A stretch of DNA of 64,000 nucleotides from positions 41,151 through 105,150 of the forward strand of contig CAVZJL010000054.1 in the NCBI GenBank assembly GCA_963775365.1, in the 5' to 3' direction. Position 1 is the first letter of the stretch. The number at the start of each line of letters is the position of its first letter. Positions 1-64,000 of the stretch are shown here, one piece after another. Position numbers and translations under genes: made by a program. The stretch is from an uncultured Acidobacteriaceae bacterium (GTDB lineage: Bacteria; Acidobacteriota; Terriglobia; Terriglobales; Acidobacteriaceae). The notes beneath the pieces are model-generated. The model was not told the DNA's origin and did not search any database. It was given only the letters and a program-made list of their open reading frames with translations.

Positions 1-65
1 TCTGCTCTTTGCGCCATCACTCAAGGATACACAAGGAGCGGTGCTTCCGGGGGATGTTCCAGTGA

Positions 66-662
66 TCACCGGGCTCTCTTGCGGCGTTCCCAAACCAGCG
101 CGTCAAAGGTCTGACGGGTGATAAATCCGGTACGGAGATAGAGTGCAACCGCCTCGGTATTTTGCTGCGTGACAGTAAGCGTGAGCGCCTGGAACCCGGA
201 TCTGCGTAACGCGCTCGAGCAGTCGGCCAGGAGCCAAGCACCGAGACCGCGACGGCGGTACCGCTGGTTGACGCAGATCTGCGTCACGTGGCCTACGTCT
301 TCGCGTACGCGGGAGCAGAGTAGCAGAGCGGCAATCTCTTCGCGATTGCGATAGGCCAGGACGCGCGAAGCGGAAGCGTCGAACAGCCCACAACCCGGGA
401 AGCGGACGATGTTATGCAGAAACCGCAGCGAGCCCGAGACAGAGCGGTACTGATCGTTGATGATTCCGTCCAGATGGCCTTCGTAGGCGTGTGCTATGAG
501 GTGGCCGGCTGCGGCAAAATCGCTGTCTCGCCAGGCGCGTAATTCCAACTCCATCCAGAGCGCTCTCGGGCGGTTCTCCGAGCAAACTTGCGGTACTGAG
601 GTCAAGCTCCATAAATAGTCGTTCGTAGATTTGGAATCCGGCATTGCGCAGGATCTCCGCAT
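66..662 (-). CDS. GNAT family N-acetyltransferase (distal GNAT domain; may be fused with ORF 412..1056)
   Basis: 198-aa ORF; acetyl-CoA binding motif QICVNQRYRRRGLGAWLL and TVTQQNTEAVALYLRTGF; alternative in-frame ATG at 554 (MELELRAWRDSD). Confidence 0.7.
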   Translation of the reverse strand: MRRSCAMPDSKSTNDYLWSLTSVPQVCSENRPRALWMELELRAWRDSDFAAAGHLIAHAYEGHLDGIINDQYRSVSGSLRFLHNIVRFPGCGLFDASASRVLAYRNREEIAALLLCSRVREDVGHVTQICVNQRYRRRGLGAWLLADCSSALRRSGFQALTLTVTQQNTEAVALYLRTGFITRQTFDALVWERRKRAR

Positions 663-1056
663 GGGTGCCGTGCGGTCGCAGCAGCAGTTGCGATTCGATG
701 CGGTCCACCCCGGGAGAATGTTGCAGCAACTCGATCATATGTTCGAGCAAAGAGCGCTCGACATCCGCAGTCGACTGTGGATTGGCTGCGGACGGCATGG
801 CAAAAACGTCGCCAACCAGGGCCTTTTCATTCTCGTAAACACAAAAGACATAACCACAGATGCGGCCATTCTCGATGGCGACGTAGCCCGGCAGGAGACG
901 GGAGTCGAGGTATTGCAGCAGCAGATTGGCCGAAGCCTGAAAATCCCATCGCAGCCGCTCATTCCAGACACGGCTTTCCGCCTCCAGCACCGGCTTGAGG
1001 TTGCCGGCGGAGAAGTGGCGTAAATCGAGAATCTCCAGGTTTAGGGCGGGTGTCAT
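412..1056 (-). CDS. GNAT-like acetyltransferase domain protein (proximal domain)
   Basis: 214-aa ORF; sequence up to GFQIYERLFMELDL looks like a complete GNAT fold; last ~45 codons overlap 66..662 in another frame and look non-coding, so the 3' end is uncertain. Confidence 0.5.
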   Translation of the reverse strand: MTPALNLEILDLRHFSAGNLKPVLEAESRVWNERLRWDFQASANLLLQYLDSRLLPGYVAIENGRICGYVFCVYENEKALVGDVFAMPSAANPQSTADVERSLLEHMIELLQHSPGVDRIESQLLLRPHGTHAEILRNAGFQIYERLFMELDLSTASLLGEPPESALDGVGITRLARQRFCRSRPPHSTRLRRPSGRNHQRSVPLCLGLAAVSA

Positions 1057-1186
1057 TCCGTCCTATGATTGCCCATAATCCAAGTCTATTGCCGTGACCC
1101 GAAGCCTCGGCGTTTGAACAGGAGTGTACGGCACAAGCCCATCCTCTGGAAACCCACACCCTGAGAAAGCCGAACCGGCGTCTGCT

Positions 1187-3040
1187 TTAAGGTTTGGCGA
1201 AGACCTGGTAGACCGCAAGGTTTTGTGCCGGATAGGAAAAGAGCGGTTGGTACGATCGCCCAACCAGCAGAGTGTGCAATTGGCCGGCGTACGCTTCGCG
1301 GGTGATGAGTATGTGCTCTGCCGAAGGAATCCCGTCCTGCTCATAGTTGTCGACCAGGTGATTGCGGTAAAAAGAAAGGCCATATTCGACGTCGCGCCGT
1401 ACCTTGTACACGGCCACGCCTTCGTTAGGCCGTTCAATCTGGCTGATGATGGCGGCCAGCGGCCGGGCCGAGTAGGCTGCGTCCAGCAAACGGATGTTCT
1501 TCTTGGTGGCAGTGATAGCCGGCAGGCCAAAGAACGGGCCGACCCCGAAGATGAATAACAACATGACGACCAGCGGGACCATGGTGGCGATGCGCAGGCG
1601 TGCTACCCCAAAGCGGGCGACGACGACCAGGATGAGCAGCGCGGCAGCCAAACCGCTGGAAATCGCCGGCAGCAAAATACCAACGGGTGGTCTCCCCCCT
1701 GGGTGGGTGATACGCCATGGCAGCAGCAGCAAAAGGATGATGGTGACCGCGGACAGCAGAGCATGCAGCAGCAGCAGCCATAGGTTCAGGCCCTTCTGGC
1801 GTATGCGGTTGATGTAATCCCCGGTCAAAATGGTGAGCGGCGGAATCGAAGGCAGGATGTAGCCCGGTAGCTTGGAGTGGGAAAGTGAAAAAATGATGAT
1901 CGGGAAAAGCGTCCACAGGACCAGGAATTCCGGAAAGGCGTCGCCCCAGCGGCTATGACCCACGTAATGGTGTTTGGTCAGGCGCGCCCGCCACTCTGCA
2001 ATCGATTGCCGAACCGCTTCCGCCAGGGCGCGCATAGCGATGACCGACCAAGGCATAAGCGCGAGCAGCATGATGGGGATGTAGTACCAAAATGGCTGCT
2101 CGTGCATGTATCGGTTGGTGGCGAACCGCTCCAGGTTATGTTCCAGGAAGAAAATGCGGAGAAAATCGGGATTACGCCGCTGTACGGCGATGTACCACGG
2201 CAACACCATGGCGAAATAGAGAATTACCCCGGGGATCCAGACGGTGCGGCGCAGCAGGGACCACTCGCGTCGCAGGGCGGCGAAGGTGAAAATGATGGCC
2301 ACTGCCATAACGGGGGCCACGGGACCTTTGGCGAGCGTAGCCACGCCGACGAAGAAGTACAGATCGAAGAGCCAGAACTTCCTATCCGTCTCGTACCAGG
2401 CATACCAGCCGAGCATGCCGATGCAAAACGGAGCGGCCAGCTGCATATCGGTTGAGGCGCCACGAGCGAAGCCGACGATGCCGGCGCAGGAGGCAGTAAT
2501 TAATGCAGCATCCAACTGACTCCCTGGCCGGAAGCGGCGGAGGTGCAGGTAGATCAGCGCTACCAGGATGAAAGCAAAACTGGCCGAGGGAAGACGCGCC
2601 GACCAGTCGTGCACCCCAAACTCGAGGAAGGCGAACATGGCGCGCCAGTAGTAGAGGGCGGGCTTCTCCAGCCAGGGATGGCCCTATAGCACCGGCGTTA
2701 CATAGTCATGGCGGGTGAGCATCTCGCGGGCGATTTGTGCATACCTGGGCTCATCGGCGCCCACCAGGCCAAGGCCATCTCCGCCGAAAACGGGCACCAA
2801 TCCATAGAACAGGAAAAAAGGGGTAAAAACGAAAAGGCTGATGGCCTCCAGAGTGTCCCGCAGGCCGGGAAAACGATCTTCCAACGTCTTCAGACCGATG
2901 GCCGGCCGATGAAGTTCTCGAGGCGTTCCCAGCATTGCTTTTTTCTCAACCATCGATTCTGCCAGGGAGTGGAACCACGACTCCACGGGTTGCAGCAAGG
3001 CCACGGTTATAAAGAGGAATGCAAAAAAGGGAACCGTCAC
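1187..3040 (-). pseudogene. ArnT/PMT-like (GT-C, GT39/GT83-type) membrane glycosyltransferase interrupted by an in-frame TAG at 2684..2686
   Basis: ORFs 2684..3040 and 1187..2638 are in the same frame; joined translation EPRYAQIAREMLTRHDYVTPVL*GHPWLEKPALYYWRAMFAFLEFG recreates the conserved N-terminal loop of this family; many hydrophobic segments follow. Confidence 0.75.
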
Positions 3041-3139
3041 ATTGAACTACGGCCACAAGGCTATCAGATTCATCGCTAAGGCGAGAGGAGAGCCCGCTGC
3101 CACATGAAACATCACGAAAAAACGGGGCGTAAGCTTCTC

Positions 3140-4117
3140 TCACGCGAGGAAGGAGGCAGCATCCGCCATCGCGGTGCGGAGATATTGAAGAATCCGTTCC
3201 CTGGCCTCTGGCAGGGGGCCGTCCAGGGTACAACCGCTGGCATTTTCGTGACCGCCGCCACCAAATCTCTCTGCGATGGTGGCCACATTCACTCGTCCCT
3301 TGCTGCGCAGGCTGAGACGGACACGATGGTCGCGTAGTTCGCGCAGGAAGACAGCCACTTCTATCCCACGAATGCCAATGGCATAGTTGACGATTCCTTC
3401 GCAGTCCTCCTCCGCCGCGCCGGTGCGATCCATGTCGCTCTCAGTGACCCAAAGCCAGGCGAGGCCCCCATCGTGCTGCAGGTTGGCTAGCGCGGCGCCG
3501 AGCAAAAGTATCTTTGCAGCCGGGTTGGAGAAGTAGACCTCCTGCGCGATGAGTACCGGGTCGGCTCCCTGGCGAACCAGGTTGCGGGCCAGTTCAAAGG
3601 TGTTTGCGTCGGTACCCTCATAGCAGAAGGAGCCGGTGTCGGAAAGAACGGCGGTGTAGAGGCAGGTGGCCATATCTGGTGTAATCTCAACCCCAGCCGC
3701 GCCCACGAGCTGGTAGACCAGCTCTGCCACTGCGCAGGCGTTGCTGTCGATCCAGTTCACTTGAGCGAAAGCACGGCCACTGGTGTGGTGGTCGATATTG
3801 ATCAACAGCCGGTTCTCCAGTCCATCCAGGCGTGTTCGCTCGATACCATCGCATTCCAACAGGATGACGGTGTCGTAGTCGCCTTCCACGCGACTCCAGT
3901 GCCGAATCTGCGCGGCGCAAGGCAGTGACCGGTAAATGCAGGGCACCCGGTCGCTCAGCGCCATGTCGGCCCTCTTGCCCATGCCCTGCAGCATCATCCA
4001 GCAGGCGAGCAGGCCGCCAACCGCATCCCCATCAGGACGCGCATGCGCGGTCACCAGCAGGTGTTCGGCTCTGGCGATGGAGTTGAGCACCGCGTCGATA
4101 ACTGGAGTGGATTGCAT
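3140..4117 (-). CDS. nrnA: DHH/DHHA1 phosphoesterase, NrnA-like oligoribonuclease/pAp phosphatase
   Basis: 325 aa; HARPDGDAVGG, NIDHHTSG and GGGHENASG motifs; located next to rbfA as in many bacteria. Confidence 0.8.
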   Translation of the reverse strand: MQSTPVIDAVLNSIARAEHLLVTAHARPDGDAVGGLLACWMMLQGMGKRADMALSDRVPCIYRSLPCAAQIRHWSRVEGDYDTVILLECDGIERTRLDGLENRLLINIDHHTSGRAFAQVNWIDSNACAVAELVYQLVGAAGVEITPDMATCLYTAVLSDTGSFCYEGTDANTFELARNLVRQGADPVLIAQEVYFSNPAAKILLLGAALANLQHDGGLAWLWVTESDMDRTGAAEEDCEGIVNYAIGIRGIEVAVFLRELRDHRVRLSLRSKGRVNVATIAERFGGGGHENASGCTLDGPLPEARERILQYLRTAMADAASFLA

Positions 4118-4144
4118 GACAAAACAGCCGGTCGGAGGCTGCTG

Positions 4145-4564
4145 CTACTCCTTGGATGTTGCGGCTGCCTGAGGCTTTGGGGGAGTCTCCGGCGCGTCCG
4201 CCTTCTGATTTTTTTTATTGCGCCCCAGCAGCTCGTCGATGCGCAACTTGAGATGCTTGGATTTGTCGATCTGAAACGACAGCTCAGGAACGTGGCGCAC
4301 GCCCATTCGCTCCAGCAATTCATGGCGGATGAAGCCTCGGGCTGCAGTCAGCGCCTCGCGTGTTTTCTCTTCCTCCGTTTCGCCGCCATCGACGGCGATG
4401 TAGACCCGCGCGGACTTGCCGCCCGGATTGATTACCACTTCACTGACATAGGCGAAGCTGATGCGGGGGTCTGCGAGTTCGCCTACGATCATGCCGCTGA
4501 TCTCTTCGCGCAGCGTCTCCGCGACGCGGTCGCGATGGTACTTTCGTGCCCTTGGTTCCACCAT
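4145..4564 (-). CDS. rbfA: ribosome-binding factor A
   Basis: 139 aa; RVAETLREEISGMIVGELADPRISFAYVSEVVINPGGKSARVYI is the typical RbfA KH-like core. Confidence 0.9.
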   Translation of the reverse strand: MVEPRARKYHRDRVAETLREEISGMIVGELADPRISFAYVSEVVINPGGKSARVYIAVDGGETEEEKTREALTAARGFIRHELLERMGVRHVPELSFQIDKSKHLKLRIDELLGRNKKNQKADAPETPPKPQAAATSKE

Positions 4565-4827
4565 GGAAATAGTCCTTAGCTAAACCTTTTAGACTATCAG
4601 AAAACCCCAAAGCGGTTCGCAATTGGTGTAGAGCGAACCGGGATTTCCTGTAGATGTTGTTGGGGCGAGCGAACTGCATGCGATTTTCCTCGAAGAAAGT
4701 CGCACATCGTTGTTCTCGGCCCGTGCTGCGCTCAAAGGAGATCCCGGAAGCCAGAGCGCTTTCGTGGTTTCTCCCAAGGAAAACCACACCTCGCGAACTT
4801 AACAGGCCACGTAATCGCAAAACCGCT

Positions 4828-5136
4828 TTAATCCTCAGATTCCTCCTCGAGGAAGCTGCACCACGAGTCGGCCACCTGGGCGCCCAGGTCATTGGCGATG
4901 CGGACGGCAGCATTCTCCACCTGCCGCATAAGGCCGGAAAGATAGTCTCGCGAGCTTGAGATCGCCGTGACACCGATGGTTGCCGACTGCCAGGTGACTG
5001 CCTCGTCCAACTCGGCCACCGAAATATTAAAGCCATGGCGAAGCTTCTCCTTGAGGCTGCGGACAACTTGCCGGCGGTCTTTCAGGGAATGAGCGTGCTC
5101 GATGCGCAATTCAATCGTGAGCGAAATAATGGCCAT
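4828..5136 (-). CDS. DUF503 (YlxP-like) protein
   Basis: 102 aa; LTIELRIEHAHSLKDRRQVVRSLKEKLRHGFNISVAELDE matches the DUF503 pattern usually found beside infB/rbfA. Confidence 0.75.
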   Translation of the reverse strand: MAIISLTIELRIEHAHSLKDRRQVVRSLKEKLRHGFNISVAELDEAVTWQSATIGVTAISSSRDYLSGLMRQVENAAVRIANDLGAQVADSWCSFLEEESED

Positions 5137-5148
5137 CGCGATCTATTG

Positions 5149-6228
5149 TCAATTACCAGCCACCAGCGCTGCTTTCGCGGCAGTGACAAACTCAGCCGGC
5201 TTCATTGAGGCGAGCGAGCTGCATTGAATCAGCCCTTTGCGGCATGGGCTATTGCCTCGCAGTTGCAGGCAGGGCGAACACTCCGGCGGGTGGAAGAGGC
5301 TGCAGCTGGCTGGGCCAGTTGGCTGGAAGCGGTGCGGATGCGCTGGCCCGAAATAACCGATGGCCGGCACGCCGTAAAATGAAGCCAGGTGAAGGGCAAA
5401 ACTATCGGGGGCGATCACCAGGTCTGCAGCCGAGACTTTGTCGAAGAGCTGCTTGACGGACCCTTGGCCGTACGCGACGACTCGCGCCTCGGACGCGAAT
5501 TCCTTCACTGCGCCCGCCGCGCCGTGGACCACAATCGTATGTCCAGGGAAAGCACCCAGCAGGTCACCGATAATGCCCGCCCATTGCTGATCCGTGAGCT
5601 GCCTTGCCTGCCAACCGGCTTCGGCCGCGCAATAGATATAAGGTGGGTCCCGCCGCATGGCTAATGGGGATGCGTAATGGCTGCGATACGAAGCAAGCGG
5701 CCGGCCCTCTCCTTGCTGGTCCAGTAGCTCGAGTTCCACTTCTGCGTCGTGCTTGTCTTCCGGTCGGCGAATTCGCCCGGGCCGGTAAACGGCCTTCACC
5801 AGCGCCGACAGCCACGGCCGAACACTTTTCCATTCGAAAAAACCACCCTCTGCGTAGAGAAGGCTAAGCCCCTGGATCCACCCTGTCTTCCGCTTGCCAC
5901 GCACCACCAGGGAGAGAACCAACGTGGTGCGGCTGTCATCGAGCGCGAAGACCAGATCCGCCCGTGGGATACTGAAGAGCGCGCCGACTACCCGATGCTT
6001 TTTGTCTCCATGGTCGACGACCACAAGCTTTAGGCGCGAGTCTAGCAGGGGATAGACCAGTCCGCCCTTACGGTTGGTGACCATGGTAATTTCAGCATTC
6101 GGATACAGCCGGAAGAGCTCAAACAGAAAAGGAGCCTTCAGCACGTAATCGCCAAAGGTACGAAAGCTCAGCAAGGTAATGTGCTGGATGGGCATGCTAA
6201 AGTTTGCGCGAGAACTATACTGCTCCAA
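5149..6228 (-). CDS. glycosyltransferase family 9 (heptosyltransferase-like)
   Basis: 359 aa; N-terminal ITLLSFRTFGDYVLKAPFLFELFRLYPNAEITMV and C-terminal APDSFALHLASFYGVPAIGYFGP are GT9-like; start could be the internal ATG at 6195. Confidence 0.7.
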   Translation of the reverse strand: MEQYSSRANFSMPIQHITLLSFRTFGDYVLKAPFLFELFRLYPNAEITMVTNRKGGLVYPLLDSRLKLVVVDHGDKKHRVVGALFSIPRADLVFALDDSRTTLVLSLVVRGKRKTGWIQGLSLLYAEGGFFEWKSVRPWLSALVKAVYRPGRIRRPEDKHDAEVELELLDQQGEGRPLASYRSHYASPLAMRRDPPYIYCAAEAGWQARQLTDQQWAGIIGDLLGAFPGHTIVVHGAAGAVKEFASEARVVAYGQGSVKQLFDKVSAADLVIAPDSFALHLASFYGVPAIGYFGPAHPHRFQPTGPASCSLFHPPECSPCLQLRGNSPCRKGLIQCSSLASMKPAEFVTAAKAALVAGN

Positions 6229-6415
6229 ATTGAGTCCTGTAGGGACGGCTGAAAATTCCCACGATGCAATCCTGGGTACTTCTACCTCCGAAATAGGTTT
6301 CGCGCTTCGCAGCAGCCAAACCCAGAACTACTATCAATCGTCCTTCGCGACTCAGTTTGGAGAAGTAGTTCTCTTGCCGACTCTGCTGCAGCCCCGCTGA
6401 TTATATCGTTGAGCA

Positions 6416-6979
6416 ATGACCATAAATCGCCGCCTGGTGCGTTACGTCTTCCTCGATCGCGATGGGGTGTTGAACCGCAAGGCGCCTGAGGGCGCCTACG
6501 TCACTAGCTGGGAGCAATTTCAATGGCAACCGGGCGCAGAGGAGGCGATCGCCAGAATGAACCGCGCTGGCCTGACGGTGGTGCTGGTCACCAATCAGCG
6601 AGGCATCGCATTAGGCCTCTATACGGAAGCCCAATTGGAACTGATTCACAGCAACATGCAAACTCACCTGGCACTTCACGGCGCGCGGCTGGACGCGATT
6701 TATTACTGTCCTCACGATATTGGGCAATGCCAATGTCGAAAACCAGACGTTGGGCTCTTTACCCAGGCATGCAAAGATTTTCCGCAAGCCGCCGCCCACA
6801 ACAGCGTGGTCATCGGCGATTCCCTTTCAGACATCCAAGCCGGAAAGCAAATGGGTATGAAAACCATTTTTATCCAAGGCGAAGCCGAACGTCAGAAAGC
6901 CGGAGCTGACGTTGCCGCAAACACCGCTGACGCGGCCGCTGACTCTCTGCTGCAAGCGGTCGAACTGATCTCGGACTAA
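6416..6979 (+). CDS. gmhB: D-glycero-beta-D-manno-heptose-1,7-bisphosphate 7-phosphatase (HAD-IIIA)
   Basis: 187 aa; FLDRDGVLN, VTNQRGIA, YYCPHD..CQCRKP zinc-loop and GDSLSDIQAG motifs; divergent from the GT9 gene. Confidence 0.8.
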   Translation: MTINRRLVRYVFLDRDGVLNRKAPEGAYVTSWEQFQWQPGAEEAIARMNRAGLTVVLVTNQRGIALGLYTEAQLELIHSNMQTHLALHGARLDAIYYCPHDIGQCQCRKPDVGLFTQACKDFPQAAAHNSVVIGDSLSDIQAGKQMGMKTIFIQGEAERQKAGADVAANTADAAADSLLQAVELISD

Positions 6980-7036
6980 TCGCCTAACCCATCCATCAAA
7001 TTCGGGTCGGTTCCAAACCACAGGGGTTACACCGAA

Positions 7037-7903
7037 TCAGTTTCTTCGGCGATCACTGGCGGCCCGCAGGACCTGATCAATCGAGTCGTGAAACCTCGTG
7101 GGAAACCCAAAATAGTTCGACGTGTGTGGTTCGGGCTCTTCCGTCAGGCGGTCGCCGTCGACAAATTTGTATCCCAGCCCCTCTAGAGGCTTTAAGCAGG
7201 CACGATCTGAGTGGAAGCATTCAACAAACAGCAGCGGCTGATCTGAGGAGATCGTTTTCTGTGCACCACGCAACACGGCTGCCTCATGACCCTCTACATC
7301 AATCTTGATAAAGTCGATGCACGACCGGCGCGAGCGTTCCTCGTCGATGGTAATCAGCGAAATTGGGACTCGCTCTGACTGAACTCCCCAGTGCTGCTCT
7401 TCGAAGGTTTGTTCTGCGGCATCGTCGAGCGTTGAAGTCGCACCCGCCTCGGAATCGACACGCAATACGCCCTGGCCTTTGGAATCGCTCGCTCCTGCTG
7501 CGATTAACTCCACATCTGAGAAATGGTTTCTCTCTAACGTCTTTCGCACCAGATCCGCGTTGGACGGAGACGCCTCGATCAAGACTGCACGCATAGCAGG
7601 GAACGAGGATTTGAGTAGCCAGGTGTAGAAGCCAATGTTGGCGCCTACGTCCCAAAAAGACTTTAAATCGAGGGAATCAACACAGGTGAGCGCGAGGGCC
7701 TCTGCCGCTGGCTCATTGGATCCAACAGCGGAAAAGGCCAACCCGTGAGTGACCAGGCGCCCGCGAACTTTAAAACCAATTCCAGGAATTGAGAGCCATG
7801 TTGGCGTATCTGCAAGCCGGATTAACCATCGCCCCATAGCGGACTTGCGCATGTAGTACAGCGGGTGGAAGAGGTCCCGCAAGATTTGCAACGGGTTGCG
7901 CAT
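7037..7903 (-). CDS. FkbM family methyltransferase
   Basis: 288 aa; FWDVGANIGFYT SAM-binding motif and IDFIKIDVEGHEAAVLRGA signature. Confidence 0.75.
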   Translation of the reverse strand: MRNPLQILRDLFHPLYYMRKSAMGRWLIRLADTPTWLSIPGIGFKVRGRLVTHGLAFSAVGSNEPAAEALALTCVDSLDLKSFWDVGANIGFYTWLLKSSFPAMRAVLIEASPSNADLVRKTLERNHFSDVELIAAGASDSKGQGVLRVDSEAGATSTLDDAAEQTFEEQHWGVQSERVPISLITIDEERSRRSCIDFIKIDVEGHEAAVLRGAQKTISSDQPLLFVECFHSDRACLKPLEGLGYKFVDGDRLTEEPEPHTSNYFGFPTRFHDSIDQVLRAASDRRRN

Positions 7904-8032
7904 ATGCTACGTATAGCAGGGTTTGTATTCCAGTAGCGGACGCGGCACTACTGCATGAACATGGTCGTTCACTATGGAGGCCACCGCTTTCGGTGGATGG
8001 GTTAGCCATGCCCCTCTGGTTGGGTGTCAGAA

Positions 8033-9277
8033 CTATCGTGCAAAGGAAGCTTCGACGGCTTCCTGCAAGTATTCCGCGACCTGGTACCCGTAACGAGTCC
8101 AGGTGTAGTGTTCGGTGACTGTTGTCATTGCATTTTTGCCTAACTGCTCGCGCAGACCTTCCTGCGAGGAGAGCTGGCAGATGGCTTCGGCGAGGGCGTC
8201 AGAGTCGTTTACGGGTACATAGACTGCGCTCTTTCCGTGCTCCAGCGGCAGTCCGCAATTCTCTGTCGTAATGATGGGCAGACCTGCGGCAGCAGCCTCC
8301 ATTCCCGAGCGTGAGGAACCCTCGGCAAACGTGGGAAAGACGAATAGGTCTGCGCGGGCGAAGGCCGCGGCGACCTGGTGGGGAGGGGCAAAAGCGGTGT
8401 GGGTAAAAAATTGGTCATCACCCGGTTGCAGGCAAGACGCTCCATTGCCCAGATTACCCATCAACTCCAGGCGCAGGTCGAGCCCGGACCGGCGGCCGCT
8501 ACGAATCGCCTCCAGCAAGAGCCGCACTCCCTTGCGAATATCGAAGTTCCCGGTAAACAGAATTTTCACCGGCCCGTCGATGCGGTAATCACGCTTCAGG
8601 TCAAAGAACTCCTCCCGTACTCCGAGGTAGGCCACACGGACTTTTTCCGCGGGGTAGCCCTCTTCGACAAAAGTTTGCTTCACGAAGTCGGAATTGACCA
8701 ACAGCAGGTCAGCCTCGGCGCAATCACGCAACACCAGCTTCCACAGGTCCGCCCGCGGATCGTAACCGGCGGGTAGACCGAAGCGCGCAAATTCTTCCCT
8801 AAGCGCCCGGTGCATGAAGGCCGGATGGGCAATGGAGTGGTCGGTGACAACCGCCAGGCCGTTCCGGCGAGCTCTACTGATAGCACCGGATTGGCCCGCT
8901 CCGCTGCGTACCAGCAGCACATCGGCATCCTTCAGATGTTTCCGGCTGCCCCAGGCCGCAAGACGGAACTCCATGCCATAGGCGAGGTCGAGAGGGATCA
9001 CTCCGGTGCGTTGGAACAATCGAATGCCAGTTCCGCCAAACTCGACCCAGGCAACCGGAGTGACGGAAACACCTGGAATTCTGATCTGCCGGGCGGCCAT
9101 GCGCGCAGCCAGGTTCCGCTCTCCCAGAAATTTTCCCAGGAGCTCTACCAGGGCGGTTTGATTGTCCTTGGGTACCCAGCCGGTGAGGAAATTGACTTCT
9201 ACCCCGGCAGCGGCCAGGGCGCGGGCTGTTTCGTGAAAGTGGAGCTTGCCGAATCCCGTGGCAACAATTGCTTTCAA
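8033..9277 (-). CDS. glycosyltransferase family 4 (GT-B)
   Basis: 414 aa; C-terminal FVFPTFAEGSSRSGMEAAAAGLPIITT (EX7E-type motif). Confidence 0.8.
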   Translation of the reverse strand: MKAIVATGFGKLHFHETARALAAAGVEVNFLTGWVPKDNQTALVELLGKFLGERNLAARMAARQIRIPGVSVTPVAWVEFGGTGIRLFQRTGVIPLDLAYGMEFRLAAWGSRKHLKDADVLLVRSGAGQSGAISRARRNGLAVVTDHSIAHPAFMHRALREEFARFGLPAGYDPRADLWKLVLRDCAEADLLLVNSDFVKQTFVEEGYPAEKVRVAYLGVREEFFDLKRDYRIDGPVKILFTGNFDIRKGVRLLLEAIRSGRRSGLDLRLELMGNLGNGASCLQPGDDQFFTHTAFAPPHQVAAAFARADLFVFPTFAEGSSRSGMEAAAAGLPIITTENCGLPLEHGKSAVYVPVNDSDALAEAICQLSSQEGLREQLGKNAMTTVTEHYTWTRYGYQVAEYLQEAVEASFAR

Positions 9278-9280
9278 ACG

Positions 9281-11482
9281 CTACTCTTCGACATCCACAC
9301 GGGATTGGTAGTAGTCGTTATAAGCGCGGCCATAATACTCGGCGTAGTCAGACGATTGCAGGTCTACCGCGTTCAAGACCACTCCCAGCAGGTGCGCTCC
9401 GGAACGCAAGAGAATCTCGCTTGCCCTGGCGACCACGTTCCTGGTTGCCTGGCCATAGCGAAGAACCAACACCACGCCGTCACTTACGGAAACCAGAACG
9501 GCTGCGTCGGTCACCGTCAAAACCGGCGGGGTATCGATCAGGATGAAGTCGTAGCTGGCGCGTAAGCTCTCTACCAACCGCTGCATCTGCAGCGAACCCA
9601 GCAACTCGGCGGGCATAGGTGCAATGGGACCTGCGGGCAGAATGTGAAGAGCGGGCAGCGCCGATACAGGAACGATTGCTTCTTCCAGACCGGCTTTGCC
9701 TGTCAATACCGAGGTGAGCCCAACCTTATTGCCAATCCTAAACCGCAGATGGACCGATGGCCGCCTGAGGTCGGAGTCGATCAGTAGTACGCGAGCGCCA
9801 TTCAGCGCAAACACGATCGACTCCAACGTGGTGATCGACGTCTTACCCTCAGAGGGCTTGGCACTGCTGATCAGAATGACCTGGGGAGGTGTCCCGGCGC
9901 GGGAAAGGAGAATGGTAGTGCGCAGCGACCGGTATGCTTCAGCCAGCCGTGACCAGGCGCCGGGCAGGGACGAGGTAGCGTCCCTGACAAAAGTCTCCGG
10001 GGAGAGCTGCTTTGTGTCCACCTGCGGAACCACGCCGAGCATGGGCAGGCCAAGCCGCTCTTCAATGTCATAGATGGTTTTGATATTGGTATCCAGAGCT
10101 TCTACCAGGAAGGACAAGAGCAAGCCGATTCCCAGGCCGCAGAGCAGTCCGATCGTCAGGTTGACCGACTTGCGGGGAGAACTGGGGAAGTCCGGAGCAT
10201 CCGCGGGATCGATCTTCCGGATATTCGTCGAATGGAGACCGGCGATGATTCCCGCCTCCTGCAAGCGCTGTTGTAGTCCGTCGTACAGCGATCGATTGGA
10301 TTCATATTCCCGGCGGGCGAGAGAGTATTCCACGGCCTTGGAATTGCCCATATAGGCCGAATTTTTCTCCTGATCCAATCTGCGCTGCAGTGCGTCCTGG
10401 TTTTGTTTGGCCGCGTTCACCTCTTCCTGCGCCCGGGCGATTACCGTGCCTTGCTCGCGCTTAGTAGCCTCGGTGACTTCAGCGATCTCCGAGCGAAGCT
10501 CGAGCAGCCTTGGATTCTTATCGCCATACTTCGCGTTAAGGTTCGCATACTCGGCTTGAAGAGAACTCATCCGTTCCTTCAGGCTCATCAAAACAGGATC
10601 GCCGCTCAGGGTCGCCAAAACATCGGGTGGCGCGCTCTGCATGGTAACCAACTTGGCTTCCGCGACCAGCCGTTGCGATTCGGCCGCCGTTACGTCGTGG
10701 CCGATGTCCACCAGTCGGGAAAGCACGATGCTCTGCGTCTGGTCAATGCCAACCAGGCCGATATCCTTCTGCACCGTCAACATGTGCTCTTGGCTGGCCT
10801 CCAGCCGCTTCCTCAGGTCACCCAGTTGCCGTCCAAGCCAGTCCGAAACCTGTTGCGTGGCGGCGTAATTTTGACTGAAGTTGTGCTCTACGTAATTGGC
10901 AATCAGGGTGTTACAAATATCTGCTGCGAGTTGAGGATTGCGGGCGGTGTAACTTAGCTCGAGGATATTGGTGTGGCCATAGCGTTCCGCCGCGAGACCT
11001 CCTTCAAAGATCCCGATTAATGCGTGACGGTCGCGTATCCTCGACAGATCGAACACATAATTGGAGCCCGGCGGTAAAAAATCCTTGTTCTGGTCGAGGT
11101 GCAGCGACTCGATGGTCGCCATCGCCAGGGTCGAGCTCTTAAGAATCGCGATCTCGGTATCTAGCTTGGCGACGTCGATGTATCCGCTGTCATAGCCCCC
11201 GCCGGTATCCATCCGGAATTGATCGGCGGTGTCCTGGGTAATTTCAATGTTTGCCGAAGAGCGATATTCCTTTGGGCTTGTCGCATTTTCGATAAACCCC
11301 GCGCCTGTGCCGAGCAGAGCGCAGACCAACACCAGCCAGATATATTTCCTGCCAATGAGGAGGAAGTGCTGCAGGGTCTGGCCGTCGTTCAACCCGAGGG
11401 TAAGGAAGGAGCGCTCGGGTGTGCTAGGTTCACGATACTCGGGGAGTAGAACCGGTTCCGATGGTGGGGGATAGACACTCAT
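9281..11482 (-). CDS. polysaccharide co-polymerase / BY-kinase (Wzc/GumC-like tyrosine autokinase)
   Basis: 733 aa; N-terminal chain-length-determinant region with TM, coiled coil, second TM, Walker A SAKPSEGKTS, DSDLRRP, and C-terminal Tyr cluster SSDYAEYYGRAYNDYYQS. Confidence 0.85.
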   Translation of the reverse strand: MSVYPPPSEPVLLPEYREPSTPERSFLTLGLNDGQTLQHFLLIGRKYIWLVLVCALLGTGAGFIENATSPKEYRSSANIEITQDTADQFRMDTGGGYDSGYIDVAKLDTEIAILKSSTLAMATIESLHLDQNKDFLPPGSNYVFDLSRIRDRHALIGIFEGGLAAERYGHTNILELSYTARNPQLAADICNTLIANYVEHNFSQNYAATQQVSDWLGRQLGDLRKRLEASQEHMLTVQKDIGLVGIDQTQSIVLSRLVDIGHDVTAAESQRLVAEAKLVTMQSAPPDVLATLSGDPVLMSLKERMSSLQAEYANLNAKYGDKNPRLLELRSEIAEVTEATKREQGTVIARAQEEVNAAKQNQDALQRRLDQEKNSAYMGNSKAVEYSLARREYESNRSLYDGLQQRLQEAGIIAGLHSTNIRKIDPADAPDFPSSPRKSVNLTIGLLCGLGIGLLLSFLVEALDTNIKTIYDIEERLGLPMLGVVPQVDTKQLSPETFVRDATSSLPGAWSRLAEAYRSLRTTILLSRAGTPPQVILISSAKPSEGKTSITTLESIVFALNGARVLLIDSDLRRPSVHLRFRIGNKVGLTSVLTGKAGLEEAIVPVSALPALHILPAGPIAPMPAELLGSLQMQRLVESLRASYDFILIDTPPVLTVTDAAVLVSVSDGVVLVLRYGQATRNVVARASEILLRSGAHLLGVVLNAVDLQSSDYAEYYGRAYNDYYQSRVDVEE

Positions 11483-11950
11483 GTGTTTAAAAGTTCACCC
11501 AGTCGGCAAATCGAGGACAGCCAAAGGTGGAGCAGTGGAAGAACCGCTGGGAAGAACGGTCGACCGTCCCTCAACCTCTACCTCCAACTGCCCGAAAGTG
11601 GCCGGGTTTTCTCGCGAACCTTCGTGAGGCACGATAACTGTGACCTTATCGGCAGGATCAGAATGCTGTACCCAGCGGCCGCATTGCCAGACCGGGTATG
11701 TCTATTCTGGTACTCCCTTAGAATCCAGATTATAAAGTGCCGTAAGGTGGTTCACCAATCTTTCTCGCAGAGTGAACCAGTGTGACTAAACCCGCTTCCC
11801 GGCGGGAGGTGCAAGAACCCTCCGGATGCCCGTCCGGCGCACACTTGCAGCGCTAGAGCTTGAGTCAAAATGAGGCGTTCGCTGCCCTGGCGAGCGAGAA
11901 TTATTGACCTACTTTTCCTCAGCCGCTAGACACCCCACGGAACTCTGATC

Positions 11951-12086
11951 TCTTGAAAAGCCGCTGAAGAGCGCGGCTTTACAGCTTGCGGAAAACTCAT
12001 CGAACGAAGGGCAGGGCTTCAGTCGTGCTGTAAGAGGCAATACGCGAAGGACGGATTTAGAAGCCGCTGAGGTACGCTTTTCAAGA
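11951..12086. repeat. REP-like dispersed repeat (same family as 29541..29710)
   Basis: cgaacgaagggcagggcttcagtcgtgctgtaag ... gctgaggtacgcttttcaagac resembles acaacgaagggcacggcttcagtcgtgccgtcaa ... gctgaggcacctctttacaagac at 29.5 kb; flanked by tcttgaaaag / cttttcaaga inverted ends. Confidence 0.6.
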
Positions 12087-12175
12087 CTACTTGGCAGAAA
12101 TCACCCGCTATGGCAGCCGAAACACAATCGATACGGTGGATCCCCCTCGATAAACCTATGGTGCTCAACCTTTAA

Positions 12176-13045
12176 CTAGCTGCGACGCATGCGTGCCCGG
12201 ATCGCGGATTCGACCGCACCCGGATGGGTCAGAATTCGTTCAACCCGAAAGAGGTAAGCCCAGACTGTGTCTAACACCGTCCAACTGCGGCCGCGGGTCA
12301 CAGAAAACATACGATCCGCATCCGCCTTCATCATTTCGCTGTGCCGCCGCGAGCCGGTGATGGACTTCGCGTGCAGGCGAAAAAGAGCCAGATCCTGATC
12401 GAGATATTTGACCTTGGCTCCCTTGCGTACCATGTCTACGAGGAGTTCACCGTCCCAGCAGGAACGATTGTTCACGTTGAACCCACCCACGGCCTCAAAG
12501 GCCGAGCGCCGGAAAAACGTGGCCTGCTGCAGCCAGGTCGCGCCTCCGTAAAAATAGCGACCTAAAGTAAAGCCGGCCGCACGTATGCGTCGAATACGCT
12601 TACCCTGGGCATCGATGATAAAACCGTTGCCCATCACGATGTCGCAATCGGAGTCCTGTGCGAAGGCCTGGGCGACACTTCTCATCGCTCCTGGCAGCAG
12701 TACGTCGTCCGAGTTCAGAAATCCGAAGATATCCCCGGAAGCGTGCTCAAAGCCGTTGTTCAGGCCGTCAGCAGCTCCCTTGTCGGGTTCGAAAATGACT
12801 CGCTCCAACTGGCTCGCGAAGCTTTCGATAAGTTCCCGGCTACCATCCGTCGATCCAGGATCCACCACGATGTATTCGATCGCCGGGTAATCCTGTTTCA
12901 GCACCGAACGGAGGGCTTCCTCCAAATACTGCCGTTGATTGAAAGAGATGGTGACGACACTGAACTTCATCGGGAATTCGCTGCCACGGGCTCTTGGTGA
13001 GAGCCCGTCAGCCAAACGCGCTCCGCCGGTCGCTACTTGAGACAT
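12176..13045 (-). CDS. glycosyltransferase family 2
   Basis: 289 aa; KFSVVTISFNQRQYLEEALRSVLKQDYPAIEYIVVDPGSTDGS and FLNSDD (DXD); start may be the internal ATG at 12970. Confidence 0.85.
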   Translation of the reverse strand: MSQVATGGARLADGLSPRARGSEFPMKFSVVTISFNQRQYLEEALRSVLKQDYPAIEYIVVDPGSTDGSRELIESFASQLERVIFEPDKGAADGLNNGFEHASGDIFGFLNSDDVLLPGAMRSVAQAFAQDSDCDIVMGNGFIIDAQGKRIRRIRAAGFTLGRYFYGGATWLQQATFFRRSAFEAVGGFNVNNRSCWDGELLVDMVRKGAKVKYLDQDLALFRLHAKSITGSRRHSEMMKADADRMFSVTRGRSWTVLDTVWAYLFRVERILTHPGAVESAIRARMRRS

Positions 13046-13048
13046 GCC

Positions 13049-14263
13049 TTACCTTGTATAGAAGTATGCTTGCGTTGCGAATCCCACGGCGGCCGTCAAC
13101 GCTGTCTTTGAAGCCGCTTTGAGTGCGCTCGGCGGAATGAAGAGAATGTCGTCTGGTTGCATGGTGATGTCCACCGCCCGGCCGCGTAACACGTCTTCCA
13201 GTTTGACTTTTTGCACCACCCGCGTGCCGCCCTCCGCAGTCCTCAGCAACAGAGTTCGTTGCGACCAGGAGGAAGGTTTGGTTCCCTGGGCCAGTGCGAT
13301 CACTTCGGAGAGCGTGGTGTGATTGGACTCACACAACGGAAAAGCTCCCGGCCTGGTTACGTTGCCACCCACGTAGACCACGCCGCAACGGCTTACCAGG
13401 ATAGTTTCTCCGGTCTTGATCTCCAGTTCGGCATTGTCATTTTCCCGCAACGTCGGATCCCACAGAACTGTTTGCGGGTTTTTCATCGAACCCGAAGGGA
13501 AGATTTCAATTACATGTCCCGCCCGGTCGCTCACGCCGCCCGCTTGGGTGAGCATATCGATCAGGCGCTTCTTGCCTGCCAAGGCATAGATACCGGGGCT
13601 TTTCACTTCGCCCATCACGGTTACGTTGTAGCCGAATTGCTCAGTCGTGACAATCACGCGCGGGTCGCGCAGGATCTGCTGTTGTAAAAAAAGCCTCGCG
13701 ATCGCCGGCGCTGCCTCGATTGAGGTCATGCCCTCGATGTGGAAGAGGCCAGCGTAGGGAATCGCGATCTCGCCGGCAGGTGAAACCGGCATTCTTATCG
13801 AGTACTCCGGGGCATCGAATACCTGCACCTCGACGATATCTCCGGGGCGTATCGGTCCGTAGCCCAGTCCCGCACCAGAAGACGGACCGGTGGGGGTCGC
13901 ATATCTCGACGAGCGGGCTGCCGAGCCCGCGGGTGCGGTCGCCTGGGGAAAGATCGGCTCTAGCGGAGTTGCATTTGATGCGGGATTACTAGGCGCCGGG
14001 GTGATCGGAACTGGCTCTTGGCTTTGCGAAGACAGCCCTCCGCTGTCTGCAGCTTGTCCGTGCACCGGCGCAACAAGCATAGTAAGTTGCAGAATTCCTA
14101 GGGCAGCCACAACTCTGAGCGCTTTCCACCGGGCGAGTTTTGCACAACGCCCATCGGGGCTAACATCGATGGCGGTGGTGGCGCCCGCCATGGCCGGGCT
14201 AGTGATTCGCAAGACAGGCTGCATTGCTAAGAGCATTTCTCCTGTAGCAGTAAAAGTCGGCAA
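13049..14263 (-). CDS. polysaccharide export protein (Wza-like, Poly_export + SLBB)
   Basis: 404 aa; IRPGDIVEVQVFDAPEYS, later SLBB-like VTVMGEVKSPGIY and VYVGGNVTRPGAF segments. Confidence 0.8.
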   Translation of the reverse strand: MPTFTATGEMLLAMQPVLRITSPAMAGATTAIDVSPDGRCAKLARWKALRVVAALGILQLTMLVAPVHGQAADSGGLSSQSQEPVPITPAPSNPASNATPLEPIFPQATAPAGSAARSSRYATPTGPSSGAGLGYGPIRPGDIVEVQVFDAPEYSIRMPVSPAGEIAIPYAGLFHIEGMTSIEAAPAIARLFLQQQILRDPRVIVTTEQFGYNVTVMGEVKSPGIYALAGKKRLIDMLTQAGGVSDRAGHVIEIFPSGSMKNPQTVLWDPTLRENDNAELEIKTGETILVSRCGVVYVGGNVTRPGAFPLCESNHTTLSEVIALAQGTKPSSWSQRTLLLRTAEGGTRVVQKVKLEDVLRGRAVDITMQPDDILFIPPSALKAASKTALTAAVGFATQAYFYTR

Positions 14264-14382
14264 GCATGGTCACCGCACCCTTGTCGATAGACCACGACCG
14301 GCATTCGCATCGAGCCTACCCCATCACAGTAACAGGAGAAATGCCGGAAAACATTCCTGCACTTGGTGTGGAGTTCAACTCA

Positions 14383-14949
14383 TTACGTCTTGGGCTCGCG
14401 TCCGGCTCTCTGCTTTACTGGCCTCGCCGGAACTCCGGCGTAAACCGTCCACGGCTCCAAATCGTGTGTGGCTACCGAACCTAGGCCGAGCACCGCACCC
14501 TCGCCCAGGTTGACCCCGGGGCAGACAGAAGCACGCGCGCACACCCATGAGTAGGAGCCCAGGTTCATGGGGAAGGAAATAAGCGGGAACGACGGGTCGT
14601 TGTAGTCATGCGTGGCGCCGCAAACGTAAGCCTGCTGGGAAACGATGGCGTGCGATCCAAAGGAAACCGGTGAAGGGTTATAGATCTCCGCCTCGTCGCC
14701 TAGAGAAACGCCATCCGCGCACAGGAGATTCCAGGGGGCCCATATGCGAGACCTCGGATAAAAATGGCAATGCGGGCCCAGCCTGGCTCCGAAGCAACGC
14801 AGAAGAAATGCACGCCAGGAATGAAAAGGACGCGGTGAGGTGCGAAACAATAGCGTCCAGCATACGGACCATGCCAACCTGCGCATGCGGTTCGACAAGG
14901 AGAACGACGGCCTTAGGTAGGGGTCGACGGATTGGGCTGCTCGACGCAT
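14383..14949 (-). CDS. WcaF-like hexapeptide-repeat O-acetyltransferase
   Basis: 188 aa; WRAFLLRCFGARLG, then left-handed beta-helix repeats and GEGAVLGLGSVATHDLEPWTVYAGVPARP, as in colanic-acid WcaF-type enzymes. Confidence 0.8.
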   Translation of the reverse strand: MRRAAQSVDPYLRPSFSLSNRMRRLAWSVCWTLLFRTSPRPFHSWRAFLLRCFGARLGPHCHFYPRSRIWAPWNLLCADGVSLGDEAEIYNPSPVSFGSHAIVSQQAYVCGATHDYNDPSFPLISFPMNLGSYSWVCARASVCPGVNLGEGAVLGLGSVATHDLEPWTVYAGVPARPVKQRAGREPKT

Positions 14950-15276
14950 CGTTGCTTCACGATCAGAGCGGTGTCGTTAGGAAGACCGCGGGTCCCACTA
15001 TCACGCTACAACGCATTTCCGGTTGACCCTGGCGTTGACGAACCTTAGCCGGCTTTCTCATTGAAAAGCCGCACACACGGGCGTTGTGAGATCAGCCTAA
15101 CAGGAAATCCAGATGCGCTCCGGCCTCATGGCACGCTGGATGACATTACGCCAACTCCGGATTTTGCTTAGAGCTCGGCGGTCTCGACGAACATACCAGC
15201 TTGTCGTGGGACTGAAACCTACCGTAGTGATGGAGATAGTTGCGGTTATCCAGGGCCGGCCCGTGCCATGAGCGGC

Positions 15277-15924
15277 TCACTTTACCCGGATGAGTATTCC
15301 AAAGCTCAGAGTATAGGGCTTGAGCTTGGTGTCTACGTAAACGCCGGGTGCTCCGGGTATGAACCCTGGTGGATAATAGTGGTTTCCCAGGTCCCAAAGC
15401 TGATACTGGAAGTCGACCATACGAAAATTCAGGGTGCGATTCTTGTGGTAGTCCACGCCACCGCCGAACTCGTAGACAATGCTGTTGTCGGTTTGACCAC
15501 TCTTGTAGGTGAGATTTCCGGGGCCGATCAGAAAATCGCCATAAGGGCGAAATCGGCGGTAAATGTAGTGAAGTTCGGGGCCGAACACAAGAGTTCTTTG
15601 TTTTCCGAAAGTACCTGTGCTCCAGGTGAATCGAGCTCCCACCGCAGGCTGACCGAAGACAAACCGGCCCAGGCGGAAATCAGCCCCTCCAGCAAAGCCT
15701 TGATTCCAACCATTGGCATCATTGGTGTTGCTCGGGGGAGTAGCACCCGGCGGGTAGTCAAGGGTTGAGTTGAAGTCGGTTTTCACCAGGGTGTACAGCC
15801 CATAGACATTGATTTGACTTCCGCCGCCCTTGATCGCGGGTACCACCTGCGCATGAGATGCGTTCGGCAGTATGGCTCCCGCCACGAGAACTGCGAACAC
15901 TAGTGCTCTAGAGAGAAGTCGCAT
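15277..15924 (-). CDS. probable outer-membrane beta-barrel protein
   Basis: Internal ATG at 15924 gives a signal peptide MRLLSRALVFAVLVAGAILPNASHAQ; Gly/Tyr/Phe-rich alternating pattern afterwards. Confidence 0.45.
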   Translation of the reverse strand: MRLLSRALVFAVLVAGAILPNASHAQVVPAIKGGGSQINVYGLYTLVKTDFNSTLDYPPGATPPSNTNDANGWNQGFAGGADFRLGRFVFGQPAVGARFTWSTGTFGKQRTLVFGPELHYIYRRFRPYGDFLIGPGNLTYKSGQTDNSIVYEFGGGVDYHKNRTLNFRMVDFQYQLWDLGNHYYPPGFIPGAPGVYVDTKLKPYTLSFGILIRVK

Positions 15925-16736
15925 GTTAGCCGCCCGTGAAATCAAATGTTGATACCTTCGGTGTCTGGAGATATCCACCAGAAATCCAGGGCCGAGATGA
16001 CGCATTGCACTCCCTGGTTCAGGCTTCATCTCATCTTGCAGAGTACAGACACAAATAGAGCATGCGCTGCATCCACTCGTTTCTACCAAGTAACCTCTCT
16101 GGTTACAAATCCAACAATAGTTGCAGCGCTAGTACACATACTGATGCCCAAAGCGGCGGCTCACGGTTGCATCCCAATCCGGAACTGTATTAGGAAAACC
16201 CGCCCTTGAAGCCGAGAGAATCAAGCCCGTAGCAGGCCTTGGAACGCCAGTGCAATATGCGTGTATTTGCAACAGTATTCCTGCTAATGCACGTTCAGGG
16301 TAATCAAAAGCTACTCGTCTGTCCAGATGAGAAACAGTACTGACTCGGGACAGAACAGCGAAAACAATTAGCGCACGAGGTACCGTACCCATTAGCTGCA
16401 AACGCAACAGGGGTTCATCGTGGTAGGCTTTACACGCCAAGGGCTTGGAAGCAGTGACGGGTTCATTTTGCTTGCGGCACGATCAGCCGGAACCTTTCGG
16501 GGTAATAGCATGGAGAGCACTCAATACGCTCGGGAATCTGGCCGCGGTTAAGAGTGTGCAGTGGACCTTGAAGCGGGGTAGAGCGCTCCCCAGCCAATGC
16601 GAACGCATCATTGAGCGTCTCTCCTGTTACCGTGGTGCGGATGGTCCTCGACCACCCAATTAATTGGGCTCGCGTCAAGGTTCTCACGTCCATGTTCTCG
16701 CCCGGGACCAGTGGTCTAGGATCGTAAGCATCTGGA

Positions 16737-18374
16737 GTGTTCATGCCTAAGACTGCCATCCTCATTGGCGCCGGCCCTGCGGGGCTCACTGCCGCTCTGG
16801 AGTTTCTTCGCCGCTCCGATGTGCACCCTATCGTGCTCGAGGCCAGCCACGAGATCGGTGGCATTTCGCGCACCATCAGGCACAACGGGAACCGCATCGA
16901 CATCGGGGGGCATCGTTTCTTCTCTAAATCCGATCGAGTGATGAACTGGTGGATGGAGTTGATGCCGCCTGAGGCGAGTGCGGATACACAGCACGCTTTG
17001 CGTCACCAAAATAAGCAGCGAACCCTCAAGGTCAACAGTCAGGGACTTTCGCCTGAGACCACGGACCTGGTCATGCTGGTTCGCCCGCGCAAGAGCCGCA
17101 TTTACTTCCTGCGCAGGTTCTTTGACTACCCCATCAAGCTGACCGCGGACACGCTACGCAAACTCGGGTTGATCCGCACCCTGAAGATCGGTTTCAGTTA
17201 CCTGCGGGCCAGGCTTTTTCCGCGCAAGGTGGAGAAGTCGCTCGAGGATTTCCTGATCAACCGCTTTGGCCGCCAGCTGTACTTGACATTCTTCAAGTCT
17301 TACACCGAGAAGGTCTGGGGCGTTCCCTGCGAGGAGATCAGCGCCGAGTGGGGAGCACAGCGCATCAAGGGACTGTCGCTTACCACCGCCGTTCTCCATT
17401 TTCTCAAGAAGGCCTTCTCTGCGCGTAAGGACGAGGCCATCCAGCAGAAGGGAACCGAGACCTCGCTGATTGAGAAGTTTCTCTATCCGAAATATGGGCC
17501 CGGTCAGCTATGGGAACACGCCGCCGACCAGATTCGCAAGCCAGGGCGGAGAGATTCTTCTCGGGTGGCGCGCCACCCGTCTATTCGTCCAGGGCGATAA
17601 AATCACGGCCGTCGAGGCGGTCAGCGATAGCGGGGAGCGGCGCCGCTTTGCCGCGGACTATGTCTTCTCTACCATGCCGGTGCGTGAACTGGTCGATGCC
17701 ATGGATACCCCAATTCCCAGCGAGGTCCGCGAGGTAAGCGATGGTCTGCAATATCGCGACTTCATCACCGTCGGCCTCCTGGTCGATAAACTGACAGTAC
17801 GCGAGGCGGACGGAGGTCCGCTCAAGGACAACTGGATCTATATCCAGGAGCCGGATGTGCTGGTGGGACGGCTGCAGATCTTCAACAATTGGAGCCCCTA
17901 CATGGTTGCCGATCCGGCCAAGACCTGGATCGGGCTGGAATATTTTTGCTATCAGACGGACGCCCTGTGGAAAATGGCGGACGAGGAGCTGAAGAAGTTT
18001 GCCATCGCGGAAGTGGAGAAGATCGGGATTCTCCGGGCTGCCGACGTGACCGACGCCCACGTGGTGCGTGTCCCTAAGACCTATCCGGCCTATTTTGGCA
18101 CCTATGACCAATTCCAATCATCCGGGAATTTCTCGACCGCTTTCCGAATCTATACCTGGTAGGCCGAAATGGGATGCACAAGTACAACAATCAGGACCAC
18201 TCCATGCTGACCGCCATGACAGCGGTCGATAACATTATTGCCGGGATACAGGATAAGGAGAACGTCTGGTCCATCAATACGGAAATGGAATATCATGAGG
18301 AGGACGTAAAAAATGAGGCGCGGACCGCCGGCTCCCCCGCCCAGAACACAAAAAGTGTCAGGGCGATGGCTTAA
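16737..18374 (+). pseudogene. FAD/NAD(P)-binding oxidoreductase (amine-oxidase fold), two frameshifts
   Basis: [16 protein letters not shown] dinucleotide motif; pieces 16737..17600, 17470..18162 and 18174..18374 join as [14 protein letters not shown] and YDQF/IREFLDRFPNLYLVGRNGMHKYNNQDH if one base is removed/added at CC runs near 17541 and 18114. Confidence 0.7.
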
Positions 18375-18535
18375 CGTATTTGCCTTTGGGGAGTAGGAAA
18401 ACCGCCAGAGAGCGCCCCCAGGATAGCCGCTATCCAAGGTCCTTGTACCAATCTTGCACGATTTGAGTATGGCTTTCCCCCAAAGATCGTAGTTACATCA
18501 AGTCATTCGATGCCGAGGCGGATCCAGAAAACAAG

Positions 18536-19955
18536 ATGAGCGAATCCATTGCAATCACAGTAGTCGGATCAGGATACGTAGGTTTAGTGGCGGCCGCATG
18601 CTTTGCCGAGATCGGCCACCGGGTGTTGTGCGTCGACAACGACGAAGACAAGGTGAACAAGCTCAACCAGGGCGTGGTGCCTATTCACGAAGAGTTTCTC
18701 CCCGAACTGCTGGGCAGGCACCGGGCCAGCGGCCAGGTCCAGTTCACTACCGACCTTGGCCATGCCACGCAGGCGTCGCAGGTCATTTTCATCGCCGTAG
18801 GTACGCCGCAAAGCGAGACCGGCAACGCAGATCTGTCTTATGTAGACGCGGTGGCCAGCGAGATTGCCCGTTCGATTCACTCCTATAAGGTCATCGTCGA
18901 GAAAAGTACGGTGCCGGTGTACACCAACGACTGGATCCGGCGCACCATCGAACGCAATGGCGTTTCGAGGTCGCTCTTTGACGTGACTTCCAATCCCGAG
19001 TTCCTCCGCGAAGGCACTGCGGTCAAGGATTTTCTCCATCCCGACAGGATTGTTCTCGGCGCCGACAGCGAAGAGGCGGCGCGCCTGCTGGCCGCCATCT
19101 ACGAGCCGCTGACTTCAGGCAGCTACTACGAGCGTTCGGACGCCGTTCCCGGCCATCGATACGCAGCCGATCTTCCCCCTTTTCTGCAGACCTCGACCAA
19201 GGCGGCGGAGCTCATCAAGCATGCCTCGAATGCTTTCCTGGCCATGAAGATCTCCTTTATCAATGTGGTCGCCAACCTGTGCGAAGCGGTGGACGCGGAT
19301 GTGGAGCACGTCGCCAAGGGTATGGGCATGGACAAGCGCATCGGCAAGCGATTCCTGAGCGCCGGCATCGGCTACGGAGGCTCGTGCTTCCCCAAGGATG
19401 TCGCCGCGTTTCGCTATGTCGCGCAACAGCTGGGTATCGATTTCAGCCTGCTCGAGGAAGTGGAAAAGATCAACGAACTGCAGAAAGAGCGCTTCTTCCA
19501 GAAGATTCGCTCCGCATTGTGGACCTTGCGCAAAAAGCGTCTCGGCGTCCTCGGCCTTTCCTTCAAGGGAGGCACGGACGATATCCGCGAGTCTCCTGCC
19601 CTGGAAATCATCCAAATGCTGCTCGATGCGGGGGCTTCCATCTGCGCCCATGATCCGGCCGCCATCGAGCGCGCCAAGGTGGAGATGCCGCCCCACGCCA
19701 ACCTGCAATACACCGACGATCCCTATGCGGCCGCGGATAACGCCGACGCCTTGTTGATCCTCACCGACTGGGCCGAATTCAGCCCGTCTGGACCTCAAGA
19801 GGCTTCGCTATACGCTGCGCTATCCCATCATCATCGACGGCCGCAATCTCTTCGATCCCTGGGTCATGCAGGATCTGGGCTTCACCTATCTCAGCGTAGG
19901 CAGGCCCTCCCAGCACACCTCGGTCGAATCCGCATCGACCAAGCGTTGGCCTTAA
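18536..19955 (+). pseudogene. ugd: UDP-glucose 6-dehydrogenase, one frameshift near the 3' end
   Basis: VVGSGYVGLVAAACFAEIGH and GGSCFPKDV motifs; after the CCC run at 19783-19785 the shifted frame continues RLDLKRLRYTLRYPIIIDGRNLFDPWVMQDLGFTYLSVGR to TAA 19953-19955. Confidence 0.85.
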
Positions 19956-20051
19956 AGCATTTCGCTACTCGTGTAAACCGGGGAAATGAACCCGGCGCGG
20001 CCATTCCGGCAAAGGATGGCCGCGGGTAATTTGAACTCGAATCAACTCTAG

Positions 20052-21026
<975 letters not shown>

Positions 21027-21202
21027 GTGTTCGGCCTCCATTACAATCCAGGGGGACTTCGCAGGATGCCCGTCTTTCGCCTACAGCAATTTTGTTTTGT
21101 TGTTTGCAATACAACGGCTTCCGACGCGGCTTTCCTTCAAGAGAAGTCGCGCTGCGCCTAACCCGACTGGGGCAGAGTAGAAGTGAAATGCTCCGGAGGT
21201 GA

Positions 21203-22299
21203 GTGATGCTCAACGATTTGTCGCCCATTCTCGTAACCGGCGGAGCCGGGTTCATTGGATCGAACTTCGTTCTGGACTGGCTCGCCCTGGTGGGCACGCC
21301 GCTGGTCAACCTCGACAAGCTCACCTATGCGGGCAACTTGCAGAACCTGGCGTCGATCGAGCAACATCCTGCCTACAGCTTCGAACAGGGAGACATCTGC
21401 GACCAGCCCTTTGTTGACGGCTTGTTCGACCGCTACCAACCCCGCGCCGTTCTCCACTTCGCTGCTGAGAGCCATGTGGACCGTTCACTGACCGGGCCAG
21501 AGGCGTTTGTGCGCACCAACGTTGACGGCACCTTCCGGCTGCTCGAAGCCTCCCGAAGCTATCTGGCAAAACTCGCAGCGGGGGACCGGCAAAAATTTCG
21601 TTTTCTGCATGTCTCGACCGACGAGGTGTATGGCACGCTCGTCCGCAGGATCCGCCCTTCGAGGAGACCACCGCCTACGCCCCCAACAGTCCCTATGCCG
21701 CTTCCAAGGCAGGCTCCGATCATCTGGTGCGCGCCTACGTTCACAGCTATGGGTTGCCCGCGGTGACCACCAATTGCTCCAACAACTACGGCCCCTTTCA
21801 GTTTCCGGAAAAGCTTTTGCCCCTGATGATCACCAATGCCGTTGCCGGCAAGCCGCTACCGGTCTATGGGGACGGTCGCCAGGTGCGTGATTGGCTCTAT
21901 GTGGGGGATCACTGCTCAGCGCTGCGGGCGGTGCTGGAGCGCGGTGAGATCGGCGAGACCTACAACATTGGTGGCCGTAATGAGCAGGCCAACCTTGACA
22001 CAGTGGAGCTGCTCTGCAGCCTGCTCGATGAGATGCTGCCCAGGTCGCCACATGTGCCTCACCGCAATCTGGTCAACTTCGTGACCGACCGGCCTGGTCA
22101 TGATCGGCGCTATGCCATTAACGCGGCGAAGATCGAACGTCAGCTAGGTTGGCGTCCCGCCGAAACCTTTGCTACCGGATTGCGGCGCACGGTGCAGTGG
22201 TATCTCGCGCATCAGGATTGGGTGCAAGAGGTGACCAGCGGCGCCTATCGTCAATGGATCGATCAAAATTATGCCCACCGTGGGGGCGCCAGGCGATGA
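21203..22299 (+). pseudogene. rfbB: dTDP-glucose 4,6-dehydratase, one frameshift
   Basis: [24 protein letters not shown], then in the next frame [30 protein letters not shown]; break near 21641; ATGA overlap with rfbA. Confidence 0.85.
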
Positions 22300-23171
22300 A
22301 GGGCATCATTCTCGCGGGCGGTTCCGGGACCCGCCTCTATCCCGTCACCCATGTTGTCTCCAAGCAGTTGCTCCCCGTCTACGACAAGCCGATGATCTAC
22401 TACCCGCTTTCGGTGCTGATGCTGGCCGGCATTCGCGAGGTTCTGATCATCTCTACGCCTGCGGACACGGCGCTCTTCGAACGTCTCCTGGGTTCTGGTG
22501 AGCAGTGGGGCATGTCATTTCAATATGCTGTGCAGCCAACCCCCGATGGCTTAGCCCAGGCGCTGATTATCGGCGAAGCGTTTATCGGTGGCGCGCCGTG
22601 TGCTCTGATCCTCGGAGACAATATCTTTTACGGGCACGATTTCGCGCAGAGTCTTCAGGCGGCGGCGAAGGTCGAGGATGGTGCCGTAGTCTTTGCCTAT
22701 CCAGTCTCTGATCCGGAGCGATACGGAGTGGTGGAATTCGACAGCTCGGGCCGCGCCCTCTCCATTGAAGAAAAACCTGAGAAACCAAAATCACGCTACG
22801 CAGTCACCGGCCTTTATTTTTTTGATGGAGAGGCCTCGCGCATAGCCCGCCAGATCAAGCCTTCGGCGCGCGGCGAACTGGAAATCACCGATGTCAATCG
22901 CCGTTATCTGGAAAAGGGCAAGCTGCGTACGCAAGTCCTGGGGCGGGGCTTTGCTTGGCTCGACACTGGAACCCATGACTCACTGATTGAGGCAGCTATT
23001 TTCATCGAGACCATCGAGAAACGGCAGGGACTCAAGGTCGCCTGTCCTGAAGAGATAGCCTATCGCTTGGGTTGGATCGACGCCGCACGTTTGGAAAAAC
23101 TGATTCTCCGCGTGGCGAAAAGTGGCTACGGTAAGTATCTTCGCTCCGTTCTGGACGAGCACGTCTTTTAA
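22296..23171 (+). CDS. rfbA: glucose-1-phosphate thymidylyltransferase
   Basis: ATG 22296; [39 protein letters not shown] and downstream RmlA-type sequence throughout. Confidence 0.9.
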
Positions 23172-23299
23172 GGGCGAAACCCAGGCAGCTGCGGTTTCTC
23201 TTCCAATCACAGACAACGGGTGCCCCACATCGCGCCCGGTTTTCGCGAGATGTGGAATTCCAGTGCTCTAAACCTGCAAGCTCTTTGCGGGCGCGGGTC

Positions 23300-25042
23300 C
23301 TAACCCCGCGCCCGTAACCCCGCCAAAAAGTCCTCGACCGGCCGCGTATTCAGGACATCACCCTTTGTCAGCCAAGCCCGCCTCAGCTGCCGGATTCCAT
23401 ACTGCATCGCGTCCAGATGGCTGATGTGGTGTGAGTCGGTATTGATCACAATGTTGCATCCCAGCTCCCGCGCCCGGCGCAAGTCGATGTCGCACAGGTC
23501 AAGCCGGTCGGGATAGGCATTATGCTCGACCGCTACGCCCAGCTTCGCCGCCTGCTTGAGCACCGCCGACAAATCCATTTCGTAACCATCCCTGCGCAGC
23601 AACAATCGCCCGGTCAGATGTCCCAGAATTCTGATGTATGGATTCTCCATTGCTTTGAGCAGTCGCTCTGTCATTTGTTCCTTAGGCTGCTGGAAGAGAG
23701 AGTGAACGCTGGCGATCACCACGTCCATCTGGGCCAGCACATCGGGCGAAAGATCGATTTCCCCGTCGCCCAGGATGTCGACTTCGATCCCGGTCAGCAC
23801 CCGGATGCGGCCCTCCATGCGCGCATCCACTTCGCGAATCTGTTTCATGTGTTCGAGCGCGCGCTCATCGTCGAGCCCGTTGACCATGGCCAGATTCTTA
23901 GAATGGTCGGTGATGGCAATGTATTGGTAGCCGCGCGCAATGCCGGCTTCGGCCATCTCGAGGATGGTATTTCGTCCATCCGTGGCCTGCGTGTGCATAT
24001 GCACATCGCCGCGCAGGTCGCCTGGTTCGATCAATTGCGGTAAGCGATGCTCGGCAGCTGCTTCAATCTCCCCCTGGTTCTCGCGTAGTTCGGGGGGAAT
24101 CCAGTCCAGGCCCAGCGCCCCATAGATCTCGCCTTCGGAGGCGGCTGCCACCACCGTGCCGTCATCCAAACGCGCCAGCGCATACTCGCTCAACGTATAG
24201 CCCCGCTTTAGCGCGCGTTGGCGCAGTGAAACATTGTGCATTTTCGAACCGGTGAAGTATTGCAGGGCCGCTCCGTACGACGCCTTCGGCAGCAGGCGCA
24301 CATCGACCTGCAATCCGCTGCGCAAACGAAAGCTGACCTTGTTTTGTCCCTTTGCCAGCAGCTCGGCAATCGGGGGATAGGCGGCCGTATATTCGACCGC
24401 GGCCGCAACCGTTTCTTCGGCGCAACCTGGACCAGTCATCAGCAGGTCCAGATCGCCTACGGTCTCGCGTCCCCGTCGCAGAGACCCAGCCGGCATGACC
24501 TGTTCGATTCCAGGGAACTGCTCCAGGTAAAGGGTGATTCGCTCCGCCGCGGCTTCCGCGTCGTCGAGCAAAAAGCGTCCACTGTTCTTGCGATACTCCG
24601 TGATCCCACGCGACAGCTTCTCGATCAGCTTTTGTCCAAAGCGCGGTAGTGTCGCCAGCTGGCCGGCGTCGATCGCAGCCTGCAGCGATTCGATATCGCT
24701 CACCTGCAGAGCCTCCCAAAGCAGGGCCACCGTCTTCGGACCCATGCCTGGCAGCTTCAGCAGTTCCAGCATGGTGGACCGATACTTGGTCAGCAGCTCG
24801 TCGCGCAGCTTCAGACTTCCACGGGTTTCGATTTCCTGGATGTTCGTTGCCATGCCCTTGCCGATGCCTTGGATGGCGAGCAGCCTGGCGGGCTCGTTCA
24901 CGAAAGAGCTGAGTTGTTCGGTACTGTTCTCGACCGCTTCCGCGGCACGCCTGTAAGAGCGGATACGGAATGGGTCACCGGCCGCAATCTCCAGCAGGTC
25001 AGCGGTTTCGGCCAGTAACTGCGCAATGGATTTGTTGTCCAT
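23300..25042 (-). CDS. polX: family X DNA polymerase with C-terminal PHP domain
   Basis: 580 aa; N-terminal HhH region, GDLDLL nucleotidyltransferase motif, PHP motif HMHTQATDG and HSKNLAM. Confidence 0.85.
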   Translation of the reverse strand: MDNKSIAQLLAETADLLEIAAGDPFRIRSYRRAAEAVENSTEQLSSFVNEPARLLAIQGIGKGMATNIQEIETRGSLKLRDELLTKYRSTMLELLKLPGMGPKTVALLWEALQVSDIESLQAAIDAGQLATLPRFGQKLIEKLSRGITEYRKNSGRFLLDDAEAAAERITLYLEQFPGIEQVMPAGSLRRGRETVGDLDLLMTGPGCAEETVAAAVEYTAAYPPIAELLAKGQNKVSFRLRSGLQVDVRLLPKASYGAALQYFTGSKMHNVSLRQRALKRGYTLSEYALARLDDGTVVAAASEGEIYGALGLDWIPPELRENQGEIEAAAEHRLPQLIEPGDLRGDVHMHTQATDGRNTILEMAEAGIARGYQYIAITDHSKNLAMVNGLDDERALEHMKQIREVDARMEGRIRVLTGIEVDILGDGEIDLSPDVLAQMDVVIASVHSLFQQPKEQMTERLLKAMENPYIRILGHLTGRLLLRRDGYEMDLSAVLKQAAKLGVAVEHNAYPDRLDLCDIDLRRARELGCNIVINTDSHHISHLDAMQYGIRQLRRAWLTKGDVLNTRPVEDFLAGLRARG

Positions 25043-25321
25043 TTGATCCCCATGTGCCTTGTTGCCCAGGGGGAATTAAAACATCTTCCCATCCGAAGTA
25101 CACGATGCAACTGCTGCGGGCGCGGCTTTCTAAGAAAAGCCGTGCTTTCAGGACTCGCCCGAGTACACGTTGAAGCGAAAGCGCTGCGGCATATCGCCCA
25201 CGGCAGATAAATTTCAGCCGTAAGACACCGTCTCCACGCACCATGTGCGATGCGCGGCTAAGCGCTTTTCTTCACAGCTATGCTTATGCAGGTGAGCCTG
25301 CGATTTCTCCGGCGTGAGGCG

Positions 25322-25540
25322 TTAGGCTACTTCTCGAACTCGAGTTACGGAGTCGGCCTGGGGACCTTTCTGTCCTTGAACGATATCGAATTCCACCTCG
25401 TCCCCTTCTTTCAAGCTCTTGTATCCATCGAGTTGGATCGCGCTGTAATGGACAAACACGTCGGGTCCGTCATCGCGGCCGATAAAGCCGTAACCCTTCG
25501 CGTTATTGAACCACTTCACTTTGCCTTTGTGTTGAGCCAC
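25322..25540 (-). CDS. cold-shock protein (CspA family)
   Basis: 72 aa; [15 protein letters not shown] (RNP1) and DVFVHYS (RNP2). Confidence 0.9.
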
Positions 25541-25674
25541 TAGCCTGTCGACCTTCCTTGGTGCGGATCGAGCATGAGGAGAACAAACTGCTCTCCTTTA
25601 CAGACGCATCACAAGGTCGAATGGTTTTCCTCAAAATGTCCGTTGACTTGTGCGGGGCTATTGCAGCAAGTGCC

Positions 25675-26295
25675 CTATTTTCTGTTCTTTTTTCTGTCTT
25701 TCTGTCGAAGGCGGTCATAAAGCATCACTGAAATCAGCGTTTTACCGTCGTGAACCTTGCCCTCTTCGATCATGCTTAACAACTTGGAGAGGGGTACTGA
25801 TTCAATTTCCAACTGCTCGTCGTACTCCGGCTGCGCCTCTCCCAAGGTCAGCCCTTCAGCAATGAACACCTGCATCCACTCACCCAGGAAGCCGGGACTG
25901 GCAAAGTAGCGCACCATTTTGCGCCAGCGCGCGGCCTTAAAACCTGTTTCTTCCAGCAGTTCGCGCTTGGCCCCAGCCAGCGGGTCCTCGCCCTCCTCTA
26001 GCTTTCCCGCCGGAATCTCGAGCAGATATTCTTTCGCGGCATGACGGTACTGGCGTTCCAACACAATTAAGGGGTCTCGCTTGCTCTTCGCATCGTCGAT
26101 CGCAAGGATGACGACGGACCCATTGTGGCGCACAACATCGCGCATCACCTTCCGGCCATTCTCCAAAATTTCGTCGGTGTATACGCGGAAAAGCGGACCG
26201 TCATAGCTCAACTTTGATGAGATCACTTCGATTTTTTTGACTTTTCTGCTGGTCTTCTGGGGTGCAGTGTTACTCAACGCCTGTTTCTTGGCCAT
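25675..26295 (-). CDS. NUDIX hydrolase (ADP-ribose pyrophosphatase-like)
   Basis: 206 aa; Nudix box GKLEEGEDPLAGAKRELLEETG. Confidence 0.8.
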   Translation of the reverse strand: MAKKQALSNTAPQKTSRKVKKIEVISSKLSYDGPLFRVYTDEILENGRKVMRDVVRHNGSVVILAIDDAKSKRDPLIVLERQYRHAAKEYLLEIPAGKLEEGEDPLAGAKRELLEETGFKAARWRKMVRYFASPGFLGEWMQVFIAEGLTLGEAQPEYDEQLEIESVPLSKLLSMIEEGKVHDGKTLISVMLYDRLRQKDRKKNRK

Positions 26296-26412
26296 GCCAC
26301 TCCTTCGCTTTGCTGGATAATTTAAAGTACCATCCGGTCAAAGGTGCGCTGGGGCGCGTTGGGCAGGAGGGTCGCGGCGCCACCCTCCGATCATCGGACC
26401 CAGGCTCGGTGC

Positions 26413-26442
26413 CCCATTCAAGCCGCTTTTGGCTTGAATGGG
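26413..26442. repeat. 12-bp-stem hairpin repeat
   Basis: cccattcaagcc-gctttt-ggcttgaatggg, perfect 12-bp stem in the nudix/bshC divergent spacer. Confidence 0.5.
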
Positions 26443-26686
26443 ATAATGGCCGTCGATGTGCACTCTCGATCCGGCACGTTCGCGCGGGAACGGCCTAGCG
26501 CCCGATCGCCCTCGGGAGCTTGTGCAGACAATTCGTCTGCATCTTAGAGCCCTGGAGTTCCATCCTATGTGGGCGGGTGCGGGTCGCTGCGTTGCGCTTT
26601 GCGCACTTTGAGGCGTTACCGGCCCGGGCCAGTGTGAGCTACCCCCCGGGTAACGTCGTGAGAGACTACAGCAGAGGAGCACACGG

Positions 26687-28324
26687 ATGTCGCTGGAACA
26701 GGAGATGGCGGTGAAGACCGAGTGTTATCCCATCGCGCTTCTACCCGCCCTTAGCCGGCTGTTCCTGGATTTCACTGAGCGCCGCGAGCCGCTGGCGCCC
26801 TTCTACCCGGCCAGCGCGTATTCCACCCAGTGGATGACCGCGCCCGCGACACTCTCCGCCGCTCATCGTGCCGCTCTTTGCGACTTATTGGAGCAGCAGA
26901 ACCGCAGCTTCGGCGCGTCTGACGCGGCCTTCAAAAATATCGCGCGTTTGCGGGACGGCGCTGGCGCGGTGGTGACCGGCCAGCAGGTGACCCTCTTCGG
27001 CGGCCCACTCTTTACCATCCTCAAAGCAGCGACCGCGATTCGCAAAGCAAGAGATGCCTCCGCCTCCGGTAAACCGCATGTGCCAATCTTCTGGCTGGCG
27101 ACCGAAGATCATGATCTGGCTGAAGCCAGTCATCTAACGCTGCCCGACCGCCACGAACTGAAGACGCTGCGCCTGACGCCTGGGTCCGCGCCCGGGGTGG
27201 CCGCTGGCGGCGTAGTCCTGGGTAAGAATGTGGAAGAGCTACTAGCCCAGGTGGGCGAGATCCTCGGCCCAGGGCCTCTGCTCGACCAGCTAATCGCCTG
27301 TTACCGGGAAGGCCAGACGCTGGGACAGGCTTTTGCCCAATTCATTTCCGGCATTTTTGCCGAGCAGGGGCTATTGGTGGTGGATGCTGCTCCGCGCGGC
27401 TTCCATGCTTTGGGCAGCGATGTTCTGCGTCAGGCGATTATCCGTGCGGATGAGCTGCGAATAGCCATCAACGATCGCGACCAGCAGCTTGTGGCCGCGG
27501 GTTATCACTCCCAGGTTTTGGTTCCACAGCTATCCAGCCTGCTCTTCTTGTTTGATCGTGACTCCGGAGCGCGGGTCCCATTGCGGCGCACCGCAGGCGG
27601 TGGTTGGCAAGCGGCAAGGCACTCTTATTCCACATCGGAGCTTTTGGCTATGCTCGATGCGGAGCCTGAGCGGCTGAGCCCGAACGCTCTGTTGCGGCCC
27701 GTTTTTCAAGATGCCATCCTGCCCACCGGCGCCTACGTAGGTGGGCCGTCTGAAGTAGCATATTTCGCTCAGTCGCAGGTGCTTTATGAACGCATCCTGG
27801 GGCGCACCACGCCGATTCTTCCTCGTTTGTCGGCCACGCTTGTCGAGCCCGCGATCGGCGGTCTTCTCGCCCGGCACGATGTTTCCTTGCCTGATGTGAT
27901 CCAAAGCGCTTTACGGGATCCGCTCGAGTTGGCTCAGCGATTCGGTGCGAGGGCAATCTCGGTGGTGGGCAAGCGCAAGCTTGCGGCGGCTGGAAGTGCC
28001 TTGGACACGGAGCTCTCCGCGCTGGCCACGTATATGCACTCCCTCGATCCAGGTCTGGGCCGGGCTGCAGACGTCAGCAGTTCCAAGATGCGCTACCAGA
28101 TGAACCGCATGCGCCGGCTGGCCGCTAACTATGAGCTCCGCCGTGAGCAATCGCTGGGCCGCGATGCAGGGCTGATCGCCCTCAACCTTTTCCCCGATCG
28201 CCGTCCACAAGAGCGAATTATTGCAGCAGCATGGTTCCTTTCTCGCTACGGCGATGGCCTGCAGGAATTGCTGGTGGAACAAGCCGGGCAGCAGTGCCCC
28301 GGTCACAAAGCTATCTGGCTGTAG
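26687..28324 (+). CDS. bshC: bacillithiol biosynthesis cysteine-adding enzyme BshC (putative)
   Basis: 545 aa; length and N-terminal pattern KTECYPIALLPALSRLFLDFTERREPLAPFY plus the long helical C-terminus fit my recollection of BshC; not verified by search. Confidence 0.6.
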   Translation: MSLEQEMAVKTECYPIALLPALSRLFLDFTERREPLAPFYPASAYSTQWMTAPATLSAAHRAALCDLLEQQNRSFGASDAAFKNIARLRDGAGAVVTGQQVTLFGGPLFTILKAATAIRKARDASASGKPHVPIFWLATEDHDLAEASHLTLPDRHELKTLRLTPGSAPGVAAGGVVLGKNVEELLAQVGEILGPGPLLDQLIACYREGQTLGQAFAQFISGIFAEQGLLVVDAAPRGFHALGSDVLRQAIIRADELRIAINDRDQQLVAAGYHSQVLVPQLSSLLFLFDRDSGARVPLRRTAGGGWQAARHSYSTSELLAMLDAEPERLSPNALLRPVFQDAILPTGAYVGGPSEVAYFAQSQVLYERILGRTTPILPRLSATLVEPAIGGLLARHDVSLPDVIQSALRDPLELAQRFGARAISVVGKRKLAAAGSALDTELSALATYMHSLDPGLGRAADVSSSKMRYQMNRMRRLAANYELRREQSLGRDAGLIALNLFPDRRPQERIIAAAWFLSRYGDGLQELLVEQAGQQCPGHKAIWL

Positions 28325-28377
28325 CGGCGGCATCTGCCCGGGCAAGCATGCGGCAGGTCCCGGTTAAATGTTTTAGA

Positions 28378-28701
28378 ATGTCGGCAGCAATGAAGGTGAA
28401 AGCGGACAAGCCGTTCGACGTGACCTGTCCCGATTGCGGGGCGATTTTGCGCGTCGACCCTGAAACCAGGGCGATCCTCTCGCACACTCCGGCTCCGCGC
28501 AAGCGGACCTTCGAGGACTTTGAAGCGGCTGCGAAGGCCATGCGCGCGCAGGATGAACGCAAAGAAGATATCTTCCGGCAGTCGGTAGAGGCTGAAAAGA
28601 ATAAGCAGCAATTGTTCGATAAGCGATTCGAGGAAGCGTTGCGCAAGGCGAAGGAGACTCCCGACGAGGGTCGCCCTCTGCGTGAATTCGATCTCGATTA
28701 A
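28378..28701 (+). CDS. hypothetical protein (single CxxC, Lys/Glu-rich tail)
   Basis: Start moved to ATG 28378 to avoid overlap with bshC; DVTCPDCGAILRV then a charged helical tail. Confidence 0.4.
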   Translation: MSAAMKVKADKPFDVTCPDCGAILRVDPETRAILSHTPAPRKRTFEDFEAAAKAMRAQDERKEDIFRQSVEAEKNKQQLFDKRFEEALRKAKETPDEGRPLREFDLD

Positions 28702-28784
28702 TCAGCTTACTCCGACCTTGGAAGCTGATTAAAGGCATTTTCTCCGCATCTAAACACAGCAGTTCATGCGAAAGAGAGACACCG

Positions 28785-29165
28785 ATGGGGATCACACACA
28801 TTCCGCAGCAAGTGGCATCCAGCGTTCAAGACGCAGCCGAAAGCCTCAAGTACCAAGGAAACCGGCTTCTGGACAACGGCTGGGATAAGAACTGGGTGCG
28901 CACGGTGGCCGCCGGGAGCCTCGTTACCGGAGCGGTCCTGCTGGCCACAGGAAAGCGCAAGGCTGGTTTAGCCGTGGCTGCTGCCGGTACTGTCTTCGCG
29001 TTGCTGGAAGACCCTGAAGGCGTCAAGAAAACCTGGAACAGCCTCCCCGACTATCTCGAGAGTGGGCACAGTCTCCTGGGCCGCTTCGAAAAGTTCGTGG
29101 GAGAGCTTACGACGCAGGGCGAGAAACTCCGCAGCGTAGTCGAAAAAGCTGTGCGCCAAGCCTAG
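28785..29165 (+). CDS. hypothetical membrane protein
   Basis: 126 aa; two hydrophobic segments VAAGSLVTGAVLLA and GLAVAAAGTVFALL. Confidence 0.4.
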   Translation: MGITHIPQQVASSVQDAAESLKYQGNRLLDNGWDKNWVRTVAAGSLVTGAVLLATGKRKAGLAVAAAGTVFALLEDPEGVKKTWNSLPDYLESGHSLLGRFEKFVGELTTQGEKLRSVVEKAVRQA

Positions 29166-29168
29166 ACC

Positions 29169-29501
29169 CTATCCAATCCCTAGTTGCTCGCGGGCTCTCT
29201 GGCTGATGCGGTCCGGTGTCCACGCCGGTTCCCAAACCAGGTTGACCACAGTTTCGCTGATCTCAGGAACGCCCGCCAGCCGGTTCCGCACCTGTTCGAT
29301 GATCGAGGCGTGAGCCGGGCAGCCCTGCGAAGTCATCGTCATGTCTACTTCCACACGCTGCCTGGGGAAGGCCCGCCGGGAGTTTGCGTCTGGAGTCAGT
29401 TTGACTGTGTAGATCAACCCCAGGTCCACGATATTCACCGGGATCTCAGGATCGTAGCAATCTCTCAGGGCAGCCATGACATCGTCTTCGGTAAGCGCCA
29501 T
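29169..29501 (-). CDS. DUF59/MIP18-family Fe-S assembly protein (SufT/PaaD-like)
   Basis: 110 aa; CYDPEIPVNIVDLGLIY and MTSQGCPA motifs. Confidence 0.8.
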   Translation of the reverse strand: MALTEDDVMAALRDCYDPEIPVNIVDLGLIYTVKLTPDANSRRAFPRQRVEVDMTMTSQGCPAHASIIEQVRNRLAGVPEISETVVNLVWEPAWTPDRISQRAREQLGIG

Positions 29502-29540
29502 CTTTCTCTCTTCCTAGAAGGAAGGCCCCTAAGGGCCCCG

Positions 29541-29710
29541 ACAACGAAGGGCACGGCTTCAGTCGTGCCGTCAATGCCATATGCAAGAAAACGGCTTTGC
29601 TGCTGAGGCACCTCTTTACAAGACGCCACGGACGAAAGCACCTTCAGGGGCTAAAAGCCCTCATCAGTCTTGAATCAGTGTGGCACGGCTGAACCCGTGC
29701 CCTTCGTTGA
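29541..29710. repeat. inverted pair of REP-like hairpin repeats
   Basis: acaacgaagggcacggcttcagtcgtgcc (29541-29569) and its near reverse complement ggcacggctgaacccgtgcccttcgttga (29682-29710). Confidence 0.65.
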
Positions 29711-29753
29711 GCGGGCTGTTGAGCAGCTTACTGGCCATGTGAGGCGTTGAGAC

Positions 29754-30662
29754 TCAGTGTTTGCGCTCCACGAGATATCGCGCCACTGCCTTCAGGCGAC
29801 CGGCGCGCTCTCCATACCCGGCTAACTGCGAAAATGCCTCTTCGACCAACCGCTCAGCGTCCTGAATGCTCTGGGCCACTCCATAGACTGCGGGCCACGT
29901 AGCCTTCTCGCTGGCGACATCTTTGCCTGCAGTTTTTCCAAGTTGCGAAGAATCCTGGGTCACGTCCAGCACATCGTCCATGATTTGAAAGGCCAGCCCC
30001 GCTTTGCGTCCAAATTCCCGCAGCCGCTCGATATCATTGGCGGAACCGCAGGCGTAAATCCCACCCGCCATCAGGCTGACGCGAATCAACGCTCCGGTCT
30101 TAGCACGATGGATGCGTTCCACTAGCTCCGGGGTTGGCTTATGTTCCTCGGCTTCGAGGTCCATGACCTGGCCGCCGATCATGCCCTCGACCGTTCCTGT
30201 GGCCTGCGCGATCGAGCGCACGATCTCCACCGTTTGCGGTGCGGGGCACTGCATGCCGGCCAGCACCTCGTAGGCCTGCGTCTGCAGCGCGTCCCCGGCA
30301 AGGATGGCAATCGCCTCGCCAAACGCTACGTGGCAGGTCGGCTTGCCGCGGCGCAGATCATCGTTATCCAGTGCAGGGAGGTCATCATGGATCAGGGAAT
30401 AGGTGTGCAGCATTTCTATTGCCGCGCCCAGCTCATCCACTCCCTTGGGAAACTGAGCGGAGCCTGCGATCATTCTTGCCGCTTCCATGCACAGCACCGG
30501 CCGGAGCCGCTTGCCGCCGGCAAAAACACTGTGCCGCATGGCGCGGTGAATCGAGACCGGCGCCTGATCCGGACCTGGCAATAGACGATCCAGGGCGTGA
30601 TCGATAAGCTCCGCGCCGCTGTCCAGAATCTCGCGCACATTTTGCTGCATTTGGGTAATCAT
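29754..30662 (-). CDS. polyprenyl diphosphate synthase (FPP/GGPP synthase, IspA family)
   Basis: Start at ATG 30662 (ATGA overlap with upstream gene); FARM LIHDDLPALDNDDLRRG and SARM FQIMDDVLD. Confidence 0.85.
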   Translation of the reverse strand: MITQMQQNVREILDSGAELIDHALDRLLPGPDQAPVSIHRAMRHSVFAGGKRLRPVLCMEAARMIAGSAQFPKGVDELGAAIEMLHTYSLIHDDLPALDNDDLRRGKPTCHVAFGEAIAILAGDALQTQAYEVLAGMQCPAPQTVEIVRSIAQATGTVEGMIGGQVMDLEAEEHKPTPELVERIHRAKTGALIRVSLMAGGIYACGSANDIERLREFGRKAGLAFQIMDDVLDVTQDSSQLGKTAGKDVASEKATWPAVYGVAQSIQDAERLVEEAFSQLAGYGERAGRLKAVARYLVERKH

Positions 30663-32365
30663 ACGCGACGGTGAACATGCCCTTTGCGCTCCCGCATAGC
30701 CAGCACCGCGAGCATCAGCAGTGCTATCGCGGAGATTACCCGCCCGGCCGTGACGTCTCGCGTGGAGGTCCACTGCACCTCCAAAGTATGACTTCCAGCG
30801 TTCATCAGGACTGTCATTAACCCATCTTGACGTAAAGGCCGGCTGTTCGCGGATTGCCCATCAACGGTTACTCGCCATGACGGATAGTCCATCAAACGCA
30901 GCACCACATAACCTCTCTCCGGGGTTACGACGCTCACTCGCCAATGTTCCCCGTTCTGTCGTCGGACCACCATTTGCGCCGCTATGCTGCCGGGGTCTCC
31001 GGCACGCCATTCGGGATTGTCTGTCGCAGTATCGTCCGCTGTGTCGTCCTGCGCGGAACGCAGTACCCGCACCAGGGGCAGGTGCTGCTGCACTGCCGCA
31101 TTATCGACACCGACCGGCGTGTACTCGTCCGTACCTTCGGTGCCTTGTCCGAGGTGGAACCCGTTGAGCTGCGCCGCGACTGCATCCTCATCGTCGCAGG
31201 GCTGAAAGAAGAGCAGGGATGAACCGACGGGCATGGCGGCAATCAGGATGCCGGCCCCGACAACCCGCCACCTGGGTTGGCGAACAACGGCCATGCCTGC
31301 AAGCACGCAGCCGACCACGCTCAGTGCCATCAACCAACGCCAGGGAAACTGCAGAAACTTCATGTGGGGCGCATATTTCCAGATCACCTCGCTGACCGGC
31401 AATTGCAGTAACAGAATGACCGGCAGCATGGCCGTGAGAACATTCCTGGTCGATCCGTCCGCTCGCCTTTTCCACGCCAGGTACGCCGCGATCGAAGCCC
31501 CGGTAAATTCCACAACCAGGATCCATGATGCCGTCCGCAATACCTGGTCATGAAAGGCGTTTGCCGTGTGCGCAAACAGAAAACTGTCCTCGACGCGCAT
31601 TCCGGGATTAATCGCGCGCTCGATCTGCACCCACCGCTGCTCGAATGCCGCGGGCACGATGTAGAAGGCGGCCAGTCCCAACCCCAGCGCCATTCCTCCT
31701 GCGGCCCGCAGAGCCGGCCAAGGCCTTCCTTCCGCTATCCACATTCCCAATGCGAGGACTGCCAGCAGATAACTGCCAATCACGGCGGCGGGGGAATTGG
31801 TGAGCCAGAGAGCCGCTACAGACAGGCCAAGCAGTGAAACCGATTCGCGCCTTCGAAGAGCGAACAGCACCATCAAGGGAAGCCATGCAGCCGCCAGAAG
31901 CTCGCCAAACGCCGAGCGCTCATAGGCCACAAACATTGCATAGGGGTTGGCGATGTAGAGACACGCAGCAAACGTTGCTGCTTCCGGCGACGCCCACTCC
32001 CGTGCCACCAGGTACATGCTGCCTCCGGCGGCCAGCAGCGCCAGCAATACGAAAAGCACCGGAGCCGCATCCCACGAGGTCACCATCCCTAACAGGGCGC
32101 CCAGCAGCCAGGATGCCGGGGGATAAAAGATCAACCGTGGCTCCCCTGCCCCATAGTTCGCATCCTGCACCCAGTGGGGATAAACGAGACCTGCATGCCA
32201 GGCCCGCGCAACCTCCATCCAGGAGAGCAGATGGAAATCGAAATCGTGGCCGCAGGAATTTCCTCGCACGAACAGCACGCAAGCCGCAAGCAATGCCGTG
32301 CATGTGATCAGAAGGGCCGGCATTCTACGCGGGACGGCCGGAAGGGATTCGGTGTTGGTCGTCAA
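30659..32365 (-). CDS. large polytopic membrane protein (possible GT-C/PTPS-related family)
   Basis: 568 aa; about a dozen hydrophobic segments then a soluble C-terminal domain; family assignment tentative. Confidence 0.5.
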   Translation of the reverse strand: MTTNTESLPAVPRRMPALLITCTALLAACVLFVRGNSCGHDFDFHLLSWMEVARAWHAGLVYPHWVQDANYGAGEPRLIFYPPASWLLGALLGMVTSWDAAPVLFVLLALLAAGGSMYLVAREWASPEAATFAACLYIANPYAMFVAYERSAFGELLAAAWLPLMVLFALRRRESVSLLGLSVAALWLTNSPAAVIGSYLLAVLALGMWIAEGRPWPALRAAGGMALGLGLAAFYIVPAAFEQRWVQIERAINPGMRVEDSFLFAHTANAFHDQVLRTASWILVVEFTGASIAAYLAWKRRADGSTRNVLTAMLPVILLLQLPVSEVIWKYAPHMKFLQFPWRWLMALSVVGCVLAGMAVVRQPRWRVVGAGILIAAMPVGSSLLFFQPCDDEDAVAAQLNGFHLGQGTEGTDEYTPVGVDNAAVQQHLPLVRVLRSAQDDTADDTATDNPEWRAGDPGSIAAQMVVRRQNGEHWRVSVVTPERGYVVLRLMDYPSWRVTVDGQSANSRPLRQDGLMTVLMNAGSHTLEVQWTSTRDVTAGRVISAIALLMLAVLAMRERKGHVHRRV

Positions 32366-34812
32366 GGCACCAGTCGCAGAGTATGCGCGGTTGACGCGGT
32401 CACGGCCGCATCCGTGAAGGGCATGGGAAACGTTTTGCCGCTATACCAGGCCGGCCACTGGTCCAGGAAATTCGGGCTGAGTGGGTCGCCGGACTCACCC
32501 ATCACAATGTTCTCCGTCGATCCGTCCACATTGCTCCAGTCCACCGTGAGGCGTTGGCTTGCGCCCAATAGTCCGCGCACGTGGTTCAGTGTGGTCTCGT
32601 CTCCCCAAAGCTGGTGGGGCCCGGTGCTGGTCCAACTGCGGAAAAAGGGCAGCATCCCATAGAGTGGGTGCTGCACATCGATCACGTGCTGGCTGCCATA
32701 CGTCCATTTCTTAAGTGATACCGGGGCGTGATGGTCGATCATGCCTTGATGTACCGCTGCGGCGATCAGGTCATCCCAGCTCTTGTATTTGGCCGGCAGC
32801 CATTCCGGCGGCGCCTTCTCCACCATCTCTTCCTGCACAAAGTTTTTGCTTTGCCAATCGTAGAGCTGCCAGTCTGACCCCAGTTTAGGCTGCAAGACAA
32901 GTGGCCATAGCGCTTGCTTGGCTGCATCCACGATCTCCGCTGCCACTGAATCCTTAGTGATGACTCCATCCCAGGTGCGCATCAGGTCTGCAGCCTGCCG
33001 CAATTGCACGTCCGGAGCAGTAGCACGGTCAATGGAATATGCAAAGCGCTGTGCCAGCTCCCGGTCCACGTCGGAGTAGGTATCCATCTGCAACGCGAGC
33101 ATATCCGCAGGTGTGAGACGGGAGTGACTCGAGAGCCATTTCCAGATGCGCTCGTTGCGGTAGGGTGCGTCCCAGTTGAGTGCAAGCGGGTAAGGATATC
33201 CATCGGGGCTGACGCGTGAATTGGCGGTTGCGACAATGCCGTTGTCGGGATCCAGCACGCTCGGAAGTTCGTTGAAGGGAACGTAGCCTTGCCACTCGTG
33301 TTCGCTATCGGCTGCGGTTCCGGTCTCCACAATCGGGACCCCGCTCAGACCGGCCGGCCGCAATGGAAATAGCCCCACTGCCTGGTAGCCGATGTGGCCC
33401 TGGTCATCGGCATAAGCCATATTCTGCGTCGGCCCCCACCATTGGCTCACCGCCTGACGGAACTCTGTCCAATTGCTGGCGGCGTCTACAGCCTGCAGCG
33501 GTAAACCCCCGAGTGGCGTCGTGTACAGAGTCCATTTGAGCGAAAGCATGCGCGTCTCGTGAGGCAACAGGGGAGTGATCACCGGCCCGTGGTCAGTGGT
33601 CTCCACGTCGAGCAGCACATCCTGCCCGAAGCGCACATGGATGTGTTCCCGGTCATGCTCTGGCTGGCGCCATCCCCTGCCCGCCCAGTACTCGCCCTGA
33701 GCATTCGTCTTTTCCACGTACACATCCTGCACATCCCCGTTGAGCGTGGTGTAACCCCAGGAAATGTGTTCGTTGTGGCCCTCGATGATGAGGGGTATCC
33801 CCGGGGTCGTTACCCCAGCCACGTGGAAACTGCCCGCTTGCAGGTCTTCCTCATGCCAGATATCAGGAATGGAATGCTCCAGGTGCATGTCATTGGAGAG
33901 CATCGCCTTTCCGCTGGCCGTGTGGGCTCCGTTAACAGCCCATTCGTTGGAGCCCCGCCGGCAGCTATCGCAAGGGTCCGACCCCAGGTTGAGAATTTCC
34001 CGCAGGCGCAATAGGTCCTGCAGGCTTGATTGCGACTCGTCGAGGGGTACCTGGGGGATATTTTGCTGTGGAGCGGTCAAGTCGGGCATCGACTGCGTAG
34101 GCGGGTGGTCGCGCCAGGTCGTCGTAGGGTATAGCTCGGCGACCAGGTTGGGCGCCAACTTTGCCTCCACCTGGGCACGCTCCAGTTTCCAGGGGTAAAG
34201 GGTATCCAGCCGCGCCACCATGTTGAGGGCCACCAGCCAGGAATCCACCGGTTGCCAGGGCCGGGGCTTGTAGTCCAACAGCCGGAATTCGGCCGGCAGG
34301 TTGTCCTGATGGGCGCTGATGTAGGCGTTAACCCCCCGGGCAAACGCTTCAAAAAGGTGTTTCTGGTCTTCCGGCATGGTGGCGGTCAGGTGTTCCGCAG
34401 CGGGCCGGATCTGCAATACCCGTTGCAGCTTATCGTGCTCCACCACGCTGGAACCCAGGAGCTCAGCCAGTTCGCCGGCAGCGAAACGGCGGGCCATATC
34501 CATCTGCCAGAGGCGGTCTTGGGCCACCACGAATCCCTGCGCTTCGAGCAGGTCGTCCATGTTCGCCGCCTGGATATGGGGAACGCCATGCACGTCACGC
34601 CGCACCACAACCGGTGCGGAGAGGCCCGGCAGTTGCAGTTGACCGTCGAGCTGAGGCGCCTGCTCGCGCATGGCCTTCTTGAGCCACGAGATGCTGGCGA
34701 CGATCCCTAGTGACGCTACGATTAACAGGCTGATTACCAGGCCGGCGATTATTCTCGCCAGCAACGGCAACCTTCGCCGCCGAGCGGCGCCCACCTCGAC
34801 CTTGGCCATCAT
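32362..34812 (-). CDS. penicillin acylase family protein (Ntn hydrolase; possible acyl-homoserine-lactone/beta-lactam acylase)
   Basis: 816 aa; signal anchor, nucleophile context RRGSNEWAVNGAHTASG, size typical of the family. Confidence 0.85.
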   Translation of the reverse strand: MMAKVEVGAARRRRLPLLARIIAGLVISLLIVASLGIVASISWLKKAMREQAPQLDGQLQLPGLSAPVVVRRDVHGVPHIQAANMDDLLEAQGFVVAQDRLWQMDMARRFAAGELAELLGSSVVEHDKLQRVLQIRPAAEHLTATMPEDQKHLFEAFARGVNAYISAHQDNLPAEFRLLDYKPRPWQPVDSWLVALNMVARLDTLYPWKLERAQVEAKLAPNLVAELYPTTTWRDHPPTQSMPDLTAPQQNIPQVPLDESQSSLQDLLRLREILNLGSDPCDSCRRGSNEWAVNGAHTASGKAMLSNDMHLEHSIPDIWHEEDLQAGSFHVAGVTTPGIPLIIEGHNEHISWGYTTLNGDVQDVYVEKTNAQGEYWAGRGWRQPEHDREHIHVRFGQDVLLDVETTDHGPVITPLLPHETRMLSLKWTLYTTPLGGLPLQAVDAASNWTEFRQAVSQWWGPTQNMAYADDQGHIGYQAVGLFPLRPAGLSGVPIVETGTAADSEHEWQGYVPFNELPSVLDPDNGIVATANSRVSPDGYPYPLALNWDAPYRNERIWKWLSSHSRLTPADMLALQMDTYSDVDRELAQRFAYSIDRATAPDVQLRQAADLMRTWDGVITKDSVAAEIVDAAKQALWPLVLQPKLGSDWQLYDWQSKNFVQEEMVEKAPPEWLPAKYKSWDDLIAAAVHQGMIDHHAPVSLKKWTYGSQHVIDVQHPLYGMLPFFRSWTSTGPHQLWGDETTLNHVRGLLGASQRLTVDWSNVDGSTENIVMGESGDPLSPNFLDQWPAWYSGKTFPMPFTDAAVTASTAHTLRLVP

Positions 34813-35045
34813 CTTGCGCCCATTGTCTCACTGCTGGGCGGTTTTCTGCGGCGGTAGCTTGACAGGTTGGCGGTGGGCGGCAATCCTAGTCATTCGTCAA
34901 TACCCGGATTTCCTGACCTGGCCTGCGTTGGCGAAGTTCATGCGGCTTTCCTTAATGAAAGCCGCACACGCGGTCGTATCCAGCGCAGCGTACAGGAAAT
35001 CCGGGGCAAGCGCTTTGTCCGTTTCCGAGAGAGGAACATAACTGT

Positions 35046-36029
35046 TTGAAGGTTCGCGTTTTCTATCACGACCGGTGCTTTGATGGAGCATGTTCCGCTT
35101 CGCTCTTCATGCGTTTTCACCGCGAATGCATCCGCTCGGATGCGCACTACGACTATCACGGACTGGTGCATCGCGCGGGAGCACTCTTTGACGAGTCTGA
35201 TTTTACCGGCGACGAAAATGCTATCGTCGACTTCAAGTACAGCGCTTCACCGCGCATAACTTGGTGGTTTGATCATCACCTGAGTGCCTTTCTAACCCCT
35301 GCCGATCAACAGCATTTTCTTCGTGAGCAGCTGAGCGGCGACACCCGCCATTTCTACGACCCCAAATATACTTCCTGCACCAGCTTTATCGCCCACATCG
35401 CTCGAACCCGCTTCGGCTTTGACCCCGCGCCGGTTGCCGAATTGATCCGCTGGGCCGACATCGTGGATGGCGCTCTCTACGAGAGCCCGAAGGCCGCGGT
35501 CGAAATGGCGGAGCCGGCCATGAAACTTACCATGGTGATCGAATCGAGCCAAGATCCGGCTTTCATCCCGAAGCTGATTCCGTTGCTCACGACCATGAGT
35601 CTGAGCGAAGTTCTGGAGCAGGCCTTTGTCGCCAAACTTCTGCCGCCGCTGATCGAGAGGCATCACGAGTCGCTGAAAATGATTGGTGAGCGCACCGAGC
35701 TGGTCGATGGCACGCTTTACTTCGACATTACCGATCAGCCCTTTGAGGGCTACAACAAATTTGTTCCTTACTTCCTGCATCCCGACGCCACGTACAGCGT
35801 GGGCCTGAGCAAGTCCAGCTTTCGCACCAAGGTTGCCGTCGGATCGAATCCGTGGACCAAGGCAAAGCCCGAGCAGATGATTAACCTGGCACAAATCTGT
35901 GAGCGCTATGGGGGCGGAGGGCATGCCCGTGTGGGTGCAATTTCCTTCCCGCCCGACCAGGGTGACCGCGCCCGTGTCGCCGCCGCCGAAATCGTAAGCG
36001 AGCTTCGCGCCCACAATCCCTTTCCCTAG
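35046..36029 (+). CDS. DHH family phosphoesterase
   Basis: 327 aa (TTG start); WWFDHHLS and YGGGGHARVGA (DHHA1-like) motifs. Confidence 0.65.
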   Translation: MKVRVFYHDRCFDGACSASLFMRFHRECIRSDAHYDYHGLVHRAGALFDESDFTGDENAIVDFKYSASPRITWWFDHHLSAFLTPADQQHFLREQLSGDTRHFYDPKYTSCTSFIAHIARTRFGFDPAPVAELIRWADIVDGALYESPKAAVEMAEPAMKLTMVIESSQDPAFIPKLIPLLTTMSLSEVLEQAFVAKLLPPLIERHHESLKMIGERTELVDGTLYFDITDQPFEGYNKFVPYFLHPDATYSVGLSKSSFRTKVAVGSNPWTKAKPEQMINLAQICERYGGGGHARVGAISFPPDQGDRARVAAAEIVSELRAHNPFP

Positions 36030-36180
36030 CCCATGGGAGGCAAATCTGTGACGCGGATGAATGGAGGCCGTAGGCGTGGCACCCGTCTCATCCCGTCACG
36101 GATTTGGGATCCGGTGAGGGGGGCTGCATTGGCCGCGGTATCACCCGCACGATAGACTCCATGAGCAGGAGCACCTACGA

Positions 36181-36363
36181 ATGAAGCTTTATCGCACCGC
36201 CACCGGCTACGTAGTCGAGCAGCAGGATCGCTTCTATGCAGTTGAGGACACGTCCTGGGATCAACTGCTGATGCGCGACGATCTCGAAGCTCATCTGACC
36301 AAGACTCTGCCGCAGCAAAAGCCGATCGAAGCGGGCTCCTTTGCTGGGATCGATCTGCTGGCC
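36181..36363 (+). pseudogene. 5' fragment of an unidentified gene (possibly FAH family), cut off at the compositional junction
   Basis: MKLYRTATGYVVEQQDRFYAVEDTSWDQLLMRDDLEAHLTKTLPQQKPIEAGSFAGIDLLA reads like a real N-terminus; beyond ~36363 the ORF runs antisense through high-GC DNA. Confidence 0.35.
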
Positions 36364-37604
36364 GTTGCTGAACATCAGGTGCCGTGGCTGGTAGACGCGG
36401 AAGTGCCGGGCCATGTGGATGTAGTTCGTGCCCATGTCGGTGGTGACTGTGGCGTCGTCGTTCAGGTGCTCGCGAAGCTTCAGGACCAGCCAGGCGGGGT
36501 TCAGCCCGGCGGGGCCGTGCGCACCGCGCGCCGCCGCCTGGTCGATGGCGGCCAGCGCCTGCCGCTGGGCCTGGACCTCGGCGGCGAACTCGGCGGTCAG
36601 CACAAAATCCTTGAGCTGCGGCGAGCGCCCGGACGGTGGCGGCGACGTCGCCGCGCAGTTCCATGGCGGGCTGGTAGTGATTGTCGATCTGGTCCGGCAG
36701 CGAGTCGATGTGGATCACGGTCCGGGCGGGGTCGGCGTTCCACAGCCCGGGGTCGTATTCCACCGGGTCGTAGCCGATCGTGATCAGCACATCGGCTTGC
36801 CCGATCACGACGTCGCCGGGCTGGTTCTCGAACAGCCCGACCCGGCCGACGTAGCACGATTCCAGCTCTCGGGAGACGACTCCGGCCGCCTGGAAGGTCT
36901 CCGTCACCGGCAGCGAGGTGGCCTCAAGCAGGGCGCGCACCGCCTGGCAGGAGTCCACGTCGGCACCGCGCACGCCCACCAGGAGCACCGGCCGGGCCGC
37001 GGCCCGGATGATGGCACCAGCCCTTTCCACCTCGCTCGCTGGCGCCGGCCTCAGCCAGCCGACGGGCGCCGGGCGCTGATCCTGGCATCGGTGGCAGCGG
37101 CCATGACGTCGTTGGCCAGCACCAGGGCCGCCACGCCGCGAGGCTCCGTCATTGCGGCGCGGAACGCGTTGGCTACCGCTTCCGGGACCGTTTCGGGGTC
37201 GGTGACCTCTGCCGTGTACTTGGTGACCGCCGACAGCAGCGTCGCCACGTTCATTGACTGATGGGTGCGCTTCAGCCGGTCGGCGAGCGGCACCGCGCCG
37301 CAGAGCGCGACGACCGGGTCCCCTTCGGTGTTGGCCGTGACCAGGCCCGTTGTCAGGTTCGCCGTCCCTGCGCCAGGTAACCAGGACCACCCCGGGCGTG
37401 CCGGTCAGCCGGCCGATGGCCGCGGCCATGAACGCCGCGTTCTGCTCGTGCCGGCACACGATGACCTCGGGGCCGCCGTCAGCCAGCACGTCGAAGACCT
37501 CATCGACCTTGGCGCCCGGGATGCCGAAGATATAGCGGACGCCGTGCGCCGCGACGCCTTCGACGACCCGCTGCGCGCTACGCACCGGGAGTATCAGAAG
37601 TCAT
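36355..37604 (-). pseudogene. acetolactate synthase-like ThDP enzyme (AlsS-type), frameshifted and 3'-truncated at the junction
   Basis: ATG 37604 with AAGGAG 7 nt upstream; [26 protein letters not shown]; further pieces in other frames (37051..37293, 36175..36603) end with TTDMGTNYIHMARHFRVYQPRHLMFSNGQQ, after which the family sequence is lost. Confidence 0.75.
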
Positions 37605-37835
37605 AGCTTGGCTCCTTGCTGGTAGGCAGCCGATCCGGTCACTGAAGCCCCCGGGCGAACCGCGGTCAGACTCGCTCATGGAACCGGCCGGCATCACCCG
37701 CACCGGATGAATTCGCGAGCGCCCGGCCTGGTCGATAACCCGGGTCTTATCGATCGTTCGAAGACAAGTCTTCGACTCAGGAGTCACAGACAGTAACAAT
37801 TGCTGTCGGGACGCCTGATCGAAGGGGGACTCAAG

Positions 37836-39606
37836 ATGGGCAGCACCGTTAGCGAGACTGCGGCTTCGGGCGCGACCTCGGCGGGCGCACCGCTGACCGA
37901 CGGATATCACCTGCGTGGTCGAGGCGCTGAAGCTCAACGACGTCGACACCATCTACGGCGTGGTCGGCATCCCGATCACCGACCTGGCCCGGGTCGCCCA
38001 GACATCCGGTATCCGCTACATCGGCTTCCGGCACGAAAGCGAGCGCGGGCACGCGGCGGCGGCGGCCGGGTTCTTGACGCAAGAAGCCAGGCATCTGCCT
38101 GACGGTCTCGGCGCCGGGCTTCCTCAACGGCCTGGTGGCGCTGGCGAACGCGACCATCAATTGCTTCCCGATGGTGCAGATCTCCGGATCGAGCGAGCGG
38201 CACATCGTCGACCTCAAGCGCGGCGACTACGAGGAGCTCGACCAGATGGCGGCGGCGCGAACCGTTCGTCAAGGCCGCCTATCGGGTCGAACCGGGTCGA
38301 GGACATCGGCCGCGGCATGGCCCGGGCGATCCGCACCGCGGTGTCGGGGCGCCCGGGCGGCGTGTACCTCGACATCCCTGCCGCCGTGCTCGGCCAGGTC
38401 ATCGACGCGACAGCCGGCGCCGCGTCGCTGTGGCGGGTGATCGACCCGGCGCCACGCCAGCTCCCCGCGCCTGAGGCGGTGGACCGCGCGATCGAGCTTG
38501 CTCGCCGGCGCGCAGCGCCCGCTGGTGGTGCTGGGCAAGGGCGCCGCCTACGCCCAGGCGGACAAGCAGATCCGGGCGTTCATCGAGGCCACCGGCATGC
38601 CGTTCCTGCCGATGTCGATGGCCAAGGGACTGCTGCCCGACGACCACCCGCAGTCGGTGGCCGCCGCCCGGTCGCTGGCGTTGCGCGACGCCGATGTCGT
38701 CATGCTCGTCGGCGCCCGGCTGAACTGGCTGCTCGGCCATGGCGAGGCGCCGCAATGGAACCCCGACGCGAAGTTCATCCAGGTCGACATCGAACCCGAC
38801 CGAGTTGGACAGCAACCAGCCCATCGCGGCGCCGCTGGTGGGCGACATCGGCTCGGTGATGGACGCGCTGATCGAGCGCGACCAGCCCGGGCGAGATCAG
38901 CGCGCCGACGCGAGTGGCGCGACGAGCTCGCCGTCACGCTCGGCGCAGAACGCCGCCAAGATGCGCAGCGGCTGGCGGCCGATCCGCACCCGATGCGTTC
39001 TACAGCGCGCTGCGCGCCGATCCGCGACGTGCTGCGCGACATGCCCGGACGCCTATGTCGTCAACGAGGGCGCCAACGCGCTGGACATCGCCCGCAACGT
39101 GATCGACATGCAGGTGCCGCGGCACCGGCTGGACAGCGGCACCTGGGGCGTCATGGGCATCGGCATGGGCTATGCGATCGCCGCCGCCGTCGAGACCGGC
39201 GCGCCGGTGGTGGCGATCGAAGGCGACAGCGCATTCGGGTTCAGCGGCATGGAGATCGAGACGATCTGCCGCTACCAGCTGCCCGTCACGGTGGTCGATC
39301 TTCAACAACGGCGGCGTCTACCGTGGCGACGACGTCAACGACGCGTCCGCCGGATCCCGCGCCCACGGTGCTGGACCCGGCGCCCATCACGAGCGGCTGA
39401 TCGAGGCGTTCGGCGGTGCCGGCTATCACGTCACGACGCCCGCCGAGCTGAGCACGGCGCTGCAGAAGGCACTCGCTTCGCATGCCGGCGCTCATCGACT
39501 CGTGCTCGACCCCAGCGCTGGCACCGAGAGCGGCCACATCGCCAACCTCAACCCCAAGAGCGCGGCCACCGCACCGACCACGCCCGCCCAGCGGCCGGCC
39601 AGCTGA
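37836..39606 (+). pseudogene. oxc: oxalyl-CoA decarboxylase, about ten or more frame changes
   Basis: ATG 37836; LTDGYHL / VVEALKLNDVDTIYGVVGIPITDLARVAQTSGIRYIGFRHE / [38 protein letters not shown] / [55 protein letters not shown] / [18 protein letters not shown], spread over all three frames. Confidence 0.8.
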
Positions 39607-39711
39607 CGCCCGCAGCCCCCGGCCTGACCGGGGTCGCCCCGGGCGTGCCCGCCGTAGAGTAGCGAGGTGCCCGAGAGTTGTCCGAGTGTCCGAGAGTAAG
39701 GAGTAACCACA

Positions 39712-40179
39712 GTGGCTGCACGCCCGCCTGTACCCCCTTTCACCCGGGAGACGGCAATCGAGAAGGTCCGCCTCATCGAGGATGCCTGGAATCTCAGGGA
39801 CCCCGAACGGCTCGCCCTCGGTTACACGGAGGATTCTCGCTGGCGTAACCGGGCCGAATTCGCGACGGGACGTGCCGAGGTCGTTCAGCTCCTGAAACGC
39901 AAGTGGGTCGGGGAACTCGACTACCGGCTGATTAAGGAGCTGTGGACATTCGGCGGGAACCGCATCGCCGTTCGGTTCGCCTATGAGTGTCATGATGACT
40001 CGCTCAACTGGTTCCGTTCGTATGGCAACGAGAACTGGGAGTTCGACGACGACGGCCTGATGCGCACGAGGTACGCCAGCATCAACGACCTGCCGATCAA
40101 GGAATCCGAGCGTAAGTTCCACTGGCCCCTCGGCCGTCGCCCCGATGATCACCCGAGCCTGTCCGACCTCGGCTTCTGA
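39712..40179 (+). CDS. DUF1348 (NTF2-like) protein
   Basis: 155 aa, intact; [43 protein letters not shown] is the pattern I associate with DUF1348. Confidence 0.7.
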
Positions 40180-40181
40180 AA

Positions 40182-40231
40182 GGCCGTGCCCGGCCATGCC
40201 CGGCCATGCCAGGCCGTGCCCGGCCTGCCGG
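40182..40231. repeat. 10-nt GC-rich tandem repeat (about 4.5 units)
   Basis: ggccgtgccc ggccatgccc ggccatgcca ggccgtgccc ggcctgccgg. Confidence 0.7.
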
Positions 40232-40297
40232 CCCCCACATGTGGCAGTCGACTCTCGACGACCACCAATGACTATCCGGTTTATTGTGAAGCATTTT

Positions 40298-40349
40298 CCC
40301 GTTGTGAAGGATTTTCCACGCTGCAACGTGGCAAATCTTACATAACCGG
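40298..40349. repeat. AT-rich extended palindrome, copy 1 (core 40303..40344)
   Basis: tgtgaaggattttccacgctgcaacgtggcaaatcttacata; 39/42 identical to 54220..54261. Confidence 0.75.
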
Positions 40350-40527
40350 GTAATTCTCCATGATAATCGCGGCCAGGCCCGGGCCTCTCGTGGCTCGGGA
40401 CTGCATTGTGGCACCAGGGCTGCCTGTGGTACCAGGCGATTCCAGCGGGGGGGCACCGGCCAGGGGTGGAGCGGTGAACGGAGGGGTAGCTCCTGCCAGG
40501 AGACCTAGGCGGAGGAGGAGACAAGCG

Positions 40528-40885
40528 GTGAGCGACCCCGTAAGTCCTGAAGCGACCGTGCGGAAGTTTTTCGACTGCTACACCAACGGCCGCCCGGAGG
40601 ATTTCGACGAGTGCGTTGCGGCCCGACTATGTCGATTACGGCCACGAGCCGCCGGGGATAGGCCCCGGTGGAGCGCGCGATGACTATGAGCAAGCGGTCA
40701 AGCTGGTCGGCGGGATCATCCGCTACACGATCGACGCGCTCGTCATCGACGGCGAGATGGTGGCGACCGCCTGGACCGGCACGCTGCCCAGCGGCGCCAG
40801 CGTTAAGGGGCTGAGCCTGTTCCGGGTCACCGGGGGCCTGCTGCGGTCAACGCAGCACCAGCTGATAGGCGACATACCCACGTGA
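40528..40885 (+). pseudogene. SnoaL-like/ester-cyclase-like small protein, one frameshift
   Basis: GTG 40528 preceded by GGAGGAGGAG; VSDPVSPEATVRKFFDCYTNGRPEDFDECVA then, after one extra base near 40620, PDYVDYGHEPPGIGPGGARDDYEQAVKLVGG...GLSLFRVTGGLL. Confidence 0.6.
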
Positions 40886-40919
40886 GTAACCAGGCCGGGT
40901 AAACGGCGGGCCGCGGACC

Positions 40920-43041
40920 TCAGGTCAGCGGCATCGAGGACCAGGTCGACCACTCGAACTGATCGAACTGGTCGCCTGGGACTCGCTCGTAGTGCACGTA
41001 CTGGCTCAACCCGTCGGTGGTAATGGCGACGAGGACGCCGACGCGGCCGATGATGGCGCTGGCCGAGATGGTGGCGACGCGCCCGGGCGGGCTCGGTACC
41101 TTGGTCCACTCCGACCAGACGGACGCCCCGCCCACGAGCTGCGGCCGCGAGGCGCTGAGCCAGATGCGGCCGCCCCGTGACAGCGCGAAGACCTCGAACT
41201 TGTTCCGCAGCGAGGAGCAGGTGACGACCTCGACGGGGAAGCGCCGCCCGCCCACCTCTCGCCAGCCGGACCAGCTAGTGCCCCGGACGCGGGACTTGCA
41301 GAAGACGCCGCTGGCGACGCTGATCAGCGCCAGGTCGTTGCCGTTGCTGCACGCGGCGATCGCGGTAGCCTTGCGCTCGCCAGGCCCGGGAATCGCCGGC
41401 CCGAAGGAGTGGTCGAATCCCTCGTGCCAGATGCCGCCCGCCACGTCCAGGATGAACAGCTCAGGGTTGCCCGCACCGGCACTCCCCGCGGGGCCGGCGG
41501 AAATGGCGACGTCCGCCACCGCGGGACGGAAGGCGGGCAGGGGATGCATCGGCGCCCAGTTCCCCTGAGCGCCGATCCACGGGTGCCCTTCGACGACGCT
41601 CATGACGTACGCGCCGCTCGCCGTGAGCGCCGATACCTCACCAGCGGGTGACGACGTGTTCTCCCAGTCACTCCAGGTCCAGTTGGCCCCGCCGGTGGAC
41701 GCGTCCCGGTAGGCGCGGGTCCGGATCCCGCCGTACTCGTTCAGGGCGAAGACTTGCAGCAGGCCGGGAACCGGCCACCCGCAGGCGAGGAGCGGCACGG
41801 GCGGCGCGGCCGACGGATGCGGCGGCTGGGACGGGTGGGAAGGCTGCTCGGGTTGCTCCTGCTGGGGGACGCCCGCGATCGGCCCCGACGGAGCAGGGCC
41901 GGGAGGAAGAGGCAGCGCCGCGGCCGGCTCGGCAACCAGCGCTGGCAGCAGTGCCGGCACCGGGACTGACGCCGGCGCCAGCAGCGAGCGCCCCGGTCGG
42001 AGGCCGGCTTGGTCTCGATGAGCGACTCGGACGCGTCGGCTGATTCAGCCTCGGGCGCCGACGGGGCCTGGGCGGCCGGCGGCTCGGCGGCCACCGAATC
42101 CGGCGGGGCCAGCGCCGGGGGCGCGGCAACCGGAGACACGGCAACCGGGGCCGCCGCGCGCGGCGCGGGCGGGGCGGGCGAGCCCAGCTGGCTAAAGAGC
42201 GTTTCCTTGTAGAGGTCGGTGCTGATCTGGGCAAGGGCAGCGCGGACATCGCCGGCCTTGCGCGGCCGGTCGGCGGCGTCCTTGGCGAGGAGCGCGACGA
42301 CAAGGTCATTGAGGGGCTCCGGGACCTCCGGGTTGAGGTCATGCGCCGGCACGGGCGACTCGGTGAGATGCTGGTGCATGACGACGGGCAGCCCCGGGCC
42401 GATGAACGGGGGCTGGCCGGTCAGCATCTCGTGCAGGATGCAGCCCAGCGCGTACAGGTCCACGCTGGCGCTCGCGCCGGCCCCAGCCACTGCTCCGGCG
42501 CCATGTAGGCGGGAGTGCCGATGACTTCCCCGGTCATCGAGAGGGACGACGTCGAGTTGAGGTCCCGGGCGAGGCCGAAGTCGCAGACCTTCAGCCGGTC
42601 CCCGACCTGGATGAAGATGTTGGCGGGCTTCAGGTCACGGTGCACGATCCCCGTCGCGTGCGCGGCGATCAGCGCGTCGGCCAGCTGGATGCCGAAGTCC
42701 AGCGCACGGCTCACCACCAGCCCCTCGGGAAAGGCGGCCATGACCTTGCCCAGGTCCTCGCCGCGCAGCAGCTCAGTGACGATGAACATCTGGCCATCGT
42801 GCTCGTCGTAGTCGTAGACCACCGTGATGCACGCGTGCTGCAGGCTGGCGGCCGTGGCGGCCTCCCGGTGGAACCGCTTGCGCATCGTCTTGTCCGGGTC
42901 GGCGTCGCGCAGGACCTTGATGGCCACCGCGCGGCTCAGCTTCAGGTCCTGCCCACGCCAGACCTCGCCGGAGGCCCCGCGCCCCAGACGCTCATCAAGC
43001 CGGTACCTGCCGGTAAGGACGTTCTCCGACTCCACACGCAC
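40920..43041 (-). pseudogene. Ser/Thr protein kinase with Pro/Ala linker and C-terminal W-rich beta-propeller-like domain, at least two frameshifts
   Basis: GTG 43041; GRGASGEVW, AIK, HRDLKPANI, DFG, GTPAYMAPEQW; CC run near 42487 breaks the frame before AGAGASASVDLYALGCILHEMLTG; second break in the 41960-42060 linker; C-terminal ORF 40920..41960. Confidence 0.8.
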
Positions 43042-43218
43042 ACGTTACCTGTCCCCAACGTCGTCAATGGCAACGTCCGCCAGAAGAGGCGACAATTCTG
43101 CCTGTGCTCCCGAATTGCTAACAACTCTTCCGCTTGGGCACTGGCGTATTTATCGGCCTCGAAGTTACCGGGCTGGTGGCGGCCGACCGCTGCGGGTAGC
43201 GTAGAGGGGACAAACTCA

Positions 43219-43391
43219 AACACGGGAGCTCGGGCGAACCGGGCTGAGAGGGCGGCTAGCACGCCGGCGCGAGCACCGCGCCAGTCAGCGGCACAGTGCA
43301 GCGACACAGTCCAGCGACACAGTCCAGCGACACAGTGCAGCGCCGCCGACCGTCGGAACCTGTCCGGGTAATGCCGGCGTAGGAAGGCGTG
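43219..43391 (+). promoter_or_regulatory. TPP (THI-box) riboswitch
   Basis: cacgggagctcgggcgaaccgggCTGAGAgggcggc ... gccgccgaccgtcggAACCTGTCCGGGTAATGCCGGCGTAGGAAGGcgtg immediately before ATG 43394; the 3' P1 strand covers the GGAAGG ribosome-binding site. Confidence 0.85.
43286..43342. repeat. 13-nt tandem repeat (about 4.4 units) inside the riboswitch P3 loop
   Basis: cagcggcacagtg cagcgacacagtc cagcgacacagtc cagcgacacagtg cagcg. Confidence 0.8.
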
Positions 43392-43393
43392 CC

Positions 43394-44893
43394 ATGGCTG
43401 CCGACGCGCACCGCCAGAAGTCAGACCAGCACAGCTCCGACCAGCACGGCCCTGGCCAGCACAGCTCCGTCCAGCACACCTCTGGCCAGGCCACGCCGGC
43501 CAGTGCGGCGCCAGCCAGTGCGACGCCAGCCAATGCCACTCCGCCCGGTGCCACTCCGCAGTTCACCATCATCGCGGCCGGCCGGCGCGCCGAGGCCCCC
43601 AAGACCCTCGCGGAGCCGGTCCCGCAGCCGCTTACCCTGCTTGACCAGTTCGGCCTCTGGAGCAACCTGGGCGTCAGCCTGCTTGGCTTTACCGGGGCGC
43701 TGTTCGTCCTGCGGCCCTACGGGGCCGGGACTCCGGCGCTGAGCCTCGCGGCCGCGCTCACCGCGATCGTCGTTGGCACCCTCATTGGTACCGTCCCCGT
43801 CGCCCTGGCCGGCGTCCAGGGCGCGCGGACCGGCGCTCCGGCCATGGTCTTGCTCCGCGGCCTGTTCGGTGCCAGGCTCTCCTACCTGCCGACCGCGATG
43901 AACATCGTCCAGTGCTTCGGCTGGGGCATCTTCGAGCTGGTCACGATCGCGACCGCCGCGCACACCATCGCACCGCGGCTGCCCAGGCCCGGCTACGTCC
44001 TGATCGCGGGCGTCGTCACCGGCCTGCTGACGATCCACCCGCTCGGCGCGATCAGGACGCTGCGCCGATACGCCACGGCGGCCGTGATCATCGTGGGCCT
44101 CTACATCCTGGTCCAGTTGCTCCGGCAGCCCTTGCCGAGCCTCACGGCCGGCACCTGGTCTGGCTTCTGGGCCGCCACTGACACCGTGGTCGGCGTCGGC
44201 ATCTCCTTCGTCCCGCTCGCCGCGGACTACACCCGGCACTCGCGAAGCCCCCGGGAGGCCGCGGCCGGCGCGCTCATCGGCTACAGCACCACCCAGGTCC
44301 TCTGCTACGCGCTTGGCCTGCTCGCCCTGCTGACGGTCGCCAGGCACAGCGGGGACATCTTCGGTGCGTTCATCGCGCTGCCGTTCGGCTCGCTGGCGTT
44401 CGCCGTCCTCGCCGCCCGCGAGCTCGACCAGTCCTTCGCCGACGTCTACTCGACGGCCATGTCCGTCCAGAACCTTAAGCCCCATTGGGACCGCCGAGTC
44501 CTGGCCGTCGTGATCACGGCGCTGGCCACGGCGGGCGCGCTCTGGCTGAACATCGCGGATTACGAGAACTTCCTCACCCTCATTGGCTCCATTTTCGTCC
44601 CGCTGAGCGCGGTGCTCGTGGTGGACTACTTCATCGTCTCGAAGGGCGACTGGGACCTTTCGCAGCGGGCGGGCACCCGCTGGCGGTCGCTCATCCCCTG
44701 GGCTGCGGGCTTCGTCGTATACCAGCTCATCAATCCCGGCTACGTGACCTGGTGGGTCGCCCTCTGGAGGAGGGTCGACAACGGCATCGGCTTCACCCCG
44801 GCTAGCTGGATGTCCGCCTCTATCTTGTCGTTCGTCACCGCTGGCCTCCTCACCCTGCTTGTCTCGCTCCCGGGGGGCCGGAAGCGGGCCTGA
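43394..44893 (+). CDS. NCS1-family permease, probably thiamine-precursor (HMP, CytX-like) transporter
   Basis: 499 aa, intact; about 12 hydrophobic segments, LLDQFGLWSNLGVSLLGF start of core; TPP riboswitch upstream; low-complexity N-terminal extension DQHSSDQHGPGQHSSVQHTSGQ. Confidence 0.75.
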   Translation: MAADAHRQKSDQHSSDQHGPGQHSSVQHTSGQATPASAAPASATPANATPPGATPQFTIIAAGRRAEAPKTLAEPVPQPLTLLDQFGLWSNLGVSLLGFTGALFVLRPYGAGTPALSLAAALTAIVVGTLIGTVPVALAGVQGARTGAPAMVLLRGLFGARLSYLPTAMNIVQCFGWGIFELVTIATAAHTIAPRLPRPGYVLIAGVVTGLLTIHPLGAIRTLRRYATAAVIIVGLYILVQLLRQPLPSLTAGTWSGFWAATDTVVGVGISFVPLAADYTRHSRSPREAAAGALIGYSTTQVLCYALGLLALLTVARHSGDIFGAFIALPFGSLAFAVLAARELDQSFADVYSTAMSVQNLKPHWDRRVLAVVITALATAGALWLNIADYENFLTLIGSIFVPLSAVLVVDYFIVSKGDWDLSQRAGTRWRSLIPWAAGFVVYQLINPGYVTWWVALWRRVDNGIGFTPASWMSASILSFVTAGLLTLLVSLPGGRKRA

Positions 44894-45400
44894 TCGAAGC
44901 CGCCATCGGCCGCCACCGTTGTTATTGAGTGATGTTGGTGTAGCCCTGCCGCATACCTCCGGTGTCTGGCTACGGGGATGACGGCAGGCTGCCACGGGAC
45001 TTTCTGAGCGACCCGGCGGTGAAGCAGTCATTTCGCCCGCATGCGGCAGCCGCCGAATTGTCGAGCGATGCTGACGTTGCCCTTCCTCCCTGCCGCTTAC
45101 CTCTTGCGTTGCAGGGGCACCTTTGATCTCTGTGGTCGCTGCTTGCGCTGGAGTACCGGGCAGGCTGGTCTTCCGGGGCGGCCTTGCGCCCGACTTTCCT
45201 GTCGTGGTCATGATCGTGGGTCTTTAGTAGCGCTGGGACGCTACGAAAGACACACGATCATGGAAATACAGGCCGGGAAGCCCGGCCCCGCGGTGAATTT
45301 CCCCGTCCAGGCCTGCCGCGCACCGGACGTGGTACGGCTGCGCATTCCCGGGGTGGCTGTTGTTGCCGGCGAGCCGCTGTTGCCGGCGAGCCGCGAAAGG

Positions 45401-46405
45401 CTAGTACTGCCGCACGGGGACGGGGACGGGGGCGAACGCGCTGGCGGCGGCGGTGATCTGCTCCGCTGGCTTGTCGATCATCCGGTCGGCGATCGTGATC
45501 GGCGTCCCGTAGAGCTGGCAGGACTTCTCGAACCTGCGCCCGGCGCCATTCCCTTGCAGCGCGCGCAGTGAGGCCTGCGGATCGGCGGGCACGAAGGCGA
45601 CGATCGTCGTGGCCTGCCTGCGCCCGCGCCGGGAACCCTGGAGCGGGATCAGTCGCACTTCGGCCAGTTCCGGCCAGGGGAGCGTGTAGCGGTATCGCGG
45701 CATGTGCACGCCGTCCGCGTCCAGCGTCAGGATCGGGCGTCGCAGCCCCCAGCGCAGCACGCTGATCGCGCCCAGCACTGCCAGCGCGATCAGGAAGACG
45801 CTGAACAACACCAGAACCAGGCGTTCCGCCGCAATGGTATTGTCCGCCAGCGAGCCATAGGCCAGGCCAAGGCACCCCAGCCCGAACAGCAGCCCCAGCT
45901 GCCGCGAGACCCGGCCCCGGTTGTACTTCACGGTGAGCTCCTGCCCGGCGGGCGCCTGTTGCCCCCGGATCGTCGCCGTGCCCTGCGCGCCGGCCGGGGC
46001 GCCATAGTCGGCCGGGGCGCCATAGCCGCCGGCCGGGGCGCCATAGCCGGCCGGGGCCAGCGCCATCTTGTTGGCCATCTCCATCTTCGACAGCAAGCTC
46101 ACGCGAAGCATGGGCGCCAGAACGATGGCAAATACCAGCAGCAGCGCGATAACCGTCGCGAGGCCGGTATTTACCCGGGGTGACCAGGCCCCGATGGAAG
46201 CGCCGGCCGCGGCGGCCAGCCCCGCCAGGAGGGCCACCACCCATTTCGTTCGGCGCCGGGCCCGGGCCACTGCGTGCCGGGCGTACCGTTCGGCCACGGC
46301 GGCCACGCGAGGGTCGGGGTGCGGCCGTAGTTGCCGGGCGTTGCGTTGAACCGCGCGCCTGGTCTGCGCGTCAAGCCCGCGCCAATCGCCTCGAGGAGTC
46401 GTCAC
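45401..46405 (-). CDS. hypothetical membrane protein with C-terminal PH-like region
   Basis: 334 aa; four hydrophobic segments, GYGAPAGGYGAPADYGAPAG repeat loop; high GC3 in this frame versus the overlapping 45258..46244 ORF. Confidence 0.5.
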   Translation of the reverse strand: MTTPRGDWRGLDAQTRRAVQRNARQLRPHPDPRVAAVAERYARHAVARARRRTKWVVALLAGLAAAAGASIGAWSPRVNTGLATVIALLLVFAIVLAPMLRVSLLSKMEMANKMALAPAGYGAPAGGYGAPADYGAPAGAQGTATIRGQQAPAGQELTVKYNRGRVSRQLGLLFGLGCLGLAYGSLADNTIAAERLVLVLFSVFLIALAVLGAISVLRWGLRRPILTLDADGVHMPRYRYTLPWPELAEVRLIPLQGSRRGRRQATTIVAFVPADPQASLRALQGNGAGRRFEKSCQLYGTPITIADRMIDKPAEQITAAASAFAPVPVPVRQY

Positions 46406-46520
46406 ATCGGGGACAATAGCGCCCTTTGGCGCATTGAGCGGTCGTAATCATGTGGCCGCGATTAAGAGATCGCTTAATCGAGTCTCGCGGGGCACGACTC
46501 GACGGCCTACAGTCGACAGC

Positions 46521-46802
46521 ATGGGCGCATCGCATCCTGAGGCACAGCGCGCTGAGGCGCTGGAAGTACTGCGCGAGGTCTGGCGCAGCCAGGGACAGGA
46601 CTCCGGAGCCGTCGACGATGGCTGCGAGACGAATTCCTGCAGGCGGATGACCGAGGCGGGCGTGGGCTTCGATGAGTTCGCCGGGGAGTCCGCGACCGAG
46701 AAGGACCTCGTCGCCGCGTGGCGTGACCGGCTCAAGCGCGAGGGCAAGTACAACGCCACCGGCGGCAGTCTGCGGGACCTCATCCAGGGCCAGCGCCCCT
46801 AA
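46521..46802 (+). CDS. hypothetical small protein upstream of MoxR ATPase
   Basis: ATG 46521; 93 aa; strongly G/C-biased third positions in this frame; no recognisable motif. Confidence 0.45.
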   Translation: MGASHPEAQRAEALEVLREVWRSQGQDSGAVDDGCETNSCRRMTEAGVGFDEFAGESATEKDLVAAWRDRLKREGKYNATGGSLRDLIQGQRP

Positions 46803-46808
46803 CCGCCA

Positions 46809-47717
46809 GTGCCCCAGCAAACCCCGGCGGGCTACCCGTCAACCGTCGCCGAGCTGACCGCCGACCTCAAGACGGGCGGCTACCTGGCCGACCGCGGCCT
46901 CGCGACCACCCTTTACGTGGCCCTCACGCTGCGCCGCCCCGTCCTGCTTGAGGGCGAGGTCGGCGTGGGCAAGACCGAGGCCGCTAAGGCGCTCGCCGCG
47001 ACGTACGGCAAGAAGCTCATCCGGTTGCAGTGCTATGAGGGCATCGACACCAGCCAGGCGATCTACGAGTGGGACTACGCCCGGCAGATGATGCACATCC
47101 GCGCCCTGCAGCTAGCGCCCGCGGCCGATCCTCGGCAGGCCGGCGACGACGCGATCGACGAGCTGTTCGGCCCGCGGTTCCTGCTGGAGCGCCCGTTGCT
47201 CGAAGCACTGAGGGCCGGCGATGGCGCGGTGCTGCTCATCGACGAGGTGGACCGGGCCGACGACGAGTTCGAGGCGTTCCTGCTGGAGATCTTGTCGGAC
47301 TTCCAGATCACGATCCCGGAGATCGGCACCGTCCGGGCGCTCAGCAACCCCACGGTCATCTTGACCTCCAACCGGACCCGCGAGCTGCACGACGCGCTGC
47401 GCCGCCGGTGCCTCTACCACTGGCTCGGCTACCCCACGGCGGACCGCGAGGCCGAGATCGTCGCCACCCGCGCCCCGCAGGCAACCGCCGAGCTGACGCG
47501 GAAGGTCGTGCGGGCCGTCCGCCGGCTCCGCGAGCTGGACCTGGCCAAGCCGCCCGGGGTGGCCGAGACGATCGACTGGGTGCGCACCCTCGAGGTGCTC
47601 GGCGAGGCCGACCTCACCCCGCAGGCGGCTGGAGACACTCTTGGCGCCGTCATTAAGGACCGCGACGACCTGGACCTCGCCCGCGCGAGCCTGGAAGAGA
47701 TCGTCTCGGGTGGCTGA
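46809..47717 (+). CDS. MoxR-family AAA+ ATPase (CoxD-like)
   Basis: 302 aa, intact; Walker A LLEGEVGVGKT, Walker B VLLIDEVDRA, YEGIDTSQAIYEWDY. Confidence 0.85.
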   Translation: MPQQTPAGYPSTVAELTADLKTGGYLADRGLATTLYVALTLRRPVLLEGEVGVGKTEAAKALAATYGKKLIRLQCYEGIDTSQAIYEWDYARQMMHIRALQLAPAADPRQAGDDAIDELFGPRFLLERPLLEALRAGDGAVLLIDEVDRADDEFEAFLLEILSDFQITIPEIGTVRALSNPTVILTSNRTRELHDALRRRCLYHWLGYPTADREAEIVATRAPQATAELTRKVVRAVRRLRELDLAKPPGVAETIDWVRTLEVLGEADLTPQAAGDTLGAVIKDRDDLDLARASLEEIVSGG

Positions 47718-48873
47718 GCGGCGGGCACCGGATGACCGTTTCACCGAGGCTGAAGACGGCTTCGCCGGGGCACTCGTCGGCTTCGCCCGCGAGCTACGCG
47801 CCGCGGGCCTGGCCGTCGGCACCGGCGACGTCGTGACCTATGTCGAGGCGGCGGCCGCGCTGCGCCCTTCGGACCTGCTCGACCTCTACTGGGCGGGCCG
47901 GGTGACCCTGGTCACCCGCCGGGACGACATCCCGCCCTATGACCGCGCGTTCCGCGCCTATTTCCTGGCCGAGGACTCCCCGGCGAGCGAGCCGCTGCGG
48001 CTCACCGCGACCGCCCGCGCGCAGGCCAGCGCCGCCCTGGCGGTACCCGCCGCCGACCCCGGCCCGCAGGAAGAAGGCCGCGACCAGCAGCGGCTGGGCC
48101 TGATGGCATCCGATGTCGCCGCGCTGAAGCGACGGTCGTTCGCCTCGTGCGACCCGGACGAGCTCGCTGCCCTGCGCCGCATCATGCGCACCATCAAGCT
48201 CACCCCGCCACGCCGCCGCACCCGTCGCACGCGGGCGGCCGCCTCGGGCACCATTCCGGACCTGCGAAACACCATCCGGAACGAAACTCGCCTCACCGCC
48301 CGCCCAGCTCCGCTGCTCTACCGGCAACGCAAAACCAGGCTCCGCCCGCTTATCCTCGTCCTTGACGTCTCCGGCTCGATGGCGGATTACTCCCGGCACC
48401 TGCTGCAATTCGCGCACACGGCGCGGCACGCTGCCGCGAAGGTAGAGGTCTTCTGCTTTGGCACCCGGCTTACCCGCATTACGCGTCAGCTTCGGGCGCG
48501 CAACATTGACATGGCGCTGGAGCGTGCTGGCGAGTCCGTTCGGGATTGGGAAAGTGGAACCCGGATCGGAGAGTCACTGGACGAGCTCATCCGGCGGTGG
48601 GGACGGGCCGGAATGTGCCGGGGCGCGGTCGTCGTCATCTGCTCGGACGGGCTGGACCGCGGGGATCCCGAGTTGCTGGCGGCCAGCATGGAGCGGCTGG
48701 GGCGGCTGGCGTACCGGGTCGTGTGGCTGAACCCGCATAAGGGGGACAATCGCGACTTCCGGCCGTCCAGCGTGGGCATGATGGTGGCAGCACCGCACGT
48801 CGACCTGCTGCTGTCCGGCCACGACCTGGCGAGCCTGGAAGAGCTTGCGGCGCTGCTGCCCGTCCTGAACTAG
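47710..48873 (+). CDS. VWA domain protein (CoxE-like)
   Basis: GTG 47710 overlapping the MoxR stop; ALVGFARELRAAGLAVGTGDVV...DLYWAGRVTLVTRRDDIPPYDRAF (VWA_CoxE-type N-terminus); MIDAS-like LVLDVSGSM. Confidence 0.8.
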   Translation: MAERRAPDDRFTEAEDGFAGALVGFARELRAAGLAVGTGDVVTYVEAAAALRPSDLLDLYWAGRVTLVTRRDDIPPYDRAFRAYFLAEDSPASEPLRLTATARAQASAALAVPAADPGPQEEGRDQQRLGLMASDVAALKRRSFASCDPDELAALRRIMRTIKLTPPRRRTRRTRAAASGTIPDLRNTIRNETRLTARPAPLLYRQRKTRLRPLILVLDVSGSMADYSRHLLQFAHTARHAAAKVEVFCFGTRLTRITRQLRARNIDMALERAGESVRDWESGTRIGESLDELIRRWGRAGMCRGAVVVICSDGLDRGDPELLAASMERLGRLAYRVVWLNPHKGDNRDFRPSSVGMMVAAPHVDLLLSGHDLASLEELAALLPVLN

Positions 48874-48901
48874 CTGTTTGCTGGAGGTGCCGTGATCCGG
48901 C

Positions 48902-49276
48902 TTGGCTCGCTGGCCGGCTTACCCGTTCGAGGGGCCGCGGCTGCTGGTCGGCTGGGCCGCGCCGGCCGTCGCCGCGGTGTACGCGATCACGTGCAAGCCG
49001 GACCCGGCTCGAGAGCAGCACGCGGTGATCTACGTGGGCCATGGCGCTGACTTGTCGGCGGAGCGGTTCCCCTTCCGGCACCCGGCGGCACCGGCCTGGA
49101 TCGGCCGCGCTGGATCGAAGTTCCGGCTGTACATCTGCACTTATGAGGTGCCCGGCGGGACCGCGGGGCACCGCGAGCAGATCACCCGAGAGCTGATAGG
49201 GACCTATCGGCCGAGCTGCAACGCCGAGCAGTACTCGCCGACCTGGAAGCCCGAGTGGATCGGCGAGGAAAAGTAG
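48902..49276 (+). CDS. hypothetical protein, weak GIY-YIG-like pattern
   Basis: 124 aa (TTG start); AAVYAITCKPDPAREQHAVIYVGHGADL resembles GIY-(10)-YIG spacing; speculative. Confidence 0.35.
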   Translation: MARWPAYPFEGPRLLVGWAAPAVAAVYAITCKPDPAREQHAVIYVGHGADLSAERFPFRHPAAPAWIGRAGSKFRLYICTYEVPGGTAGHREQITRELIGTYRPSCNAEQYSPTWKPEWIGEEK

Positions 49277-49280
49277 CGGC

Positions 49281-49490
49281 GCTGCCCGCCCGCCCGCCTG
49301 CCCGCCCGCCCGCCTGGTCGGGCAAGGCCGCGATCTGGCCACCCGTTGCCGGTACTGGTGTTGTGAGATCTGGTACCCAATTTGAGCGCAGCGACGCCGG
49401 CAACGGGTGGCGCCGGGGGCTGGTTACGGGGGCGGGCAGCGGGCGGGGCGGGCGGGGCGGGCGGGGGGCTGGGGCGGGGCGGGCAGCGGG
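49281..49490. repeat. large imperfect inverted repeat: C-rich arm, 14-bp perfect stem, G-rich arm
   Basis: (ctgcccgcccgcccgc)x2 at 49282-49313; ccacccgttgccgg 49339-49352 pairs with ccggcaacgggtgg 49397-49410; G-rich tract ggcgggcagcgggcggggcgggcggggcgggcgggggg from ~49430. Confidence 0.7.
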
Positions 49491-49560
49491 GGGATGCTGG
49501 GCGCCAGTGAGGCTGATGGGGCTCGGTGGCTATTTGGGCGGCCTTGGGGGCTGACGCTGG

Positions 49561-50547
49561 TCAGGAGACATCTGGCGCGTCCAGGAGGGCGAGGAGGTGC
49601 TCGCCGCGGCCGGTCAGGCGGTAGACGACGTTGCGGCCGGCGCGGGTGCCTGCCACGACGCCGGAGTCGCGCAGGACGGCGAGGTGGTCGCTGACCGTGC
49701 CAAGCGAGACTTCCAGAATGCTGGCCAGCTGGGTGCTCGTCGCCGGCTGGGCGAGCTGGCGTAGCACGCGTGCCCGGCCGGCGCCCAGCAGCCGGGAGGC
49801 GGGATCACTTCCGTCGCCATCCTGCCTGGCCGCGACCCCCCAGGCCGGGTAGACCAGCGCGTAGTTGGGCGGGCGCTCGCAGGTCCACTGGCCGTCGCCC
49901 GCCGTGCGGGGGACGAAGATCAGCCCGTCTTCCTCAATCCACCGGTCCGGGTAGTCCTGGCGACTGAAAGCTATCGCGTTATCGCCCACCCAGGACACCT
50001 TGGCGGCCATGTCGTTGATGGTGCGCTGCCAGCCATAGGCGGCCAGCAGGCCGGCCCGGTACATGATGTCGCGCTCAAGGATGGCGCGCCGTCGCGCCCA
50101 GTCGGGCTCGACGAATCGTGCCCAGCCCTCATCGAACATGGCGGCGACGCGCTGGGCCAGTTTGCCGAGGCTCAGCCAGCGGGTATCGGGTTGCCCCCAG
50201 CTCGCCGCGACGGCTGGCGCGGTCATCGCGGTGACTTCCTCATCCGTGTGCGCGGCCACGACGGCAAGCTCGTCCGCGAGCCGGGTGCGGACCCCGTCCG
50301 CCGGCGGGATCGCGACGTAGTCGGGAAACCACTTGGTGGCGGCGAGCAGCGGCACCAGGCCCCCGGCGACCGGGTCGCCCGCGAGCCAGTCGCGGAAGCC
50401 GGCCTGGTGCCGGGCGGCCCATGGCGCGAGCCACGGCTCGGCGCTCCCGCGTTGCAGCACGATGAGGCAGCCGATGGTCTCCGCCAGCGGGGATATGGCG
50501 AAGCGGCTGCGCGAGAGCGCGATCGAGCTGAGCCTGAGCAGTGTCAT
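49561..50547 (-). CDS. ArsR-family winged-helix regulator with long N-terminal domain (DUF5937-like)
   Basis: ATG 50547; 328 aa; C-terminal RARVLRQLAQPATSTQLASILEVSLGTVSDHLAVLRDSGVV HTH. Confidence 0.7.
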   Translation of the reverse strand: MTLLRLSSIALSRSRFAISPLAETIGCLIVLQRGSAEPWLAPWAARHQAGFRDWLAGDPVAGGLVPLLAATKWFPDYVAIPPADGVRTRLADELAVVAAHTDEEVTAMTAPAVAASWGQPDTRWLSLGKLAQRVAAMFDEGWARFVEPDWARRRAILERDIMYRAGLLAAYGWQRTINDMAAKVSWVGDNAIAFSRQDYPDRWIEEDGLIFVPRTAGDGQWTCERPPNYALVYPAWGVAARQDGDGSDPASRLLGAGRARVLRQLAQPATSTQLASILEVSLGTVSDHLAVLRDSGVVAGTRAGRNVVYRLTGRGEHLLALLDAPDVS

Positions 50548-50607
50548 TCTTGCGCCTTTCGCCGCAATGTTAGCCCGGGACGGCGCTGGCGACCAAGCTC
50601 GTCTCCC

Positions 50608-52020
50608 GTGCCTCCCGTGCCTCCCGTTTCCCCGCCCAACCCTCCCCCGCCGCCCGGCCCTCCCCCGCCGCCCGGCCCACCCCGGCTGCCCGGCCCTCCC
50701 CCCAGTCCACCCCGGCCGTCCGGCCCTCCCCCCAGCCCACCCCGGCCGCCGGGGCGTCCCCTGCTGTCCCCGCCGTTTCGTGGCTTCTTCTTCGGCCGCC
50801 TGATCTCGCTGCTCGGCAGCGCCATGACCCCGGTCACCCTGGCGCTGTCGGTGCTCAACGCCTCCGGGCAGCCCACCGACCTCGGCGTCGTGATGGCGAG
50901 CCAGATCGTTCCGCAGCTCGCGCTCTTGCTGGCCGGTGGTGCGATCAGCGACCGGTTCCCGCGCCGCACGGTCTTGTGGCTGTCGAACCTCGGTGCGGGA
51001 CTGGCCCAGGGCGGCGTTGCCGTGCTGCTGATTACCGGGCACTACAGCCTGCCCGCCATAGCTTCCCTTTCCGCACTGAACGGCGCGGTCGAGGCCTTCG
51101 CATCCCCCGCGTTGCGTAGCGTGCTCCCCGATCTCGTCGCTCGTACTTCCCCGTCCCGCACCCCTGGCCGGCCGCCACCCCCGGGCCTCCGGTCCCCAGC
51201 GACCTGCAGCGCGCTAACTCACTGCTGGCCTCGTCGCAGAACGCGGCAAAGGTGCTGGGCCACCGTCGGGGGGCTGCTCGTGGTCGGCATCGGGGGCGGC
51301 TGGGCCATCGCGCTGGACGCGGCCAGCTTCCTCATCGCCGCTGTGTTTTTCTCCCGCCTCCCCCTCCCCGCTCGCCTGCCCGCTAGCCTCCCAGGCGGTA
51401 CCGGGCAGGATGGCCCCGGTAGCAGGCGCCGGATGCTCGCCGATATCGGGGAAGGATGGCGCGAGTTCCGGGCGATCCCGTGGGTGGTGGCGATGGCCGT
51501 GTCGTTCTGCTTTCTCAACTTGGTGAATGCGGGCCCGTGGCAGATCCTCGGCCCGACCCTGACCAGGGAGCACGGCAGCGAGGCCATCTGGGGCATCGTG
51601 CTGAGCGTCCGCGCCGTCGGCCTGCTCGCGATGAGCGCGGCGATGTACCGGCTGACGCTGCGCCTGCCGCTGCGCGACGCCAGCCTGCTCGGCCTGGCGG
51701 GGGCGCTCCCGCTGTTCGCCCTCGGCCTCGGCTTCGCCGCGCCATGGCTGGCGGCCTGCGCCTTTGTCGGCGCCATTGGCTTCACCGCCAAGGGTGTCGC
51801 CTGGGACACCTCGCTGCAGCTCAGCGTCCCCCGGCACGCGCTGTCGCGGATCGCCTCCATCGACGACCTGCTGTCCTACGCCGCCATCCCCGTTGGCGAA
51901 CTGCTCGCCGGCCCGGCAGCGGCCCACTTCGGCGCCAGGACAGTCACGTTCTGCTGTGGGATCGGTTACCTTGTGGCGACGGCCGCTCCGCTAGCCGTTC
52001 GGTCCGTACGAGACCTGGAG
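50608..52020 (+). pseudogene. MFS transporter (EntS/MFS_3-like) with Pro-rich repeat N-terminus; frameshifted; both ends uncertain
   Basis: FRGFFFGRLISLLGSAMTPVTLALSVL...; between ~51190 and ~51270 the conserved DLQRANSLLASSQNAAKVLGP lies in another frame; the 860-aa ORF 50191..52773 runs on antisense to kup. Confidence 0.6.
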
Positions 52021-52029
52021 CCTCCCCGC

Positions 52030-53957
52030 TTACAGGTCGATGCGCGCGCCCATGATGACCGTGCGGTCGCGAGGGAGCTGGAAGTACTCGGCGGCGTCCG
52101 CGGTCAGCCGGGACGTGGCCAGGAAGAGCCGCTTGCGCCACACGCTCAGGCCCGGCTCCTGGCCGATGTGCAGGTCGAGCTTGGACAGGAAGTAGGAGAC
52201 GTCCATGGGGTCCACGCAGCCCTTGATCTCGGCCCGGTTCATCAGCGGCAGCAGCGCGGGCACGTTCGGCGTGTCCATGTAGCCGAAGCTGACCGTGACA
52301 TGCGCGATCATGTCATCGGCGTAGCCAAGGTCATCGATGTCGGCGATCCGCTGGCTCTCCGGGACATGCGGCCTCGGCACCGTCTCGATGGACAAGATGA
52401 TGACGCGCTCGTGGAGCACGTGGTTGTGCTCGACGTTCGCCCGCAGCGCCAGTGGGGCCGTCTCCTTGCCCCGGTTCAGGAAGATCGCCGTCCCCGGGAC
52501 GCGCGCCAGCGCCGGCTGCTTGGAGTGCAGCTCGTTCACGGCTCGTGCAGCGACCCCTCATCGTGCTGGCGCAGCCGGGTGACAATGTGGCGGCCCTTCT
52601 GCCACGTGATGAGGACCGTGAACACCAGAAGGCCAACGAGCAGCGGCAGCCAGGCACCGCGGACGAACTTGGTGAGGTTGACCGCGACGAATGCCAGGTC
52701 CACGAGGAGCAGCAGGCCGGCAGCCGGCACCAGTAGCCAGAGCGGCTGGTGCCACTTCTTCCGGGCGATGTAAAAGAACAGCAGGGTTGTGCACGTGATG
52801 GTGCAGGTCACCGCCATGCCGTAGGCGTAGGCGAGCGCGTTGGAACTCTTGAAGATGAAGACGAGCGCCAGGACCCCCAAGAGTAGCGCCCAGTTGATCC
52901 AGGGCACGTAGATCTGGCCGACCTGTTCCTCGGAGGTGTGGTCGATCCGCAGCCGTGGCAGGTAGCCGAGCTGGGCGGCCTGCTGGGTCAGCGAGTACGC
53001 CCCGGAGATGACCGCCTGGGAGGCGATGACGGTGGCCACGGTAGCGAGGATGACCATGGGAATCCGGCCCCAGCCGGGCACCAGCAGGAAGAACGGGTTG
53101 GCGATCGCGCCCGCGGGGTTCCCGAGGACGAGCGCGCCCTGGCCCAGGTAGCTGAGGGTGCAGGCCGGGAAGACGAGCATCAGCCACATCGCGGTAATGG
53201 GCCGCCGCCCGAAGTGGCCCATGTCCGCGTACAGGGCCTCCGCCCCGGTGACGGCGAGGACCACGGCGGCCAGCGAGAAGAACGCGGCCGTGAAGTGGCC
53301 GGCCAGGAACCCGATGGCGTAAGTGGGCGACAATGCCTTCAGGATCGCCGGGTGGCCGATGATGCCGTGGACGCCCAGCACGGCGATGACGGTGAACCAG
53401 ACGGCCATGACCGGGCCGAAAAACCTGCCCACCGCCCCCGTCCCCAGCCGCTGGATGAAGAACAGGCCAAGGATGATGAGCGCCGTGATCGGCACCACCA
53501 GGTGCGTTACCGAGGGCGACACGATCTCGACTCCGGAGACCGCCGAGAGCACCGAGATGGCAGGCGTGATCAGCGAGTCGCCGAAGAACAGCGACGCCCC
53601 GAATACCCCGAGCATCGCGAGGAAGACCGTCACCCGCCGGCCGCTGGCCCCGCCCATCTTCCGGATCAGCGTGATGAGCGCCATGATGCCGCCCTCGCCG
53701 TCGTTGTCGGCGCGCATCACCAGCAGCACGTAGGTCACGGTGACGATGAGCATCCCGGACCAGAAGATCAGCGAGGTGACCCCGAAGACGCTATCCGTCG
53801 AAACCTGGATCCGATGCGGGTCCGTTGGGTCGAAAATCGTCTGAACCGTGTACAGCGGGCTGGTCCCGATGTCCCCGAATACCACGCCCAGCGCCCCGAG
53901 TGCGAGCGCCGCCTGGCCTGTACTTTCGCGCCTTGCTTGCCTTGCCACGGGGTTCAC
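52030..53957 (-). pseudogene. kup: KUP-family potassium transporter, one frameshift near 52540
   Basis: ALALGALGVVFGDIGTSPLYTVQTIF N-terminus (52536..53957); C-terminal piece 52030..52539 continues NELHSKQPALARVPGTAIFLNRGKETAPLAL. Confidence 0.85.
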
Positions 53958-54072
53958 GTTACAGAACGCCTCTCATCGCCTTCCCTCCCCCGCCCTCGTC
54001 CGCCGTGTACCCGACCGTCCGTGCCTGACCAGGCACGCCTGGTTTCGGCCGCTGCGTCGCCCGCGGCTCGGC

Positions 54073-54155
54073 GGCGGCGTCGGCCCGGCGTCCCGGCGGC
54101 GTCGGCCCGGCGTCCCGGCGGCGTCGGCCCGGCGTCCCGGCGGCGTCGGCCCGCC
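54073..54155. repeat. 22-nt tandem repeat, about 3.8 units
   Basis: ggcggcgtcggcccggcgtccc repeated three times, followed by a partial fourth unit (17 nt, last base differing). Confidence 0.85.
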
Positions 54156-54300
54156 TAATTGGCCGCGGCCTCCCGAATCAGCGCACCTACCGCCGCGCTT
54201 TTATGTAAAGTTTCCCGGTTGTGAAGGATTTGCCACGTTGCAACGTGGCGAATCTTACATAAACGGAAAATCTTACAGTAAATGGAATGGTCAATTAGGC
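54153..54300. repeat. AT-rich island bounded by 12-bp inverted repeats, containing palindrome copy 2 (54220..54261)
   Basis: gcctaattggcc (54153-54164) versus ggtcaattaggc (54289-54300), 11/12 complementary; inside, tgtgaaggatttgccacgttgcaacgtggcgaatcttacata with perfect 16-bp core ccacgttgcaacgtgg. Confidence 0.7.
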
Positions 54301-54420
54301 GGCGTGGGCTTATAGGGGCGCGTGTTACCGGGGTGGCGGGCGGCCGGCGGCCAGGGAGAGACAGCGGCGAGCCGGCACGCGCCAACGATGCGGGGACTTC
54401 AGGGTTTTGTGCACTCAGTG

Positions 54421-54834
54421 TCAGACTCGGTGAGCGAAGCCGGCAACGATGTCGGTGCCGATGCCGATCACGATGGCCATGGACCCAGCAACCCAGGGGC
54501 GCAGGGCTTGCTGGTATCGGGCTATCAGCGCGGGGTCCTCGACCAGGCGGGCAAGGCCGGTGACGGTCACGCTCCAGCCGGTACGGGTGCGGGGATCGAT
54601 CTGGTCCGCCTCGTAGGCCACCACGTTTCCGCGGCCATGGTCCGCGCGCGCGGCGATCGCCGAGTCATCGTGGCTAAGGATGATGATCTGCCCGTCGCTG
54701 AGCAGGTGGTTGACGGGACGGATGGCCGGCATCGCGTGCTCGGTGAAGACGACGCGGCCATACTCGGCGCCCGCTAGCTTGTCCAGCGCCTGCTGCCTGG
54801 TCATCGGCTTCATCTGCCGGTCGCCTTCGTCCAT
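54421..54834 (-). CDS. pyridoxamine 5'-phosphate oxidase-family (FMN/F420-binding split-barrel) protein
   Basis: 137 aa; LAGAEYGRVVFTEHAMPAIRPVNHLLSDGQIIILS...VAYEADQIDPRTRTGWSVTVTGLARLV. Confidence 0.65.
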   Translation of the reverse strand: MDEGDRQMKPMTRQQALDKLAGAEYGRVVFTEHAMPAIRPVNHLLSDGQIIILSHDDSAIAARADHGRGNVVAYEADQIDPRTRTGWSVTVTGLARLVEDPALIARYQQALRPWVAGSMAIVIGIGTDIVAGFAHRV

Positions 54835-54933
54835 GTCCCCTCTTCAGTCCGGCCTGCGCGGTTGCCAGGCCTGCCCATTGTGGGGGCCGCGCAAGGCAGG
54901 CAGACAAGGGCCGAACGTCCCGTCCAGAGTCGC

Positions 54934-55291
54934 TTAGTCCTTCGGGGTATAGCCGACGGCGTGCAGCAGGCGGGAGCGGCGGGTGCCGGAGGCGGGACGG
55001 GCTCGGCGCCGGCGGCGCGGGCGGGGCCGGAGTCACGCCGGCGACGATCTGCTCGGCCATGCCATACAACAGCGGCAGGGCGCCGGCGACCACGCCGCCG
55101 GTCTGGTTGATGTGCTCCACGCCGGGGCCGATGAGCTCGGCGTCCGTCTTGATGCCCTGCACGATCTCGGCGGCGCCCTCCAGGTTGGCTCCGATGCGGT
55201 CCAGCAGCGTGCCGGCCCAGTACAGGTACAAGGCCAGGCCCGCGATCAGCGCGACGATGACCAGGACCGTGAGGACGACCAGCAGGGTCAT
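54934..55291 (-). CDS. small single-pass membrane protein, array member 5 (3' end uncertain)
   Basis: ATG 55291 in ATGA overlap with member 4; MTLLVVLTVLVIVALIAGLALYLYWAGTLLDRIGANLEGAAEIVQGIK...; literal ORF runs to 54674 but loses GC3 bias after ~54960, whereas the shifted frame ends LLHAVGYTPKD-TAA at 54934. Confidence 0.5.
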
Positions 55292-55566
55292 GATGACTTC
55301 ACCGTCTCTACGACGCGGCCGAGGAAAAGGTGATGCTGCAGGCCTTCGGCTAGTACGGCTTCCACGCCGTTGGCCACCTGCGGGATGAGCACGGTCGAGG
55401 CGGTGTTCGCCTTGGCCGCGGTCAGCGTGCCGCCGATCGCGAGCACCCGCTTGTCGATGACCTTGATCAGGTAGATGAGCAGGCTGAGCAGGGCGGCGAC
55501 AGCCAGCACGACAACGAAGCCGACGATGATCGCGACCACCCAAAGCGTATGCTCAGTGGGGTTCAT
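55288..55566 (-). CDS. small single-pass membrane protein, array member 4
   Basis: 92 aa; MNPTEHTLWVVAIIVGFVVVLAVAALLSLLIYLIKVIDKRVLAIGGTLTAAKANT...; GGGAGG upstream; high GC3. Confidence 0.6.
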   Translation of the reverse strand: MNPTEHTLWVVAIIVGFVVVLAVAALLSLLIYLIKVIDKRVLAIGGTLTAAKANTASTVLIPQVANGVEAVLAEGLQHHLFLGRVVETVKSS

Positions 55567-55572
55567 GCGGGG

Positions 55573-55818
55573 CTAGCCTCCCAGCCGGGCGCGGCCGCGG
55601 GCCAGGCCCGCGATAATGATGGTGGCGTGCTCGATCGTGGTGCTCAGCGCGGCCAGCGGTGCGGTGTTTCGCACCGCGCCCTCCAGGGCCGCGTTGATCT
55701 TCGGTGCCTCGTCGCCGATCTGCTTGGCCAGGACGAGGATGGGCACGACGAGGGCCACGACCGCGAGGACGACGATGCCCCCGATCACGTAGCCGATGGT
55801 CCAGTCGGTGATCATCAC
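55573..55818 (-). CDS. small single-pass membrane protein, array member 3
   Basis: 81 aa; MMITDWTIGYVIGGIVVLAVVALVVPILVLAKQIGDEAPKINAALEGAVRNT...; ATGA overlap with member 2. Confidence 0.6.
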   Translation of the reverse strand: MMITDWTIGYVIGGIVVLAVVALVVPILVLAKQIGDEAPKINAALEGAVRNTAPLAALSTTIEHATIIIAGLARGRARLGG

Positions 55819-56042
55819 ACGCCTTCGCAGAAGTCACGGACCGGCTTCAGGTTCGCGTTCACCGAGGTGAGCCGCGTGGGGACGGTCGACGTAAGCTGGT
55901 CGACCGCCTGGACGCCGCCAGTGACGGCGCGCAGGGTGGTGCGGATCGCGTACAGGTGGAGGATGACCCGCAGCAGGCCGACGGCGGTGATCGCGATGAT
56001 CAGGCCCGCGACGGCGATGGTCATCCAGGCGGCTGCTGGCAT
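55815..56042 (-). CDS. small single-pass membrane protein, array member 2
   Basis: 75 aa; MPAAAWMTIAVAGLIIAITAVGLLRVILHLYAIRTTLRAVTGGVQAV...; AGGAG 8 nt upstream. Confidence 0.6.
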   Translation of the reverse strand: MPAAAWMTIAVAGLIIAITAVGLLRVILHLYAIRTTLRAVTGGVQAVDQLTSTVPTRLTSVNANLKPVRDFCEGV

Positions 56043-56063
56043 GACGGTGCGCTCCTATCCGAA

Positions 56064-56318
56064 TTAGCCGAGTAGCTTCGCGACCGAGCCGGCATAGCGA
56101 ACCGCGCCAACTCGCACCGCCTCGATGGTCTTGTCCGTGACGGCCAGTGCCTCGGGCACGCCGTCCAGCTCGCCGACGAGGGCAACCCCGCCAGCCAGGA
56201 TGGCGTCACACGCGCCCCGGATGCGCTCGCAGGCGGCGAGCACCCGGTTGAGCAGGTAGATGACGACAGGGAAGACCACCACGAGCAAGATGGCGTTGCC
56301 GATCCACCAGAGGACCAT
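56064..56318 (-). CDS. small single-pass membrane protein, array member 1
   Basis: 84 aa; MVLWWIGNAILLVVVFPVVIYLLNRVLAACERIRGACDAILAGGVALV...; AAGGAGAA 5 nt upstream; high GC3. Confidence 0.6.
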   Translation of the reverse strand: MVLWWIGNAILLVVVFPVVIYLLNRVLAACERIRGACDAILAGGVALVGELDGVPEALAVTDKTIEAVRVGAVRYAGSVAKLLG

Positions 56319-56374
56319 GGGCTTCTCCTTTCGGGAGGCGGGAGGCGGGAGGCGAGGGTGGCGGGAGGCGAGGG
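56319..56374 (-). promoter_or_regulatory. C-rich heptamer-repeat leader between coxG and the small-protein array
   Basis: mRNA sense: CCCUCG CCUCCCG CCACCCUCG CCUCCCG CCUCCCG CCUCCCG AAAGGAGAAGCCC AUG; four CCUCCCG units next to the SD. Confidence 0.35.
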
Positions 56375-56965
56375 TCAGGTCGCTGGCTGGTAGGGCAGGA
56401 AGAACCGGCGGAATACGCGCGCCAGGGCTAGCCGCGTGGCCCGCGCCGCCAAGGCGAGGCCGCCGACTGAGCTTCCGGCGGCGGCGGCCGCGATCTGCTC
56501 GGCCGACTCACCGCGGTCCAGCCGGGTGATGCGGTCGACCATCGTGGTGGCGAAGTCGCGCATCATGATGGCCGAGAAGTCAGCGATCATGCCGCGTCCG
56601 TACTGCGCCGCCGCGCCGGAAAGTTGCAGGTCCTGCACGACGTCGACGCGGGTGCCACGGCCCTTGGCGGAAAGCGCGGCCGTGACCGTCATGGCGGCCT
56701 GGCCGCGGCCTCGCTCATCGGCGCCGGATGCCTGCACGGCGATCTTCCTCGCCGCGTCGTCCTTCTCCGTGATGTCGGCGTTCCCGGCGAACTGCAGCCG
56801 GACCGGGCCCATCCGGATGGCGACCCGGCCCTTGTACTTGCCATCTCCGAGATCTTCGGTCAGCTCCGCGCCCGGCAGGCACGAGGCCACCTGCGGGATG
56901 TCGTCGAAGAACTTCCAGACCTTGTCGACTGGCTGCGCCACCTCGAAGCCGCTATTGATGATCAT
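56375..56965 (-). CDS. coxG: CoxG-family (SRPBCC) carbon monoxide dehydrogenase subunit G
   Basis: 196 aa; MIINSGFEVAQPVDKVWKFFDDIPQVASCLPGAELTEDLGDGKYKGRVAIRMGPVRLQFAG...LSGAAAQYGRGMI; 4-nt overlap with xdhC-like gene. Confidence 0.75.
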   Translation of the reverse strand: MIINSGFEVAQPVDKVWKFFDDIPQVASCLPGAELTEDLGDGKYKGRVAIRMGPVRLQFAGNADITEKDDAARKIAVQASGADERGRGQAAMTVTAALSAKGRGTRVDVVQDLQLSGAAAQYGRGMIADFSAIMMRDFATTMVDRITRLDRGESAEQIAAAAAGSSVGGLALAARATRLALARVFRRFFLPYQPAT

Positions 56966-57951
56966 CGGACCAGCTCCTCCTCGTAACGACTTCGACAGCC
57001 CGCGCAGCAGAAGTAATGGGTCACCTCGCCGTGCTCAAGCGGCCAGTGCGCAGCGTCGGCCGTCACGGTCATCCCGCACACCGGGTCGACGGCCGGGCCG
57101 GGGGTGGCGACGGGGGCGCGTGTGGTCGCGGGCGCAGGCGAGGTGGCAGGCGCGGACGCGGGGCCGGCAGCGGAAGAGGCGGCTTGGCATGGCTGCGCCA
57201 GGGCTCCCGAGGCGCGCAGTTGTACCAGCTCGGCGATGATCGCGACGGCCATCTCCTCGTGGCTGGTCCGGCCTAGGTCCAGCCCCGCCGGGACGTGCAC
57301 CCGGTCGAGGTCAGCCCGCGGCAGCCCGCGCTCGGCCAGGTAGCCCAGCACCGCCGCGCCCCGCTTGCGGGAGCCGACGAGGCCGAGGTAGGCCGGACGA
57401 GACGCGATGGCCTGGCCGATCATGTCCTCATCGCCATGCCCCTGGGTGGCGACGACGACCATCGACCGCGCGGACACGCGTGCCGCGGCGTAGTCCTTGG
57501 TGAACTCGGCCCCCGGCACCAGGTCAACCGCCCAGTCCAGCGCCCGGGCCAGCCCGGCCAGGACGTGAGCCATCGGGGAGCCGCCCACGATCACCAGGTG
57601 CGGCGCGGGGAGCACCGGCTCGACGTACACCTCGAGGGCACCCTCGCTCTGGCATGAGATCGGCACCACCGTCATGCCGTCCTGCACGGCGCCACCGAAC
57701 CGCTCGGCCGTGCCGAGCAGCAGCAGCCGGGGCTTCCCGTCGGCGATGGCCTGCTTGGCCTCGCGGATCACCACGGGCTCGGCGCAGGCACCGCCGATCC
57801 AGCCGCTCAGCTGGCCGCTGGCGGTGATGATCGCCCGCGACCCCTGCTTCCCTGACGAGGGGCCTTCCCGCCAGACCACGGTCGCCAGCGCGAACGGCTC
57901 GCCGCGGGAGGCGAGCGAGGAAGCCTCCGAGAGGATGCCCAGACCACTCAT
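56962..57951 (-). CDS. XdhC/CoxF/CoxI-family maturation protein fused to a C-terminal YHS/TRASH metal-binding domain
   Basis: ATG 57951; 329 aa; FALATVVWREGPSSGKQGSRAII, LVIVGGSPMAHVLAGLA Rossmann-like part, then Ala/Pro linker and DPVCGMTVTADAAHWPLEHGEVTHYFCCAGCRSRYEE. Confidence 0.8.
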   Translation of the reverse strand: MSGLGILSEASSLASRGEPFALATVVWREGPSSGKQGSRAIITASGQLSGWIGGACAEPVVIREAKQAIADGKPRLLLLGTAERFGGAVQDGMTVVPISCQSEGALEVYVEPVLPAPHLVIVGGSPMAHVLAGLARALDWAVDLVPGAEFTKDYAAARVSARSMVVVATQGHGDEDMIGQAIASRPAYLGLVGSRKRGAAVLGYLAERGLPRADLDRVHVPAGLDLGRTSHEEMAVAIIAELVQLRASGALAQPCQAASSAAGPASAPATSPAPATTRAPVATPGPAVDPVCGMTVTADAAHWPLEHGEVTHYFCCAGCRSRYEEELVR

Positions 57952-58060
57952 GATGCCCGTCCCGGCACAGCGATGACGCAATCGCGTAGCGCTGAGGCAT
58001 CGCAATTGCGCAATCGCGTGGGAGCAGGGGGGCAGCGGCGGAGTCCGGGAGGCATCATGG

Positions 58061-60495
58061 CTAGTCCTGCCTGATCGGCGGCGCGCCGGACACGTCGTGG
58101 CCGGTCTGCAGTGCCTCCCAGACCCGGTCGGGCAGCAGCGGCATGTCGATGTTGCGAATCGGCCCGCCCCCGGTCCCGCTCCCACCCCCGGCCCCAGCCT
58201 CGGACAGCGCGTCCAGGACGGCGTTGACGAAGGCCGCGGGGCCGCCGACGGCGGCGCATTCGCCGATGCCCTTGGCGCCCAGCGGGTGGTGCGGGCACGG
58301 GGTGACGACCTCACTGTGCAGCTCGAATCCTGGTGTCTCCCAGGCTGAGGGCAGCATGTAGTCCATGTAGTTGGAGCCGATGCAGTTGCCGTCGGCGTCG
58401 AAGGTGATGAACTGCATCGACGCCATCGCGTACGCCTCGGTGAGGCCGCCCATGATCTGGCCCTCGACGATCATCGGGTTGATCCGGATGCCGCAGTCGT
58501 CCACCGCGACCGTCTTCAGCACGTCCCACACCCCGGTGAGCGGGTCCACCTCGACGGTGACGATGTAGACCGCGAACGGCCAGGTCAGGTTCGGCGGATC
58601 GTAGTACGCGGTGTTCTCCAGGCCGGCTTCATGCCGTCGGGCATGTTGCCGTACGCGGCCATCGCGCACTCCTGGATGGTCACGCCGCGGTCCGGGGCGG
58701 ACCTGATGTAGAACCGGCCCAGCTCCCATTCGACGTCTTCCTCGGACACCTCAAGCAGGTGGGCGGCGAGCTTGCGGGCCTTGGCGCGGATCTTGCGCGA
58801 CACCATGGCTATCGCTGCCCCGGCCACCGGCGTGGAGCGGGAGGCGTAGGTACCCATTCCGAACGGAGCTGTGTCAGTGTCGCCCTCCTCCACTGTCACG
58901 TCCTCCGCCGGGATGCCCAGCTCGTGGGCGACGATCTGCGCCCAGGTGGTCTCGTGCCCCTGACCCTGGCCCCGCGCGCCAGTCCGCAGCATCGCCTTGC
59001 CGGTCATGTGGATCTTGAGGTCGGCGGAGTCGAACATCTTGATGCCGAGGATGTCGTACTCGCGGCTGTTGCCCGCGCCCAGTGGCTCGGTCATCGTGGA
59101 GATGCCCAGGCCGAGGAGCCGGCCGCGCTTGCGGGCCTCGGCCTGCTCGCGGCGGAAGTTCTCGTAGTCAATCGCCTTGAGGCCCACGTCGAGGCACTTG
59201 GCGTACTGCCCGGAGTCGGTGAGGAAGCCGAGCGGCGTGCGGTGCGGGAAGTCGTCATCGCGGACGAAGTTCATCCGGCGGAACGCGGCCTGGTCCATGC
59301 CCAGGTCGTCTGCGGCGGCCTGCATCATCCGTTCCTGGAAGAACATCGCCTCGGTGACCCGGAACGAGCACCGGTAGGCCACACCGCCGGGGGCCTTGTT
59401 GGTGTAGAGGCCGCGGGCAGCCAGGTGCGCCACCGGGATGTCGTAGGCGGCGAACGCCGAGTGAATCAGCCCGATCTTGAACTTGCTCGGCTGCGCGTCG
59501 GCGAAGAACGCCCCGTGGTCGGCGTCGGTGCGCATCCGGACGGCGAGGATCTTGCCGTCCTTGCGCAGCGCCATCTCCCCCTTGAGGTACACGTCGCGGG
59601 CGAACCCGGTGGAGATGAGGTTGCCCGTCTTGTCCTCGACCCACTTGACGGGCCGTTCTAGCAGGATTGAGGCCAGGATCGACATCACGTAGCCGGGGTA
59701 GACCGGGACCTTGTTGCCGAAGCCGCCGCCGATGTCCGGCGAGATGATCCGGATCATGTGCTCGGGGATCTCGGCGACCATCGCGACGGCGGCCCGGATG
59801 ATGTGCGGTGCCTGGCTCGTCATGTGGACCGTGAGCTTGCCGGTGGCCCGGTTGAAGTCCGCGACCGACCCGCAGCACTCGATCGGCGAGGGATGCGAGC
59901 GCGGGTAGTGCAGTTCCAGCTTCGACACCACGTCGGCTTGCTCGAACGCCCGGTCGGTGCCGGCCTTGTCCCCCACCTCCCAGTCGTAGATCACGTTGCC
60001 GTCCTGGCCGTCCTTGTCGTCCCTGATGACCGGGGCATCCGCCGCCTGGGCCTGCCAGGGGTTGACGATGACGGGCAGCGGCTCGTAGTCGACATCGATC
60101 GCCTCGCAGGCGTCCTTGGCGATGTACGGGTCGTCGGCAATGACGCAGGCGACTTCCTGGCCCTGGAACCGCACCTTGTCGGTGGCCAGCACCGCCTGCG
60201 TGTCGTAGGACAGGGTGGGCATCCAGGCGAGGTTCCTGGTCGCCATCATCTCGCCGGTCAGGACAAGGTGAACGCCGGGAATCTCCCAGGCCTTGCTGGT
60301 GTCGATGGACCTGATCCGGGCGTGCGGCAGCGGGCTGCGCAAGATCTCCATGTGCAGCATTCCGGGCAGGGTCACGTCGTCGAGGTAGTTGCCCTTGCCC
60401 CGGATGAACCGGTCATCCTCGACGCGCTTGCGGCTGGCGCCGATGCCGCCGATCTTGATCTCGTCCAGTGCCTTGGACGTGACTTCCGCGGTCAT
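58061..60495 (-). pseudogene. coxL: form-I [MoCu] CO dehydrogenase large subunit, one frameshift near 58628
   Basis: Active-site loop GGVAYRCSFRVTEAMF (AYXCSFR = form I signature); ORFs 58585..60495 and 58061..58729 join as AAYGNMPDGM/EAGLENTAYYDPPNLTW; total about 811 codons. Confidence 0.9.
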
Positions 60496-61037
60496 GCTGT
60501 CTCCTCAGCAGCGCCGGCCTCAGCGCGCAGCTTCGTGGCGGCCCACAGGACGGACTTCACGATGTTCTGGTAACCAGTGCAGCGGCACAGGTTGCCCGAC
60601 AGCCCCCACCGGACGTCCTCCTCGGTGGGGTCGGGGTTGCGGTCAAGCAGGCCCTTGGCCGCCATCATCATGCCCGGCGTGCAGAATCCGCACTGCAGGC
60701 CGTGCTCCTGCCGGAATCCCTCCTGGAGCGGGTGCAACTCGCTGGCCGACGCCAGCCCCTCGACGGTTTGCACGGACCGGCCGTCGACCTGGACGGCGAG
60801 CATCGTGCAGGACTTGATCGGCCTGCCGTCCACCAGGACGGTGCACGCACCGCAGTTGGTGGTGTCACAGCCCATGTGAGTGCCAGTGGCTCCGACCCCC
60901 CGGCGGATCAGGTGCGACAGCAGCAGCCGCGGCTCGATCTCGGCTATCTTCTTGCGACCGTTGATCGTGAACCTGATCCGGCGGACCGGGATGTCGCTGG
61001 CCGCCTCGTCGCCGAGGTCGTCGAATACCTGCGTCAT
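60492..61037 (-). CDS. coxS: CO dehydrogenase small subunit, [2Fe-2S]
   Basis: 181 aa; [16 protein letters not shown] and [10 protein letters not shown]...[12 protein letters not shown] cluster motifs. Confidence 0.9.
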
Positions 61038-61042
61038 GTCGG

Positions 61043-61939
61043 TCAGGCCGCCTGTTCTGTCGTCGCCGGCTCGGCTGCCACGGGCAGGGAACCGCCCAGG
61101 ATGCGCGCGGTGAAGGTGTGCACCATGTGCCGCTTGTACGCGGCGCTACCGCGGTGGTCGGTTCGCGGCTGCGCCACGGCCGCCGCGAGGCCGGCCGCCT
61201 CCTCGATCAGCTCGGGCGTGAGCGCCTTGCCGACCAGGAGCGCCGCCGCCTCGGCCGCGTTGATGGTGGACCCGCCGACCCCGGTCAGCCCGATGCCCGC
61301 GCGGACGACGCTGCCAGCGGCGCTTACCTCGATCGCCACGGCCACGCCGCACGTGGCGAAGTCCCCGACCCGCCGCTCCAGCTTCAGGTAACCGCCGGCG
61401 CGCTTGCCGGCCGCCGCCGGCACGATGGCCTCGACCGCGATCTCGTCGTGCTCAAGCGCGGTCTCGAACGGCCCGGTCACGAAGGAGGCGAGCGGGATTG
61501 CCCGGCGGCCGGACGGCCCCTGAGCCACCACCGACCCGCCGAGCGCGATCATCACCGCCGCCCAGTCGCCTTGCGGGTCCGCGTGGCACAAGGACCCGAC
61601 CAGCGTCCCCCGGTTCCGCACCAGCGGGTCGGCGATCATCGGGGCGGCGGCGGCCATCGTCGGCTGCGTGTCCCGCAGCAGATCCGACCACTCCAGGTCC
61701 GCATGCCGCGCCAGCGCCCCGATGTGCAGGCTCCCATCAGGCGCCGCCGTCACGTACGAGAGGCCCGGGACGTTATTGATGTCAATGAGGAGCTCCGGCG
61801 ACGCGAACCGGAGCTTCATCATTGGCACGAGGCTCTGCCCGCCGGCGAGGACCTTGGCGTAGTCGCCGCCATCACGCAGCAGGCCAATCGCCTCGTCGAG
61901 GGAGCGCGGCGCCTCGTAGCGGAACCGCGATGGATACAT
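61043..61939 (-). CDS. coxM: CO dehydrogenase medium subunit, FAD-binding
   Basis: ATG 61939 with GGAGG 8 nt upstream; [54 protein letters not shown]. Confidence 0.85.
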
Positions 61940-62066
61940 GCACGTGCCTCCGGGGAGTAGGAACGGCAGGTTACTTAGGGGCAGGTTGTAGAAGGGCGCC
62001 CCGTGCCGTCTGGACTGAGTGGAGCGACCGAGGAACGAGGGAGCGCAGCGAGGGAAGACGGCGCGC

Positions 62067-62350
62067 CTAAAGGGCGCCCGTATCGGGGGTCCGGGGGTCG
62101 CCCCCCGGGCTAGCATCATCGGGGATGGCCACCGGCCCGGATTCGTAGTCGGGGTCAGGGCGCGGCTCCTGGTGCGGCGGCCAGGGCCCGGCGACGGGCT
62201 GGCCGGCGACCTTGAGGAAGTCGACGACCTGCGGCCAGGCCCACACGGTGGAGCCCCGCTCGCGTTGGTCTTAGGCGCGTCCTCGATCGCCTCGTACAGG
62301 CGCGGATTGCCCTTGCTGTGACCGTCAGACTCGACTCGCATGCCCCGCAT
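62067..62350 (-). pseudogene. small hypothetical gene upstream of coxM, one probable frameshift at the C4 run 62254..62257
   Basis: ATG 62350 with AAGAGGGG upstream; MRGMRVESDGHSKGNPRLYEAIEDAPKTNASG then, one frame over, STVWAWPQVVDFLKVAGQPVAGPWPPHQEPRPDPDYESGPVAI...TAG; both parts have high GC3. Confidence 0.4.
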
Positions 62351-62523
62351 ACTGCGCCCCTCTTAACACCGTCGCAACAGCGAAATAAGGTGATGCTTAA
62401 TCAGATGGCCGATAGCGGGGACGCATGTCGACTCTGAGCCACATCTCGGGTCAGCAACGCTGAGATAACGTCAACGGGCCTGCTCCTCCCGGCCGTGGCT
62501 CAAAGCTCAAGATCATCTTCCCG

Positions 62524-62568
62524 AAAAAGTTTGGCTTTTGGGTTGCTGCAGCAACCAAAAAGCCAAAC
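62524..62568 (-). terminator. intrinsic terminator downstream of the LysR gene
   Basis: 20-bp arms gtttggcttttgggttgctg / cagcaaccaaaaagccaaac (19/20 complementary), followed on the minus strand by TTTTT (62524-62528). Confidence 0.6.
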
Positions 62569-62622
62569 ATTCATTCGACAACGACAGGGGCTCGTGTGAC
62601 TACCACCCAGGCAGCCCTCATG

Positions 62623-63576
62623 TCACGACCAGATGGTCACGTAAACGGGAGGCTTGAAACGCGACGGCGGTACTCCGGCGGCCGGCGATCTGATCAGCTG
62701 CATCGCCTCGGGCGTAGAAAGGAAGCGCCGCAAGGAGGCAGCGGCGCCACTGCGGTGATCCCGGTCCAGCATCGTCACGTACCAGGCCTCATCCGATGGC
62801 AGGCCGGCCGCGTCCACCAGGGCCAGCTCGCCGCGCCGTACCTGGTGGGCGACCAGGTGCTCGATCGCGGTCGCGACCCCCGCGCCGTCGGCGGCGGCGG
62901 CCCACGCGGCGGTCTGACTTTGCATCACCCGGATGTTGCCCTCCGGGACGCCCAGCCGGGCCAGCAGCCGCGCGGTGGAGCTGCCCGGGTCGGCACCGGA
63001 CGGCCCGGCCAGCCACCGCCATTGCCGAGGAGATCCCCGCAGCGACCCGGCGCCCTGCCCAGAGGTGACCGCGGCCAGCCGGTACTTGAACACCGGCTCG
63101 CTGACCACCGGAAGGTCGCCCTCTCTGGAGGCTGCCGGGCCGAAAGCGACATCCGCCAGCCGGTTGCCGATCAGCACGCCGTGGTCCCCGGCGGGGGCGA
63201 CGCCGGTGGTGACCTCGACCGCGCCAGTGAATCGCCGGGTGAACGCCTCCATCAGCGGTGCCGCCACGAACTCGGCGAAGGTCGCGGTCGCGATGATCCG
63301 CAGTTGCTCGGGCGCGCCCTGCGCGGCGCGCACGGCCGCGTAGGCCTCCGCCCCCAGGACGACGATCTGCGACGCGGTGCCGAGCAGCCGGGCGCCGCCG
63401 GCCGTCAGCGTCATGCCGGACTGGCTGCGGGTGATCAGCTGGTCACCAAGGTCTTGCCGCAGCGCCGTGAGCGCCTGCGACACCGCCGACTCGCTGACGC
63501 CGAGCGCGCTGGCGGCGGCCCGGACCGACCCCAGCCGGGCCACCAGGACGAACGCGTTCAGCTGCGTCAGCGTCAC
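62623..63576 (-). CDS. LysR-family transcriptional regulator
   Basis: 317 aa, intact; MTLTQLNAFVLVARLGSVRAAASALGVSESAVSQALTALRQDLGDQLI HTH; divergent from the 63630 operon. Confidence 0.85.
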   Translation of the reverse strand: MTLTQLNAFVLVARLGSVRAAASALGVSESAVSQALTALRQDLGDQLITRSQSGMTLTAGGARLLGTASQIVVLGAEAYAAVRAAQGAPEQLRIIATATFAEFVAAPLMEAFTRRFTGAVEVTTGVAPAGDHGVLIGNRLADVAFGPAASREGDLPVVSEPVFKYRLAAVTSGQGAGSLRGSPRQWRWLAGPSGADPGSSTARLLARLGVPEGNIRVMQSQTAAWAAAADGAGVATAIEHLVAHQVRRGELALVDAAGLPSDEAWYVTMLDRDHRSGAAASLRRFLSTPEAMQLIRSPAAGVPPSRFKPPVYVTIWS

Positions 63577-63629
63577 CGCATGCCTTCCTGTCGTACTCTC
63601 ACCACAACCCCACCTCTACGGAGGTTCTA

Positions 63630-64000
63630 GTGCAAGTCCCGGCTCAGGTCGAGTACGAAAGGGCAACAAGCGTCAGCCACGCGCTCGCGCTGCTCGCCCG
63701 GTATGGCCCCGAGGCGCGAATCCTTGCTGGCGGGCACAGCCTCATCCCCATGATGAAGCTGCGCATCGCCCAGCCCGAAGTCCTCATCGACATCAACGGA
63801 ATCGCCGACCTCAGGTACATCACAAAATCGGGCGACGTCCTCCGAATCGGCACCCTCGCCAGGCATGCCGACCTGCTGGAATCCGCGCTCGCGGGTGAGC
63901 ACTTCGCCATCTTGCACGACGCCGAGCGGGTGATCGCCGATCCGATCGTCCGCGAGTGGGGCACCGTGGGAGGCTCGCTGTGCCAGGCGGACCCGTCCGA
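63630..64000 (+). CDS. xanthine dehydrogenase/CoxM-family FAD-binding subunit, partial (runs off window end)
   Basis: GTG 63630 with GGAGG at 63621-63625; VQVPAQVEYERATSVSHALALLARYGPEARILAGGHSLIPMMKLRIAQPEVLIDINGI...; not in the ORF track because no stop is reached. Confidence 0.8.
   Translation, partial: MQVPAQVEYERATSVSHALALLARYGPEARILAGGHSLIPMMKLRIAQPEVLIDINGIADLRYITKSGDVLRIGTLARHADLLESALAGEHFAILHDAERVIADPIVREWGTVGGSLCQADPS

Follow-up and report, generated by a model that had tools for sequence, protein, structure and literature searches.

Contigs that combine sequences of more than one phylum have been documented for the long-read metagenome assemblers metaFlye, metaMDBG and hifiasm-meta, and their hallmarks are sudden shifts in GC content, coverage and gene-level taxonomy; long-read metagenome contigs may additionally contain stretches that are backed by one read or by none, with unsupported indels that break the reading frames (bioRxiv 10.1101/2025.04.22.649783). 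The locus described here lies in a 64-kb (64,000-nucleotide) stretch of DNA, all of which was analysed and is referred to below as the window. It resembles the published multi-phylum chimeras in that GC and taxonomy shift at one point and that frame-breaking indels are present, while it differs in the route of diagnosis, since the published cases were recognized by read clipping and coverage change, whereas ours was recognized from the sequence alone, and the assembler was deduced. Chimeric long reads, in turn, result when two molecules are ligated in library preparation, or are read as one. The blunt, homology-free join in the window and the adjacent sequence of apparent single-read accuracy are what such reads would look like, although no adapter remnant sits between the two parts here (none was found at the join within 6 mismatches). 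The third system to be compared is the genomic island or integrative element, in which a large block of foreign composition likewise adjoins native sequence and interrupts a gene; unlike in such elements, no integrase, tRNA/att target, direct repeats or mobility genes were found at the present locus, its donor end falls inside a gene, and neither a second boundary nor the other half of the target gene lies within the window.

Results

A single break separates two genomes

The window is divided sharply by composition. Its GC content is 58.3% in positions 1-36355 and 69.5% from there to position 64000, and a binary change-point model puts the maximum-likelihood shift in GC at 36482, gaining 427 nats of log-likelihood. 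By codon position, GC changes from 0.65/0.45/0.69 in the left block to 0.68/0.51/0.90 in the right block, the third position thus moving from 0.69 to 0.90. For a finer view, strand-symmetric third-order Markov models were trained on regions away from the junction (1-34000 for the left and 39001-64000 for the right), and the cumulative log-likelihood ratio between them was found to be maximal at 36354. When 2-kb blocks were left out one at a time, the 18 blocks of the left side all scored as left-like (+66 to +154 nats), and the 14 of the right side all scored as right-like (-50 to -118 nats). Since 32 of 32 blocks were assigned to their own side, the window contains one junction and is not a mosaic; this block test revealed no second junction elsewhere in the 64 kb.

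Homology agrees with the composition models on one clean genome switch at 36353|36354. In nucleotide alignment with three Acidobacteriaceae contigs (L004-L006), the window tracks its relatives through ...GGGATCGA, which ends at 36353, and there the homology stops; past this position the relatives read GAAGCTCCTTCTGCCACCCATCGGC (EKLLLPPIG) and the window reads TCTGCTGGCCGTTGCTG. From the other side, a three-way DNA alignment (~90% identical) shows the window matching two Trebonia-like contigs (L002 and L003) up to ...AGCAACGGCCAGCAGA, i.e., plus-strand position 36354, followed by total divergence. The two homologies directly abut, with zero bases between them or in common, so that the join is blunt. 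The position of the break, its bluntness and the two taxonomic origins are classed as demonstrated.

The sequence-only reading of this DNA had described an abrupt junction of two unrelated genomes, with GC rising from the high 50s to about 70% and with an altered third-position bias, and the composition models, the measured values and the homology on both sides confirm each of these. It had placed the break at 36355-36363, on a nonamer, ctgctggcc, thought to be common to both readable parts. The nucleotide alignments with relatives from both lineages correct the position to 36353|36354, and the 9-mer belongs to the right block alone, where it forms the GQQ codons of the SNGQQ motif of alsS. 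A 9-nt microhomology at the join was thus ruled out: after ATCGA, relatives that encode 95-96% identical proteins read GAAGCTCC... instead. Since GAAGCTCCTTCTGCCACCC (EKLLLPPIG) follows ATCGA in the relatives, the apparent continuation 'LLA' of the FAH frame into ctgctggcc is a coincidence.

Table 1. Features on either side of the break, in window coordinates.
Feature	Position	Strand	Remarks
Acidobacteriaceae block	1..36353		GC 58%, GC3 0.69; collinear with four Acidobacteriaceae contigs
FAH-family 5' fragment	36181..36353	+	57 codons + 2 nt; without FAA_hydrolase domain
Chimeric 142-aa ORF spanning the break	36175..36603	-	alsS to ...SNGQQ, then out-of-frame antisense FAH reading
Breakpoint	36353..36354		Left homology stops at 36353, right homology starts at 36354
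Trebonia-like (Streptosporangiales, Actinomycetota) block	36354..64000		GC 69.5%, GC3 0.90
Truncated alsS (catabolic acetolactate synthase)	36354..37604	-	Residues 1-418 of 557, by Pfam, PDB and DNA alignments
alsS frameshift indels	~37586, 37375, 37072, 36620	-	4 (+1, -2, -1, -2), relative to L002/L003
oxc-like ThDP enzyme (oxalyl-CoA decarboxylase-like)	37834..39630 (approximate)	+	Divergent from alsS; three overlapping ORFs
Error-dense stretch	36354..39500		~22 frameshift indels in ~3.2 kb (~0.7%)

The left block is acidobacterial and ends in a cut gene

The left block contains an exopolysaccharide cluster, PolX, BshC, a penicillin amidase, a 327-aa protein and the fragment of an FAH-family gene. 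Its last part is collinear with related contigs over long distances: 26687-36324 with L001, at 73-93% amino acid identity, and 22.3-36.35 kb with L004 and L006, at ~88% nucleotide identity. The gene order common to the 22-36 kb region and to all four relatives (L001, L004, L005 and L006) is NTP-transferase, PolX, NUDIX, BshC, polyprenyl synthase, a YfhO-like gene, the amidase and a protein of 327-366 aa. The taxonomic placement is supported by the 816-aa penicillin amidase: proteins encoded on ENA contigs as long as 2.2 Mb (L006 derives from a contig of 2.2 Mb) are 95-96% identical to it, and its NCBI-named matches, at 82-83% identity, are designated 'Acidobacteriaceae bacterium'.

The FAH-family gene, named '2-dehydro-3-deoxy-D-arabinonate dehydratase' in JGI, is where the block ends. 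The orthologues in L004 and L006 are intact, 279 aa long, and carry PF01557; that of L005 is called at 369 aa and also carries PF01557. Five homologous proteins (P0001-P0005) read on as ...LLAPIGTQEVWASGVTYY. In the window the fragment had no Pfam match and the PF01557 catalytic domain is missing, confirming the suspicion that the plus-strand gene starting at 36181 is cut short, with 57 codons and 2 nt against the 279 aa of its orthologues. Beyond the equivalent of the break, the four relatives continue with the rest of FAH, a 183-aa gene (not in L005), flavin reductase, HPPD, phenylalanine hydroxylase, PhoU and sulfite reductase. By tblastn, neither the 3' part of FAH nor these downstream genes had a match in the window.

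The right block is actinobacterial and begins in a cut gene

The right block is ordinary actinobacterial chromosome. It contains alsS, oxc, DUF1348, SnoaL, a Ser/Thr kinase, an NCS1 permease, coxD/E-like genes, an ArsR regulator, an MFS transporter, Kup and a cox (aerobic CO dehydrogenase) M/S/L/F/G cluster. The region ~36354-47708 is collinear with L002, a JGI contig, and with L003, from a Trebonia sp. MAG (GCA_036268095.1); nucleotide identity to L002 is ~86% across 36355-47760, with the coding genes scoring highest. Among the cluster members of the right-block proteins, the source names are Trebonia sp. and Streptosporangiaceae. The relatives share the arrangement DUF1348 - oxc-like ThDP enzyme - (divergent) alsS - alsD - ferredoxin - P450, and differ from each other near alsS-oxc by an inserted AMP-binding gene and a TetR gene.

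The alsS gene, when stitched across its frameshifts, aligns to residues 18-425 of a 572-aa AlsS structure (PDB chain 9zgl_A, E = 1e-140) and is 86% identical to two 557-aa proteins, P0006 (JGI) and P0007 (Trebonia sp. MAG). Its Pfam domains TPP_enzyme_N and TPP_enzyme_M are present, while TPP_enzyme_C, the ThDP-binding C-terminal domain, is absent by Pfam. It could not be read as a functional gene: the N, M and C domains do not occur together in one frame, and there are four frameshift indels besides. In both L002 and L003, alsS is intact at 557 aa and is followed by alsD, and in the window tblastn found nothing of alsS past residue 418, nor of alsD, the ferredoxin or the P450. The suggestion that an AlsS-like enzyme reads in on the minus strand from 37604 and lacks its C-terminal part was thus correct, the gene stopping at residue 418 of 557 without TPP_enzyme_C. 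So was the proposed change from Acidobacteria-like to Actinobacteria-like gene content, as each block is found in its native synteny, the left with Acidobacteriaceae contigs and the right with Trebonia-like contigs.

The junction lies within one deposited contig

The chimeric ORF that spans the break offered a direct view of the record that carries the join. Its exact 142-aa product is present in NCBI and ENA, where it forms a singleton cluster and is recorded on just one contig, 108,403 bp long. Exact matches of four left-block and four right-block proteins are likewise all recorded as 'NCBI, ENA', each on a contig of 108,403 bp. The spanning ORF and the identical recorded length place both halves on one contig; and since the ORF is on a single record, the join is inside one deposited contig and not between concatenated records. 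The contig is not among the species-representative genomes or the JGI metagenome contigs: a 54-mer across the junction, and an IUPAC-merged 100-mer that fits either flank, had no match in the former set, and the 100-mer had none in the latter. The missing neighbors were also sought on contigs of the same length. For FAH, the 183-aa gene, flavin reductase, HPPD, phenylalanine hydroxylase and PhoU, none of the 15 members listed, out of 89-430, was on a 108,403-bp contig, and for alsD none of all 6 cluster members was.

These results bear on the possibility that two contig ends were abutted without Ns at scaffolding, binning or submission. Such an event would give a blunt join with zero overlap, genes cut on both sides resemble contig ends, and the error-dense 3.2 kb would suit a contig end that was poorly covered. 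Set against this, the spanning ORF is recorded on one contig, whose length of 108,403 bp does not match a concatenated bin; the sister assemblies of the same ENA series bear plain assembler contig names; and of the two supposed contig ends, just one is of low quality. The location of the junction in a deposited contig favours an assembler chimera over concatenation in a pipeline, and we consider the latter quite unlikely.

No mobile element was found at the join

Mobile elements were searched for by several means. The 64-kb window contains neither tRNA nor tmRNA genes. No integrase, transposase or conjugation domains were found by Pfam among the scanned ORFs of either block, and the annotation of the syntenic relatives lists none of these either. 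Around the break there are only short chance repeats, direct or inverted, none of them significant, and there is no inverted-repeat pair. With regard to an integrative element, the break has, among the ORFs scanned, no boundary integrase or recombinase, and it has no tRNA/att target and no flanking direct repeats; with regard to an IS or transposon, it has no terminal inverted repeats, no target-site duplication and, among the products scanned, no transposase. The repeat families themselves change sides at the break: all 24 rows of the Tandem Repeats Finder output fall within the right block, and a REP-like hairpin family of three copies (AACGAAGGGCAsGGCTTCAGTCGTGC at 12003 and 29543, and inverted at 29683) occurs in the left block only. 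Both observations had been anticipated in the sequence-only reading, namely the switch of repeat families and the lack of an integrase, tRNA, IS ends or direct repeats at the break, and the tRNA, Pfam and repeat scans bear them out.

A real and recent transfer between phyla has to be weighed here, in which at least 27.6 kb of Trebonia-like DNA would have entered the FAH gene of an Acidobacteriaceae bacterium by illegitimate end joining without microhomology. End joining can indeed be blunt, Acidobacteriaceae and Trebonia-like lineages co-occur in the same kind of metagenome series, and the junction is in a long-read contig, so that it was presumably present in one or more reads of molecule length. 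Because a join in a long-read assembly requires one read or more, a rare real molecule is conceivable; we give only a faint chance to this variant, a rare cell caught by a single long read, with a cargo that includes the aerobic CO-dehydrogenase cluster. Several observations speak against a transfer. Besides the lack of a mobility gene among the scanned ORFs, and of an att site, tRNA or target duplication, the donor fragment stops within alsS, and its genes are ordinary chromosomal ones that keep their native Trebonia-like order. It shows no amelioration, with a GC3 of 0.90 against 0.69 and ~86% nucleotide identity to L002. On the recipient side, the locus is undisrupted in four related Acidobacteriaceae contigs, and the 27.6 kb that follow the break do not contain the 3' half of FAH. 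A gene is interrupted on each side of the blunt join, and the many indels next to it suggest that read support was minimal there. Taken as a whole, inter-phylum transfer is very unlikely.

Indels are concentrated next to the break

The indels of the error-dense stretch are mostly single bases, many of them outside homopolymers. Apart from the four in alsS, the oxc-like gene has ~18 frameshift indels relative to L002/L003, again single bases mostly and often outside homopolymers; its Pfam N, M and C domains are in three separate frames, and tblastn follows it through frames 1, 2, 3 and 1. Farther to the right the density is much lower, with 3-4 frameshift indels relative to L002/L003 in 39.7-47.7 kb, and ~0.2-0.4 per kb right of the error-dense stretch. 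The left 14 kb that could be compared with L004/L006 (~11.5 kb coding) has 0 coding indels, all of its indels being intergenic. Frame tracking, which is free of any reference, gave a similar profile: the frame switched 7 times within 36.4-39.3 kb and 5 times in the 24 kb that make up the rest of the right block, and the 36-kb left block had no more than 4 switches.

The dN/dS of alsS and oxc is 0.29-0.37, compared with 0.12-0.52 in the neighboring genes, and read in the reference frame the two genes contain 0-1 nonsense codons. The ordinary dN/dS and the near absence of nonsense codons indicate that the indels are consensus errors and not gene decay. The view that alsS and oxc are genuine decaying pseudogenes of the actinobacterium, to which the confinement of nearly all frameshifts to two adjacent genes, with the next gene (DUF1348) and a farther AAA gene intact, would lend itself, was thus rejected as extremely unlikely, because dN/dS is in the same range as in neighbors with no or few frameshifts, nonsense codons number 0-1 despite 22 frameshifts, and the indels, mostly random single bases, cease at a distance of ~3.2 kb from the break and show no relation to gene function.

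A per-base error of 1-2% is given for ONT in the abstract of PMC13087279, and by that figure the indel density of ~0.7% is of the same order as in a single modern nanopore read. The density right of the break suggests that read support was very low there. It is to be noted that split genes also occur elsewhere, namely rfbB at ~21.7 kb in the left block and coxL at ~58.6 kb in the right block, and that the sister contigs L001 and L005 contain split genes as well. In the left block, a frameshift candidate at 17540 was looked at through Pfam on the ORF 17470-18162, with no match. The split genes, together with the 'contig_N' names in the sister assemblies, appear to fit an indel-prone long-read assembly. 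As to why the alsS-oxc segment is so poorly polished, one may speculate that the segment was duplicated on another contig of the assembly, which drew the reads, or else that it came from a minor strain.

Discussion

We propose that the junction is an inter-phylum mis-join that arose in long-read metagenome assembly and was kept in the 108,403-bp contig, and we place the probability of this at roughly 0.88; almost certainly, it is not a biological feature. The genes that are cut at the break are intact in relatives of their own lineage, and their missing parts had no tblastn match in the window; gene-level taxonomy and composition switch at the same point; and the junction is within one assembled record. 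The earlier judgment that an assembly chimera, or contigs concatenated without a spacer, was the simplest reading is therefore supported, and can be narrowed to an assembler mis-join inside a deposited contig.

The course of events may have been as follows. The end of an Acidobacteriaceae contig, from a region with good coverage, and Trebonia-like sequence would have been joined end to end, the likeliest cause being one chimeric read, very few such reads, or an edge of the assembly graph that was traversed wrongly. If almost no other reads backed that path, as we suggest, 3.2 kb on the actinobacterial side would have been left at about the accuracy of a single read. Both genes at the break would simply have been cut, and the gene caller would then have produced the meaningless 142-aa fusion ORF. 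The sequencing platform and the assembler are suggested by the Flye-style contig names in the sister assemblies and by the indel type of the errors. One observation was counted against the mis-join, namely that the actinobacterial side is well polished past ~39.6 kb, yet not before.

As an artefact of a documented kind, the junction is of low biological interest, and its value is in database hygiene. In terms of method, it illustrates that such joins can be placed to the base without reads, by the use of lineage-specific relatives on both sides and a local profile of indel density. In terms of content, the mis-join in a public NCBI/ENA contig puts at least 27.6 kb of actinobacterial genes in an acidobacterial context, or the reverse, and the misplaced genes include alsS, oxc, the cox/CO-dehydrogenase cluster and Kup. 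The protein databases have also taken in numerous fragments created by the frameshifts, along with the meaningless 142-aa fusion product. The warning, given before these analyses, that inference from synteny across the junction is unsafe was correct, each block being in the synteny of its own lineage; and any inference drawn across 36353/36354 would mislead, whether it concerns synteny, horizontal transfer, pangenome content or the metabolic reconstruction of the organism.

Split genes in the two blocks and in related contigs

Genes with divided reading frames were found on both sides of the break. In the coxL-like gene of the Trebonia-like right block, one of the two ORFs matched positions 3-174 of MoCoBD_2 and its partner positions 169-283, and the cluster relatives of this gene are 796-797 amino acids long, as against the two shorter pieces in the window; together, these features indicate a frameshift near 58.62 kb, a site that was also picked out by the frame-tracking model, which follows the coding frame along the window without a reference. 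Alignment of the Ser/Thr kinase gene to the JGI contig L002 revealed a 1-nt deletion at ~42481 and a 14-nt insertion at ~41995, the latter of which could be a genuine difference rather than an error.

In the Acidobacteriaceae left block, the GDP_Man_Dehyd profile was likewise divided between the two ORFs of the 4,6-dehydratase-type gene (1-137 in one, 165-332 in the other), which indicates a frameshift near 21.7 kb, so that this block too is not wholly free of indel error. There may be a further frameshift at the amine-oxidase-like ORF, which covered only positions 2-60 of the 443 in its profile; the Pfam search returned no match for the second, overlapping ORF, and the frame-tracking model placed frame switches at 17540 and 18116. 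Genes in two pieces also occur in two related ENA contigs of one accession series: in L001 these are penicillin amidase and FAH (6107-8552 and 10001-10760), in L005 sulfite reductase and PolX (1518-3213 and 19921-21664). This suggests that indel errors are widespread throughout this assembly series.

Split genes and repeats in the window
Feature	Block	Coordinates	Strand	Description
coxL-like gene, aerobic CO-dehydrogenase large subunit	right	58061-60495	-	ORFs of 636 aa and 222 aa
Ser/Thr kinase gene	right	41890-42482	-	reading spread over three frames
dTDP-glucose/GDP-mannose 4,6-dehydratase-type gene	left	21203-22299	+	two overlapping ORFs
Amine-oxidase-like ORF and overlapping ORF in different frame	left	16737-18162	+	Pfam, frame tracking
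REP-like family	left	12003-12031, 29535-29571, 29682-29716		AACGAAGGGCAsGGCTTCAGTCGTGC
GC-rich short tandem arrays	right	43282-43342, 43426-43536, 45989-46057, 54045-54153

Repeats, insertions and strain variation

Two of the REP-like copies lie inverted, with 112 nt between them, in the intergenic region at 29.5-29.7 kb, where alignment to the Acidobacteriaceae contig L006 showed insertions of 111 nt and 75 nt. The right-block arrays comprise 4.8 copies of a 13-nt unit, a 15/30-nt array, 3.5 copies of an 18-21-nt unit and 3.7 copies, at 100% identity, of a 22-nt unit; several of them show up as 39-51 nt insertions relative to L002, some falling within coding sequence with the frame preserved. 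A 213-nt insertion relative to the same contig occupies 40290-40511, intergenic between the DUF1348 and SnoaL genes, and is adjoined by a 10-nt repeat (GGCCATGCCC, x 5.4) at 40182-40233.

At 4675-7932, the Trebonia sp. MAG contig L003 carries two additional genes, an AMP-binding (acyl-CoA synthetase-like) one that separates oxc from DUF1348 and a TetR gene immediately past DUF1348, neither of which is present in L002 or in the window (39.6-39.7 kb). Judging from this gene content, the region adjacent to the break is variable between related strains.

Follow-up and report, generated by a model that had tools for sequence, protein, structure and literature searches.

Directly behind the coxG gene of a CO dehydrogenase (CODH) operon, the stretch of DNA analyzed here (64,000 nucleotides, hereafter the window) carries five consecutive short genes, m1 to m5 (Table 1), which raises the question whether they encode functional proteins and what such proteins might do for the enzyme. 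A preliminary description of the locus had regarded them as an array of paralogous single-pass membrane proteins appended to a form-I CODH operon and had proposed a membrane docking or electron-acceptor module. Our analyses suggest that the five proteins probably form a membrane dock that is shared by different trace-gas-oxidizing enzymes. The assignment of the operon itself is secure: CoxL carries the loop AYRCSFR, which matches the AYXCSFR consensus of form-I Mo-Cu CODHs, coxM, coxS, coxL and coxG are all present, and CoxM, CoxS, XdhC/CoxI and CoxG were recognized by Pfam.

Table 1. Genes of the CODH operon and of the attached five-gene array in the window.
Feature	Position	Strand	Description
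coxM, FAD subunit	61043..62350	(-)	Pfam; ORF over-extended, probable start near 61981
coxS, [2Fe-2S] subunit	60492..61037	(-)	Pfam
coxL, form-I large subunit	58061..60495	(-)	AYRCSFR; split by a frameshift at about 58624-58630
XdhC/CoxI-type molybdenum-cofactor insertion protein	56962..58314	(-)	Pfam; C-terminal TRASH-like domain; homologous part from about 57954
coxG	56375..56965	(-)	Pfam PF06240, E 1.4e-15; PDB 8UDS_D (CoxG family), E 3e-24
m1	56064..56318	(-)	84 aa, single-pass, 'MxLWWIGN' family; N-terminal TM helix
m2	55815..56042	(-)	75 aa, single-pass, m5 paralogue
m3	55573..55818	(-)	80/81 aa, single-pass, m4 paralogue
m4	55288..55566	(-)	92 aa, single-pass; orthologues share tail LIPQVAxGVEAVLAEGLQHHLFLGRVL
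m5	54934..55291	(-)	about 120 aa, single-pass, frameshifted in the window

The five minus-strand reading frames described after coxG were all recovered at their positions and in the order m1 to m5, and the gene-level features ascribed to them proved correct. m1 and m2 are 21 nt apart and m3 and m4 6 nt, m2 and m3 overlap by 4 nt, and m4 and m5 by 4 nt at an ATGA. A Shine-Dalgarno (SD) site of the AGGAG type lies ahead of m1 (AAGGAG, 7 nt upstream), m2 and m4, giving each non-overlapping start its own SD, and the stop/start overlaps expected for translational coupling are present. The start of m3 overlaps the stop of m2 (GTGATG); initiation at the GTG would yield 81 aa, and the ATG at 55815 (80 aa), which the orthologues favor, is the likelier start codon. 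Third-position GC reaches 0.8–1.0 in the coding frames. Orthologues of m1–m5 were found in 74/74 related genome loci with room for them, and all five genes are under purifying selection (median dN/dS 0.19, 0.22, 0.45, 0.24 and 0.26 for m1 to m5, respectively). On account of this conservation and dN/dS range, m1–m5 are more than chance ORFs, and we regard them as real, conserved genes. An exact-match look-up of the window m4 found no record.

The 3′ end of m5 had been left ambiguous between the literal ORF reaching 54674 and a shifted frame ending at 54934. Compared to its closest relative, locus L015, the window has a 5-nt gap in m5 at about 55006, and m5 orthologues are about 120 aa long and end in ...ARPASGTRRSRLLHAVGYTPKD. 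Both observations settle the question in favor of 54934 as the true end, and the literal ORF is a frameshift artefact. The m5 protein thus consists of a TM helix, a helical tail with the motif HINxTGGVVAGALPLLYGMAE, a Pro-rich linker and the ARPASGTRRSRLLHAVGYTPKD motif, with ARPASGTRRSRL..AVGF as C-terminal peptide. Linker and ARPASGTRRSRLLHAVGYTPKD extension are specific to the clade and absent from the hydrogenase-linked m5 proteins described below, whose true length is 83–92 aa. Frameshifts affect three conserved genes of the window (coxL, kup and m5), and CoxL is intact in L015 (801 aa). If the indels in coxL and m5 are real, this particular sequence may represent a system in decay.

The common architecture of an N-terminal TM helix followed by a helical tail, as noted earlier, was found in all five proteins. 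Each has one strongly hydrophobic N-terminal segment (maximum KD19, the Kyte-Doolittle 19-residue mean, 2.5–3.2) and a tail of 41–90 residues behind it. Positive charges directly follow the TM helix, which favors a topology with the C-terminus inside. In all five tails, conservation has a periodicity of 3.4–3.5 residues that was reached in 0/500 shuffles. The long tail of m1 ends with VGAVRYAGSVAKLLG, and the conserved C-terminus of m2 is LTSVNAxLKPVRDFCETV. AF2 predicted m1 as one continuous 85-residue helix when it was modelled within a natural CoxG-m1 fusion, and this model (pLDDT 68.8, pTM 0.42) contained no confident interface. In a profile search of the PDB, the sole sequence matches of the m-proteins were generic coiled coils and chemoreceptor bundles (E 0.005 or worse). 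Cofactor-binding motifs were not seen in the m1–m5 sequences, and the proposed role as electron acceptor is therefore unsupported.

Whether the five proteins can be called paralogous depends on the profiles that are compared. The five window sequences by themselves do not reveal the relationship, and with Trebonia-only profiles in hhalign, m3~m4 was the only significant pair. Once divergent members were added, hhalign related m2 to m5 (98.5%, E 1.6e-15), m3 to m4 (97.5%, E 5e-12) and m1 to m3 and m4 (about 95%; m1~m4 94.8%), although composition can inflate such scores between TM-rich profiles. The broad profiles thus place the families in two related groups, {m1, m3, m4} and {m2, m5}. The statement that no characterized family accommodates the proteins holds for curated families: neither Pfam nor NCBIfam gave a match above threshold for the five proteins or for ten divergent relatives. 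The loose resemblance to DUF948 (PF06103), which was part of the same statement, is recurrent and in register for m2-like proteins and one m3-like member, but stays at 13–20 bits (E 7e-4 to 0.1; m2 14.7 bits, best relative 20.1 bits) compared to a gathering threshold of 37.2 bits. In DUF948 proteins, too, a helical segment comes after an N-terminal TM helix, and DUF948 itself is without a described function. The m1 family comprises 5802 clusters at 90% identity and 318 at 50% identity. PF26262 is listed for one m1 homologue.

The premise from which a docking function had been derived, that CoxG is the subunit tethering CODH to the membrane, is dated: more recent work presents CoxG as a membrane-tethered shuttle for menaquinone that has a C-terminal TM helix of its own (PMC12202499). 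In the window CoxG, an SRPBCC domain is followed by a linker and, at the C-terminus, by a conserved amphipathic helix rich in Arg (...RVFRRFFLPYQP); a TM helix is absent (maximum KD19 1.33). The helix motif RVFRRFFLPYQP is present in 52/75 loci, and array-linked CoxG proteins in general are without a TM helix (median maximum KD19 1.06), whereas a long linker and a TM helix are present in two CoxG paralogues from related genomes (KD19 1.86 and 2.14), as in M. smegmatis CoxG (PMC12202499). With these two paralogues and one published protein as comparison set, array-linked CoxG appears to have lost its own TM anchor.

Within one clade, the linkage between array and CODH is invariant: the array follows coxG in 70/70 loci, and the complete synteny coxMSL-xdhC-coxG-m1..m5 was found in 61/61 Trebonia/Streptosporangiaceae loci with at least 7 kb of upstream sequence. 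A hydrogenase was not found in the window, and neither here nor in these 61 loci does the array lie in a hydrogenase cluster. Outside this clade the linkage is not CODH-specific. Every relative there has the array without cox linkage, either in [NiFe]-hydrogenase clusters or standing alone, and the notion of a CODH-specific appendage has to be abandoned. Divergent relatives of all five families (31–57% identity) occur in Acidimicrobiia, Thermoleophilia and other Actinomycetota, mostly in [NiFe]-hydrogenase clusters, where the m1 HMM matches small genes at E 1e-17 to 1e-22 and the m2 HMM matches the gene after m1 at E 1e-12 to 1e-18. In the loci L081, L083 and L085/86, every small ORF could be assigned to m1–m5 (E 1e-11 to 1e-22). 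Among 80 metagenomic m1 loci, 19 contained CODH genes, 29 hydrogenase core or accessory genes and 8 only CbiA/PadR, while in 24, mostly on short contigs, nothing was seen. In a neighbour-joining tree, the m1 sequences linked to CODH (26) form a single monophyletic group, indicating a single origin of the CODH linkage. Gene order varies between m1-m2-m3-m4-m5, m3-m4-m5-m1-m2 and arrangements split across an operon, showing a module of two sub-units, [m1-m2] and [m3-m4-m5], that travel together; in three 20-kb loci (L113, L114, L169) m1-m2 alone was seen. In at least three long loci (L081, L085/86, L087), neither a hydrogenase nor a CODH lies near the five-gene set, and the module can thus exist without an adjacent enzyme partner. 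GTDB species genomes yielded 360 relatives, and metagenomes thousands of protein clusters; the CODH-linked form is abundant in soil and peat Actinomycetota. A tblastn search of 72,556 plasmids with the five-protein array gave no match.

Considering these findings together, we estimate a probability of about 50% that, as a whole, the array is best explained as a recruited five-family hydrogenase module forming a hetero-oligomeric TM/coiled-coil scaffold that docks CoxG/CODH at the membrane. The m-proteins are small and bitopic, with a TM helix at the N-terminus and a long α-helix, probably cytoplasmic, at the C-terminus, and represent one conserved module of Actinomycetota that in most lineages resides within high-affinity (Hhy/group 1h-1m-like) [NiFe]-hydrogenase clusters. 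In Trebonia/Streptosporangiaceae, a single recruitment event brought one copy to the 3′ end of the CODH operon (form I), right behind coxG. Through their TM helices and heptad-periodic tails, the five proteins may assemble hetero-oligomerically, giving a TM bundle that carries a coiled-coil stalk and could serve as membrane dock for the soluble enzyme and hold CoxG, and with it CoxMSL, at the membrane. CoxG of this lineage appears to have exchanged its own TM anchor for the conserved basic amphipathic helix, and uptake of menaquinone and return of menaquinol would then be possible. The clade-specific C-terminal peptide of m5 may act as an extra tether. The docking idea of the preliminary description is thereby retained in a broader form, common to two kinds of trace-gas oxidoreductases and in line with the missing CoxG anchor, but not as a CODH-specific module.

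Part of the evidence could also be read differently. The genes might encode a complex of general function in membrane or envelope stress, remotely similar to DUF948/YtxG, that only shares its regulation with genes for starvation and persistence (CODH, high-affinity hydrogenase, WS_DGAT, Usp) and makes no contact with the enzymes. The recurrent in-register DUF948 matches and the stand-alone arrays that adjoin WS_DGAT, Usp and other unrelated genes (L085/86, L087) point in this direction; however, the DUF948 scores all lie far under the gathering cut-off, most long loci place the array inside operons, translationally coupled to coxG or between hydrogenase structural and maturation genes, and it would be left unexplained why CoxG has lost its TM helix specifically where it is linked to the array. 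We consider such a complex unlikely. Less probable still is a role in maturation or assembly, for example as a membrane platform that delivers metal or cofactor, in which the module would be needed to build the active sites of both enzymes and would take no part in their operation. Its appeal stems from the gene neighborhood, as m1-m2 of hydrogenase clusters lie among genes for HypC, HycI, NifU-like, CooC-type CbiA ATPase, TPR and DUF1059 proteins and the window array follows the XdhC/CoxI cofactor-insertion gene and coxG. Yet the two enzymes have no specific metal site in common (Ni-Fe versus Mo-Cu), the family consensus sequences of m1–m5 are, isolated residues aside, without conserved Cys/His metal ligands, and the tails look like structural coiled coils.

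The published C-terminal TM helix of CoxG (PMC12202499) and about 25 database proteins of 283–290 aa that are CoxG(PF06240)-m1 fusions suggested that m1 could be the CoxG anchor (CoxG_CT), detached from the rest of CoxG by a stop codon or an error in sequencing, with the other four being unrelated small ORFs. These fusions surfaced only with a concatenated m1–m5 query that was biased by length, returning only proteins of at least 235 aa (frameshift fusions besides the CoxG-m1 fusions), and several of them carry frameshifts. A stop codon parts coxG and m1 in 75/75 genome loci (in the window a stop codon plus a frame change), with the coxG stop of L015 falling inside the m1 SD, and the best 120 of the 5802 m1 clusters are all stand-alone proteins of about 84 aa. 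In addition, m1 homologues occur in hydrogenase clusters without coxG, and m2–m5 are conserved and related to m1. As a general statement a split anchor is ruled out, and we give it very little credence. Even less can be said for non-coding artefacts of a GC-rich, error-prone assembly: the window does contain the frameshifts mentioned above and many spurious ORFs arise in high-GC DNA, but orthologues with conserved motifs and under purifying selection occur in hundreds of independent short-read and long-read assemblies, and this conservation refutes the idea.

The proposed dock has several counterparts among known systems. CoxG_CT of Mycobacterium smegmatis would likewise keep the CoxG domain that shuttles menaquinone at the membrane (Kropp et al. 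2025, PMC12202499), but is a single helix on the CoxG polypeptide, whereas the array consists of five separate proteins behind a TM-less CoxG, and m1 is a family of its own that is also found without CoxG. The rare CoxG-m1 fusion ORFs resemble the CoxG_NT-linker-TM layout of the M. smegmatis protein. The literature on small proteins of hydrogenase clusters mentions only 'two small single-TM proteins' in group 1m and 'HylTM1-5' in group 1l. Group 1m clusters encode two small single-TM proteins (82–92 aa) and a DUF1059 protein (Ray et al. 2022, PMC9561532), and m1 and m2 are homologous to the small pair in clusters of the same gene content (HycI/HybD peptidase, NifU-like FeS protein, CooC-type ATPase, TPR protein and DUF1059, which the small pair precedes). 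To these two, our analysis adds m3–m5, found nearby in such clusters. In the window, by comparison, all five genes are contiguous, DUF1059 is absent and the array is attached to CODH instead of a hydrogenase.

The five short predicted TM proteins called HylTM1-5 belong to [NiFe]-hydrogenase clusters of group 1l (Ortiz et al., bioRxiv 10.1101/2020.08.06.239558). They were reported for Hymenobacter (Bacteroidota) as well as for eight further phyla, and have been proposed, on AlphaFold modelling alone, to form an intertwined scaffold that anchors the hydrogenase to the membrane (PMC13554262). Compared by description only, they share with m1–m5 (75–120 aa) the five consecutive short genes, the one predicted TM helix each and the location inside the operon of a soluble high-affinity trace-gas oxidoreductase that needs the quinone pool. 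HylTM1-5 sit between hylS and hylL, whereas m1–m5 follow coxG of a Mo-Cu CODH, and the five-gene sets of the relatives flank adjacent HydS-HydL pairs and do not separate them. It is possible, though doubtful, that m1–m5 are homologous to HylTM1-5 and represent the form taken in actinobacteria by a universal and interchangeable 'socket' of five subunits for atmospheric trace-gas oxidoreductases, in which a TM bundle with a coiled-coil tube docks the enzyme and might also conduct menaquinone or lipid; Trebonia would then have plugged its Mo-Cu CODH into the [NiFe]-hydrogenase socket, replacing the CoxG TM anchor and adding a CODH-specific tether on m5. The HucM stalk of the Huc hydrogenase (PMC10017518) and the Ndh-Ncp quinone conduit (PMC13524794) share the concept of helical accessory proteins that link a soluble respiratory dehydrogenase to membrane quinone; their architectures differ from that of m1–m5, and the comparison is an analogy only.

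Trace-gas microbiology is currently asking how soluble high-affinity hydrogenases and CODHs pass electrons to membrane quinone. The answer is reportedly solved for Huc/HucM and CoxG and open for Hhy and Hyl. One uncharacterized and unannotated set of five proteins is genetically coupled to both enzyme classes and has five members in hydrogenase clusters, where two had been noted. Together with the apparent loss of the CoxG anchor at the CODH, this makes the set a testable candidate for the missing membrane partner. As their members are currently annotated as 'hypothetical protein' or missed, the five families merit names and profile models.

The five small genes behind coxG (m1–m5), each encoding an N-terminal TM helix and a helical tail, are an invariant part of the CO dehydrogenase (CODH) operon within the Trebonia/Streptosporangiaceae-type lineage. 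An m5 alignment, run against GTDB genomes at one per species, yielded 360 relatives, and the best 80 loci of these, all from Trebonia/Streptosporangiaceae or unclassified Actinomycetota MAGs, were analyzed. Among them, m1–m4 were located upstream of m5 in 74/74 loci with room, coxG was present in 70/70 loci with enough flank, and coxM-coxS-coxL-xdhC-coxG were found on the same strand in 61/61 loci whose upstream flank spans 7 kb or more; within this lineage, the survey of co-occurrence with cox genes suggested in the preliminary description revealed linkage to the whole operon. In the window, the genes upstream of the array are coxM, coxS, coxL, an XdhC/CoxI-type gene and coxG. The motif AYRCSFR in CoxL identifies the operon as form I, and the CoxG domain matched a CoxG family protein (PDB 8UDS_D) at E 3e-24. 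At its C-terminus, the XdhC/CoxI-type protein matched a TRASH-like metal-binding domain under the cut-off (PF24273, E 4e-4). A second cox/xanthine-oxidase-family cluster, divergently transcribed, begins about 1.3 kb upstream of coxM (63630–63998, plus strand) with a CoxM-like gene (51%), followed by CoxS- and CoxL-like genes at about 40–60%; it is kept across Trebonia-type loci (positions 1–2000 in most of the loci L001–L080). Genes downstream of the array were not conserved among related loci.

All five minus-strand ORFs were present where the preliminary description had placed them, and its account of their layout holds as well: m1 and m2 are 21 nt apart and m3 and m4 6 nt, m2–m3 and m4–m5 overlap by 4 nt each (ATGA at m4–m5), the non-overlapping starts of m1, m2 and m4 each have an AGGAG-type Shine-Dalgarno (SD) site in front, and third-position GC follows the proposed frames, switching exactly at the gene boundaries. 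For m3, an alternative ATG at 55815 (80 aa) agrees better with the orthologues than the GTG. The shared architecture was recovered in 5/5 products, with a single strongly hydrophobic N-terminal segment (maximum Kyte-Doolittle 19-residue mean, KD19, 2.5–3.2), basic residues and a tail of 41–90 residues rich in Ala, Gly, Val and Thr. The spacer between coxG and m1 carries a 44-nt insertion (56343–56386) relative to L015, the closest relative of the window locus, made up of direct repeats resembling CCTCGCCTCCCGCC. The m1 SD of L015 itself contains the coxG stop codon (TAG), only 10 nt ahead of the ATG.

Positions of the array genes and associated features (window coordinates unless a locus is named)
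Feature	Position	Strand	Remark
XdhC/CoxI-type gene	56962–58314		ORF over-extended at 5' end; homology from ~57954
m1	56064–56318	minus	84 aa ORF
m2	55815–56042	minus	75 aa ORF
m3	55573–55818	minus	81 aa from GTG
m4	55288–55566	minus	92 aa ORF
m5	start 55291, true stop 54934	minus	frame corrected via orthologues
Pyridoxamine-5'-phosphate-oxidase-like gene (PF12900)	54421–54834	minus	directly downstream of array
Array-unlinked CoxG paralogue	L032 ~18600–19300	plus	SRPBCC, Ala/Pro/Thr linker, TM helix, basic tail
Array-unlinked CoxG paralogue	L047 ~13700–14409	minus	SRPBCC, Ala/Pro/Thr linker, TM helix, basic tail

The 3' end of m5 had been left ambiguous between 54674 and 54934, the latter with better codon bias. 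Orthologues of m5 comprise about 120 aa and end in ...ARPASGTRRSRLLxAVG[FY]xxx, and alignment with L015 (85% DNA identity over the region) revealed a 5-nt gap in the window at about 55006, past which this conserved C-terminus resumes in a different frame and stops at 54934. Hence, 54934 is the right end and the literal ORF to 54674 is an artefact; it extends into the PF12900 gene. Frame switches were also detected in coxL at about 58624–58630 (58585–58729) and in kup at about 52539–52542 (52536–52542), while L015 has intact CoxL (801 aa), Kup (711 aa) and m5 (120 aa). Such clustering of frameshifts, with three conserved genes hit in about 8 kb, suggests that the assembly of the window is prone to indels; alternatively, the CODH system of this organism is possibly undergoing genuine decay or pseudogenisation.

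That m1–m5 are spurious ORFs is refuted by purifying selection (median pairwise dN/dS 0.19, 0.22, 0.45, 0.24 and 0.26 for m1 to m5), by sharply conserved motifs in all families and by their occurrence in 74/74 loci, which together identify them as real protein-coding genes. A second reading, in which m1 had been split off from CoxG as its anchor, arose from about 25 proteins of 283–290 aa, retrieved with a concatenated m1–m5 query, in which CoxG (PF06240) is fused to m1. For CoxG of M. smegmatis, Kropp et al. (PMC12202499) describe an SRPBCC domain at the N-terminus that a flexible linker joins to a C-terminal TM helix. This candidate was ruled out as well: the fusions are a small minority picked up through the length bias of the search, and several "fusions" of other array members were plainly frameshifted reads. 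A stop codon separates coxG and m1 in 75/75 genome loci. An m1 profile retrieved 5802 clusters at 90% identity, the best 120 of which are all stand-alone 84-aa proteins, and 318 clusters at 50% identity, nearly all of 80–90 aa, came from an exhaustive search through 1.84 billion representatives. Therefore, m1 is a family in its own right, with the signature M.LWWIGN..LL.VV.PVVV.LL.R.L....I...D.I..G.....LD.VP.L..T........L.RYG.AL..IL. Public protein collections contain many chimeras of adjacent array genes, or of XdhC, CoxG and m1, joined by frameshifts (P0001–P0010, P0013, P0042), and a concatenated query favours these artefacts.

The window sequences alone show no more than marginal similarity among m1–m5, stemming from the TM helix, and Trebonia-only profiles related only m3 and m4 (95.8%). 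When divergent members were included (73–99 columns over TM helix and tail), m2 matched m5 (98.5%, E 1.6e-15), m3 matched m4 (97.5%, E 5e-12), and m1–m3, m1–m4 and m2–m3 reached 94.6%, 94.8% and 77%, although TM composition can inflate such profile-profile scores. The earlier designation as paralogues, marginal on the window alone, is thereby supported for five proteins that appear to form two groups with a weaker bridge. Scans against Pfam and NCBIfam gave nothing above threshold for m1–m5. The loose resemblance to DUF948 was fairly noted, as m2-like proteins recurrently match it in register, but their scores of 13–20 bits fall short of the 37.2 cut-off and are too low for membership.

Divergent m1 homologues (31–57% identity to the window m1) occur in Acidimicrobiales, Solirubrobacteraceae and other Actinomycetota, again within groups of small ORFs, every one of which was placed in one of the five families by HMMs from the Trebonia orthologues (E 1e-11 to 1e-22). 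The order is m3-m4-m5-m1-m2 in L081, L085/86, L087, L088 and L090, whereas in L083/84 and L091 the set is split, with m3-m4-m5 divergent and upstream of the gene for a [NiFe]-hydrogenase small subunit, and m1-m2(-DUF1059) downstream of maturation genes, so that [m1-m2] and [m3-m4-m5] behave as two sub-modules. In metagenomes, a divergent m1 alignment retrieved 563 relatives; among the 80 loci kept, 19 were CODH-linked (coxG-m1-m2-m3-m4-m5), six contained hydrogenase structural genes, 23 hydrogenase accessory genes (NifU-like, HycI, TPR, HypC, DUF1059) and eight CbiA/PadR only, and no such neighbour was seen in 24, mostly contigs below 5 kb. At least three long loci (L081, L085/86, L087) carry the five-gene set without hydrogenase or CODH nearby. 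CODH-linked m1 proteins all share 65–81% identity with the window m1, every other m1 31–57%, and in a neighbour-joining tree 26 CODH-linked m1 form a single clade without intruders, which argues for one lineage-specific recruitment. Judged by sequence and gene context, the usual home of the module is the hydrogenase cluster, and it was recruited once to a form-I CODH operon. The implied CODH-specific appendage is thus untenable, and the families, while indeed none that is characterised, are unnamed ones accompanying high-affinity hydrogenases. Where the context is of the hydrogenase type (L081, L083, L088–L092, many of L093–L172), a DUF1059 gene regularly comes after m1-m2, and CbiA/ParA (CooC-type) ATPases and PadR regulators are encoded in the same surroundings. 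Near the set in L081 are ParA/PadR genes and a RuBisCO operon, with no hydrogenase within 10 kb; one m2-family member of this locus (10259–10930) is 223 aa long and continues at its C-terminus into a long stretch of acidic, Pro-rich units in tandem (…EPDPRDAEPDRQRS… repeated).

Conservation along the tails has a period of 3.4–3.5 residues in all five families, with about four times background power and reached by 0/500 shuffles, a pattern characteristic of coiled-coil helix packing. PDB matches of the m-proteins were limited to chemoreceptor bundles and designed coiled coils, and in a low-confidence AF2 model of a naturally occurring CoxG-m1 fusion (pLDDT 68.8, pTM 0.42), m1 forms a single helix of 85 residues without a break and shows no interface with CoxG. 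Basic residues behind the TM helix and short N-termini favour cytoplasmic tails, and the strict co-occurrence of five distinct families and their translational coupling speak for a hetero-oligomer. A TM helix is absent from array-linked CoxG (median maximum KD19 1.06), whose C-terminus is a conserved amphipathic helix rich in Arg (...GFxLGLRAARMALxRVFRRFFLPYQP; found in exact form at 52/75 loci). In this it differs from M. smegmatis CoxG (PMC12202499) and from two CoxG paralogues in related genomes, in which a long linker of Ala and Pro leads to a genuine TM helix at the C-terminus (KD19 1.86 and 2.14). In CODH-clade m5, a Pro-rich linker and a basic, conserved peptide are added that hydrogenase-linked m5 lacks. 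These two lineage-specific changes, in CoxG and m5, tie the module to CODH.

Plausibly, m1–m5 are a docking device: they would assemble into a bundle of TM helices carrying a coiled-coil stalk, take the place of CoxG's own anchor and keep CoxG/CoxMSL membrane-bound so that menaquinone can be exchanged, and elsewhere the module may play an equivalent role for Hhy-type (high-affinity) hydrogenases. Membrane docking as proposed earlier is plausible, but exclusiveness to CODH is contradicted by the families shared with hydrogenase clusters. The stand-alone arrays would agree with a general stress complex of the membrane, DUF948-like and sharing no more than its regulation with persistence genes, but this reading leaves both the in-operon placement and the lost CoxG anchor unexplained. 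The neighbouring Hyp, CooC and XdhC genes would likewise suit a maturation platform, yet CODH and hydrogenase have no specific metal site in common and the m-proteins are devoid of ligand motifs.

Pieces of such a module have appeared in the literature. The m1-m2 context described here is exactly that published for the small single-TM pair of group 1m [NiFe]-hydrogenase clusters (PMC9561532), and HylTM1–5 of group 1l clusters (Ortiz et al., bioRxiv 10.1101/2020.08.06.239558), similar to m1–m5 by description only, were modelled with AlphaFold in 2026 as intertwined helices scaffolding a cytosolic enzyme to the membrane (PMC13554262). A limited literature search found no report linking such small TM proteins to CODH. 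Small TM protein sets beside high-affinity hydrogenases are thus a known kind, from prediction only; new are the completeness of the set with five members in hydrogenase clusters, its apparent single recruitment to a form-I CODH operon and the accompanying loss of the CoxG TM helix. For trace-gas bioenergetics, this names a candidate, testable membrane partner common to CODH and hydrogenase.
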